DNA of 64,000 nucleotides from Paramecium tetraurelia (taxonomy: Eukaryota): positions 62,001 to 126,000 of the forward strand of contig CT868052.1 of the NCBI GenBank assembly GCA_000165425.1, read 5' to 3'. The position numbers were made by a program, and so were the translations under genes. Below are positions 1 to 64,000 of this stretch, in pieces. Below the pieces are notes generated by a model. That model searched no databases and was not told the DNA's origin. It saw nothing but the letters and a program-made list of their open reading frames with translations. Position 1 is the stretch's first letter. Every line of letters starts with the position of its first letter.

Positions 1-215
1 GGAGCATCGATATCAAATAAATTAAATTATATATAGCCAAGTAAAGAGAAATTAATTGATTAAATTAATATCATTAAGAGATTTTCAATCAATCATATTT
101 ATATACTTGTTTGGCTAACATATAATAGATTAGCCTAATTAACTTAAATTAATATAAAAATCTTAATTTATGTTAAAGAGTAAATATACATATATATCTG
201 AAATCTAATATAATA

Positions 216-2081
216 TCATATTTTTCTATGTTATTTGATTAATGATTAAATATCTTCTAAGACTTTTAACTTTTATTAATTTTATTATTCTTCTTATTTT
301 TATTATTAAACTTACACTTGCTATGTTTAAGTATCATAAATCTTAAATTTATCTTCTAACTTTAAAATTAAAATATGATTACATTTTTAATAGTTTATCT
401 AAGTACATCTGTTTATTACTTATACTTCAAAGACTTCTACACCTAATTTTCAACCTCTAGCTCTGATTACTTTAATTTAGACTTTAAGTCCTATTCTTTT
501 TACTTAGAATCTTTTAATTCATCCTTAGCGGATTGAAGTTATTCGAATAATATGTCAATTTTTTATTCGATTTCATCCATTTATTTTTCCTTTTATTACT
601 TTTCCTCTTAAAACTCAAATTCTAAATTTTTAGAATAATTTTGAAGCTAATTCACAGAGTCAGAAAGGTTTTAGTTTTCTCCAGTTAGCTAAAATTTAAT
701 TAATTATTTATACCTAGTGAATAATGGTTCTCTGTTATGATACCTTCTATTCAAGATCCACAATTAACTCTTTTTAATTAAAATTAGTTTGCTTCTACTC
801 TGATATTTCCAAGAGCAGTTAATTAATTTTCTATTCATTAAGATTTAATTTTTAATGACTCTAATCATTAATGGACTTTAATTCCTATGAAATTTAAGAT
901 AATTTCTTTAATTCATGTTCCTGAATTTAACATTTTTTATCTGAAATATCTAATTGTCTTTAAAGATCAGAATTCTTATTTTATAATTATTCTACTTTTT
1001 ATCTTTATTCATTAATTTTTTATTTTTTTTTCTCAAAAAGATCTTTATTTTAATTATTAATTTTAATAATTTCTTATTCAAAATTGATAGCCAGATTTTA
1101 TTGATTTTATTAGAGTTTACTTAAATAAGATTAAGACTCTTCAAATTTGCTTTAATATTGTTATGTTTAATCTTTTTAAGATTGTAATAATTTAGATAAG
1201 TACTCTATTTACTTTTAATTATCTTCATCCCTAAATCTAATATCTTATACTAGTTAATCAAAGTATCTGATTTATTCATCCTTTTATACTGACTCATTCT
1301 TTAACTCCCTAATTTCATCTTCCAGATCTCTGTTTTGTTCTGCTTAATTGTTGCTATTCAATAACACTCAAATGTACATTTCAGCTGAAAACTCTTCACA
1401 CAATTTTTGTACTCGTTCTAATTCTTTACCAAAATTTAGACTCTATTCATCATATTATTTTTCCTACTATTTAATCTACTTTTTCAATAATTAAATTTTA
1501 TCCTTTTTTGATTATAGTTATTAACGGGAAGCATGAAGCTATTATTTTATTTCTTCAATTATTTTGTCTTGACTTTCGCACTTTAATCGCATATCCTTAT
1601 GATTGTTATCAGCCTTTGCTAAACTATCTTGAAGAGATTTTAATTCAAATTCTAATTATTTAATATGTCTCTCTCTCTAATTTAACTTTCCCTCTAATTC
1701 CTTATTTGCTTATATATAATCCTTTAAAGTCATCTAATTTTCAATTTAAAAAGAATACTTTCAATTCTTTATTAAGTATCAATAGTCTTTCTTATTTTTC
1801 TTTATCCTAATTCTCCTTTGCATTTAAGGTTTCTCTAAGTCTGCTAATTTGTTCAATTGAATGATTTTTTTTTTCTCTAGAAGAACTTTCTCTATTATCT
1901 TTTAGGAATGCAAGTATTACTCATCATTAATATTTGCCTTGCTTTATCTTGACCTAGTATGATAAACCATGATTGGAGGAGAATTTTGTGACTCTGGTTA
2001 TATCATTTAATCAATTTAGAGACTAGTTTTCTTGTAGCGTTCAATCAATTTGTTAACATTTTTTTCCAAACGATTATCCAT
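216..2081 (-). CDS. Hypothetical Gln/Glu/Lys-rich coiled-coil protein
   Basis: Code-6 reading from ATG 2081 (MDNRLEKNVNKLIERYKK...) to ...LEDIQSLIKQHRKI-TGA at 216-218. Heptad-like Q/E/K/L composition; probable tiny introns not all mapped. Confidence 0.75.
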
Positions 2082-2821
2082 TAAAATTAAAATAAATATT
2101 TGAATAAAAATTAACTCTTATTGATATAGTATATACCAATAGAGAGCAGAATCTACAAGTTTGAAAGCATACTTTGTAAATCTGAATAACTTAAATTATG
2201 TATTTACTATTTATATGAATCCATATAACCTTGTAATTTTCCTCAAAGTCATAATTCACTTTAAAATTAAAAATTATTCATAAATATTATAAACGAATAA
2301 AATTTATATCAGACACTATGAAGAACTTACTTTTCACTCAAATTTGAGCTGCAGACTTATGGGTCTTCAAATAATTTGAGAGAATTTGATCGTGTAATAA
2401 TTCAGAGAATAAAACCTTCAATTTTATATTATAGCTTAAATATTAAAAAACTTTTACTTTGAGATACAACATTAATATTAAAACAGAATCATGAATGAAA
2501 CGCCGACTGAAAGTAAACCAACTTTGTGTTCTAAATGGAAGGAGTTTTAAAGTGTTTACCACTTTATTTAATAAAAAGATTTATTGTATAAAATTCTTTT
2601 ACTCCCTTTAATTGTGTAAACTCAAGATTAAATATATTAAAAGAAAACTATAAAGATATATTTAATCAACAAAAGAATTGTTTAATCGAAAATACTTTCT
2701 AATAGGATTTTGAGTAAAAAGTTTGACAAATACAATAACTAATTATGAAGTAGAAAATGGCTTGCCTTATAAATATATTATTTCAGGATTTAAAATTTTT
2801 GTTATTATTATTTAATATTAA

Positions 2822-4559
2822 ATGATGATGGAATAATATTCTCACTAGAACACTTTCGTTTGTGTTGAAAAGTAATGTCACTTATATCGATTCATCACAA
2901 ACTGGGATTAATTGCAATAACATAATTAGTTCAATCACAAAGTTATCTCAAAATAAAAGTTTGATGGCAAAGTGGCTTTTAAATTAAATCAGTTTAATTA
3001 ATAATATAGAATGTCAGTTTAAGAGGATATTTATCAATTAATTCATTATCAAGAAGAGAGAATTATATTTAAAATTTAAGAATTATTTGAATTTTTCAAG
3101 AAGTATAAATAGCAATTTAAATTTCTAGAATGTATCTAAATATTGTTTAAGAATAAATTTATTTTGATGATTATTCATAAATTCTATCAAATTCACTCTC
3201 TATAGAGGCTGATATCTAAAAGTATATTGAAATTTTTTATGGATAAATCTAATCCCCACATTAAATGTAAGTTGATCTCCTTCTAGATGAAATTTAGGCT
3301 AAATTAAATGTATTTGAAGGTGATTGCCTGAATTTATTAGAAAAGAATTTTGCAATGGGAAACCAATATTCCAATAATATTTACAACGAAGGAGCACCAG
3401 AATTTAATGATTAAATAGATCCTGAACCAAATTTGATGAAACCTATTGGAATATAGGAAAATCATTATCAGACTTAATTCATATCAGAGGAGCCAAAGTA
3501 AATGATCTATGAAATACAATAAATTTAACATAATCAAATTGAATATAGTTAAAGTATTTCACAATAGTAGCCTACTATAAATTCAAAACAATAAATCGAA
3601 TAAGATGATTAGAATAATATTCCTTTGAAAGGATATAAGTAGCTGCAATAATAATAACAACAACAATAGTAATAATAACAATAACCATTATAATAATAAT
3701 TATACCAATAACCACAATAATTATAATAATAGCAACAACAGCAATCATCGTAATTATAATAGCCATCGTTTAATTATTCTTATTATACTGAAAAGACTTC
3801 ATCTATTGATGAAGACAGATTGCAATTTAAACTACCATCATAAACAGTAACCATTCCAAAAAATACAAATAAATAATCTAATAAAGAATATATCTACGTA
3901 GCAAAGGACAAATATGATGATTATGATGATTATGATGAAGTAGATGATACTAAATAATAGTAAAAAGACAGGTATTCAATCTTAATTGTATATAGAATAG
4001 AGATATCAAATAATCTAATTCTAAAAGTATCTTTATTGGAAAGAAGTTTGATCTAGACAATTCACCTAAGCGTCTTAAATTTTCATCGAATTGTCAATCA
4101 TTTTCTTGTCAATAGTAAGGAATTGGCCTTGTTGAAGGAATAGTGACCTTAAAAATAGATGCTGAAATTAGATTCAAATTTTCAAAAACTCAAATAAAAG
4201 ATTTTGTAAACTTTCATATTTATCAAAGCAAGCTGAAATAGGGATCTTAAATGTTGACAAGAAGGGGAGGATGAAAGGAAGTCAAATTTATTCTATGAAT
4301 GAAATAGGAGGTATAATCTGATTATTAAAATTAGACCTTGTTCAAAATAAAAAGGTTTTTAGAGGAAAGTTAAAAATAGCTTTAAAATAAGAGTATCTCG
4401 TCTCTTATTCAGCAAAAGAAAGAATGCTATATTTCATTAATGGAAAGACAGAAGTATAAATTAAAAATTAATTAGGAATATCTGGATTTGGATAATGTCG
4501 AAGGATGTTTTAAATTTTTTGTCAAAGTATTTGGATTAAAAGTCAAAATTTTGAATTGA
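2822..4559 (+). CDS. Hypothetical protein: N-terminal Cys/His motif, central poly-Gln tract, C-terminal beta-rich (possibly SPRY-like) domain
   Basis: MMMEQYSHQNTFVCVEKQCHLYRF... The frame is restored by about 6 tiny GTA..AG introns. Ends FKFFVKVFGLKVKILN-TGA. Confidence 0.7.
3640..3765 (+). repeat. Poly-Gln tract encoded by mixed TAA/TAG/CAA/CAG codons
   Basis: caa taa taa taa caa caa caa tag taa taa taa caa..., in frame within the 2822-4559 gene. Confidence 0.85.
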
Positions 4560-5100
4560 TTTATAACATAATGTAATGAAATTATTCTTATTTGATCATA
4601 TTTAGCAATTTAAATAGATAAAATAAACTGATATTTTTTCTACAATTATTCAATATTATAAAGTTTTATCATAAATATGAATATGAATATAAACATATAT
4701 ATCAAGAGTAGAACAAAGTCAAATTTTTAAGGATTTATTTCAATTATAATTATAAAATTCAATTAATAAAAACAGTTGATTTTAAATTTATTTAATTAAT
4801 CTATTAGCGTTGAAACATTTGAGTATTTAGAGTGGTTTAAGATATTGAGAAAATTCAAGAAAAAAGTTATTCTCAATTTTATTTATTTAATTATAGTATT
4901 ATGCATTTTAATTAATGAAATCGAATTTTGGAGGCTTTTAATTCTCTTAAAGTGCTTATATAAAAAACTTAAATTACTTTCAATATTAACTAATTCAAAT
5001 TTTACTTTGATTGAATATCCATTTTACTTGTAAAATTCTTACGAAAGATTGAAATCTTTTAGTCAAATTTTTACTATATATATATAAATTAAATATTAAG

Positions 5101-6328
5101 ATGGGAACTTGCTGTACAAATAATACACAAGATAAGGACGCTTTTACTGCAATAACAGCTCCGATATACATAAATAATGAAAATTTGGAGGTTGGAATGC
5201 AAACTAAAATTAAAGAATCAAATGAAACTCCAAGTTCACCCATCAGATCTGAGAAAATCGATGTATGGTTTAGCATTAAAATCTAGCACAGGATGAGAAC
5301 TATGGAAGCATTAAGAGTTATAGAGGAGTGATGATTAATAATGCTAATGTATATATACATTCCTATAATAGGATAGGTTTTCGATGAATAAACTTCACTT
5401 GCTATAAAGATATTCAACTCCTTAGGTACTTATTCTGGCCAATTTAAGGTCCATTTCCATTTCTAGCTGTTAAAGATCAAACACTTACTTATGTTGGTCC
5501 AGTTTAAATCGAAGAAGGGTATATATAAAATAGTAACAAGAATGATTTACTAAGGGTAATGGTTGGATGGCAGGAGGCATGGATTCGGAAAGTTACTCTG
5601 TTCTTTTGGATCAATTTATGAGGGGGAATGGAATGATGATTAATAACATGGATTTGGAAGATTGGTTTTACCAAGTGGAGATTAGTATAATTTCAATACC
5701 AACTTAAGTTATGAAGGCCAATGGATAAGCGAAAAGGCTTGGGGAATAGGAAAGTATGTAAGTATTGATGGAACAACCTATAATGGCGATTGGGTTGAGG
5801 ATAAATAACATGGAGTAATGAATTACATGATATTGAGAAAGGAATTGAATATTGGAATAATGGATAAAGGTATGAAGGCACTTACTAATATGGATAAAAG
5901 ACAGGTTATGGTATTTTTGAATGGTCTGATGGTTCCAAATATGAAGGAGAATTACTGGATGGAATGCCACATGGAAATGGAGAGTATTGTTGGAAGGATG
6001 GTAAAAAGGTAAGTATAATGTTAATTTATAGTATAAAGGAGAATGGATGTTAAATCAAATGAATGGAGAGGGAGTTTATACATGGCCTGATGGAAAGACT
6101 TATAAAGGAAATGTAAGTAAATTATTTGATTTCTAGTTTGAAAAGGATCAAAGACATGGATACGGAGAATTAGATTGGTCAGATGGAAGGGTTTATAAAG
6201 GATATTGGAAAAATGGAAGATAACATGGAGAAGGAATGTTTACTTATAATAACAAAGTTCGAAAAGGAGTTTGGGAAAATGGATAGCCGATAAAATGGGG
6301 GCAGAGTGAAATATTATCATTATAATGA
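5101..6328 (+). CDS. MORN-repeat protein with N-terminal MGxCC myristoylation/palmitoylation motif
   Basis: Starts MGTCCTNN. Repeated YEGEWxxDxQHGFG / YKGEWMLNQMNGEGVYTWPDG motifs. About 8 tiny introns; TGA at 6326-6328. Confidence 0.9.
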
Positions 6329-6568
6329 AATACTCAGTGTTTTTAATTGATTTATTCTCAATTTAATATTATTTTATCAATTATTTAAATTTAACTGGGT
6401 TTTTGAAATAAATTCAATTTGAATGAATTCAGTATCATTTTATCATCTTATTCATTATATAACATAAGTAAGATTAACATAATTTAAGTTAAAGTACCTT
6501 AAAAGTAGAGTTTATGAATAGAATAACTAATAAATTTAAAATTATAAATTAACAATTTTCATTATTTA

Positions 6569-7727
6569 TCATTAATCATCATCCGTATATAGAGCTAATC
6601 TTGAGTTAGTAAATTTCATAGCATACAACCAATAAGATAAATGTTAAGTAACATAAACAGCATTTTTTAGTTTTTCATCTGGACTACCGAATATCCTGAA
6701 TGTTTTTTCAATATTCCCCAATTTAGGAAAGTTCTAGGGTAAAAATGACAATATAAATTCATTTGTTATTAATAAGATGTGTTCACCATTTTATTCCTCG
6801 CAATATGCTGCATTCATATTTTAGTCTTGATACTAAATGTATCCATACCTTGTTTAACTAGTGATTAAGTTTTTTTATCAGTATCTCCCTGCTGATATTA
6901 TTCCTACTCATAATTTTAGAGAGCCTGATAACCCGTTTCATTAAGTGCAATAGAGAATAAAACAATGAAGGTCGCGATCTTCATGATAATATATACTTAC
7001 TTCCTTATAAGCATCTTCATTCAATAAAGGACCAATAGCCACAAGAAAATAGGCCAATATTTTACTGATTTACGTTTTCTTGATGTTTTTGTCTTTATCA
7101 ATTTCCTCCTTCATGAGAGGATCCTGATCTGGATTTTTTACCTATTTAAATTTATACAGCGAATTTTACTCTTTCATTTGTAATGTCCTTGATATTATTA
7201 TAGATGGATTAATAATCCTGATTACTAATAAAATAGTCTTTGGGAAAGCTATTCAATAAATAAAGTTATTTTTCTTCCTCTTTCTCATATTTGGTGCCCT
7301 TGAATTTTGGAATAAAGTCTTACAGATCTAAAATTGCCAATACTATCTAAAAAGAGGAGGACTTATTCAATAGTTTCATCTGGTTCATTAATGCTGATTG
7401 ATCTTTCGTCGTCTGATTTTCCTTCCTTCAAGTCGTTTTCATCCAACTTGGATAAATACAATCAATTCATACTCTCTTAGGTCTGCCCCTATTTGCTTTA
7501 GGATTCATATTATTAGGTTAGGTTGTACCTTGAGGAGGACTTCCCTGATGTTTTTGTCTCCCCATATACAAGTTGCAATACTTCAAATGTGTATATAGTG
7601 CGGGATAACTCAAATAGCTCTTCCCACACCCGCATGTGTAATCCCTGCTACTTTGATCATTCCTTCTCCTCCTTGCCCTTGCTTATACTGATGCATCATC
7701 TTTATTAGTGGAATTAACTGGATCCAT
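6569..7727 (-). CDS. C2H2 zinc-finger plus AT-hook protein (ciliate family), putative transcription factor
   Basis: RRRRNDQSSRDYTCGCGKSYLSYPALYTHLK|QKH, then NRGRPKR (AT-hook). C-terminus ...HLSYWLYAMKFTNSRLALYTDDDQ-TGA. Confidence 0.85.
7558..7581 (-). other. Candidate 24-nt intron GTA..GAG inside the zinc finger
   Basis: GTATTGCAACTTGTATATGGGGAG. Its removal gives a canonical H-x4-H finger (HLKQKH). Confidence 0.65.
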
Positions 7728-8728
7728 TTTAACTTATTCTTATTAATGCATTCATATTTATAAATAATTGCTTAATGAACATCAGATCTAAGTAATATTA
7801 ATTCAGAGGACTAATTGATGCTTGAGTTTCCTCTCAATAAGTAAGTAATCAATCCCCTAATATCCCTAAGATGTTAGATTAAATAATTGTTGCAAACCAG
7901 CTCTCTCCATTATACAAAATGAATATACTAATTCACTAACTTTGATAGCTCTGTAAAAATATTCAAAGGAGATATAAGTATCAAAGTTCATATTAAGACT
8001 TAAAGGAATATTATCTCAACTTTTAATAGTGTTTTAGAAAAGTAAATTTAATTTCCAGCACTTCTTTGATAAATATAATTAGAGTATGAAATTCTGAAAA
8101 TGTTATTCCAATAAAATTACAAAACGGCAATAGATAGTTAATAAAGAACTTGATAGATAATTAATGATCTTAATATTCAATAATACTCTAAAAATAATTT
8201 AAGTTTAAGAGTGAGAAGTATTGATTGATTGTCACTCATAAACCTTCTTGAGATACTGTAGATTTAGAGCATGCTTCCACTCTTCTAAACTCAAAATTAC
8301 TATATCAAAACTACTAATTAACTTTTTTATTTAATAATAATTATAATAATAAACAGTTGATTCTCAATAAAATCCAAATAAAAACAGAACAATTTAAGAT
8401 ATGAAATAATTTTAATGAAAACTCAATATACCTTTAGTTTGAGCTCTTTATTTTCTATCTTCCACTTTAATTCATTAAATTTCACTTTTGCTAAATCATA
8501 AAATAGATTTACTCTACACTTTAGATGTAATATCATTTTAGTTCAATCATTAGACTAACAAACAATTAAAAAGGTTAGTCCTTATATTGATATCCACTAA
8601 CTATCATTACATAAAACATATTAAAATATATTTATTCCTTATAAATGAAAGAATTCAATCTCTTTACTTATGAGAATATAATTAATTAAAATATGATTGT
8701 AATAATTGATGTGTATATTTTATTAATA

Positions 8729-9850
8729 TCAAACCTTGATGTTTGAGAAATCAACACTTTAAACGAGTGATAAAGCTTATTCACTGACTCCCAATTCTCT
8801 GGTGAATTCATTCTTGGTATTGGTGTAAATATCAGTTTCTTCAGCATAGGTGTTGTTTTCCAATTCTAATTCAGCAGTGTATTGCTTTTAATCAGCAGCT
8901 CTTTAGTCTCTGAATTCAACCATAGAGTCAATCTTTTCTAAAAGCTATTTGATATTTAGTACCATTGGTAGCAGTCAAATCTACTGTAGCTCTGTCAATT
9001 TGTCTTCCGAAGTCAGAAAATTCATCATCCAATTATTCAAGGTAAGCCTCGTGGTCAATGACATCTTGAGCTTCTTAGGCTGTTAAATCATTGATTTAAT
9101 CAACAACAGCGTTTCTGAACTCATTAAGAGCATCGACAATAGATTTCAAGACATCTTGATTTGAAAAGTTTTAATTTGATGCTAAGGTGATGAGAGCTTT
9201 GATCATTGGAGCCATTCTGGATCTTGATCTTAATTTATTTTCAATGTTTTTCAATGTATTTTAGAATCTCTTGATTTACAATAATGATGGATTGGTCAAT
9301 GAGGAAAGAAGGGCAAGGGCATCGTCAACTGAGGCGGTGGCATCATTTAATTCAGCAACTTAGGCTTCGAATGCATCATGCTCTTATTCTCTGACAAGGA
9401 CTGCTTCATCATAGTTCTTTCTGTTTTCCTCTTAGTATCCAATAACGGTATCAATTTTGCTTTAGATTTGATTTCTTCTTGGATAAAGTAAATTATCAAG
9501 TGTGTCTTATGTGTTGTTGACGTCTATACATAGATTTTTGAAATACCAATAACTGCATCTTGGATGTCTTACTCAAGAGAGACAACAAGTGAATTATGTT
9601 CGTTTGTTCTGACTTAGAAATTGAATTCTAATGTTTCCAATTCCTCCTCTAAGTCATTTATGAGTTCTTCGATAGCATCGATTAACTCTTAAACTGGTCC
9701 ACCTGCCATTGAGTGTAACTCAACCAAATGAAGTAATGCCTTTCCGTATGTGCTTTTAGCTAAATCAGCCTAGACTTTAGCCATGTTTCTCTCCTAAACT
9801 CGGGCTGTAAAGGCTACAGCAATGAGGGCGATCAAGATTAAGGATTTCAT
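8729..9850 (-). CDS. TMP: Trichocyst matrix protein precursor (TMP family, T1-like layout)
   Basis: Signal peptide MKSLILIALIAVAFTA. YGKALLHLVELHSMAGGPVQELIDAIEELINDLEEE, acidic coiled coils, central basic SLLQIKRF region. 2 introns. Confidence 0.9.
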
Positions 9851-9890
9851 GATTTTAATATTAATTAAATAAAAACGACTTTATATAATT

Positions 9891-9900
9891 ATCAATCCCC
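9891..9900 (-). promoter_or_regulatory. Candidate upstream element GGGGATTGAT
   Basis: Identical 10-mer also at 7848-7857 (minus strand); variant GGGGTTGATA at 28631-28640 (plus). All are sense-oriented upstream of an ATG. Confidence 0.3.
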
Positions 9901-9905
9901 AACAA

Positions 9906-11067
9906 TCAATCACTGTAAATTTCAGGAGTTTCAGGAGCCAAACAATCGGAATTCCAACATGTAATCCTCCTCATTTGCACTTTCTCTAATTTTCGACAGA
10001 CCTCTTCATGAAATTATCTGTGCTAATTGGTTTCACTCTACAAATATCTTTATTGTCTATTGTGCATTTTCACGCTTCACTCACATAAATAACACTCAAT
10101 TACCTTATATTTATGATTTATCCCATCCTTTATGGTTCTCATTGTTAAGGAGGGTCGATTCATTCCAGTTGGTTTAATCATCTCTTTTGTTGGCTCCTAA
10201 AATTAAATCATTTAAGATTGTTAATCTAGTGATTTTCTAGGGAATATTGATGACTGTCTCCTTATGATTTAAGTCGGATTCTATGTTTAGATCAACATCT
10301 ATTAAGAGACCTATTGTGACTCTTAGAGCGACTCCTTCTTTAATTGATCTTGCTCTTTAAATTTTTGAAACCCCTTGCGTTTCTCGGAGGAAACCTTGTT
10401 TGTTGATTTTATAGATTCCAAGTATCCAAAGCATTTTAGCATGTTCTTCTCTTTACAGAATTTAGACATATATGAAATGAACTGGTTGTTTTTACATTCA
10501 CACTTCTCAATCAATTGAAGAAAGAAAATGTCTGCTTCAATTTTATACTCTTGTTTTTGGGTTTATAACAATAGAAACACTTTAAAAAGATCTGTCTCAT
10601 ATTTAGACTTGTAATCTATTTGTAACACTTCAAAATATTTTTTGCACTCAAAATATGCTAAAATACATAAAATGCGCAAAAATGTTTGTAGTTTATACAT
10701 ATCGATCTAATTAAATATTGACTAAGTACTAGGTCTAAATTAGCAAATGCCCAAGCTTAAAAATAAGAGGATTCATTTTTTCTCAAATTGCACGATTTGA
10801 TTTCTTTAAATTCAATAATGTACTTTTCAGAAATTATTTCTGGAAAGTACATAAACCCTTCCTAGGTTTTTAACTTAGAGGCTAAACCAAAGGATAAAAT
10901 CTTAAGTTCACTCAAATTGTCAATAATTTTGAAAATTCTCTATGATCTCTATTAAGATATCATATCTACTTATCCGTGTTTACATTCTCTTCAGCTACCT
11001 TATTTAGTTAATCATGAACATATTGAGGGAAGGTTTCCTATAAGTAATTTTTGTTACAAACACTCAT
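9906..11067 (-). CDS. Hypothetical protein
   Basis: Long code-6 frames from MSVCNKNYLQETFPQ to ...CLAPETPEIYSD-TGA. Two junctions need atypical introns, so the exon model is uncertain. Confidence 0.55.
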
Positions 11068-11343
11068 TATTTAAAATATTAATCTAAACTTTTACAATAC
11101 TACAAACACAAAAATTACTTAAATTCTGATAGCATAATTTATTTTAAGCTGATTATAATTATATAAACAAAACAATATAAGAATTATAAAATTTGAATCT
11201 TTGAAAAACACAATGATTTTCGTGAAATTGCCAATAAATTCAAATTTATATCTAGTATTTAATGAATTTTATATTTTAGTATAGCACATCCTAATCTAAT
11301 ATAGTGTAATTATCAATAAATTATTAAAATTGAAAATTAAATA

Positions 11344-13720
11344 ATGCTACACGACTTATTATTTTCGTTGTTAGGTAAACCAGGTTCATTTGTCAAATAA
11401 TTTGATAACTCACCCTTCTACATTGATGAATCTTTGAATCTTTTTTCAAAACCTGAAATAGTTTAATTGAATCAAATTGTGAATTTGGGATATCATTATT
11501 AGCAAATAGACAATTTCTTGTAAAATCAAGAAGAGAAAAGCAGCTACATTAAAGTAAAACCATAAATAAATATGCTAGGCTTTGGTGTTTGGAATTGACA
11601 ACAGTTTGAATGATTATAGATAAACAATATTGACTTTGGAATAAGAGTATCTGAATGAAAAAATGTTCATAGTATCCTAACTAAATGTGAGACTATAAGC
11701 ATATTATTAAATTCTATTGAATTTGCATACATCCATCAACATAATACAGTAACACAATATGCGCGGGGGATAAATACTAGATTACCTTTATGAAAGAACA
11801 CTCACAGGAAATGACAAACTCTAACTAATTTATCAAAACATTCTGTCAGCCTGTTACGAAGTGTTATTTTAATAATTGTCCTCTTGGTTGTAGTATGGTT
11901 AAATTTTAGACACTTCAGATGAATTTTTTATTTAAAGAATTGACGAGAAAAAGAAAACTGATTAGCATGAATACAATTGGGATACTTCATTTACATTAAA
12001 TATATAGATGTTACCATTACATTTTATCACTTTACAGATGGCCGATAAAATATTATTCATAGGAAAGGCGGTGAAAGTCTTGAAAGGACAATAAGAGTTA
12101 TTCATTAATGAGCATTAACAATTGATAAGAGAAATTGAAGTTTATGATTCCTTTACCTTTAACCGAATCATTGACTAATTGCAAAAATAAGTGGGTGAAT
12201 AATTGGTTTAAGTGATTGTCGATAAACAAGAATTGTTTATTCATTTGAAAAACTTTTATTTATTTATACTCCTTAATAATGGCAATTTTATTCAGCAATT
12301 CTTATCCGATTGCTAATCAATCCTCCAACTACCTTAGACATAACAAGCCTTATAAGAGCTAAACTTCAATCTTCACAAGATGGATTATGATTAGACAGAG
12401 AAAATGGATATGTTTATTTACAATAATGGATTCGAATACAAGACCTTCCAATCCTTAAATAATTTATAGATTAAAAATAATGTTATTTAGACAATCAATA
12501 TATTGAGAATGGGACCTGCTCGAGGTCCTGAAGATTGGAGTGGAGTTTTTAGAGATGTCAAACAATCAATTGAAAATGGATTTACATTGCAAATTGTTTT
12601 TAAATTCAAATAATAATTATCAAAACCATTGGGAGGATATTCAATTTTATAGGTTCCATAGGATTTGAGTACAAGTTTAGTACTGTTATTTTGTCAAGAT
12701 GAAGAAAATGGAGTGTTCATTAGATTGAAATTGGATCAATAGAAAGTTTCTTCTTTATCAGTTGAATCAAAAATTAAATTTAAAGAAGAAATTATTTACA
12801 AATGGAAATTGGACAAAATAGATTTTTCAGAAGGAGATTTGCATAGTTTAAAAATTAATTATTAAAATGATGAATTATCATTAATTATAGATGATACTTA
12901 GAGTGATACATAGTGTAAAACTGACATATTGCCTCCTTCTTAATGGAAAAAAGTGGCTTTTAAATTTTAAAAATATTTTCAATTGGAATTAGGACGATGT
13001 ATGGTAGGAATTAAACAATATGGTTAAATAGTGGATTTATATACATGGAAGATGATAGGAAGCAACTTTTTGAATGATGCTTCTTGGAGTGGTCTTACGT
13101 TGAAGTATTAAGTAGACTATCCATTATCTCTGCTTATCACACCTTCATTATAAGAGAAATTCTAATTATTCTTTAGATATTTATTCCCTATTCGACATGC
13201 TTAATTTGAATTGCAATAGGTGTGGATTAAACTCACAAAAAAATTCAAAAAAAAGGATTGCAAATATATATTGGGAATGCATACCTAATTGATGCATGTT
13301 GTCAATGCTTTTTATCATTACTTTTAGATGGATATCATTGCTGTTTAGTGGTCTAAAATGATATCAAGGATGCAAAATGAAATTAACTTTGAATTGATGA
13401 GAAAAATAATGGATGAATTTGAGTAATCTGTTTCTAATTAATTATTTTTGAATTTGCAATAGATTGTCAAGAACATTTTTCAAATAATCAAATTTGTACA
13501 CAAATACATTGAGTTAGTCAATAGAATTGAATTGTAGCATCACTCATTAATAAATAAAGAATGTTACAAACTAATGGTAGAATTTGATACTTAATTTATT
13601 GCTCTATTCAATCTGATCTAGTTGTTGACCAAAAGTACTAATTAAACTGCTCTATTTCAATTGCTAACAAGGCTTGATTATAATTCCTATTTTGATAATA
13701 AAACCAATGAAAAATTCTGA
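11344..13720 (+). CDS. TUBGCP4: Gamma-tubulin complex component 4 (Spc97/Spc98 GRIP family) with a large internal insertion
   Basis: N-terminus MLHDLLFSLLGKPGSF. Also LRGGQILDYL, ADKILFIGKAVKVL, WSGLTLKYQVDYPLSLLITP and C-terminal QLLTRLDYNSYF. One intron near 11555. Confidence 0.9.
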
Positions 13721-13763
13721 AGCTTCACATAATTTATATATATGTATATTAAAAATAATTAAA

Positions 13764-14230
13764 ATGATTCGTCTCACACACAGTAAATCAGTGGCATGCT
13801 TTTCCGGAGCCTTGTGGGGACCTATACATGAAAGGCCTATCGTCGACAGAGTTATGTCAACATCTTAATGGCCAGTGCCATACTATCAAAGAATTTTCAA
13901 AGCCTATCCAGTTAGATGTACACATTAGATTAAATTAAGAAAATAAATAAACTTGGGCAATGAATTTAGCTGGAGCCGAGATTCACGATATTAATTGGTA
14001 TTGTGCTAAGCAAGCTTTGAGTAGAACTCTTAAGGGAAGATAAGCTGTTGAATATGTCGAAAACAATATCCCAACATAAAGTAAAGTGATTAAAATTTAA
14101 AATAGGTTATATTGTCATTCAAAAAGATGTATCTAGAATGGCAAAAGCATATGTAAGTGATTTAAGTCTTTTCCTTAGTGTGGCTAATAAAGAAAGCAAA
14201 GTCATTTTGGACTCAGTCGAATTGATTTGA
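13764..14230 (+). CDS. Small protein (~140 aa), possibly mitochondrial
   Basis: MIRLTHSKSVACFSGALWGPIHERP...WPVPYYQRIFKAYPVR...ILDSVELI-TGA, with 2 canonical tiny introns. The N-terminus resembles a targeting peptide. Confidence 0.8.
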
Positions 14231-14292
14231 GGAATAGTCAAATAATCAAATATTTATAATTATGCATCAATTTGCAATGTTATCTCAGTAAT

Positions 14293-16699
14293 TCAAAAAT
14301 TTCTATGAGGAAATAATATTTCTCTTTACAATATTCCACTATTATCCGCTTTATTATTCCTCTCTTAACTAAAAAGGCCAAAATTCTCTGAGGATTCATC
14401 GTCAAACTCCTTTTTCAGTTAAGATCTTGATTTGCTCTGTCTCATCTATTTTACTTTTCTTCTAAGAATGTATTTGATTCTGTGACTCAGTTTTTATTCC
14501 ACGAGATCGAAATCTATAAATTAAGAAACCTCAAAAATATCTCGTATTTCCTTCCCTAACTTTTCAATCAGTATTTCATTCATTCTCCCTAATTCCTTTT
14601 GAGGATCATTCACTTTATCATACGCCTAACTCAATAATATCTATTTACCTTGTAGAGCTTTTGATACGCTTTGATAGATATAGGAAGGTTTGCCTTTTTA
14701 GCCTCCGAGAATTGTTTCATAGCCAACTAAGCAACTTGGCCAACCGACATAGAGGAATTCGAATTTTCTGTCAATTTTTATCTAATAATTAAACGAATTA
14801 AGTTACGTATAGACTTCGACTCTACTAGGTAGCTTTTTCTGTTCGTTTAGAGCAATTGTCTGTTTGGGGGCAAAATTAAATAGAATTTACTAATTTTTAT
14901 CTAATATTAAGTCTTTTAATAGATTGATTTCCTTAACCTTTTCCAAGATTACATAGATATCAATATCAGAATTAATCCTATCTCTATTAATTAAATAAGT
15001 TAATTTACACTGCCTTCATGAGAAGTATAGACGTTTTGTCTTTAAAACATCTCCCTCCTGTTATTTGATGGCACAGGAACTTGAAAGTAAATTGAATGGG
15101 TTGTGCTCTTGTAAGAACTTAAGATATTTGGGATGTCAAGTATTCTTTCCGACTCTTAAAACCAAGTTTTGATACAATTTCTTCTTATTACCTTTGAAAT
15201 TCTGATTTGATTTCTGATGACGTATTTTTAATCATTTGCTTTTAATTTGTCGTATTATGGGGAGTCTCTTCATTCATGACTTGTATTCGAATCTCGTCAT
15301 CTTGTAAAGGTTGAGTGAGAGATTTTTTATTAATGGGCAGATTTGAATCTTGTAGCTCCAACAGTTTAGGCGTTTGTGTCTTTTTCTTGATCTAGGTGAT
15401 TTTCTTAACCAAGTCATCATTCCGAATCTTTTAAGAATTTTTACTATTATCAAAATTGAAGTCATAAACCTTGTTTGCTAGTTCTATTAGATCTGTTAAA
15501 TATTGAGAAATAAATATTTACATTGTTATCTGTTGTAGAATGCAACAAAGAAGCCTAAAAATACGACAACTATATTCACAAATCCTCCTAAGTATGACAA
15601 TAGGTCATCTACTTTTTAAAATTATCTTGTGATATATTTTGTGTAAGGACTTCTTCGAAAATACAAAGCTATATATTATTTATCTGTTGCTGATCCTAGA
15701 GTGGTTATATCTCTAAAATCTGCTGGTTCTTTCATAAATACATTTTCAACTTGTTCATCATCAAATACTGGAACTAAACTTTAATCAGTGTTTATTTGGT
15801 ATTTTTTAAAAAATATATCTGATTAACGAGACAATTTAAAAGGAACAAATTAAAAATAGACTTCGTCATCCAGATAGCCTTAAATGTAATCGGTTGGTTT
15901 CGATGGATTCACTACTGTATTGGTCATGTATCTAGATGAAAAACAATCGAAATACATTCTTATTCTGTAAGAACCTTCACTTGATATCCATTTGTCCATT
16001 ACATCTTTGGATGCACAATTTGGGTGCCAAGTAAGGTTGGCATTTTTCGAAGTATCGTTTTTACAATCGGATATTTCAATTTTGGCAAAATCCAAATACT
16101 CACTCGAATATCTTCCACCAACTGTTATCGAGTAATTAAGACTATATAATATATGGTGGAATTACTCTGGACAGAGCCAAGTGGACAATCCTAATTGATT
16201 GTATTGATCTGTGAAATTAAGATCATATTTATCGAATATTTTTTGAAATCTATCTAGGGTACATGGAATCAGGTTAGTAAGATTTTCGTATTTAATTGTT
16301 GTTCCATTACTCAATCTCACATATGTTCTTAATTTGTTAAATGAATTTACCTTGCTTTTATTGTAATGTTAAAAAATGGATTTGTATTGAAAGGTGTACT
16401 TTATTCGATTGCAACAGCAAACATAAAATTATCTGAGGTAAATTTGATCCTATCAGGATTTTCTTCGAATACTATTTAAGTATCTGCAGCGATATTAGTC
16501 TTTCCTAAGAAATCTATGATGTTTGATTAAAAAAATATCGCAACGATGGCCACAATCAAACAAGATAAAAAACCTCCTCCACCTGTTTTGTATTGATCTT
16601 CTCCATTTAAATTCAAGGAAATATTTTATCCGAACAGATCAATTTGTCTAAAAACTAATTATTCATCGGATAAATACATTATTGGGACTTTGCTAGCAT
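14293..16699 (-). CDS. Ciliate two-TM membrane protein family (large extracellular loop; DEG/ENaC-like topology)
   Basis: IDLFGQNISLNLNGEDQYKTGGGGFLSCLIVAIVAIFF (TM1), KVDDLLSYLGGFVNIVVVFLGFFVAFYN (TM2), and LDIYVILEKVKEINLLKDLILDKNQQILFNFAPK tail motif. Confidence 0.8.
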
Positions 16700-16959
16700 T
16701 GTTGATTTTTAATAAATATTAATTACTACAGTAATTTCATATAATAATTCTCTAAATTTAAGGTATCATACATAATAATTTCATGTTTCTCACTTAAGTC
16801 AACCTATTTTCCAATAAGAATTTTAGAAAGAACAAATATCAATTATAAATAATGTGAGTTAAGTTAAAGTTTATTAAATGGAATAAATGTTAATAAATTT
16901 CCAATGTTTAAATCTCTATTTTCTTTGATAATATCAAAAATTAATTATATATATAATTA

Positions 16960-17087
16960 AAACCATCAAAATTCTGAGTTACTTAGTGACTTTCTTAACA
17001 TCTATTGGAATCGTACACAATTCCTATAGATTTGTAACAATCACTCCCTTTGGCGAGATGCTGAGGATGAAATGGCTATTTGAACAT
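16960..17087 (-). ncRNA. Candidate structured RNA or gene relic (long hairpin followed by an Sm-site-like AAUUUUG)
   Basis: Imperfect 60-nt hairpin at 16985-17045 in a GC-richer intergenic island. Confidence 0.2.
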
Positions 17088-17170
17088 TTATAATTTAATA
17101 AATAAGAAATAATTAGATTTAGAATAAGTTTGAGCGCCTTAATTTAAAAGCATATATATAAACTAATTAT

Positions 17171-17615
17171 TCATTAATTCTAACTACAATGTAAGCAAGA
17201 AACAAAATCTCCATTATGTAGATATATTTTAATGCAACAAAATGAACAACAGTACTACCCACAATAATAACATGAATATATGCATCTCTGACATGCCAAT
17301 CGAGAACATTCGACACATATTGTATTTGCATTCAATGGTTTAGTATCACAATTCTTGCAAACTAAATTGGTTTCTTCTTCAGTCTCCATAACCTATTCAT
17401 TCTACTTCTGTTTTTTGTAAACTTGATCATTATTTATAAGAAATACAATAACTAATGAATTCTTGTTTCGAAACACTTTTTTTTGTTATTGGGACAGTCT
17501 AATCTAGTCGCTAGTCAGATATCTTCATTAATGATAGTTCCTTAGCCAAATCATTGTTTATTTCCTTAAAAACTTCTTGTCTCACTTCATAGTAGTATGG
17601 ACTTTGGCGGAACAT
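17171..17615 (-). CDS. Siva-like Cys-rich zinc-finger protein
   Basis: C-terminal CKNC..CVEC..CQRC..CYYC..CSFC..CLHC (six CxxC pairs), spaced as in metazoan SIVA1. One intron. Confidence 0.7.
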
Positions 17616-17653
17616 TTTTACTGCAATTTTTAATAATAAATAAAATTTATTGA

Positions 17654-18486
17654 ATGAATAAGTCTCCTAACAATGGTTTTAAGACACCAGATAAATCAGG
17701 ATCCAAACTATCCTAATACAATGGGAAATGTGTATGCTAGATTTGTACATGTGGAAAAGACAAATGTCCTCCCCAACAATTGCATGTGAATCCATCACAT
17801 TTCGATACCACAAATCGGAAGTCCTATGTAAAGTGGGATGTTAAGAAAACTGCCCCCATCGTCCCTGAATAATATAGAATCAATTATGGAACCCAATCGT
17901 TTGTTTCATCCTATTAAAGAGATTATACTCCATAAAAGACTCCAGAAAGACAAACCAGAATAACCCAAGAAACAACAATACCCTATCACAGACCCTTCGT
18001 CTCCTCAACAGAATATAATCAAAGGTACTAACCATATCAAACATTACCAATATCACTTAAACCTAAGTATTATTATTAAGAAAACCCAAATAAAATTTAA
18101 GCTAGTACTACATATAGCGAAAATTTTAGAGCACAGCCAATATCAAATCAACATTAAATTAAATAACACGACACTTCCTTCACCCCTACTAAAATTTAAT
18201 TTAATTCTAATTCGAAATATTAAGAAGATTATACAGCCTAAAAAGGAAACAGACCAGCTCCAATTAAACATAATAATTAATCTCCTTTTGGAGGAGTCAA
18301 CATGGAAAAGCTATCTTCCTACCAAAAAGATTACTAGCGACTAGATGACAGTACTTATAAAAAGCCTGAATGTCCAATTAGAATGCTTCCAGTTCCAGAT
18401 AGGTAAAATACATATTTACAATTCATAGAAATAAGAGTCCAAATAAACATTTAATGTTTAGTGCTTAGAAAAATGATTGGGAATGA
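17654..18486 (+). CDS. SAXO/STOP-domain microtubule-stabilising protein (FAM154-like)
   Basis: CVCQICTCGKDKCP N-terminal motif, then Mn-type repeats TTNRKSY, SSYQRDY, TEYNQRY, TTYSENF, SKYQEDY, SSYQKDY. One intron. Confidence 0.85.
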
Positions 18487-19124
18487 TCTAATTAATGATA
18501 ATTATATCAAAGAACTTATTCATTTTGGTTCTGTTCAAATTGAGATCTCTTCTCAAGTAATCATTTTAAATATTGTCTTCATTATTATTATTATGTTTAT
18601 TTCCAATAATTGCCAAAGAATTAAACAAATATTAATATTATTTAAATGTAAATTTCACTTTTAATCATTTATTGAAATTCTTAAACTATTCTAATTTTCT
18701 AACTTAATTTGTTACTACAAGAAATTAACTTTATTATATTAATTTATATATAAATCTAGATATTAAGAATAATTGTAAAAGAATAAATGGTTACTTGCTA
18801 TTATTAAAAACAGAGGTGATTAAAAAGATTATATTATTCATAGTTTAATAAATAAAATAATTGAAATAATAACTTCTTCTTAATCAAAACTATTTTCTTA
18901 TTTCTTATACTAAAAATTCTTAATTTGATAATTTTAAAGCAGAATTATTATAAAGAGTTGTATCTCTTAGCTATTTTTCTTTAAAATTGACATATTAAAA
19001 GCTTCTTTAGAATTCAATCTAAATATTTAAAATATTTCTAAGAATTTTTTCATTATTATGAGCATTTTAAATAATTTAATTAAATATGTTAAAGGATATC
19101 GATATTATAAAAAACTAATTAAAA

Positions 19125-21033
19125 TCATAATGAAATTTGGACACCATATTTTTTAAGTTCATCCATTTTTTTCTTCGCTTTAGATGCTATTATAGAATTT
19201 TAGTTCATATAATATAATCTTAGTTATGTTTCAGGATGTTATTTCAAAAACACTAAAATGTGATCAAGTGATTTTTCTGTTAATAAATTTTACTGAAGAT
19301 GCAAAGTATGAATTCTAGATTTTATGATAAATTTACTTAGATTCTGCTAAATTTAGGATTAATTTATGGAATAAATCATCAACTATTAAACATTTGCTTA
19401 ATTTCAACACCTTTATATTTTGAGTTCCTTTTAAATATTCTCCTAGAATCTAAATAATTTAATCATTAAAATCTGAATTATAAAATATAATATACCTATT
19501 TAACTTAAATCTATTATTTCATTTTTGTCTTAATGAATTACAGTTAGTGTTTGAGATAGTTTTTCATTCATTTTTTAATTATTAGTAAATTTTTTAGGCT
19601 ATTTTTAATTGCTATTTTAGATAGTATTGCTAAATTTGGATTACTTTTATACTAATATTTAGGAAGTCTCAAGGAGTTCACAATTTGACAAAGTGGCACT
19701 TCTCTCCTTTTATTTAGAGAATTAAGATTAGACAGAATTGAAGTTTATCTATTTCGCTACATCATATGCAGGTGATGTTGGTTAAGTAGGATATTAAGAT
19801 GGTGAAAAAACTCCTGAATTCCTTTTAAGTTTACCAACATCTATTTTCAATGGTTTTTTTTCTATGACTTTAATTGCTTCTTCGGTAATTTATCTTTCTG
19901 GCACTAGGAAATCCGATTAATCATTTGATTAACTTTTATCAGAAAGATTAGATGGCAAAAGGAGCACAGTATCTTACTTGTTAGTTTCATATTTATTAGT
20001 ATTGAGTCCCATTAATTGGGAAATATAATTTGAGATTACTTATATAGGAACTTAAATCTGATGAGATTTCTAAGTTGAATCAATTGATGTCGTAATCGAT
20101 TCTTTGATTAAGTTAAATTGTTTCAATATAGTTTACCCAGAGTTTATTATAATTTAGTCGAATTTCCTAAATTTCAACTATTATGACTCCTCTACCAATT
20201 GACTTAACTGATAGCTAGCTTGATTAAGCCATTAGTCTGCTTCAATTTGTAGAAGTGAAAATTCATCATCTATTTTATTAAGGATAATCTCTTATGAATT
20301 CTCATATGCTTAATTTATTTTATAAAGAGTCTGCATCTTGATCTCATCTATTTATTTGTTTAAATCACTGAAGTATAAATCAATCTTTGACTTTATGCAA
20401 CATAATTGTTAATGAAACCCTAATGATAACAATTATTCAAGTTATTCTTTATTATTTCTTTCATTTTGAATCTATTTATATAAACAGGATATCTCATTGA
20501 CAGTCAGTTCTATTTATTTCAAGAACTAGTCGATAGGTAGATAATTATGGAATTTATGAGGACCAAATAAAGCACAATTAACACAAATGCATTAACCATC
20601 TTCCTGACATATAAGTTCCAATTCTTTCTAATGCAATTAGCATATTGATGTCTTTGGGGGAGCTTCTGTAGGTGTGAATTATGAGGTAGATTTTTCAGAA
20701 AAATGCTCTGCCATTTCTTTAGTAGAATTTTAAGAATGTTCATCATCAGGAGTTTGATATGTTGCTAAAGTCTTTGCTGACGATTAACGCTTTTTAAGCA
20801 TGGTGAGAATACTTTAATTTTAGGGGAAGCATTTTTGATCTCTATGAACATTACATTCAATTCTTGAATAATTTGCATAGATACCCATCCTCTTTGCATT
20901 TTAATTATTGACCACCACATATATATTATTCAACACATTTATAGCAAACTGAATGACCACAGCTTGGCAAGACATATGGAGAATTATTTGCCGAATTGAA
21001 TTCTGTCTAGCATTAGCAACACTAAAATTCCAT
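19125..21033 (-). CDS. RING finger + B-box + coiled-coil (TRIM-like) protein with C-terminal LRR-like module
   Basis: CCQC..PYVLPSCGHSVCYKC..CKED (RING); CQLHQKELELICQEDGQCICVNCALFGPHKFH (B-box); IKVLKLSKC..IHTLHLQQNLLTEK (LRR). Confidence 0.85.
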
Positions 21034-21073
21034 TAATTATTTATATTATTTTTAATGTACTGTGATTAAATTT

Positions 21074-21567
21074 TCATCTATAACTCTTTTGTCTTCTGGC
21101 TCTGGCACCCTTACCACCATACTTTCTTGGTTCGCATCTTCTTGGATCAGCAACTAAGAGAGTTCTATCATATTGTAATAAAAGATCTTTGATTTCTCTC
21201 TTTTAGGTTTCATCTACATATTTTTAATAGTATGCCACGATGCCTTTGCTAATTGCCTATACAATATATAATTGCCATTCTACCTATCTGATAGCATAAA
21301 TTTATGCAGTGCTTCCACCACCTCTGACAGTGACTCTGATGTCTAATCTGCCTGTTCTGACTTAACCAAGAAGCAAAAGTGGTTCAAGAGCCTTTTGTCT
21401 CAAGGGAGCTGGGTTCACTAATTCAATTGGAGCACCATTCACTCTAACCAAACCTTGGATTAAATGTATCGAGTACCCTTTCCTTCTCTCACACTTGCAC
21501 TGGCAACAGCATTCTTCTTTCTACCAAAAGATTGAACCAATTTTGATTTTGTTTGAGGAGTTGACAT
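21074..21567 (-). CDS. RPS16: 40S ribosomal protein S16 (uS9)
   Basis: [12 protein letters not shown]...[24 protein letters not shown]...[31 protein letters not shown]. 2 introns. Confidence 0.98.
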
Positions 21568-21617
21568 ATCCAATAATTAAATAATTTAATTTAATCAATT
21601 TTTTATATTAACTGCCA

Positions 21618-21782
21618 ATGCAACACAAATTGGATAAGATCGATTACTATAATAAGCTAGCAGCCATAGCTATTGTCTAATGCAAAAAGAATGACAAGAA
21701 AACTCAATAGGCCGAATTAAAACTGTTAAAGAAATAATATTATCGAACTATCGAGAAAAGACTCTTAGAATAATATACTTGA
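21618..21782 (+). CDS. Putative 54-aa basic micro-protein
   Basis: Intronless ATG..TGA frame MQHKLDKIDYYNKLAAIAIVQCKKNDKKTQQAELKLLKKQYYRTIEKRLLEQYT, filling the gap between RPS16 and CFAP53. Confidence 0.5.
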
Positions 21783-21797
21783 ATTGATTATAATATT

Positions 21798-23376
21798 TCA
21801 ATAAGGTCTTTATTTTCTAAGTTCATCTAGCAATGCACGCCCTTTAGCTTTTTCCATTTCTATTTTTTTATCATATTCCTCCTTTTGTCTTCGAAGATCT
21901 TCCTCCTCTTGTTGTTTTTTATCCCTTAACAATTGCTGTCTTTGCTTCTTCTCATCCATTTGATTTAGCAAATTATGCTTTGTTTACATTATTTTCTTCA
22001 ATTAATTTGATATAATACTTCTTATTCTATTCTTTACTTTTCCTCTAATTCTTTTTAATATAAATCCAACTATCGTAATAATTCCACCTTATCTTACTGC
22101 TTAATATTTTTTTCATCTTATATTATTTACTTCTTCAACTCTACATTTTCTGCTCGCTAAGCATAAACCTCATACATTAATTTAACTCTAGCATCCTAAA
22201 ATTATTTGTAAGATTACATCTTCAGCCTTCCATTTAGCCTCTTTATTTTCCCATTAACGAGTATTCTCCTCATTGATCAATCTTTCCTTCAGTTAATCAT
22301 TTACGCTATATTCATTTGTTCTGTTTTTAAAATTAAGTAAAAATTATCTAGTTTCTTCTTTTTATCTGAGTTTTTCAGCCTATTCCATTCTAGCAATAGC
22401 TTCCTCTCTCTCTAAGACTTGCTAGATCATTTCTTTATCTTGTTTCCTCTCTTCTTACTTTATTTATTTTTTATATTCTTTTTATTATTCATTATTTAAC
22501 GCAATTTCTTAATTGATTTCCTTTTTATAATTCAAATATTAATGCTCTCTTTATTTATGTCTCTCCTCTTCTCTCTTCCATTCTTCCCTCTAAAATGTTA
22601 AAATCTAATTATCTTACAAGCATCTGTTTCTCTTGTTCAATTTCTTCCTTGATTCTTTAAAACTTATTAACATTCATTGAAGCCTGAATACCTAAAACTT
22701 TGTTTCTTTCATCCACTTTGGCCTTCTATTAAATCTCTTTTTCCTTTTCCAACCTTTCCTTCTTTATAATTTCCCTTCTGTATAATTCAGCATAAATCAT
22801 TTCCTCTAGTTTCAGATAGTAAATGTATGATACCTTCATATTAATCTTCTAACATTTTCTATTTTTCCATCATTTACATGTTTCTGTAGGCAACAGCTTG
22901 TTATTCATTAAATTGCTAGTTTACCAATCTGAGTTCATCTGCATTATCTCTAAATCTTCGTTCATATGCTGCTTCTGCCTACTTAGATCTCTCAATTTCC
23001 TTTCTTTGTTTCAATTCAGCAACTTCTTTCATCATTCTCTCCTTAACCTATTCTGGAGTCTCAACCATGGCTTTGATTTCTTGTTGATATTAGTCATGTT
23101 CAGCATTTAACAAAGCAGCCAATTTTTCTTTCCTTTAATTTTTGTGTGCTTCAGCCTCAGCTCTAATCTATTGCAGTCTTTTTATAGAATATTTGCAAAC
23201 CTATTCTTAGTGTATTACGTATTGGCAATATCCTTTCCCTTATTTTCCCAAGCCGCAAAGGTTTTCTCATGATGCTCCTATCTTAACTTAGTGCTCAACT
23301 TGCCCACTTATTATTCTTGTTGTCTGCGTTAATAGATTAGTTGCTCAGAACGGTTACGAGTGGAACTTTATATCAT
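21798..23376 (-). CDS. CFAP53: Cilia- and flagella-associated protein 53 (CCDC11; TPH coiled-coil family)
   Basis: RKEKLAALLNAEHDQYQQEIKAMVETPEQVKERM...RRFRDNADELR...EEEMIYAELY resembles CFAP53. Several introns. Confidence 0.75.
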
Positions 23377-23614
23377 ATTTAAATTAATAATAATTATAAT
23401 GAAAATAACCTCTTCCCTCTTTTTGGAACTAATCCTCAAAAATATCAGCAACTCTCAATATACCATACCCCTTATATCTTGTACACTTACTTTCTTTATG
23501 TACTTTCAATCTTAAGGGAATAGAAACACACTATTTAATTATTTAATGTAAAAAAACAATAATTAAATTTAATTAAATAATTTATGTGTTTAAAAATTAA
23601 ACTAAATAGATTAA

Positions 23615-25053
23615 TCAATGTTATCTTCCAAATTCTCTTTCCTTTTTTAATACAGTTCTAAACCCAGATTCTCTATTAAAATATTAATCAGGAACCTTTG
23701 ATAAATATCCAGCTTCTGGGTTTACTAATTCAATTCCTTAAGTGGGTGTAAAGGCAATGCTTGAAGTTAATCCACCAGTACCACCTCCAGATTGAGTCTT
23801 CGTTTGTGCAAGTCTCTATTATAATTTCTTACTGAGACCAATTGGCTTATCCTTCTTGATGTGTAACTTTACTTTGCCAATACCTTGACTTAACATTCCC
23901 AACCCAATTCCTGTGTCCTTGATTTCATCCTCAGCCTCCAATCCAAATTTCAATCTATTAGCATACTTCCTCACTTCTGTCATAGCCAATCTTTCTTTCT
24001 ATTTTCTGAACCTCTTCCCTCCTCTTCTTCTCTTCTTGTTCTCATCTGGAATAGGTAATGGTTTTTCTAATTTAGCAGGAGGAGGTTCTTAAATCTTCTA
24101 ATATCTCTTCATCATTTTTATTCTTAGATCCTCTCCTACATTTCCTTTGGGACATGTCTTCATATTATCAACTCTGGCTGCTTTGGCCACATTGGTTGCT
24201 AACATCCTTACTATTTGATTTTACAATTTCCCTGACGCTTTCTGTACAATCTCCAATGTTCCAAAATAACCAGTGTTTCTATTATGCATAGCTCTACTCA
24301 TTCCCAACATATTTTTCTTAACACTTCCCATCACTTAAATGTTACCTGCTGGCATATTGGCAAGCTTTTCAATTCCTCCTGCAGCTGCCATCAACTTAGA
24401 TGCCAATTGTGTACCTATTAAGGCTGAGACATTTGGAGCTATGTACTTCATTCTAGATTCAATATAGCAGATGACTAAAATTTTGATATAAGTTGTACTT
24501 TTCTAATTGTAGCTATCTAATGTCTCGATCTTATGACACAACTAATCAACCAAGGAGATGTCTTCCTCTGAAAGTTAACCAATTAAGGATTGTTTAGCAG
24601 CTATATTGACAGCAACTACTTGCTAACCACTCAAAAGTTATGAAAAATCTATGGCTTGAAGATCTATAGCATTTCGAATTAACCTGACTATCTTAACATA
24701 CTCGATAGGGTTTATGATTATTTTTTCCAATTCTGGAAACTTCTTATGGTATACATCCTTCAATTATTTATGGATATTCAAAATCCTTATGTTATTCAAA
24801 ATGAATACTCTTAATCAATGATTGTACTATATTCATTTGACCTTAAAATTAGATGATATTCTTCGTGACTTGCATTTATAGTTTCATCTTAGATTTGATA
24901 AGCAGATACTTCTAAAACTCTTTGATAATGCTAAAGAAATTTGTTATCTTTAAGTAAAGAACAAGTTGGTTCATCCTCAACCTATTATTTTGCCTCTGCA
25001 ATTTGTTGCTCTTCCTCTTCCTCCAAATCTTGCATAAAATCTTTGTCAATCAT
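23615..25053 (-). CDS. PRP31: U4/U6 snRNP protein Prp31
   Basis: YHKKFPELEKII; IESRMKYIAPNVSALIG; MPAGNIQVMG; EPPPAKLEKPLPIPDENKKRRRGGKRFRK; GLTSSIAFTPTQGIELVNP. Confidence 0.97.
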
Positions 25054-25183
25054 GATATTTGTTTTGCTTCTATTTATTTATTAAAATATATATATTTCTT
25101 AGGAATTAGAAAAATAGAATAATCTCTCCTTTGAAGAATGAAATTAAATCAAAATTTGAAAAACTATGTATAGTTCAAAAATA

Positions 25184-27587
25184 TCAGTAACCAATTGTGG
25201 CTAATGTAACCAAGAGAGTGGCACAGATCTCTGCCCTATTTTCATCTATTCTAAGATTATCCATAATAGCCATTTTGATATGTTATTTTCCCAAATCCTC
25301 TTAATGCGAACATAATTTAGCTAATCTAAATAATTATTCAAAATGTTGTCCCAATTCAACAACCAATTTATCTTTTAAACTTCTTTGATTGCTACTAATT
25401 TTTTTTCTTGGTTCTGGCTACGATTTGGAAATATTGACTGCCTCTGAATTACTTTACATCCAAGTATTAACTTATGTTTATGGTGGTAAGGTATCAGCAT
25501 CATCTCTAAGATCGTCACTTGATTCTTCGGAATATATTCTAGAATCTTCAGAGTCAATTTCATTTTATAGATTCGGCTCTTCTAATTTTTTTTATTAATC
25601 CGACTAATTGATATATGTAATTTATTTACAAGAACATTTTTCAGTTCATTAATCATTTCTTTCATGTCTTCCTCACTATTACGTTTCTAAGCAGGTTTTT
25701 TTTAAAAAGGATCTTTATAAATGATTTTGTAAATCTTTTTCTTATTTTTCTCCTCATCAGTTTTAGATATTGACTCTTTAATTATTTTCACTGGTTTCTT
25801 TTAAATAATATCGAGTACTTGATATTATAATTCCTTATGAATTTCAAAAGCAGGTGTAAGAATACTTTATTTTTTGTTATTATCCTAGTTTTCTTCTGAA
25901 TTTTGAAAATCACTAATGGTTGATTAGTTGAGTAATTTTTATTCTGGAGTTTCTGAGATTTTTTCCAAATGACTCTATTAATTTTATAGTTCCTCCTGTT
26001 TTTTATGACTAGAAACAATTTCCTCTGAAACCTTGCGTTCCTACTATTTCTTCTATTCAAACATTTTAGGCTATGCATGAACTCTATAAATAGGCTTCTT
26101 GCATTCATCCTCTGATTTCAATCCCAGTTTGATCTTCTGAATTTAATCCAATTTGGTTAGGCCCTTTAAATTTTTGATATGAGGTTTAATCTCAAGGTTT
26201 TTCTTAAAGAATTTAGGACTTTCTTGCTCACTGTATTTGGTTCCCTCCTCTATCACTTAATCCGAACCCTAATAAGAATCTGGACTTTCTTTAGTAATAA
26301 AGCGACCATTTTTTTGTTTACTGAGAATGCCTACTTCTGGAGTGGATGGCAAAGCTCTTTAATTTGGATTTTGATTTAGTTATTATCGACTGGTTTGTTA
26401 TCTTGTAATTGGTGGTCTCTCAGGTTTGGATAATTTAATTTCAGGTAATTTCTTGAGATCACTATTCTTTCTTTGTTTCTATAAATTGATAGCAGGACTC
26501 CTAATTCCAGGCAATTACTTTATGTGATTCTCTTTCGAGGTTTGCTCTGTTACATCCCCTTTTGCATCCTGATCGTCAATCAAAGGAATAGTTGTATCAG
26601 ACAAATGTATCTGTTGGTTGTGTAATATTGTGTGATCGAATTCGCTTCTCTTCATAGTCTCTGATAGGAAATTCTTTATTCGATTTGTGATAATAGGCAT
26701 CTTGAGAATTTGATGAACTGCTGGTCGTTTCTCAGGATTTACTGTTAGAAGCTAATTCACAAGGCTATCTTTGTTTAATTATAAGATTAGTTTTACGTTC
26801 TCAATTGAGAGGAGTAAATGTTTGGAATGGCTTAAAATTGACCACGCACTATTTTTAGAGCTAATTAGGCTAGCGAATCAGCTGTAAAGGGCGGAGTCTT
26901 GGCACACATCTAATTTGTAATACTCATTCCATTACTTCATAGAGAATTACTCCAAGTGACCAAATATCGCCTTTAAAACTATATGGCTTGTTTTCCAACA
27001 ATTCAGGAGCCAAGTAATAAGGGGTACCCACCATTGTTTTTGCTTTGTCTCTAGTGTTGTTCAATAATCGAGCTATTCCAAAATCTCCCAATCGTATTCT
27101 CATGTCTTTAGTCAGGAACATATTTTAAGTTTTGATGTCTCGATGAATTATTTTACGATCATGACAATGTTTTATTGCTAGACACATTTAAGTAAACCAG
27201 TCCAAAATCCTAGACTCTGCTATATAACCATCTGTATTCTTCAACACCTAAGCCAAATCACCACCTATTCTTAATTAGTAGATGATTACCTTCAGCATAA
27301 TCCATCACTATACACAATTTCCCTTTTACTGTCTTATAAACCTCTCTAAAATTTATTATATTTGGATGCTTCAATTCAGACATTATTCTGAACTCTCTGT
27401 ATGTTTCCTGTTTTATTTTAGCTAAATAAATTACTTTCTTTTCTTAATCGTTTAAGTATCTCATGTCCATTTGCTTAATCACGCACAAAGAGTGATCTTT
27501 CAAACATTCACAAAGATAAGCCTTCCCAAATGATCCTTATCCTAACAAACGAATCCTCTTATACACATCTGATTCTTTTGGTCTCAT
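25184..27587 (-). CDS. NIMA-related (NEK) Ser/Thr kinase with coiled-coil C-terminus
   Basis: [51 protein letters not shown], plus post-kinase SEFDHTILH motif. Several introns. Confidence 0.95.
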
Positions 27588-28747
27588 TTTATAAATTAAT
27601 TATATTATAATCAAAACTAAAATCTAATCCATCTCTGGAAGTTACTAAAATTAAAAATTCATTTTCATAATTATTTACAACTCTGGATGCCTACAACTTC
27701 CATATTTTTCTTTTTTAAAAGTTCAAGAAAACATAATTATTAAGAAAAATATTGAATTTATGTAAAAGTTTGGAGCCAATCAAAATAGAAAATTACTCAA
27801 ATAATTACATTAAAACATATTTCTGGAAATTGAATTTCTTATTGAAATGTGCATCATTAATATTTAAAAATTTGTTTTACAACATTAAATAATTAATTAT
27901 TAAATCCTATATTGGACTAATATATATTATTAGCTTTACAAAATAGTAAATGTTGAGATGCAATTATATCAAAAATACTTTATAATTTAAACTATAATCA
28001 TTATATTAGAATATTCATTATTTTAATTCAATTTTTTTATTATTATCTATAAAATATTATAATAGAGAAGGAAAATCGATTTCTTTAAGTACAAAAGCGA
28101 AATAAAAACTATTTCTAATTAATATTTCTATTTTCTTATTTTCCCCTTTATTTATTGATTATTCTTTTAGAAATTATAGTTTTCAAACATGTAAAATTTT
28201 TATATCGATATTCAACAATTCTGAAAATGAACTTTAGATGAGAGTAATAACTTGTAATAAGTGAAGATTTTATTTAATGTAACTCATTTTAAAAGAATAA
28301 AGCTGAAGTTTTTATATAATTATATAGATATTTTAGTAGATACCATCATATTCACAATATATACCTAAGTCTTTTGTCACTTTATTAGACAAGAATGAAT
28401 TAAAAATTCATAGGTTTTTACTAAATTAATAATTTAACTTAATTTTAACAAATTTGTATAATATTTTCCTCGTCTAATTTGATTGTTAATTTTTGAGTCT
28501 GTAGTGTGCTGGAATATTAAAAAAATAGTTATAAATTTATAAATAATTGTGGCAATATCATAAAGGAGAATGGTATTTTATTAATTAGTCTACTTTTTAT
28601 AAAAGAGGAGGGAGTGCATGCTAGGGTTTAGGGGTTGATATCTTAAGTTGATCTAAATGTAGTGATCATGGATTTGCGTATTTGGAGAAGAATAAAATTT
28701 AATAGCAAATATAAAAACGGTTTAAAGTATATATATATTTAACATAA

Positions 28748-31700
28748 ATGAAGAAAACCTTAATAACATTCTTGTTGTTGATGGTTGTGGTTATCTCTAC
28801 GAAAATAGAAGCATCAGAGCTTAGAACTCAAGGTATATTTATATAAAATATCAGGGATGACCTACACTGAAGCATAAAATCTAGATGTTTCTCGTTTAAA
28901 TTGCCACATCGATTTTGAATACACGATTGGGGAGTTGGCAAGATGGGTTGATATTATAGATAATCGAGATCAATTGATCAAAGATCTTGCAATAATTAAT
29001 TAAGTGATAAGCATCGTGGAAAAAGCAAAAGGATCAATATCTGTGATTCATTCCTCTATGCTTTTGCAAATATAAAGTAAAGTGAGTAAATCACTCCAAA
29101 GTGTATTTATATAAAACAAATGGGCAGCTTGTAAAGTAGAGGATGCCCTTGAATATGTGGCATAATTAAATGGCACTTAAAGTATTCATTTTGATTATCA
29201 CTTAGCAATTGAGGAGAAGATTGCTTTAGCGAATAAAATCATAGCCCAATTGAGGCAGACCTAGGATTAGATTCACTAATACTTGGATTAATGCTCATAT
29301 GCAAAACGTACTCAAGGATTGAGATAGAAGATAAGTTAGCTTCAAACATTAAAGAGAGTATGTGACCAAGAAATAAAGAAGCCAACAATAATTATAGATA
29401 ACGATCCTGATGACGAGGTATTAAATTTTGATGAGGAGCCAGAAGAAACAATTTATTATTATTTTGAAGAGGAAGACGTTGAGACTCCTCCCGATTACAT
29501 TTATCATGAACCTCAACATTACACCTATCCAACATATTAGGATGAGACCAAAAAACCATAAAAAAAATAAGTTAAGAAGATAGTGCCAAAAGAAGTAGTT
29601 GATGAAATCAAAGGAAATAAAAGATATGTAGCCTTGGGTCATGAGATTGAAGGAGAAGTGAAGGATAATGTGGATGAATAATAAAATTAATAAGAAGAGA
29701 CATAATTTGTAGTTTCCCCAGCCAAGGTTAGTAAGATAGAGGGTCTGAATAATGAAGATGATGGTAGTGAGAAAACAGATGGTGATAAGGAGAAAACATA
29801 AGGAGAAGAAGAATAAAAAGAATAAACTAATGGAGAGGAAACTAACGAAAACACTGGATCTGAATAAGAGTAGATAATAGTTGAAACTCATGATAAACCC
29901 TTAACATAAGATGAATCTGAAATAAAAGAGAATGTAACTATTGATGAATCTAAAAATGTCACTGTCGATGAGACTAAAGCTGGAAATGCTGATGATGATG
30001 ATACTACTACTGAAGTTAAGATCACAACAGTTCATAAGACTGAATAAACTGATAATGAAAGTGATGAAACAAAAGATACAGACAGTTAAGAATAAGAATC
30101 CACTGAGGAATCTACAGATGAATAAACATAGAAAGAAACTACTTAATAATCTTAAGGAACAGAAACAACTCATGAATCAGGATCAAGTACAGAAAATGAA
30201 GGAGATGTGGTTGTTGATAATTAATCTAAAAGTTAAGATGATGAACATGTTATTTCAATTGGATCATCAAGGGTTGAACATAAAAAGGATGTTTAAAAAT
30301 AAGAAGGTGAAGTATAATAAGAGGGTGAAGTATAATAAGAAGAGGGTGAAGTATAATAAGAAGAAGCTGAAGTAAAATAAGAAGAAGGTGAATAAAAATA
30401 AGAAGAAGCTGAAGTATAATAATAAGAAGCTGAATAAAAATAAGAAGAAAGTGAGTAAAAGTAAGAAGAAAGTGAATAAAAGTAAGAAGAAGGCGAATAA
30501 AAGTAAGAAGAAAGTGAATAAAAGTAAGAAGAAGGACATACCCATGAATAAAGTGAAGATCACAAGGATTCTCAAAAGAACTAAAATGATGAGAAGAAAA
30601 TAAAAAAACAAAAGATTAGTGATGATCGTTCATTAAAGATCTAATCATTAAGAGAAGAACCAAATCCAAATGAACCAACATAATTTTAACCACCAAAACA
30701 TCGGGCTAATTCAGGTCGTGTTTAAGAAAGAAAAGTCGTAGCTGTAAATACAAAATATTAAAATTCTGACTTCGATGGTGAACCAACAGAATAATTCGAA
30801 TTCACTGACCGATCCTTACTTCAAGACTCTTCTGAATATGGATATGGATATTGGGTCAGATACACAGAACATGGAGTTAAGGAACATAGTAGAGAGGATG
30901 GGGAATACTATTTCTTATCAAGAATGACAATAAATGAGGAGTATGAAGATTTTTCATTTTATGGAGACAGAGCCTTAGCAGTATTTATGTTCGATAATTC
31001 CTTTGTATTCAGCACATACGATACAAGCGAGAAATTGAAGACTAAAGATAAGGCAGTAGTATTAAATGAAAACATGGACAGTATGTGGTATTTCGTTATG
31101 TTCTCTTACAGTAATCCATTAAGAAAAGCTGTTGGTTATATTGCAAGTTATGGGGAAGGTAATGGAATATATAGAGTGGAAATAGATGGTACTCACATTC
31201 CACCTTCTTATATCAAACTCATATTTGGTGGTAAACATATGGATTATCATGGATTAAATGGACAATTTGCAAATATCTTCTTTGATATTGATGCTCCAGC
31301 ATTTGTCGATGGAGATGAAGCCTTGGATGAAATCCTCAACACCTTGAGTAATCCTCCTTAGAGTGTTCCTGCTATGATAGATGAAACTGTAGTTTAGAAA
31401 CCTAAACATTTGAATGGAAATGATAAAGGAGAGTAGTACCACTTTGATCCATAAGAATCTTAATTGATCATAGAAGAATATGCAGTTGGTTTATGGTTTA
31501 GATGGATCGATGACTTAAAAGTGGATGAACCAAATACATTTTAGTTGATTAATTTGAGATCGAACAAAGTCAAATCTGCAGGAAAAGGAGTCTTAGGAGA
31601 TAGAGCATTAGAAGTACATTATACATATGGTGGTGGTGCAAAGAGTACAGTCTACTTCAACACTTATACAACTAAGGGTAATAGAGCTAAGGGATAACCA

Positions 31701-34700
31701 TACTTATCAAAGACAGTAGAAAGTGTTGAGTTCATTTGGACTTATGTTTACTTTGGATATGATAATGATGGAGGACGTGCCTATGGTGCAGTGATTAAAC
31801 CAGGACTAGTGGGAGAAGTTAAATTTGAAGGCATCTAACACAAATTGGTTAACAGTTTGAGTGTTACTTTAGGTGGTGATGATGTCATATCCCCATTCAA
31901 TGGTATGATTGGATATGTTGGTATTTACCTTGGAACAGGAGCATACAGAGAATGTTTAGAATTTGAGATGACGTTCAATGATTGGGAAGGAGTCATGGGA
32001 GTGTATTAAGTCGGTAAGCCAATCACTTACATTGCTGGAGATGCTAATTAAGCTAGAGATGTAGCATATGATGCTTCAGAAAATGTTGTGGATAAAATTA
32101 TAATTCATAATGAGGAGGGAATGAAAATTAATGGGTAAAGTGAATATGGTTTTGGATTATGGACTAGATGGTTGAGTACATTGCCTAAATATTTGAATAA
32201 GAGAGCACCAGTACATACTATTGCTAGAATGGGTACTTAAGGTTATGTTATTGAATCTATTGATGGTAAATTAGTTAGATCTAATGCTAACAGACCAAGT
32301 ACTCCTAAGGATACTACTTTGTCAATTTCTTTGACTCCAGATTCTTATGAATTCTAAACTTTGGAATTGAAAGATGATATTGAGTTTTCTTAATTAGAAG
32401 GACATTGGAATTATGTCTACTTTGGATATATTAGACATGGTGATTAGGGATTGGCCAAAGGATACGTTCAATTTGGTGTTGATGGTGAAGTTGATGAAGT
32501 AATTTTCGACACTTTCCATGATTATTTACTTGAGTATGTTGAATTCATAGTTGGCAAAACCTCAGCTCCATTATTCAATGGTGAAATGGCAAGAATATCA
32601 TTTTCATTTGGACCTGGATCATTCATACCCACAATGGATACATTAAAAATCTTTATTCAGAATACTCTACCAGAAAAGGCTCAGATTCATCCAGTGGCCA
32701 GACAAACTTTATAATTGGTGGGAGCACCTCAATAGCTTAAGGAAGAACCTATTCAATTCGAATTCGACAAGTATTAAGGAGCAGAAGAATATGCTATTTC
32801 AGGATGGGTCAGATGGAGTGGTCCACTTGTCACTGGTAAAGTGTCTCATCTCATAACGATGGCTTAGAAGAGATTGGAGGATTTGGATGGTAAGAATGAA
32901 GAGACCTTACAAATAGTCAGAGGAGATCAAGCCTTCACTTTCATTACCTATAGTCAACATGAAGGTGAATACAAATTGGCTACTTAAGATGAAGCCTATG
33001 GGGAATATGCTGATCAATGGACATACATTTATTATGGATTTTCTTAATCGAAACAATAGACTTATGGTTATTTGAAATTTACATTTACAGAGAGCGAATT
33101 TAGATAAGAAAAGGTTAATCACTTTTATTTGGCTGTGTTCTCTGTATTGATCTAAGAGAAATAACAATACACTTAATTTATTGGCCAAATTAAAACATGG
33201 GTTATTAATATTGGAGATGGAGCATTCAGAGAGGGAGGATTTGATGAAAATGAAAATATTAAAGTTCATTTCGGATTCGTCAGCGGAACCGATCATTATC
33301 AAATTACAATAGGCTGGATAAGAAGCACATCATGAAGAGACCATTCTAGAATGTTCATCATAAAGTGATGAGGTACCTTTACATATAGAATTCGAACAAA
33401 GTGATAAATTGCACTTGCATGGTGTTAGTGAATATGGTTATGGCTATTGGGTTAAATTCCAATATTTCGCAAGCAAGAATACCATATATAGCAGACCATA
33501 ATTAATGGGATTGAGTAGACTCACCAGCAATAAAGATTACAAAGATTTTGATCATCCAGGAGACAGAGTACTCTTAGTTTTATTAGGAAAATAATCCTAT
33601 CATTTTGGAACCTACGATGTAATTACTAAATCAAATAATGTCGCTGGAGATATTCCTTATCAAGTTGACTCTGAAAGCGAATGGACATACATTTATTTCA
33701 GTTTTAAGAGAATTTCATAAACCTAAGGACATGCCATGGCCTTCACTTATTACAAAGACACTACATCAGGCATTCAAATGGATGTGATGCACTCATTATT
33801 AAATGACTATTTGTAATTGACTGTTGGTAATGCAGGCAAATATTATACAAATTTCAATGGACAAATTACTACAATCAGATTCAATCTTGGTCCAGGTGCC
33901 TATATCGATACCAAATAGGGTTTACTCTAAAGAATCAAGAATAAGGATGTTATGCCTGATATATTGGGTCCCACCAAAAAGTATGAGGTTTTGATTGGAA
34001 AACACGATGTTACCAAGATAGAAGAGGATTAACATATTACACACATAAATGAAGAGGCCAGAGAATATGGAATCTAATTATGGTTCAGGTGGTTCAAATC
34101 ACCAATTAAGACTCAATAGTTGATTTATAGATTCACTTCTTCAAATCCCGATTCTTTGGGTGATGCATAAAAAATAGGAGATAGAACCTTGGCTCTATTC
34201 CATACTGATGGCATAGAATTCAGTACTTATAACTTAAATCCTCTATCTTTGTAGAACACATATGAAGCTAAAATCCCATCATAATAATTGGAAGTTTGGA
34301 CATTTGTATATTTTGGTTATTCCAAACATCATTAGAAAGTTAGTTACTATTTATTGGCTGATGATGATGAACACAAAGGATTAGAATAAGCTTTACATGT
34401 TGTCTCTAATAATTACTGGTTATTCTTAGTAAAGGATGCAATGACAAAACCATTCGATAGTAGATTGGCTCAAGTTATTTTGAATATTGGAGATGGCAGT
34501 TACAGAGAAGATAACTTCAACACTCTTTAAGTCTATTTGGCAGCTCCTAAATTGTTTAGTACTGATAGTAAATTTGATTGGGAAGCTGATGATACTATAA
34601 CATTAGTTTCAGGTGATCCAGACAAATAAGGGTTGAAGATTACATTCTCTGAACCTGATAGAAATATAGAGAGTGTTTAGGAATATTCAGTTGGTCTATG

Positions 34701-37229
34701 GACTAGATTCTTGTAAGCATGGCCAGAGAGATAATGGCATACTCCATCTGAAATGTAGATCGTAAGATTAACTTACAATGATGAAGTGGATCATGGCAAA
34801 ATTGCTATTGGAGATAGAGTATTAAATGCCATGGTTGTTTTAGAAAATTATTAATTTGGAACTTATGACTTGAACGATGATGCTCCTAATGAAATCAGCA
34901 CTATTCCTTATACTCATTTGGAAGGAAGATGGCATTACATATATCTTGGATATAAGAGACAATTGTAACAAGCTAACTACTTTGTATTTGATGGAGATGA
35001 AATTAAACACGCCGCAAATGAGAAATTATTACATAAACCACTTGGTGATTTCATTCATTTGATTTTGGGAGGAGAAAAGGATGTTGCTCCATTCTAAGGT
35101 TTATTTACTGAAGTAGCTGCTCATTTTGGAGTTGGATCATTCATAGCATCAGGTGAAGATTTGATGAAATCAATTGACACTAGTTTTGCTTTACCTTAAG
35201 AATTAACCGTTGATTATATTCATAAACAAAAACATGGTTAACAATAGTTAATTGGTGAAAGTGATAATAATGAAGGTAGTGAAAGTACTGGTGATACTTG
35301 GAGTGGAGTAGGAGAATATGCTATTTCTGGTTGGTTTAAGATTGCAGAAACTTAAGTGAAGAAAGAAGGAGAGATAAATTCACCTTGTTAAATATTATTC
35401 AGGATCACTAACAATGATAAAGAACATTTAAGTGATCGTAAATCATAAGGAGATAGAGCATTACATGCTTAAATATGTACTAGTGACACTGTTAAATTGA
35501 GTACTTATACATTGAAAGGATTAAAGGATTGGAATGAAGCTAAATTCTTAGAAGAAAAAGTGGAACTTGGTTACTCAAAGAAGGCATGGGCATATTTATA
35601 TATGGCTTATAATGAAAATGTTGGTGAAGTTCACACTTTATTACACCTATTTGAGGAGGATAAACCAGTTATTTTCAAAGGAGTTCAACACTTTGTTCCA
35701 CATTTCATAGGAATCTATGTGGGCAAGGATCCTCATAGTAGAAGATTCTAAGGAGAGTTGTAGAAATGGGTTGCTTAATACGGATAAGGAGCATTTGTTG
35801 ATGTAATGAAGAAAGGCTATGAAGATACACTACCTAACTTTAGACATATTCAAATTAATTAAAAATATCTCTGGTTTGAAAAAGAAGATAGAATTATTTA
35901 AACACCAGAAAAGGTTGAATAGACATTCACATCTGAAACTGAATCAGTCGATGAATATGCAGTTGGTGTTTGGACTAGATGGTTAATAGCATTCCCTACT
36001 ACTCTGACTGATAGAGCAGATGTCCACACTATTTTCAGATTCTCAAGCACACATCAATATTAAGACAAGAGTGAATTGGGTAATAGGGTATTGTCAGCCT
36101 TCCTTACAAAAGGAAATTACGAATTCAGTACATATGATGCATCTAAACCTGCCAATGCAGTTGATGCTTAATTGCCTTATGAAAATATTGAAGGTGAATG
36201 GACTTATGTTTATGCTGCCTATAAGAATAAGAATTTCTATGGCATGGTCTTATTTAAGGATCAATAAAAGGCAGCCCATCTAAACATGGAAGTGACTCAT
36301 CAAGTGTTAACTGGTTATGCTCATTTTGTCTTAGGAGCTAATGAATTCGGATATAAAGCATTCCATGGCTGGTTCTATGACCCAAGAATATTCTTAGGTG
36401 CTGGAAGTTACATCAGTGAATCCCAAAAGGTTGTAGAGATGATCCATAAATTACACAGAAAATTGCCAGTAACACCTTAATAGGCTGAAGATTTCAAATG
36501 GCCAGTCTCTTTGTTGGATACAACCAATCAGGATGACCTTGATTCTAAAAAGGATTAATTGAACTTTGAATTCACAGACAAGGCAGAAATGTAATCCTAT
36601 AGTATTGGATTCTGGTTCCAAAATGCTATGTTACTTCCTGAAATGGAAAATGATTTCACTTCTTTAGTTCGCTTAACCACCAATGGACCTGATCTTGCAG
36701 CAGACGATAAGTTTATTGGAGATAGAACCTTAGCATTCTTTACAAAGACCGATAAGTTGATGGCTAGTACTTATACAATTAAGGATCCATCATTTGAACC
36801 ATTGTCCCATACTTTCGACATTAAAGAGCACCAGTGGACATTCGTGTACTTTGGATACGAGAAACCTCACGCCAGAGCCTATGTACTCAATCCTAATGGA
36901 CCAACTGAGAAGATTTTCATTGCTTAACACATAGTCCCTAATGCTTTTTACTTAAGAGTTGTAAATGATCTTGGCCATCCATCTTTTTGGGTATATTATT
37001 ATTTTAATAATTACAGGGTAAAATCTATGGATTAAAGGTCAATTTCGGTGAAGGTAGCTATTTTGAGAATCCATTGGAATTAATTGACAAATGGCCTTAT
37101 GATCCAAAAAAACATTCTGACATTGATAAATAAGGAGATAAAGTCTTATGTATTTCTATATTTCTAATTACAATAGCTATTAATTCTGCCAAGGTCACAA
37201 AACAAAAGAGTGATGATGCCAATGAATGA
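28748..37229 (+). CDS. Giant secreted protein (~2,800 aa): signal peptide, helical N-domain, acidic E/Q/D linker, about 10 LamG/ConA-like repeats; apparent frameshift near 33297
   Basis: MKKTLITFLLLMVVVIS signal. Repeats EY(G/A)xGxWxR...GDRxL...FSTY...WxxxYFGY. Introns at ~28832, ~36992 and ~37149. TGA at 37227-37229. Confidence 0.85.
30300..30535 (+). repeat. Imperfect 21-nt tandem repeat encoding QEE(G/A/S)E(V/Q)(Q/K)
   Basis: Units such as taagaagaaggtgaataaaaa and taagaagaaagtgaataaaag, repeated about 10 times. Confidence 0.85.
30780..37100 (+). repeat. About 10 tandem ~210-aa protein domains (LamG/ConA-like)
   Basis: GDR/GNR-xL motif at about 30963, 31597, 33560, 34177, 34810, 35449, 36078 and 36718, with degenerate copies near 32305 and 32900. 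Spacing about 630 nt. Confidence 0.8.
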
Positions 37230-37318
37230 GCTATAAACTAATAGATCAGTATTTATTTTATATCTTTCAATACAAGCATATATAAATTTAATCTTTCTGA
37301 GTACAATAAAATAAACTA

Positions 37319-38067
37319 TCAATTTTTTAATGCATCCTTCAATCTACTCTTTCTTTGATTTCCATTCATCTACGCTAAAATACGTTACATCAAAGCAGCC
37401 TTATAAGGATTGTGTTGATCAATGTCTCTAGACAACTGTTTCGGATCGAGGTACTTTTTCCTTATATAATCAAGATCATTTCTAAGAATACAGTTTAAAT
37501 TTACAGTCTCTAGAGATATACCTTATGAACATTATTTATTTAAGTGTTGTCATTAGCAGTCTATACTTATACTCTCTATTTCTTAGGAGCATAATCATCT
37601 AGAATGTCCTAATCCTAGAACACATTATAAGTCTATTGCTACTATTTCCTCTCCTATAGAGGTTGATCCTGATGTTGCATTTATTGAGGTTAATTTAATT
37701 GATACCCTCGATCTGTCTACCACTATTCTGAGCTTGGTTATTTGAATATATTGTCTTGCATAACTTATTTCCGTATTCGTTCTTCATTAAAATTCTTTCG
37801 ACTTAATGTTGTTCTCTCTTGGGATGAAGCTTAAAAAGATTAAACCTAAGGTTGTTTGTATTACGATTGAAGTTGCCCAATTTTAAAAGGAGATTCCTAC
37901 TTTATTGGAGATTGTTGCAGTTAAAATTTAGGTTGCTGCTAAGAGAATTTAAACTAAGGAATTTATTATTATTGAGGTGCCATTTGCATATCATATCCAA
38001 GTTTCACTTAATCAAACATTTCATCTTCGAATAAATGCCTGTATTTGCTATAAAATTATTATGACAT
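37319..38067 (-). CDS. Hypothetical Gln-rich protein
   Basis: MSQQFYSKYRHLFEDE...DIDQHNPYKAALMQRILAQMNGNQRKSRLKDALKN-TGA. One intron. Confidence 0.7.
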
Positions 38068-38116
38068 TATTTATAATTATATATGTATAATCATAAATTA
38101 GTAACAATCATCCGCA

Positions 38117-41100
38117 TCAATACTTTTAACAAACCTTCTCTTACAGTAGTTGTCCAATTTAATCAATTTTTACATTTTCCTTTAATGTTCCCTTACCCAT
38201 TTTTTATTGAAATACCTAACAAACCTTTTGTAAAGATTTAGACTCTTTAATTTCAGTGCAAATTAAAATATCTATTTTCTATCTGAGTTCTTAATTGACT
38301 TATGCAAACAAATCCATCGACACATTTGGATAATCAGCATCCCCATCAGTGTAAAATACAACGGTTTAACTAATTTAGATATTTCATAATAATTTACAAA
38401 TCGAATTGTGAAATACATCTTTAAATAGCATAGAATACTAAAAGAAATGCATTCTCAAAATTTGTCCCTCCAGACATCATTTAAAATTACTTAACTTGCT
38501 CCTATTAAGGGATTTCTTCAGGTTGATTACTCCCAACAACAAATCTAGCATCATCACTAAATTGAATAAGCGAAATTCTATTGTTTGGATACTTCCGCAA
38601 CTCTATAAAACATTACTAAATTGCTTCCATCAAGATCTTCCACTTTTACCCTGCCATAGACCCAGATTCATCAATTACTAATATAAAATGATGGCTTTGA
38701 TTCCATTATTCTAATTCCTTTTAAAAAAATCTGCAATTCAAATAATTGCAAATGACTTTACCAACCTTATAATTCCAGTAAGTTTGATAGTTCAATTAAT
38801 GCTATTTTAATTCTTCATTATTTTTGAAATTGCAAAAATTCCAAATTTTATATCTTAATTTCAAATCTACCCATTTTCTTAGATCTTGCACTTGCTAATC
38901 ATAAACATAATAATCATCCTGCAATTCTTCACAAGTCAACAATGATAATTTTTGATCAATCAAAATACCCTTCATGCCTCTAATAATTAATATTTATTAC
39001 TTCTAATTTAATGTCCAGTAGAACATTTATGTTTATGTTTCTTTAAAACATCTTGATCACATTTTCTTCCACAAAATGGACAGGATTCAGAACACCCTAT
39101 TTATATCTTCTTAAATTCGCTTATTTGATCATCAAGATCTCTTATTATCAAATCTTATTAGTATTATTTTAATTCGAGTATATAAGTATTCATCTCAACT
39201 TCCAGTTAATCTAAAAACATTTTTAAAATTGGTATTCTTCCATCCTCTCCAATTTACAAATAATATTAAATTATATCCTATTCTGATTTGTTTTTATTTT
39301 ATTACTCTACCTATGCACCATTCGATCTTTTATTATCTTCATTTTAATTTCGAGGGATTGCGAAGCCAGCTTAAGAATCAGATTCAATTAACCTTGATCC
39401 TTAAATGCTTCTTTAAACCAAAATAAGTTCAAATATAAATTTGTAGACTAGAGAACCAGGCTCAATTAAATGATGATATTCTGATTTAATGTAGTATTTA
39501 GATCTTTATGGGAACTTAAATTTTTTATTCATTTAATTGACAATCTACCGAGTATTCTGGTATTTCTCTATCAAAACCTCTATTTTCCTTAGTTTTTATT
39601 ATATCCTTTGTTTCACTTATGATATTTTTTTATCTACATGATTTTCTATAAATTTTTTATGATTTAGAACATATTCAAGAATATCCTGATCTGATATATC
39701 TCTAATCTAATGGCCAAAGATATTCTAATCTAATTCCTTAATTACTGATTTACAAGAGCCTCTCAAGGGATTTAGATATTTTTGAATCTCGTTGATCACA
39801 TCCTCCTTCTTAGGTAAATTTAACTACTCTACAATTTTTAGATGAAATAATTTAGCTTAGGTTTCGCTCAATTCTCTTTCAGCGGTAAAATGTAAATCAA
39901 ACCCAGGAGTATCTTCAGGAGGGATGTATTTTGAATAAAATTGCTAATCAGATGAATATAATTAGTAACATAATTATGTCAAAGTTTCATTGTCATCCTA
40001 ATTTTACTTTATCTTAATGTATTAAATAAGACTCTTAGATTATTGATTTATGTTGCCAATAAGAAAATCTATTTTGAAAATGTTTGGAAATGGATATATT
40101 ACTTGAAATCCCTTCAAAATGTAAACCTTTTCTTGCTGATTTTCTAAATTTAGCACTCTCTCAAGAAAATCTAAGATTTCTTAATAAAAATTGTTAGAAT
40201 ATTTTGGTGGTTCTGTAACAGAAATTAAGTTTAGAAAATATGAAAAATCTTTTTCATTAGATATCACATATTCGAAAAAATGTAAAAGAATATCATTTGC
40301 TTTGCTTAATGTTATAATTTAAAATAGATTCTTCAAAATTCTCTACCAGGTATTTAAAAATATTTATTGCTCAAAACAACATTGCACTATAAGATAGAAG
40401 ATGTCAATCAAAGTTTGTTAGAATACAATTGCTTTCAGCATAAGCCAATCATCTTAATCAATTTATGAGAGCCAATCTCGATGCTTTAAACAATTATGGG
40501 TTGTTTGAATACTCTTCAGTTTCATAGCTGCCTCCATTACTATAAAATGATCTGGTAATTGTAATTGTAAACACCTGTAAATAGTATTTACTTATTATTT
40601 AGTAAATTATAATCTAAGGCTTAGCAATCTAATGATTTCAATCTATTCTATTTGACTTTTAGGCTTTATAAAATCATAAAATTTATAAAATTGGCTTGTT
40701 ACACTTGGGAATTGATAATACTAGAATATCTTAACTTACTCATCTACATATTATATGTGTTATTTAAAATTTTGAGTACTGTCAATTACTAAACTATAGG
40801 ATCTCAAGCTAAAGTATTTATCAAAATGGGTTTCTATAAGTTTTTCGATGTTAATATTTTCTAATACAGATTTAAGAATTTAAGTGCTCTATTATGTCAA
40901 CTCTTTTAAATCATTCCAGTCTCCTATTTCATATATTGATAAACTTTCTGCAAGACTTTAATAATGTTCATTATATGCATCAAATTACATGAATAAATCA
41001 GAATCTTGGAGTGATTCTTCTAAGTTTATGACATTTTCTTATAAATACTAAATAATTGAGTTGGATGCTTTTCTGTAGCGTATTGAACTATTAGATAATT

Positions 41101-42007
41101 TAGATTAGATTTTGGATCCATATATACTAGATTAAAAGATGCCAGATTAAAATTAATTTATAGATATTCTTGATGATGCATATTGAGATTAAGTAGGCCT
41201 AAATTAAATGACAGATTAAGAAAGGGCTGATTATTTTTGTTTTTGAGGTTCCTTCTACAATTAATGTTATTTACTGATTAGCCAATAGTAAAACAATAGT
41301 TTATGGTAGATTATTCTTTTCTTTACTGAGATTGCTGGAGATTGTTTCATATAATTTAGGATATCTTCATAATTTAATTCATCTTTCTTTAATAAAGTCT
41401 AAATAAACTCATCAGCGTTCTATGATAGCTGATCATTATTCAAATTATAAGTCAATGAATTATTGATAATAAGTTTAAAGTATTTTGAATGTTTTGAAAA
41501 TTCTAATAAATTGATTTACTCATCTATTCCTTTTTATTAGTTTTAAATCATTTTTACTAACTATGAATATTGATTGCTGTATAATCGCTAAACCAATTAT
41601 TTCAAAAATTCATAATGCCACCAAATAGATGCTATTATATCCCCGATCACTTAATGCAAAATATATAGATTTTATTGATTTAATCTAGCAATTTATTTAT
41701 ACTTAAATAAAACAAGATTTTAATAAAAATTAATGTAAGATCCTTTGTTGAAATACATGTATCCGATCAGTTCAAAAAAATTGATTCTCTCTTCATCCAT
41801 ATGTGAAATTAAATCTATATTGTGTTTGATTGACAAAGGTATATCGAAATATAAATAAAATTCTTGCATTCTCAATAGAGCCATAACATATCCATTTAAC
41901 TTATAGTCCAAAATCAAATCACTAACTTCTTGAAATTCTTGCTTTGAAATTGTCAGGGGAGATTTCGAGAGTATAGAATTTACTATTTCTTTTGCCCGAT
42001 TTTCCAT
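38117..42007 (-). CDS. Large protein with VLIG/URGCP-like Cys/His module and C-terminal von Willebrand A domain
   Basis: GCSESCPFCGRKCDQD..HKHKCSTGHQ..GMKG..LSLLTCEE, then HFILVIDESGSM (MIDAS DxSxS), GGTNFENAF and VVFYTDG. Confidence 0.8.
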
Positions 42008-42049
42008 TTATAATTAATAGTAACTATATTAAATTAACTATTAAAATTG

Positions 42050-42353
42050 ATGAATAAAAAATTATTATCAGCTTTGAATCATAGCAAATATTATTCTACT
42101 CCATTAAACTCAAAAGAACAAGAACTTATTTTGGACATTCTTTAAGAGCTTTATATAATTAATCTAAATTTATAAAGCCCATTTTTCATATAAATTTGGA
42201 TGAACCTTTATTCTAATATATAATTAAAATAAATACCTTGTTACAAAACTAACTAATACTAATGTAATTAAGCTACATCTTTTATAATCTCGATCTAAGA
42301 TTTGACAATTTACAAAATAATTAAACAAACATCAATATATTTCTAAAACTGAA
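42050..42353 (+). pseudogene. Possible decayed gene or short ORF divergent from the vWA gene
   Basis: ATG in typical AT-rich context 42 nt from the neighbouring ATG. The first ~35 codons look protein-like (MNKKLLSALNHSKYYSTPLNSKEQELILDILQEL), then the sequence degenerates. Confidence 0.3.
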
Positions 42354-42824
42354 AATTTTTAATGCTTATTGATTTAATATTTCCAATATTAAATTCATTT
42401 ACAAAATTAGTTGAATTTATTGAACTATTTTAGATAAAGATAATAAATTTCAGAAGTCTAATTGTGTACTAGATACACTGTCTTAAATTTTTGTTTTGTT
42501 AAATAAATATGATATTTTTTTTATTTTTCATGTTCTTTCAATTATAAATTTAATTTGTATTTATAATTATACAAATATGAATTTAATATATCTGATCAAT
42601 CTTATTAATTTTCTAAAACAGAATATCAATTCATAATATTTTATAAGGTGGGTCAATAAACAATTTATATTAAAACACTCAAGTATGGAGAATAAAAAGG
42701 GTTACCTAAGATTAGATAATATACTCAAAGTTTTGATAATCACAAATCAAAATACTGATTATCTAAATCAATAGAATTTAAATTATAATAATCAATAAAA
42801 AATGAGTATATAAAGTTAATCACA

Positions 42825-44379
42825 TCAACGTATACTGATATTCTGTGGAACCAATTAGCATTTATTATTTTATGATTCACCAAAACTTTAAGGATAGATA
42901 TTCCAAAATCTCAATGTCTCATCTCCTGCTCCAGTTACAATGGTATATCCATCAGGAGACATAGCTAAATAGAGAACACTTAAAATTAATAAATGATATC
43001 TTACCGACTAGTGTGACCAACCAAAGTTGCAATTCTTTTCATTCCATTACATTTCCACAAAATAATCTAATGCTGACTGTAACCATGAGTAGAAATGAGT
43101 TCATTTTCCATCTTACTGAACATTAAATTGCAAACTTAACTTCCAGTATCTTCCTTTGATAATAGTTTTCCTTCTAAAGCATTCCAAAATCTGATAGTTT
43201 TATCTGCAGTTCCTCCACCACTTGCTAATAATCCATGTTAATGAGGACTCCAAGCTATAGCTTTAACAGCTGCTTAATGTTCTGTGAATTTGAATATTGG
43301 CTTATCATGTTAAGCTGCACTCCAAATGTATAATTTGTTATCATTTCCTCCTGATGCTAGTAATTGACTGTCTGGTGACCATTTCAATCCACATACCTCT
43401 TATTTATGAGCAGTCTATTTAAAGAAGTAGTCTTCCTTTTATCTTAAATCTCTTTAAAGTATTGATTTATCTCTTGAACCACTACTTAACATGCTCTCAG
43501 CAAAACATAGGGTTCCTACTCTGGCAACATGACTTTTATAAGTCCTTACTTTTTATAATTTACAAGCATCCCATATTTAAACTTCACCATTGTTTGTTCC
43601 CACACCCAAAAATGGTCCTCTCAATGACCATCCAACACTTGTTACTATATCATTACTTAGATCAAGTAGCTTTGTTACTTTTGATGATTGGGCATTCCTA
43701 CTTTTAAATTAGAATTGTACCACAAATACACACAGTTACTAAGTGCTACAGAAAGGGTATTTTGATTGCTCCAATCTATTAAATTTAGATAGAAATCATC
43801 TTATAATTATGGGGCATCCAAAACTTTAAAAGGCACTTTTGGAATTTTTCTTATGTATTTCCCATAATAGCTGGACATAGTTTCTGGCAATGCGAAGTAT
43901 TTATGATCCACCAAAGGACTTTTATTATTTTCATATTGTTTACCTATTGTAATTTTTTGGATCTATAGAATCTATATAATGAAGATGTTCATTCTTGTAT
44001 TAGAAATTATTTTGGTTCACAAATTTCAATGAACCATTTTCTGGCTCCATTACAGGCTCCTAATCAAGAATTTATTATTTATATAGCATTTCCAATGCAG
44101 CCTAAGATGATGCAATGTCTTGGGCCGGAGCCTTAGTTTCAGATAGTATATTGAATTTCTTCTTGATCATTGGGATGAAACGATCTCCAGCACAACTGTT
44201 TCTTCTCTTCTAATCTGAATTTCCTAAATTGATTAAATTTTCCTATTGCTGAGCACTAATAGGATCTGGTTGCTTCCCATGGATCATAGTCTGAATCTTG
44301 GACAATGAAGTCTGAGCGCATGAACTAGAACAATCCTAAAATATGATATCCCTATTACTTGAAGTTTTAGCTATGACAT
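42825..44379 (-). CDS. FZR1: APC/C activator Fizzy-related / CDH1 (CDC20 family WD40)
   Basis: C-box [59 protein letters not shown]-terminal IR tail (SIR-TGA). Confidence 0.93.
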
Positions 44380-45225
44380 TTACAAACAAAAATAAAATTT
44401 ATGTTTGACATAAATTTTACTTGAAACCTTTATACAACTACTAAATTAATTTATTGCTGTTTTATTTATAGAAAGCCACTCCTCTTCACTCTCTTATATA
44501 TCCAACACAAAGGTAGTATTTTTATGGCTTTTGGCTCTCAGCTCCATTAATCATAATTAGAAATAATCAAAATAGATTATAAGTCAATATAAAACTAAAA
44601 CTTCTTGTCTTATCTGGTCGACTGATTGGACCTGTTTAGTAAAACATAGTATGATAATTGTTTGATAATTAATTCTTTTTGGTATTTCTCCTTGTTCTGG
44701 TATATTAAGAAATATAAGACAGAAGAATTTTATATTGGCAAAAATTAGAGGTTTCAAGTTAATATTCTAATATTTGCTGATATTATAGCAATTTTTAAGA
44801 TAAATAAAATTTATTATATCAATATAACTAATTTTTTTCAACCTATTCTTTGCAACCTAAAGACAAACACTCGAATTTATTTAGAGATCAATTTACATAT
44901 TAAGACTAGCTTTCTGATTTATTTGACAAAATATTTGAGTTTTGATTTTTCATAAAGTTGTTTTAGAAGAAATCATTATAAATAAACGATATAAAATATC
45001 AACTATTTCAGTAGTGAATTCCATAATATTTAACAAATCATTAATACAGAATGTTTATAAGGTATTTCAATATTGATAAAATGAATATCATCCAAAAAAA
45101 TACTTAAAACTGCTTTAGATTAAATAAACTATTAAATATATTAATATTGTTTTATTATTCTTCTATAATTTAAATTCAAATACATATAAAATAATATATA
45201 TATGGATATTTATACTCCATTTTTT

Positions 45226-45599
45226 TCATCCTGACTTGAAAAGGAGAACTGATTTTCCATTCGATAAAAAATCAAAAAATGTTAAAAGTTCTAAATCATA
45301 ACTTAAGGAACATCCAAAGTTAGATCCAATAATGCATTGCCATTCACCTTCGCCCTCTATTAAAATAAATGACAGCTTATACTTTTCTTATATTCTTGAT
45401 TAGTTTTTATATGTTTGATCAATTCCACACACACATCTTTGTCTAAAGTATATTTTTTGAATAACTCATCTAATTCTAAAAGAATATGGTAAATGTTTGT
45501 CTTACTTAATAAGATGTCTTTCATAAACTTTTGATTTAATTCTGAACTTCTAACACGAATAGGTGGAAGATCAACCTGCTTTTCTTCATCTGAATCCAT
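45226..45599 (-). CDS. Dynein light chain, LC8 family
   Basis: IRVRSSELNQK...EWQCIIGSNFGCSLSYD...SVLLFKSG-TGA. 2 introns. Confidence 0.88.
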
Positions 45600-45640
45600 C
45601 AGTTTTATATAATTAATTAAATTAATATAATATAATTAAC

Positions 45641-48531
45641 TCAACCAATTAATACTTTTATTCCTAGATTTGATAATTATGCTTTCTCCTTGCTAATTTA
45701 GATTTCTTTGACTAGATTACTGTGAAAATGTAATTCTTTTACAGGATATTCTTTTAGACCCTACTTTAAACTAATTAGATGATGCAAGCCTTTTTCTTAT
45801 AACAGATTGTATTATAAATGCAAGCTCTCGATTCTAATTTAGAATAAATGTTTACTAGGTTTTCGTAATGGAATCCAAGATTTTAATGAGTATTTAATCA
45901 CTAAGATCGCATTTGACAAATTTCAAAGTCTTAAGCGAATTGTTTTTTTCCAAAGCATCTGCAATTTTTTATATAAAGAGTTCATTCATTGTAATTTAAC
46001 TGAAATCCGCAGTATCAATTTGATTAGACTTAATTTCCTCAACAATTTGTTCAATCTTAAGTTTTTTGTATGTAATTATTTGTAAATCAGAGCCTTGAAG
46101 CATTTAATTTGTAGCCCGAGAATCAATATTAGAAAATTCATTTTAAAAGGGAACATTCATAAATCGTCTGTTGGTAGGAACAGAATCAAGGTTAGGAGTA
46201 GTTTGTGATTACCCTTCATCATCATAGCTATTGCCCTTTCCTTCACTAGTTCCACAATCAGACTACTCTTCATTTCCTTAATAATAGTCTTCTCTATCAA
46301 GTTTTTCCTCATGATCTCCAACGAATTGAATATCTTGGAATTTATTTGCTTAGCTTTCTAATTTCTTTTTGATCAAATAAGCAATTTTTTCAGAGAGACG
46401 TGGAGCAACCTTAGTAAATTAGGCTTAAATCAGTTCTCTAATAACTTTTTATTTTTTTTGTATGGCAACCTCATCTTCCACATTTTCGTCTTATTTTTTA
46501 GGTTGCTTTGCATCAACATTGATGGGTAAATTTTATTTATTAAAGAAGGTTGGAGGCATCGGTTTAATGGGTCTTATTATAGCTTAATGGTTCTTATCGA
46601 CAATCACTTAAGGTTATTTCTTAGGCTGCCACATGATTTCATTTGGGTTCTATCCAACAAATTCCCTACTAAAAGTGATTTGTAATTGAGGTGGCTAGTA
46701 TACTTGTAAATTTGATTCTTCAGAATCGCTAATATAAAAATCTACAAAAATATGTAGTTCACTCAATAACTCAATGGACTCAACAGATTGTTCAATGTAA
46801 AATATTTTCATAGCAGAATAACTCTATAATTTTTTAATTGTCATCAAGTAGCGTTAAACCTATGGATCAACGTTCATAGGCATAACTTGCTGATGGAAGA
46901 ATTCCTTAAAGATTTAGTCTAATTCATCATCTTATCTCCACAAAAATTGCAGTTAAATTTGATATGCTTTATTTTAATCAGTTACTTAATCTAAGTTACA
47001 ATTGATTTTCAAAGAGGGTTTTTTGTCGCCTGAATATTTTGCTATTAATTCTAAAATGCTCATAAATATCAAAGAGAAATTAGTAGAGTTTCCCTTCATT
47101 TTATCTTAAATACTATTGTCAAAGTATAGATTAATGCTAGTAAATTTTTATAAGTATCTGCCAGCAAATACTTCAATTAAATAAGTTACCAATCCTTTAA
47201 CTACAATATATATAATGATGTCTACATTAAAAGTTTATGAGGTTCGATTATGGAAAGAAGCTTGTTGAAACCTCGTAAGTTTCAAATTCAAAAATTATCT
47301 TATATAAGTCTACAATTGATTAGGAAATCACCTTCAAATCTGATTCTCTTATGATTTCTAAACTTCTCATATTATCCCATTTCTAAAAATCTTGCTATAA
47401 ACTAACGAGCATCTATTGACCACTAGAATGTTAAAATAAAAGGATTTACTTCTATTTAATTTATTGGATTAGGTGATTTTAAAGGACTTTATTTTATTAG
47501 AATGTTTTGTTTGCATTTATACATATCATAAACAACCTCATTTAATTGATTTTGAATGGTTTAATTAGGACTGTTAAAATCTAAAGGTAAGTGAAAGTAT
47601 TACTTCTTTTTAAATTTATTCAGTTATTTTGAGAGAATTCAATGTTAAACATGCTACATTTAGATATTTATGAATTGACTTTTATAGATTGTCTTCTTTC
47701 TGACTCTAGAACTTCGCCAATTTATTTTCAGTGATAACTTGAGCCGTTTGTTATTGCTATTATTATTGCGACTAATTTTTATTTTATTGCATGATTAAGC
47801 TTTATTCAAGAGATTACTATATTAAGACAGTATTCATTTGAACAATCAATTATTTGGAATCTTAATTTAGGTATTGTAAGAATAAGTCTTAATCCTAAAA
47901 TATCTCTTTCAATGATCCTCCTAATTTAACTCCGCAATTTGCAGTCAGTTCTCGAGCCATTTTGTTTGACCAGTGTATTTGAGATTTGATGTTTACTATA
48001 AACAATGGAAATGGTAATTCCTATAAGAATTTCTCATCCTAATCCACTTTTTGTTTTTTCTACTTATGTTTAAAATAGTTACTTTTGTTAATATTTCTTC
48101 AACATGTTGTTTGGCATAAATGTATATTGCCAAAGCAATTATTAGAATAACGAATAATATTTGTTAATTGTAATTGTAAGGCCCCGATATCAGGAAAGCT
48201 CCGATTTAATTCAATATTATAAAAAGGTTAGATTTCTCAATTAAGGCTATGGGAATCAATACAGTTGCTGCTTAGACATAATAGGGATTGTATTTGCTTA
48301 AGTAAAAGTACATGTAACTTTGAAGTAAAAAGACTAGAATCAAAGTAAGTTTTTTAGTTATAATATAGATGGAAGCAAAGAATATGTTGAATAGCATCCA
48401 CATCTAATAAATGTCTTTGGGATTCTAAAATATAGATTTTCATTTACGAATTCTTATTGTTTTAAGTCAATATGCACGGAGACAACGTAGAAAACAATAT
48501 GAATCACTATAAATTCATATATTTATCTCAT
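45641..48531 (-). CDS. Membrane protein with PAS-like domain, degenerate histidine-kinase-like core and C-terminal LRR module
   Basis: N-terminal hydrophobic helices; FLQELPFPLFIVNIKSQIHWSNKMAREL (PAS-like); INLYFDNSIQDKMKGNSTNFSLIFMSILELIAKYS (HATPase-like, N-box lost); SLKTLKFVKC..IESLHLQYNLL. About 6 introns. Confidence 0.65.
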
Positions 48532-48550
48532 TTAATATATAATTTTTATA

Positions 48551-49042
48551 TCAATATTTTCGTTCTGTTCGTAATGATAAATCGTCAAGTTTGGCATCGT
48601 TATATTGAAATTCACATTCATCTGCTGACTTTTTATCTTTGAAAAAGGCTTTCAAAACTACCTTTAATGTAGTAAATATTTACTTTTGTTTCCGCCTCGT
48701 TTTCTTGTATATTATTGGCAATAATATGAAGTTTAACCAAATTCCCGCATCTAGATCTTATATCACTCTAACTTAAGGCAATCTAAATACCATAAGGTCA
48801 GATATTTAATTCTTGGCTAGAAAATTGTAAATATCAATTTCATATAAATCCCTTGGATTGGCTCCATTTTATTATCTCCAATCATTTCTTCTTTATTTAT
48901 CCCTATTTCGATTCTACGAATTGTCTCTTGGCCTATTAAAGTTATTCTTTGTCTTTCTAATGCGCCTAGATTAATTTTGCTGCTTTTAATGTCTGGGCTT
49001 TTTGATATTTGATTCCAAATTAATTTCTTCTACTTCTGACAT
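48551..49042 (-). CDS. Small R/N-rich protein with divergent RRM (Aly/REF-like)
   Basis: Basic N-terminus; YEIDIYNF..ISDL..; FKDKKSADECEFQYNDAKLDDLSL. 2 introns. Confidence 0.65.
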
Positions 49043-49064
49043 TAAATTAAAATTAATAATTAAA

Positions 49065-50005
49065 ATGGCAAATTTACATGGCTATGGAGAATATCCACCA
49101 GATTAATAGTAAAGAAGACAGCCAAGGACACTACGCGATTATTTCGGAGACAGTATAAAACGATTCCCATTTATAGGTTATTTCAATATTCAATAAATTA
49201 GGAGCTTAAGTTCTAAAAACGAATCCCAGATAAATGCATTACTTTGAAATGTTATAGAATAATTATTTTCCAGGATACAAAATACAATCTGTTACAACAT
49301 TAGCAATTTTTGTTTATACTTTAATATTTACTCTATGTATCTTTGGAGGAATTGAAAAATAAGGATAATTTTTAGAAATCAGTGATGCAACACTTTAAAG
49401 TCATGGGGGTTTAGTTACAAATCAAATCAAAAATGAGTTCATGTTCTAATAACTATTTACAAGCATCTTTTTGAGTAGAGATTTTTATCACTATTTTTGC
49501 ATTGTTTTCTTGTTACTCCTATTATTATCCAGTTTTGAATATGCATCAGGTCCTCTTGTAGCCATTTCTTTATATATTTTTAGTGGAGCTTTGGGAGCAT
49601 TATTTGGAAGTTCTATTAATTGTTGTACAGATCTGATTTATTTACATGCAAATACTGCTATTTACGGATTGATAGGGGCATTCTTAGGGGTATTATTCTA
49701 TTTAAATTTAGTGTATAATTTTAAATTGGTGCACGCTTGAGATTTTGAATGAAATGAGAGCATTTCTATGTTGTTTTATGTGGATTCTATTGACATTTGT
49801 CTTAGTCATCACGTTATCAGCTATTAACACAAATCACAATGATAAATATGGCTAGATTGGAGGATTGATTACTGGGTTTTTCCTTTCATTAGCAATTGTT
49901 CCACCAATGAATTAGGATAGTTATGAAGACAAAGCAAAAATATTTGGTTGGACATTTTTAGGAATATTTGCTTTCATTAGCACTTTGATGATTATTGTAA
50001 TGTGA
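49065..50005 (+). CDS. Rhomboid-family membrane protein, catalytically inactive
   Basis: QLFTSIFL, LYIFSGALGALF, HANTAIYGLIGA (replacing GASGA), DKYGQIGGLITG (replacing HxGG). 2 introns. Confidence 0.8.
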
Positions 50006-50817
50006 TATTATATTATTATCTTAATTAATATATCATATTTATCATTAAGGATAAACAGAAGAATTTTAAGAAAAATGAGTAAAACATTCTATAAAGGGGT
50101 AAAAATAAGTTGCTCCAAAATTTTAATTGATTTATTTTATTGTTTTAATAAATTAAATTAACTTATATTTAATTCAGTTCATATCTGCATGCATATTAAG
50201 CATACACATTTTTAAGTGGAAAATCACTTAAAACTGTCTATACTCTCTTATCTATATGTATAAAAATGAGTGCAATATCTTAAGTTACAATTGTTGTGAC
50301 TCTTAGTATCATTTAAATTCTAAGTAGTCTTGCGAATGGCTTAAAGTTAAAGTATTAGGCTTTCCAGCACATTTTTGATTGCCATTTCAAAAGAAAATTT
50401 GTTACATTCTTTATTATTTTTAAATTTGAGATTTTAATTCATATTTATAAACTGCTTATTTTCATCCTCAATCGTTGACATCTCAATCAAAATCAATAAA
50501 AATTCTTTAATTTTCTCAAAAAATAACAATACAAATTTGAGAATTCAGTTTTAATTTTGATTAATTTTATAGAAGCAAAATATATTATGAGATTATATTG
50601 GGATTAAAGATTAAGGATTCCATTGTAAAGCATGATCTAATGGGAATAGATTATAATTAAAAATAAAAATTAAACTTGAAAATATCAATATTGTGAGATT
50701 AAGTGCAAGTTGTTATTTTTAGTTTAATGGGAAGTATCCTTTTTTAATTTAAAAGCAATTAACTAATTCATCTCTTAATTAATTATTATTATATCATAAT
50801 CTTATTTCAGATTATAA

Positions 50818-51852
50818 ATGTCTTTGAGCATAACGAAACACCCCGAATCTTTTACAATAAATTCAGAACCTAACCCTAGGGAATGCTCAAACATGTATAA
50901 CTTAATCACTAGTTTTGAATACTCATAATAGTGTAGAGCTTTTGGTTTCAATGCATCCGATAACATTTGGGTGTTGGGTTATGGATTTGAAATTTTGGTT
51001 TGCTAAAAAGAGAATGAGACCTTGCGAGTCGATTAGATTCTATAAGGACACACGTCTTGTGTTACTAATATTCTTTATAGTAACAAAGAAGATATGTTTT
51101 TTTCGACCGGGAGTTGGAATGATAATGTCATAGTTTGGACCAGAGACTTGGATGGAATTTGGAATAAGCAATATCTCATCTACAAGGAAGGGCAGACTAG
51201 AGAATTTGAAGTCGTTTAGTTGATCCTCAACGAAAATGAGGATGAACTAATAGGGGTAATGGATTACAATTTTATAATTGTATGGAAGAAAACACCTGAA
51301 AAAAAATGGATAAATAGCTAGATTATTCCCATAAGTCAAAATGAACTTGCTCAAATCCATTAGGTGAGCTATGATATACAGTTTTATAAAATAATAATCA
51401 TAACATAAAACGGTTAGGTTTAAATTCTTGCAAAGAATTAATTGGATTTATGGAAGAAGAGGCAGTCAATCAATCTCAAAGCGATAAAAGGCAAGAAATA
51501 ATACAATATTGACAATGATTCATTGGTCATCTAGGGGTTGAAAGGAGAATAATTATTATTTAATTTTAATAGAGAAAATGAATTGTATGAAGAGAGCTAG
51601 AGAGAAGTATCCTAGACTCTCAATTAGATATTTGAGATGAATACTTAAATGTCATAAAGTCAGGAAATATGTGCATTGAGGAAAAACAAACTTCTGTAGA
51701 TATTAAAAAAGGATACAAAAAATTTATATTAATAAATTTAGACTATCCAATTTGAACAAAACTTCTTCTATTAGTTTTCAAAGAATGGGTAGTATTTAAT
51801 AACATGGGATTATTCAAAATAGATTTAAATATGGAAATATAAAAGTGATTGA
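50818..51852 (+). CDS. WD40-repeat protein (divergent ciliate family)
   Basis: QILQGHTSCVTNILYS..FFSTGSWNDNVIVW; FSKNGQYLITWD..IQIWKY. Intronless frame to TGA 51850-51852. Confidence 0.8.
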
Positions 51853-52143
51853 ACTTAATTTTATCTAAATAAATTATTTTATATTATATTTTATATTACT
51901 TATTAAATTATTAGTTAATATCGAATTACAAATTAAAAGACAGAAATAATATTGAGATGAGAAAAGCAATTGTGAGATAGAATTGATTGACAATTTTAAG
52001 TCCAGTATTAGGAAATTGTAAATCTACAATCTGATTGGAAGGAGTGAGTATTAAAGAGATACGTAATTTGTGATTAATTAAAAAGGGAATAAAATATATC
52101 TAATATAATTTTTATTAGGATTTAATTTTATTAATTAAAAATA

Positions 52144-52789
52144 ATGGGTGATATTATCCCTAATTAACTATTTGTTGCTGGGTACAGCCGTAGCAAGGTA
52201 TAGGATGAGAAGGACGTGAGAGATATCTTCAAAAAGTACGGAGCTATCAAAGAAGTTGCGTACAAGGGATCTTATTCATTTGTTGTATGAACTAATTTCG
52301 AAATTAAGACCTTCAGTAATGAGTAGGAAGCACAAGAGGCTTTGAAGAGTACCAACGGGTAAACTTACAATGGCCAAAAATTGAAAGTGGATGTGGTTGA
52401 CAATCGTAAAGGAAGGAAGACAGGTCCAAATGAGGAAGATAAATGTTTCAAATGCAATAAAGGTGGTCATTGGTAAATGTTTAATTAAATTTCTAGGGCT
52501 CGTAATTGTCCCAATATCAAATCACCTAGACGTAGTAGGAGAAGATCCGATTCGAGATCAAAGTATAAAGATATTTAAATTTAGGCGCCGTCACAGAAGA
52601 TCTGAATCAAGATCATATTCTTCTTATTCATCATCCAGATCTAGAAGAAGAAGATATCAAAACAAAAGAAAGAGACACAGCAGAAGCCCTAGAAGAGATC
52701 AAAGGATCAGAAAAAGAAGTGTTAGTCCAAAGAGATCACCTTCTGATTCAGCCTCATCCAAAAGACCGAATTCAAACTCAAAATCTTGA
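52144..52789 (+). CDS. SR splicing factor with RRM, CCHC zinc knuckle and RS domain (SRSF7/9G8-like)
   Basis: LFVAGY..KGSYSFVTF..EAQEAL..NG; CFKCNKGGHWARNCP; RS-rich tail. 3 introns. Confidence 0.92.
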
Positions 52790-52883
52790 TAAAGAATGGG
52801 AAAAAAAACTCATTTTATTACAAAAGAAATATAAACAATTAATTGAATATAATTTATTCAATTCTTCTCATAACATTATCATT

Positions 52884-54482
52884 ATGAAAAAAAGAACACT
52901 TCAGGATCTGTCTGAAGAACAAGCCCAGATTAATTAATCTTACATCGAAATCAATTCGGTTTAGAAGGAACTCTATTTAGAAAACCAAAAAAGGCTGAAA
53001 GAAAAGCAAAAAGAGAGCAACCCCATTGTAGTCATCGAAGACGATGAAATCAAATAGCCGGTTGAAGAAGGTGAACTTTAATTATCTTTTCCTATTGGAA
53101 CATTTTGTTTGAATTGTCTGACACAGTATCCTACAGATGATAGACAGCCACATCACTTACCATTTATTAACATCCTTTACGAAAATGCACATATAGATGT
53201 CAAAACTTAAAAGCCAAAAAAAACATTGGAAAGTGCTCTAATGACTTGCTTTAAATTTGAAGATGAATTATTAGAACCTTTAGTAAAATCAGGTGTTCAA
53301 CTCTACATTGTGAATGACAATGACAATTTAAACAAGAAGCTTGAAATTATTGAAAGATATAACAATTATCCAAATTGGACGGTAATTAAGCCATCAAAAT
53401 TGAGTACCAATATGTTTGGAGGTGCATTCCACCCTAAAATATGGATTCTAAAATTTCCTAAATTTATTCGGATTGTCATCGGAAGTTAAAATTTACATGT
53501 TGGAGATTGGACAATATGGTCTTAAGGAATGTGGATTTAAGACTTCAAAATAGGGAAAAGTGAGTTAGACCAAACCTCTTAAGAGTTCAAAAGCATGCTC
53601 AGAGAATTCTTATACGAAATATTGCCTACCTCTCATAAATTTGAAGATCTCCTCAAAATTAAATATGATGATTATGATTTCAAAGATGTTAATATCAGAC
53701 TCATCACATCCATCCCAGGCAGATTCGTAGGCAATTAATTATTTAAATATGGTATGATGAGACTGCAGTCAGTCATATATTAAGAACTTTGCAATAACAA
53801 AATGGAAATCCCTAAATAAGTTTGTGTCACTTATTAAACCACTAGTATAGGATAGATGGATAATAATTACGTTGATTTTGTATTGTAGTGTTGCACAGGA
53901 AGGGTTTATAAATAACAATTACCAAACGAGTAGAGTACCAAAAAAATAAACTAGATGATTCTAAATCAATAAGAGGAAGAATAATCAAAATTGAAATTAA
54001 TATATCCGACAGCAGATTATATTGAAAATTAGACTCATGGAGGAGTTGACTTTGCTAATCCATTGCACTTAAAATAGTAATCATATGAAAGTCCTAAATT
54101 TCCTAAGCATCTATTTTATAAATACTAAGGGTCAGATCACTACTATTGGCATACTGGTAACATTCCTCATTTAAAGGTTATGATAATTACAGGTTTAGAT
54201 GAAGATATAAATGATTAGACATCTATATATATTGGAAGTCATAATTTTAGTTAAGGTGCTTGGGGAAAAATGGAAAAAAATGCAACGCAATTGTTCATCT
54301 CTAATACAGAATTAGGTGTCTTATATCCTCCAAAAAAAAATTCAGCTCAAATTAAATAATAAATTATAGAATAACTTTCATTCAAATTTCCTCCATTAAA
54401 GTATGATAAGGATGATCAACCTTGGATTGTTGAGGCATATTATGAAAGATTGTCAAAAGAATACTAGTAATAAAATAAATGA
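52884..54482 (+). CDS. TDP1: Tyrosyl-DNA phosphodiesterase 1 (PLD superfamily)
   Basis: Two HxK motifs (GAFHPKIW..IGSQNL; IPHLKVM..IGSHNFSQGAWG), plus LITSIPG, LIYPT and NTELGVLY. Confidence 0.92.
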
Positions 54483-54542
54483 TATTTTCTTTTTTGTTAA
54501 TATTAATATTAAAGATATTCCTTATTAATTTAATAATTAATT

Positions 54543-54716
54543 ATGGACTCAGAAGTACCAAAAAAAGGGTGTAAATGCAAAAATGGAGCCTGTTGCAAGT
54601 GTGCCCCAGTAAGAAGAATCATGAATTAATGCATTTAAAATAATGGAGAAGAGAAATGCCAAACTTTTAGAGACTCATGGAAGGAGTGTATTGCATATTA
54701 CAAAAGTTTAGGTTGA
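54543..54716 (+). CDS. COX17: Cytochrome c oxidase copper chaperone COX17
   Basis: 57 aa: ACCKC-x9-C...GEEKC-x9-C (CCxC plus twin CX9C). Confidence 0.88.
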
Positions 54717-55109
54717 TTATAAAATCATAATTTTCACTAAAAAATAATTTACAAATATGAGATCTTGAAAGATGTCTATATATCATAAATTTTTATAATC
54801 TTCTGAATGCCTTAAAATATCAGAAAATAGAAATTGTGTTATAATATTCCTTTTTTATTTGATTTAATCTTAGCTCTTTTCAATAACATAAATCAAGTAG
54901 TTCAATTTTTACAAGTGATGCCAATTGAGATTTTTGCTGGGATAATTCTTTTATTCTTATTATTTGCTTAAGGTATATTCAACTTTCAAATTAATGAAAT
55001 AATATTATTTAATATTAACTAAATAAATTAGAACATATATCTATTACTTTATATCTGATACGACAGTTATAGATTTGGAATTTTATATAATTTATATGTT
55101 AATATAATA

Positions 55110-56372
55110 TCAAAATGTCAAAAATAAAGTAAGAGGATAATTTTTCCAATTCAGTATTCTACAAAAAATAAAAACTAAGAACTATAAAAAATAAATGCAT
55201 CCAATCATTAGCAAAAATTCTAAATTTATCAGTTTACTCTGTTCTTACATTGTTGAATAAAGGTAAAATGGAGCTGAGATGTTATATGCAGAGAATAATA
55301 ATCTAGTTATTAATGAATGGCATTTTAAGACTTTTTCCAAAAAAATGATTATCAGTGCTTAAAATACATTATAATAAAATCCTCCAATACAAGCCTACAA
55401 TAAATATATCTCCAAAATATTGTTTAAATTTATTTCTTCATATAATGATAAATTGGAATTGATTTTGTGTATAATTGATTGTACAAAAAATATACACGAA
55501 AATAAGAGGAAATGATTTTATAGTTGAATATATTATGAGTATTCTGTGTCTTTGTATTATTAAATTTTTAATCTTTATTCCTCTTATTACTTTTTTTCCA
55601 TTATCTTTTCTTAGTTCTCATCTTCCTTTAGTTCTGAAGGTAGGCTCATGTTCCTTTTTCTTTCTATAGTAATAATATCATCAGATTATTCAACAGAATT
55701 GTCTGCTTTACATTACTAAAATACAATTTTGCTATTGTTATTACTTAACATTAAACTAATTTTGATCCTGCAAAACTAGGGTTCTCTTTTTTTAGCTAAT
55801 TTATGATTGATTTATTTTGATCGGATGATGGTTTTACAGCTGGTTATATAAGATTCTGACTGCAACTACTAGACTTGCTAGTGATTTGCTATTTTTAAGT
55901 TTAAAGGATAGGCACTAAACTTGATCTATGAGTTTATCTATTTGTATCTGACATAAGTTTGTCGTTTTCTAATGATTACTTTTATCAATACCCAAGATTT
56001 TGTTACTAGGAGACAGTAATAAGCCTGAAGATTAAGGATAATTATCGACTTAATTTTTTTTAGAATTATTTTGATCTATTTCATTAGGTTTTGAAGACCT
56101 TAAAGCACTAACATTTTTTTTTACTATTATAGGGTGTAAACTTACTTGAGGATGTTTAGTTTTAGATAGTCAACTTTGTTTAAAATACTTCCTCGCTTTG
56201 TTTTTTCGTATTTTGCTTAAATAGAATAAGTATATACTTTTAAAATAATTTTTTGAGATTTCTGTGAAATCTTCTAATTGTATTTTGATCTGATTAAATA
56301 TGATAGAGAAACCAAGAAATTTAAGGATATTTAGCCAATAGCAATATCTAGCCCTGTTATATCAAAAATCAT
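55110..56372 (-). CDS. Hypothetical membrane protein (N-terminal and several C-terminal hydrophobic helices)
   Basis: MIFDITGLDIAIGQISLNFLVSLSYLI start; C-terminal HFLLFSCIFF, LQACIGGF and LEFLLMIGCIYFLQFLVFIF segments. Internal exon structure uncertain. Confidence 0.5.
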
Positions 56373-56434
56373 TTTGAAAATAAAATTTAATTTTAATAAG
56401 CATAATTATATAATTAATAATTGCATATAATTTC

Positions 56435-58194
56435 TCAATACTTTTTGTAAATTTATAGAATTCTTTTTTCAAGTTCTCCATCATCCTTCATTAAATAATC
56501 GAACCTTTCTTTCTCTTATCTCCAAATGTCTTTGAGCTCTTGAATTTATTTTATTTTTTCATCCTTCAATTCTTTTTCCAATTTTGAGAGGATCTTAAAA
56601 TCATTAATGAATTTACTGATTTTTATGCAACTCCTGCAACATGTCTTTCCTTTCTTTCATTTTATAGTTTGTCTTTCAACATGGAAATCTTATCGTTGTA
56701 TGCATTTTCAACGGATGCAAGTGCATTCCTAGTAATTATATTTTATTATCTTCTCATTTGAAGATGATCCTTTTTCTCATCAATAATCTTCCTTTTCTCT
56801 AATTCAAAGATTATTCGATGACTATGAGAATTTAATTAAATATTTACATTTTCCTTAAATAATTTAGTTTTTCATCTCTCAATTTATAGTACATTGACAA
56901 ATGCTCGTTTTCAAACTCTTTTTTTAAATCATCCTTCTTCTTTTGATTCATTTTATTTTATTGCTTTTAAGATTGTATTGATTTATTTTATTAGGATTCT
57001 TGCTTCTTTTATTTTTATTGATAAGTCTTAAGATAGTCTTTTAGAAATTCTTTATATTAATTCCTCTTTTTGATGATTTATTCCATCGTCTCTTTTTCAT
57101 CACTTGGAGGTTAAATTTTCATTTTACCTAAAGATATTTTAATGACTTTAATTTGTTCATCTATAAAATCGTCAATCTCTGATCTATCCTCTAGGTCTTC
57201 CCCACCTTTCATCTTTTCTTAAAGTAATTTTCTTATGTTATCCTTTTATAGTTCTCTAATGTATTTAACCTTAGTTGGATCATCATCTTCTAATTAATTA
57301 ATTTCCTCTTCGTCATGTTAGTCCAAAAAATCATAATCTATTTCACTAATACCTGAAAAATCGAAATCAAATTAATCTTCTTATTTTTCTTTTTCTCTAG
57401 GTTATTTCTTTTTTTTTTATTTATTTTTCTACTTTGTAACTATATTTGGATCTTGTGTTATAATTCGTTATTGTTGTTAGGTTACAGGTAATAAATTATT
57501 GCCAATAGCTATTAACTGATTTTCCTTTGAATTTAGTACTTTTTTGCCCTCCTCCTTTCTATCTGAAGCTTCCTTTTGATTGTTCTAAGGCTGCTTTTTA
57601 GAAGTGCCTGTTTTATCTTAGGGTGCATTTATTTTCTGACCCTGCCCGTATTTGTCTCTTGGTAACTATTTGGTATCTACCTTTGCACTACCTTCTTAAG
57701 ATAATTAATCATAATCAGCACCCTTAGAAGAATCGTTCCCTGATATCTATTCAGGAGGAGTTGAAATTTATTAGCTTGAAGAAGTAGATCTAACTTAGTC
57801 TTTATAAAGTTTCGATAATTCAAGTAAAATTTATAGAAAGTTGTAAAGATGCCTCAAATCTCCTTAAGCAATAGAATGACCACTTATATGCGATAAATCC
57901 ATCGTTAAAACTGGGTAAGACTATTTATATATTTAAATGTTTTACTAAAAATTCAATAAGACCTTATAATTTTTCGCCTGTTGGATTTCTTTCCTTTTGA
58001 ATATTATCAATCTCCTTCTCTAAAAATGGAAACATGATTCTAAATATAGTACAATAATTTCTTTCATTTTTTAGTTATTCTCTATTATAGAATCAAATTA
58101 TTAAATACATCGTGACATCGTGTTATGGATCCAAATCTAAATTGGAAACTATCTATAAATATAAATCTATAATGTCTTAGACCTCGGAATTCAT
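56435..58194 (-). CDS. CEP95-like centrosomal protein (N-terminal CH-like DUF5745 domain plus coiled coil)
   Basis: VLTMDLSHISGHSIAQGDLRHLYNFLQILLEL; C-terminal VENAYNDKISMLKDKLQNERKER. Confidence 0.7.
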
Positions 58195-58286
58195 TTTTCA
58201 AATAATGTAATGAATATCAGTTAGATTTATTAATTTATTAAGTGGGAAAAACTAAAAAACTCTATAATCTAAAATCAAAATCAGTA

Positions 58287-59418
58287 TCAAAACTGCTTCT
58301 CTCTACCTCCACAACCAAAAAGTGATATAAATTTTTACAGCATACTCGAATCATTCTTATGCAATTATTATTAGATTTCGATTTGCTGCTATTTTTAAAC
58401 ACTTGGCTGAGTAGACCTATCATAAATTTCTTTCTCTATTGTATTTATGCTTAATGTCCATTTGTGATTTAGCACGCCTTGTAATGAAATTCTCTAATCC
58501 GGATCTGGAACTAGCATCTGATTTAATAAGTCTTGAATAAATGGATTTGATATTAATGTAAACTAAGGTTTCTTAAAATCAAGAATTTACTGCATCTTCT
58601 CAATCTAATTGCCTAAATTTGTTTATTATTAAACCTTATACTAATGGTTTGCCTTCAAGCAACCAGTATAATATAGCAGCTAAAGACCATACATCAATTT
58701 TTTGAGTTTAAGGTAAATTTTTAATAACCTCAGGGGCCATGAATTCAAAAGTTCCAGAAAAACTACTTATTACACTTTCATATGTGGCCAATCCAAAATC
58801 ACAAATTTTAGGATTCCAAAAACTGTCCAATACAATATTGTCAGGTTTTAAATCTCTGTGAATTATACCTTTTTCATGAAGATACAAAGTAGCCTCGCAT
58901 AATTGTATGAATATGTTTTAAATATCACAATTTTCCCTATTCTACGTTAATGTTCCCTAAGCTAAGAATTAACAATGCCTTACTTGCATATTCCATAATT
59001 ATATAGACGTATTCATCATCCTCAATAAAGTAATGAAACTAAATTATGTTCTTATGATTTAAATGCTTATGAATTCTGACTTCCTTTGAACATTAATGTT
59101 TATTCATCTTCTTTAGAGCGTATAATTGACCTTATATTAATATTTTATGCACTGTTCCAAAACTCCCTTAACCTATTTATTCTAATAATTGCATTTCTTT
59201 GAAAATATTTTGTCTGTCAACAAGAACTGTTTGTTGTATCCCTCTGCATTTGGATTGGTGCTTGCTTAAAGGCTTAATTACTTCAATTACCTATCTGACA
59301 ATCGGCAATCATCGCAACAATAAAAGGCGTTCGGACACCATAGACATTATATTGTAACTCCTTTGATTAAAGAATCCAAACTGATAGATGAATTGCATAA
59401 ATCGAAAGAACAAATCAT
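58287..59418 (-). CDS. Ser/Thr kinase (Aurora/CAMK-like) with N-terminal MYND-like zinc finger
   Basis: CSFDLC..CLWCPNAFYCCDDC..KHQSKC; GQGSFGTV, HRDLKPDN, CDFG, GTFEFMAPE, DVWSL. C-terminus FGCGGR. Confidence 0.88.
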
Positions 59419-59835
59419 AAAATTATTATTAAATACTTTTTCTTAGAATTATTAGTTTAATAAAAGTTAATTTTAATGTACACATTACTTTTCAGTTATT
59501 TCAACGTAAATAACTTACTAGATTATTGCAAATTTGAGTTCTAGATTTCAACAGTTTTAATTACTCTGTATATGAATTATAATTTCTTTTATGAAGAAAA
59601 TTCGTTTTATAACTCAAATACTATAAAAATCTGATACATTGCATTTAAAAGTTACCCAAAATACTCTATTTACCTGTTAGTTTATTACCAGTTAAAAGGC
59701 TTTGTTAAAATCTTACTGCAAATTAACTCCATTTTCTAATATTTATTAAGAAAATGCGATGCTATTAAAACCAGGATATTAAAATAAATTAATATTGGAC
59801 ATTCATGATTAAATTTATACATTTGATCATTAAAA

Positions 59836-60941
59836 TCATAACTTTGGTTTTTCATTATTGTGCTAGCCAACTTTTGGTATATCTTTAATTTAATATTAAT
59901 AATCTGAGAATATGGGTTATCCATTAACCTCAATTTTCCCATTCCTTTTAATAAAAACATTTTCTCCTAAATAATTCTTAGTTTCATATTCCTCCAATTC
60001 TACCACAGGCGATACACAAGCATCATATTAATCAAAAATATTCTCCCACTCATCCCTCGTTTTACTTTCAAATAATTTCGATATTTCTGATTTCAAATTC
60101 TCCCATTCAGTTTAATTCAATTGATTTTCCAATACAAATTAACCTCTTAATTATTCTATGAATTGTACCTTTATTAACTGAGTCCACCTGCAATTAAGCC
60201 TCTCACAAATTCTTAATAAAACTTTTCCTCCAAACATCCCACACTCATAAATTTTCCATCCTTACATTAATAAATGTTATAGAAATGAGTTCCTCCATCA
60301 AGTAAATTATTCCCAATTCCATTAGACCATAATTTTTCATTTTTTTAATGTAAAATAAATTGACTTAAATAAGCAGATCCTTAAGCCATGCCCAAATCAA
60401 TTTATTAACCATCCCCACCCTTTTAAACATTAATTAAAGCTGCTAAAATACTGGCTACTCCTAACATCCCTCCTGCTGCGAAATCCCCTACAACATTTCC
60501 AGGAATAGCTGGTCTTTTTTAAGTTCCTGTACTAGAACAATATCCAAGAACTCCCCCGTAAGAAATAAAATTGATATCATGACCAGCCTTTTCTTTTAAA
60601 GGACTGTTCTAACCAAAACCTGTAACTCTGCAATAAATTAATTTAGGATTGATCTTTGAACAAACCTAATAAGATAACCCTAGTCTTTCCAACACTCCTG
60701 GACGATAAGGATCAATAAGAACATTGCTATCTTTAATCATATGTTTAACAATATCAATGTCTTGTTTGCATTTGAGATCGAATGTCATACTCTTTTTACC
60801 TCGATTCATGGGACTGTTTTAAGGTTAAGAATCTAATCTTGATAACAAGGTAACTTGAGCTCCATAATCGGCTAGCACCATGCCTATGAATACAGTTGGA
60901 GCTAATCCAGCAAACTCTAAGACCTTAATTTAGGAAAGCAT
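59836..60941 (-). CDS. AMACR: Alpha-methylacyl-CoA racemase-like (CoA-transferase family III)
   Basis: [53 protein letters not shown]. Ends PKL-TGA. Confidence 0.88.
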
Positions 60942-60969
60942 TTTATGTTTTTTAAATTTAATTAATAAA

Positions 60970-63718
60970 ATGTGGAATAATACTTCTTTTGGAATACTAC
61001 TTTTGGAGTTGTTTGCTCTATCTTTATTCTTGATGGGTTATTTTTAAGTCAAGACAACTTTTGAAGATATTAATGAAGTAGAATCATCGAATGACAAACC
61101 AATGAAAATAATACTACTTTTGGTGGATGCTTTGAGAATTGATTTGTTTGCAAATAAAAACTTCACCTTCTATTAGAATATGAAAGAAAACCAAGAGGAG
61201 TATTAAATTCTGTATTATGGAATCTCATCTACGCCAACTGCAACTTAATTAAATTTGCAATCGATCACTACAGGCAATTTTCCAGCATTCATTGATTTCG
61301 GTTCAAATATGGCTGCATAAGAGTTAAAAGAAGATAATGTAATCTATTCGATGAAGAGAAATAACAAAAAATTGGCATTATTAGGAGATGACACTTGGTT
61401 TCACATGTTTCCAAAATCATTCGATTATAAATTTGTTTCGGAATCATTTGATGTAAGAGATTTAGATTCTGATGATAATATTATCATTAACAATATTGAG
61501 GATTTGATTAAAGAGAATAAATACGATTTTATTGTTGGTCATCTTCTTGGAATTGATCACTCTGGACATAGTTATAACGATAGTAATTAAGCACTATGGA
61601 ATAAATAGCAATAATATTCAGATCTGTTATATAAAATATACAACTAAATGGATAATTAAACAATTTTGTTTGTAGTAGGTGATCACGGAATGTCTTAGGA
61701 TGGTAATCATGGAGGTGATAGTCCTTATGAAGTCAGCTCTACAATCTATGCTATCAATAAATAGTACAAATTCAATAAGAAACTTTTCGATTAAGCCATC
61801 AATAGTCAACAGTATATCAATTAGTAACTAATAGATCGAAATTTATATATTAGATAAATATATAGCATTAATTTGGCTCCCACTATTTCATATCTAATGG
61901 GATCCTCTCTCCCTTATAGTAATATGGGAGCCATTTTAACTGAGATGGTCAATACAAAGGAATAGTAAGAAAACAGTTGTAAAGAGAACTTAATTTAAAT
62001 CATCAATTACTTAAGTAAATTGGCGAAGGTTTAGGGCTCAATAAACATAAATTTATAATAATATGAATAAAACTTATAAAGTAAATAATTCAAATGCCAA
62101 TAAATTTAAGAGATAATAAAAGAATTGCAGTTTGAACTGAAAGAAAATGTCAAAACCTATGATTACACATTATTATTCCTAGGTTTGAGTATGATGGTCA
62201 TCTTGTTTGCTTTTCATATCTTAAAATAATCTGAATACTTGTTTAATAAACAGTTCTCAAATTAACAACAATATATTTTCTATAGGCTAGAATTTTTCGT
62301 TCTGATAATTCCTGCTGCTATATTGATTGATCTCATATTTTCACATTCTAGTTCAATCAAGTTTATTTCATTCTATTTGATATTGGCAATATTAAAATAA
62401 ATACTTTAACCATTGACATAGATGTAAAATATAAGAGTTATTTTAACCAAAGTTATAAGCCCATTACCTCATTATAGATAATACTTTATGATATTTGCAA
62501 ATATAATAACTCAAATTGGAATACAAGTGTTATCTGTCAATAGATAAATAGTGTCTTCATCTAATATCTTTGGTACTTTATTAAACATTTTTATAATCCT
62601 CTTCATCACTCAATTTAAATTGATTAAACAAATTCATTATGTTTTATTAGCTTTAGGATTGCTAATTTTGGCTGAATAGTATAATCTTCCCTAAGAATCA
62701 AAAAAACCTTTTTCACCCTTAACAATTGTTTCGATAAATTTCATATTTGAATCATTTTGGATTAAATTTGTTTTGCCTATTATATTCCTCTAAAAAATAC
62801 TCTACAAATTAAATTTTAAGTAAGATTATATAAATATTTTAGGATATATTTTTATATTTTCTTGGGTTTGGCTTAGTTCATTCATTTTTATAACAATTGC
62901 CCAATATTTAATAACATATTAAACCAAATATTTGAGGGTCACCTAAGAATAATAACTATCTATCTTCCTATGTTATTATACATAAGCTCTTTAGCCATGA
63001 TTTTCATTTTTCGCGATTTTAGTTACTGTAATTATTTAAAATAAAATAGTTTTCTTAATCATATTAACAGTTTCAGGAAAGTAAGGAATGATGATATACT
63101 GCTGTTTATTTTATTCAGTTCATTATTTGACGAAGTTCTACATGTGCATTGATAGAGCCTGGTTGCCTCCAGTAGCTGGAGCAACGATATAATTGATGTT
63201 GAATTATAGTTGGTTTTGTCTGGGACATAGGATGTCATTCAGTAACGTGAAATTTTAAGATGCTCTTATTGGCTCAGAAAGTTTTAACGTAGTATTTAAT
63301 ACCACCTTATTAATAATAAGCATAGTAATTATCAATACAATAATTCTAGTTTGGAGTATTTGCAACAATAAACATAATAAAAAATATTACATTGTAAATT
63401 CTAGTAGATGAGTAAAGTCTGCAATAAAAATTTCCAATACAATAATTTAATAATAGAATAATCGATTTTTTGATAATCGTTCAGTTTTCTTAAGTTACTT
63501 TTGCTGCTCTTCATAATATGTTAAATTTATATCATTAAAATATAATTGAATTATTTGCCTAAAGAATTATTTATGAATCCATAATTTTTACTATTGTTAT
63601 TTTAGTTAGATTGTTCAACACAATATTTGAGAAGACCATTTGTTAAAAACAATATGAATTTTATTTTTAACCTTATTAAAAACTATCAAATGAAATCAAA
63701 GATAAAAACAAAGAATGA
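60970..63718 (+). CDS. PIGO: GPI ethanolamine-phosphate transferase, PIG-O/GPI13-like
   Basis: VDALRID, PTATQ..ITTGNFPAFIDFGSN, GDDTW, HLLGIDHSGH, GDHGM..GNHGG. Multi-TM C-terminal half. Confidence 0.88.
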
Positions 63719-64000
63719 ATCTGATTGAAACTTTTTGTGAATAAACAAATATTTTATTAATATCAATTGATTTCTAAAAATATATTTCTTAAATAATATT
63801 ATGTAATCGGATATCATTCGAATAAGCCTACTTCTATTTTAAATCTTCTATGAAATGGAATGAAAATGTGGATAATAGCAACATCTTCAACATATTGTTT
63901 GATATTTTTCATATATTAAAATTTATTGTAAAGGCCCATTCTCAGCCTATTGAGGCTAACAAGAATAGAAATTATGTTTTTGATCAGCAATTGATATTTT

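What the first reader, a model, noticed from the sequence alone, without database searches (positions are those of the whole stretch)
12431..13060. L-type (legume) lectin-like domain inserted into the GRIP2 region of gamma-tubulin complex protein GCP4
Seen: between GCP4 motifs (...YLLLNNGNFIQQF... and WSGLTLKYQVDYPL...) lies an extra ~210-aa beta-rich stretch: FEYKTF..ILRMG..WSGVF..QSIENGFTLQIVFKF..EGDLHSLKINYQNDELSLIID..LELGRCMVGI..LYTWKM. Established: this residue pattern resembles ConA/L-type lectin folds, and animal GCP4 has only a short loop at this point. Inference: ciliate GCP4 carries an extra folded domain on the gamma-TuRC surface that may dock basal-body or cortical partners. The usual sugar/metal-binding residues look absent.
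Basis: partly seen in the sequence, partly recalled or inferred. Interest (0 to 1): 0.75.

Follow-up and report, generated by a model that had tools for sequence, protein, structure and literature searches.

The report
Lectin-fold domain inside Paramecium GCP4
The Paramecium version of GCP4, a core part of the machine that starts microtubules, carries an extra, conserved and transcribed domain of about 210 residues that most likely has a legume-lectin type fold; its job is unknown.

Summary
Window 12431-13060 (+, ciliate code) lies inside one long exon of the Paramecium tetraurelia GCP4 orthologue (783 aa, 100% identical to a deposited protein). Against human GCP4, 237 residues stand where human has 53, inside GRIP2. 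It is not an intron or an artefact. Oligo-dT RNA reads cover it at the same low depth as the flanks. The same insert sits at the same site in three other GCP4-like sequences (about 24-40% identity) and is as conserved as the GRIP domains.

Function, position on the ring and spread across ciliates remain untested. My searches found no description in print. I rate it a new variant of a known kind, of moderate interest.

The parts
11344..11553 (+). GCP4 exon 1 (Met1-Lys70)
   Evidence: Reading from ATG 11344 in code 6 gives MLHDLL...SSYIK, identical to P0003 residues 1-70.
11554..11578 (+). 25-nt intron, GTAAAACC...GCTAG
   Evidence: It is the only GTA...TAG candidate that joins ...SSYIK to ALVFGIDN... 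as in the deposited protein. RNA depth there was too low to show the joint.
11579..13720 (+). GCP4 exon 2 (Ala71-Phe783) plus the TGA stop at 13718-13720
   Evidence: Translation matches P0003.
11524..12226 (+). GRIP1 (Pfam GCP_N_terminal), spanning the intron
   Evidence: PF17681, E 4.4e-45, 154.9 bits, P0001 residues 23-248.
12227..12367 (+). First part of GRIP2 (helices aligned to human GCP4 up to residue 394)
   Evidence: phmmer stretch 2 aligns query 169-295 to human 256-394.
12368..13078 (+). Region with no aligned counterpart in human GCP4: 237 aa against 53 aa in human
   Evidence: This is the gap between phmmer stretches 2 and 3.
12431..13060 (+).
   Evidence: Searches show homologues at the same site. 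One search gives the lectin fold for the P0009 equivalent. One search shows RNA reads. One search gives Laminin_G_2 at E 0.0038, below the curated cut-off.
13079..13696 (+). Second part of GRIP2 (WSGLTLKYQVDYPL... to the C-terminus)
   Evidence: phmmer stretch 3 aligns query 533-738 to human 448-656. PF04130 scores 107.8 bits.

Best explanation
Shown:
- Window 12431-13060 encodes an integral, transcribed part of the Paramecium tetraurelia GCP4 orthologue.
- It is a segment of about 210-230 residues inserted in a loop of the GRIP2 (gamma-tubulin-binding) domain.
- It is conserved at the same site in at least three other, distantly related GCP4-like sequences.
- It is as conserved as the GRIP domains themselves.

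Supported through a homologue: the segment folds as a ConA-like beta-sandwich closest to L-type (legume, ERGIC-53, VIP36) lectins.

[quoted passage not shown] My preferred mechanism is that it acts as a built-in docking site. A lineage-specific partner (an anchoring or regulatory factor at basal bodies or other ciliate microtubule-organising sites) would hold or regulate the ring through it. This is analogous to the way paralogue-specific insertions of GCP5 and GCP6 dock NEDD1 in animals.
For: - Gene identity.
- Insert site and size: (237 aa against 53 aa in human).
- Transcription. All 8 insert bins are covered in X21, all but a trace of the reads lie in one direction, and no joint was reported.
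- Conservation at the same site: P0009 (837 aa, full GCP4-like, with Pfam GCP_N and GCP_C), P0010 and locus L001. BLASTP of the insert gives 3e-13 and 7e-12.
- Constraint: identity between P0003 and P0009 is 28.5% in the insert, 26.5% in GRIP1 and 24.3% in the second part of GRIP2.
- Fold, Atlas model of P0009 residues 375-615: TM 0.64-0.77 over 188-222 aligned residues. In 5 of 10 rows the aligned part met the bar for Lectin_legB or Lectin_leg-like. A sixth row is a Lectin_legB cluster that stayed under the bar. The best feature hits were legume-lectin clusters at 0.87.
- Fold, Atlas features of the window's own insert: ConA-like and Laminin_G_3 clusters at 0.95.
- Fold, my AlphaFold model of the P0009 insert: about 13 strands, pLDDT 51.5, pTM 0.51.
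- Fold, VIA-align of that model: by title, 30 of the 50 rows are galectins (15), L-type lectins (8) or GH16-type glucanases (7). The L-type rows align the most residues, for example ERGIC-53 at 158-160, peanut lectin at 154 and the Entamoeba legume-lectin-like domain at 152.
- Precedent for insertions as docking or bracing elements (passages read): the GCP5 and GCP6 insertions probably dock the NEDD1 pinwheel (10.1101/2024.11.05.622067). The Candida Spc98 GRIP2 insertion bridges to Spc97 (PMC7658347).
- Passages of a review say GCP4 normally has no extra sequence outside the grip motifs (PMC5881034).
Against: - No sequence link to L-type lectins was found. Pfam gives only Laminin_G_2 at 18.1 bits, below the 22.9 cut-off, and this is not repeated in P0009 or P0010.
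- Profile searches of the PDB found no lectin.
- hhalign against six bacterial PF18483 domains gave probability 0.45%, E 0.13, over 28 columns.
- The Atlas comparison has predicted models on both sides.
- No evidence bears on any partner, on where the domain sits on the ring, or on localisation.
- The exhaustive search found no named ciliate outside Paramecium.
- RNA depth was too low to exclude a minor spliced isoform.
Confidence: 0.5

Rival explanations
1. Intra-complex brace. The beta-sandwich packs against gamma-tubulin or the GRIP2 domain of the neighbouring spoke. It would set or stabilise ring geometry rather than recruit an outside partner.
For: - The Candida Spc98 GRIP2 insertion does this: it bridges to Spc97 GRIP2 and contacts a gamma-tubulin insertion, and deleting it splays the spokes (PMC7658347, passages and section 11).
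- In a 2013 modelled GCP4-gamma-tubulin complex, GCP4 Leu404 is a persistent contact with gamma-tubulin (PMC3655011, passages). Leu404 is ten residues past the last aligned residue before the insert site (human 394), so the insert may emerge near that interface.
- The insert is as conserved as the core domains, which fits a structural role.
Against: - No model of the domain in the context of the full protein or the complex was obtained.
- The 2013 interface comes from a homology and molecular-dynamics model made before the cryo-EM structures.
- No covariation or interface prediction was run.
Confidence: 0.25
2. Working lectin. The domain binds a carbohydrate, for example a glycosylated partner or structure, and targets the ring by sugar recognition.
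For: - The nearest folds are carbohydrate-recognition domains: legume lectins, ERGIC-53, VIP36 and Emp47p.
- Weak Pfam matches are to Laminin_G_2 and to CBM_4_9, a carbohydrate-binding module. Both are below their cut-offs.
Against: - In six bacterial PF18483 domains, the G-x-D-G Asp-Gly motif and the Asp of the E-F-D motif are invariant.
- The GCP4 inserts share no invariant column at all and no such motif.
- hhalign aligns only one strand pair, not the motif region.
- GCP4 is a cytoplasmic protein, whereas classical L-type lectins act in the secretory pathway or outside the cell (recalled, not tested).
Confidence: 0.08
3. Not part of the mature protein. The stretch would be an unspliced intron, a retained germline-type eliminated sequence, or an annotation read-through that happens to be open because only TGA stops translation.
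For: - Open frames are cheap here: 49 frames of 220 aa or more in 64 kb.
- One in-frame GTA...TAG candidate of 33 nt lies inside the insert at 12999-13031.
- Two of the three RNA runs have empty bins inside the insert.
Against: - Paramecium-type introns in this gene are about 25 nt, while the insert is 630 nt.
- Homologous inserts sit at the same site in P0009, P0010 and L001, with protein-level conservation equal to the GRIP domains.
- The 33-nt candidate encodes the conserved motif LGRCxVG.
- Stranded poly(A) reads lie inside the insert, and no joint was reported.
- The window matches a macronuclear record.
Confidence: 0.03

Closest known systems
Human, Xenopus and pig GCP4 (TUBGCP4; PDB 3RIP, 6V6S, 7AS4, 9G3X and others)
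   Same: It has the two-domain GRIP1 and GRIP2 architecture. It is the best solved relative (E 1.1e-49), with three collinear aligned stretches covering both domains.
   Different: Paramecium has 237 residues where human has 53, between human residues 394 and 448. Passages of a review describe GCP4 as the GCP without extra sequence outside the grip motifs (PMC5881034). Paramecium also has a shorter loop where human has residues 207-256.
L-type lectin domains (Pfam Lectin_legB PF00139, Lectin_leg-like PF03388, Lectin_L-type_dom PF18483; for example peanut and pea lectin, ERGIC-53, VIP36, Emp47p)
   Different: No sequence or profile similarity was detected. The motifs that are invariant in bacterial members have no conserved counterpart. 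It is inserted inside a cytoplasmic helical protein, not a secretory-pathway or extracellular domain (the latter point is recalled).
Lineage- or paralogue-specific insertions in other GCPs (Candida Spc98 Asn626-Leu656 in GRIP2; human GCP5 and GCP6 insertions)
   Same: These are extra elements grafted onto the conserved GRIP scaffold, and they create new interfaces: Spc98 to Spc97 and gamma-tubulin, and GCP5 and GCP6 to the NEDD1 pinwheel (PMC7658347 and 10.1101/2024.11.05.622067, passages).
   Different: [quoted passage not shown] This one is a complete globular beta-sandwich domain, and it is in GCP4.
Laminin G / LamG_3 (ConA-like clan)
   Same: The only Pfam family touched by the window's insert is Laminin_G_2 (E 0.0038). 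Atlas feature neighbours of the insert include Laminin_G_3 clusters at 0.95.
   Different: The Pfam score is below the curated cut-off (18.1 against 22.9 bits) and is not repeated in P0009 or P0010. Structure neighbours of the homologue are L-type lectins, not LamG.

Membership tests
GCP4 (gamma-tubulin complex component 4) | GCP_N_terminal (GRIP1) domain above the Pfam cut-off | tested here: met
   PF17681 scores 154.9 bits against a cut-off of 29.4.
GCP4 (gamma-tubulin complex component 4) | GCP_C_terminal (GRIP2) domain above the Pfam cut-off | tested here: met
   PF04130 scores 107.8 bits against a cut-off of 25.8, in two stretches split by the insert.
GCP4 (gamma-tubulin complex component 4) | Closer to GCP4 than to GCP2, GCP3, GCP5 or GCP6 | tested here: met
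   phmmer against the PDB gives GCP4 at 1.1e-49, GCP2 at 4.4e-18, GCP3 at 4.4e-12 and GCP6 at 1e-07. No tree was built.
GCP4 (gamma-tubulin complex component 4) | [quoted passage not shown] | tested here: not met
   There are 237 aa where human has 53. This is the variant feature and not a reason to exclude orthology.
GCP4 (gamma-tubulin complex component 4) | Incorporation into a gamma-tubulin ring complex and binding of gamma-tubulin | not testable with these tools
L-type (legume) lectin domain | Match to Pfam PF00139, PF03388 or PF18483 | tested here: not met
   None was listed for P0001 or P0002 at E <= 1, nor for P0009, P0010, P0005, P0004 or P0008 at E <= 5.
L-type (legume) lectin domain | Profile-profile similarity to family members | tested here: not met
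   hhalign of the insert alignment A5 against six bacterial PF18483 domains (A6) gave probability 0.45%, E 0.13, over 28 columns. Both alignments are shallow (Neff 2.3 and about 3).
L-type (legume) lectin domain | Beta-sandwich fold superposable on family members | tested here: inconclusive
L-type (legume) lectin domain | Conserved sugar-binding Asp (G-x-D-G) and metal-binding acidic motif (E-F-D...N/H) | tested here: inconclusive
   These positions are invariant in A6 (G71, D73, G74 and D110). A5 has no invariant column and no such motif. No trustworthy residue-level alignment exists. The assignment of these motifs to sugar and metal binding is recalled.
L-type (legume) lectin domain | Carbohydrate binding | not testable with these tools
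   This needs a biochemical assay.
Laminin G (PF02210) | Score above the Pfam gathering cut-off | tested here: not met
   18.1 bits (insert alone) and 15.6 bits (whole frame) against a cut-off of 22.9. Absent from P0009 and P0010.

The most novel reading that the evidence does not exclude
The lectin-fold domain is a built-in anchoring adaptor. It recognises a feature of the basal-body or cortical microtubule scaffold, either a protein or a post-translationally modified surface. It would fix gamma-tubulin ring complexes there directly through GCP4. In these organisms it would take over the job that separate attachment factors do in animals; a 2026 preprint on mammalian cells reports augmin binding GCP4 to anchor luminal rings in basal bodies (10.64898/2026.10.08.757802, passages). 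A fold-level relative in a GCP4-like protein read in the standard code (P0009) would then suggest that the module is older than Paramecium and perhaps wider than oligohymenophorean ciliates.
Probability: 0.18. Interest if true: 0.8.

Novelty: new variant of a known kind. Interest (0 to 1): 0.55.

Why it matters
Passages of a review treat GCP4 as the minimal, insertion-free member of the GCP family (PMC5881034). It occupies defined spokes of the gamma-tubulin ring: positions 9 and 11 in the human complex (PMC7280788, passages). A complete globular domain grafted into its gamma-tubulin-binding half would be a marker of about 25 kDa on specific spokes. It could be recognised in cryo-ET maps of ciliate basal bodies.

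It also gives a direct genetic handle. A deletion-rescue experiment could ask how ciliates target or shape their microtubule nucleators at thousands of basal bodies.

It is also an example of a lectin fold reused inside a cytoskeletal protein, apparently without the sugar site.

If the domain proves to be neutral decoration, the finding is only a curiosity of protein evolution.

Tried and rejected
- Word-indexed homologue searches returned only the protein itself, three of three times: region 280-560, the whole protein, and the P0003+P0009 profile. They say nothing about distribution.
- No whole genome is held for the window.
- Foldseek against the PDB with the P0009-insert model gave no hit at E <= 0.001. 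The weak rows were galectins, spike N-terminal domains and GH16 enzymes.
- Profile searches of PDB sequences with A3 and A5 gave only 2aua at E 0.026 and 0.06, over one strand pair. I treated this as chance.
- hhalign against bacterial L-type lectin domains gave probability 0.45%.
A five-row alignment then found one locus among 298 pattern matches.
- The look-up of sequencing runs listed no RNA holder among the indexed runs. I laid three raw oligo-dT runs of the same species label instead.
- Earlier findings of this scan returned nothing, by sequence or by words.
- I tested whether the insert derives from the neighbouring giant repeat protein (33151-37728). BLASTP found nothing better than E 0.87.
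- The intron, eliminated-sequence and read-through reading was rejected (see the rival explanations).
- Complex prediction was not used, because no partner sequence was available and I claim no specific binding pair.
- Guillet et al. 2011, the GCP4 crystal structure paper, is not held. I therefore could not look up the secondary structure or the order or disorder of human residues 395-447.
- The supplements of PMC7658347 hold Tetrahymena GCP3 and gamma-tubulin alignments but no GCP4. One of its supplementary files is a picture-only PDF and could not be searched.
Full report
**What is at the coordinates**

It lies inside a 745-codon open frame, 11483-13717. The frame belongs to a gene whose product is 100% identical to a deposited Paramecium tetraurelia macronuclear protein of 783 aa, named 'Spindle pole body component' by UniRef.

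The gene model that reproduces this protein is:
- exon 1: 11344-11553
- intron: 25 nt, GTA...TAG, 11554-11578
- exon 2: 11579-13717
- stop: TGA at 13718-13720

The insert lies wholly inside exon 2.

**Which protein it is**

Pfam finds GCP_N_terminal (154.9 bits) and GCP_C_terminal (107.8 bits, in two stretches). Among all solved structures the best sequence relatives are vertebrate GCP4 chains (E 1.1e-49). They stand far ahead of GCP2 (4.4e-18), GCP3 (4.4e-12) and GCP6 (1e-07).

The alignment to human GCP4 has three collinear pieces. The second ends at query 295 and human 394. The third starts at query 533 and human 448. Paramecium therefore has 237 residues where human GCP4 has 53, inside the GRIP2 (gamma-tubulin-binding) half.

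[quoted passage not shown] I could not read the GCP4 crystal-structure paper. What the 53 human residues look like in the structure is therefore not documented here.

**Is it more than chance, and is it in the mRNA?**

An open frame alone means little in this genome. With TGA as the only stop, the 64-kb window has 49 stop-to-stop frames of 220 codons or more. Two other lines of evidence decide the question.

The first is conservation.
- An exhaustive phmmer search of 1.84 billion representative proteins with the insert alone found 7 proteins at E <= 0.001.
- Five are short fragments at 57-71% identity. One is from P. octaurelia by name; the rest are unnamed.
- The other two are P0009 and P0010. 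P0009 is an unnamed 837-aa protein with Pfam GCP_N and GCP_C domains. P0010 is an unnamed 261-aa fragment.
- A metagenome scan added locus L001, one relative among 298 pattern matches. It is a ciliate-code GCP4 fragment with the same insert at 40% identity, interrupted by introns that I place at 1029-1103 and 1377-1422.
- In every case the homologous segment sits between the same GRIP2 landmarks.
- Pairwise BLASTP of the insert against P0009 and P0010 gives 3e-13 and 7e-12.
- Between P. tetraurelia and P0009, identity is 28.5% in the insert, 26.5% in GRIP1 and 24.3% in the distal part of GRIP2. The insert is under about the same constraint as the core.

The second is RNA.
- I laid three oligo-dT RNA-seq runs of the same species label, with 58-nt reads.
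- In run X21 all eight depth bins overlapping the insert are covered (0.2-5.2), like the flanks (1.3-5.7).
- Across the gene's bins all but a trace of the reads (first-mate-on-+ depth 0.61 and 0.05 in two X21 bins) lie in one direction, and no joint was reported.
- The depth is low. The other two runs have empty bins, and a joint needs three reads to be listed. A minor isoform is therefore not excluded, and the annotated 25-nt intron itself was not seen.
- The one in-frame GTA...TAG candidate inside the insert (12999-13031) encodes the conserved LGRCxVG motif. It is coding sequence.

**What fold it has**

Sequence methods give only hints.
- Pfam Laminin_G_2 scores E 0.0038, 18.1 bits, below the 22.9 cut-off, and CBM_4_9 scores E 0.043.
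- Neither hit is repeated in P0009 or P0010.
- Profile searches of PDB sequences found nothing relevant.

The language-model neighbours of the window's insert in the ESM Atlas are unnamed clusters and ConA-like or Laminin_G_3 clusters, at 0.95.

The strongest evidence comes through the homologue.
- The Atlas holds P0009 letter for letter, with its own model (pTM 0.63, mean pLDDT 0.74).
- Residues 375-615 of that model superpose on models of Lectin_legB and Lectin_leg-like (ERGIC-53-like) clusters at TM 0.64-0.77 over 188-222 aligned residues.
- In 5 of the 10 rows shown, the aligned part met the service's bar for one of these two families. A sixth row is a Lectin_legB cluster (98%) that stayed under the bar.
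- The feature neighbours of that part are legume-lectin clusters at 0.87.

My own AlphaFold runs add little.
- The Paramecium segment failed, at pLDDT 36.8.
- The P0009 segment, with a 10-row alignment, gave a beta-rich model of about 13 strands at pLDDT 51.5 and pTM 0.51.
- Foldseek found nothing at E <= 0.001 with that model.
- By title, 30 of the 50 rows are galectins (15), L-type lectins (8) or GH16-type glucanases (7). The L-type rows have the longest aligned lengths: ERGIC-53 at 158-160, peanut lectin at 154 and the Entamoeba legume-lectin-like domain at 152.

I conclude that a ConA-like beta-sandwich is likely and that an L-type lectin is its best-supported nearest fold. This rests on predicted structures of a homologue and not on the window's own sequence.

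**Membership in the L-type lectin family, and the sugar site**

To test membership by sequence, I collected six bacterial Lectin_L-type_dom (PF18483) domains from 401 genomes and compared profiles. hhalign gave probability 0.45%, E 0.13. It aligned only 28 columns: the strand pair around DFSxxDLxxLKIxYxN against ...DGxWHxVxxxW....

The bacterial domains share an invariant G-x-D-G motif and an invariant Asp in an E-F-D motif. From memory, these are the sugar-binding and metal-binding positions. The GCP4 inserts share no invariant column and no such motif.

Without a reliable residue-level alignment it is not shown.

By eye, and from recalled lectin motifs only, several insert motifs resemble strands of L-type lectins: GFxxxxF...NNLQ, KQxxExGFxxxxxFxF, LKIxYxNxxLxxxxxD and LGRCxVG...VDLxxWK. 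I give this no weight.

**How it probably works**

No tool result bears on function. From established examples, extra elements on the GRIP scaffold create interfaces.
- The GCP5 and GCP6 insertions are proposed to dock the NEDD1 pinwheel (10.1101/2024.11.05.622067, passages).
- The Candida Spc98 GRIP2 insertion bridges to Spc97 and gamma-tubulin, and its deletion splays the spokes (PMC7658347, passages and section 11).

I therefore commit to a protein-protein interaction module. My estimates are:
- docking of a lineage-specific partner: about 0.35
- an intra-complex brace: about 0.25
- a working lectin: under 0.1

In favour of the brace, a 2013 modelled complex lists GCP4 Leu404 among persistent gamma-tubulin contacts (PMC3655011, passages). 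Leu404 is ten residues past the last aligned position before the insert site, so the domain may emerge near that interface. That model predates the cryo-EM structures.

**Distribution**

Named carriers are Paramecium only. P0009 was predicted as one 837-aa frame, apparently without recoded stops. L001 uses TAA and TAG as sense codons and has introns of 46-75 nt by my placement. At least two further lineages therefore carry the insert, and I did not try to identify them.

No named ciliate outside Paramecium appeared in the exhaustive search. With a single-sequence query and P0009 itself only at E 2.2e-4, this does not show absence.

**Novelty**

The deposited protein carries only the two GCP Pfam domains. 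Six full-text searches found no description of a lectin-like or other folded insertion in GCP4:
- GCP4 + ciliate
- GCP4 + insertion + GRIP2
- Tetrahymena + GCP4 + gamma-tubulin + basal body
- Paramecium + gamma-tubulin + GCP + basal body duplication, at least three of the four terms
- GCP4 + lectin
- Tetrahymena + gamma-TuRC + subtomogram + basal body + A-tubule, at least four of the five terms, from 2020

The five GCP4 + lectin papers were seen as a listing only. Their titles and abstract openings do not concern such a domain, and each mentions lectin only one to three times. The library lacks most subscription journals and no database annotations were searched, so 'not in print' is limited to these searches.

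**Verdict**

The functional reading is plausible and untested. I rate it a new variant of a known kind, of moderate interest.

Noticed in passing
window 28782-37728 (+): Two overlapping, very long open frames (1517 and 1526 aa in code 6). An acidic Glu/Gln-rich part is followed by roughly ten repeats of a module of about 200 aa. The recurring motifs are EY(A/G)xGxW(V/F/T)RW, GDRxL, FSTYD and W(T/H)(Y/F)VYFGY. No Pfam family was found at E <= 1e-4. From memory the pattern resembles LamG_3-type repeats. It shows no similarity to the GCP4 insert (best E 0.87).
   Followed up: partly
window 13762-13850 (+): A small gene starts about 45 nt after the GCP4 stop, with ATG at 13764. It is covered about 86-132 times in the same RNA runs that cover GCP4 about 0-6 times. 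Many read ends pile up at 13762-13773. The 130-aa frame there has no Pfam family.
   Followed up: no
protein P0005 (P. octaurelia, CAD8141306.1, 229 aa), compared with window 12249-12506: The annotated P. octaurelia protein covers the same GCP4 region but looks scrambled. Part of it (…QIIYRLKI…) matches another reading frame of the Paramecium insert DNA (window frame 12249-12506), and several conserved pieces are skipped. It may be a mis-modelled gene or a decaying duplicate.
   Followed up: no
Atlas result for P0009 residues 375-615 (features row 4): An Spc97/Spc98-family cluster of 1041-aa proteins (417 members; Oomycota the commonest phylum among the few members with a recorded phylum) is among the nearest feature neighbours (0.86) of the insert part of P0009. 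This is a lead that some stramenopile GCPs may carry something similar. It could also come from the few flanking GRIP2 residues.
   Followed up: no
L001:1029-1103 and L001:1377-1422: In the metagenome relative, I place two AT-rich introns of 75 and 46 nt inside the insert. This placement is mine, by eye, from the DNA, the frames and the alignment to the Paramecium insert. The Paramecium gene has no intron there, and its only intron is 25 nt. Neither intron sits at a domain boundary.
   Followed up: partly
window, other genes: Pfam assignments of the other long frames: B-box zinc finger (19407-21146, -), Prp31/Nop (23618-24814, -), CDC20/Fizzy WD40 (42914-43795, -), tyrosyl-DNA phosphodiesterase (52434-54479, +), CoA-transferase family III (60120-61400, -) and a type I phosphodiesterase-like protein (60859-62997, +).
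   Followed up: no
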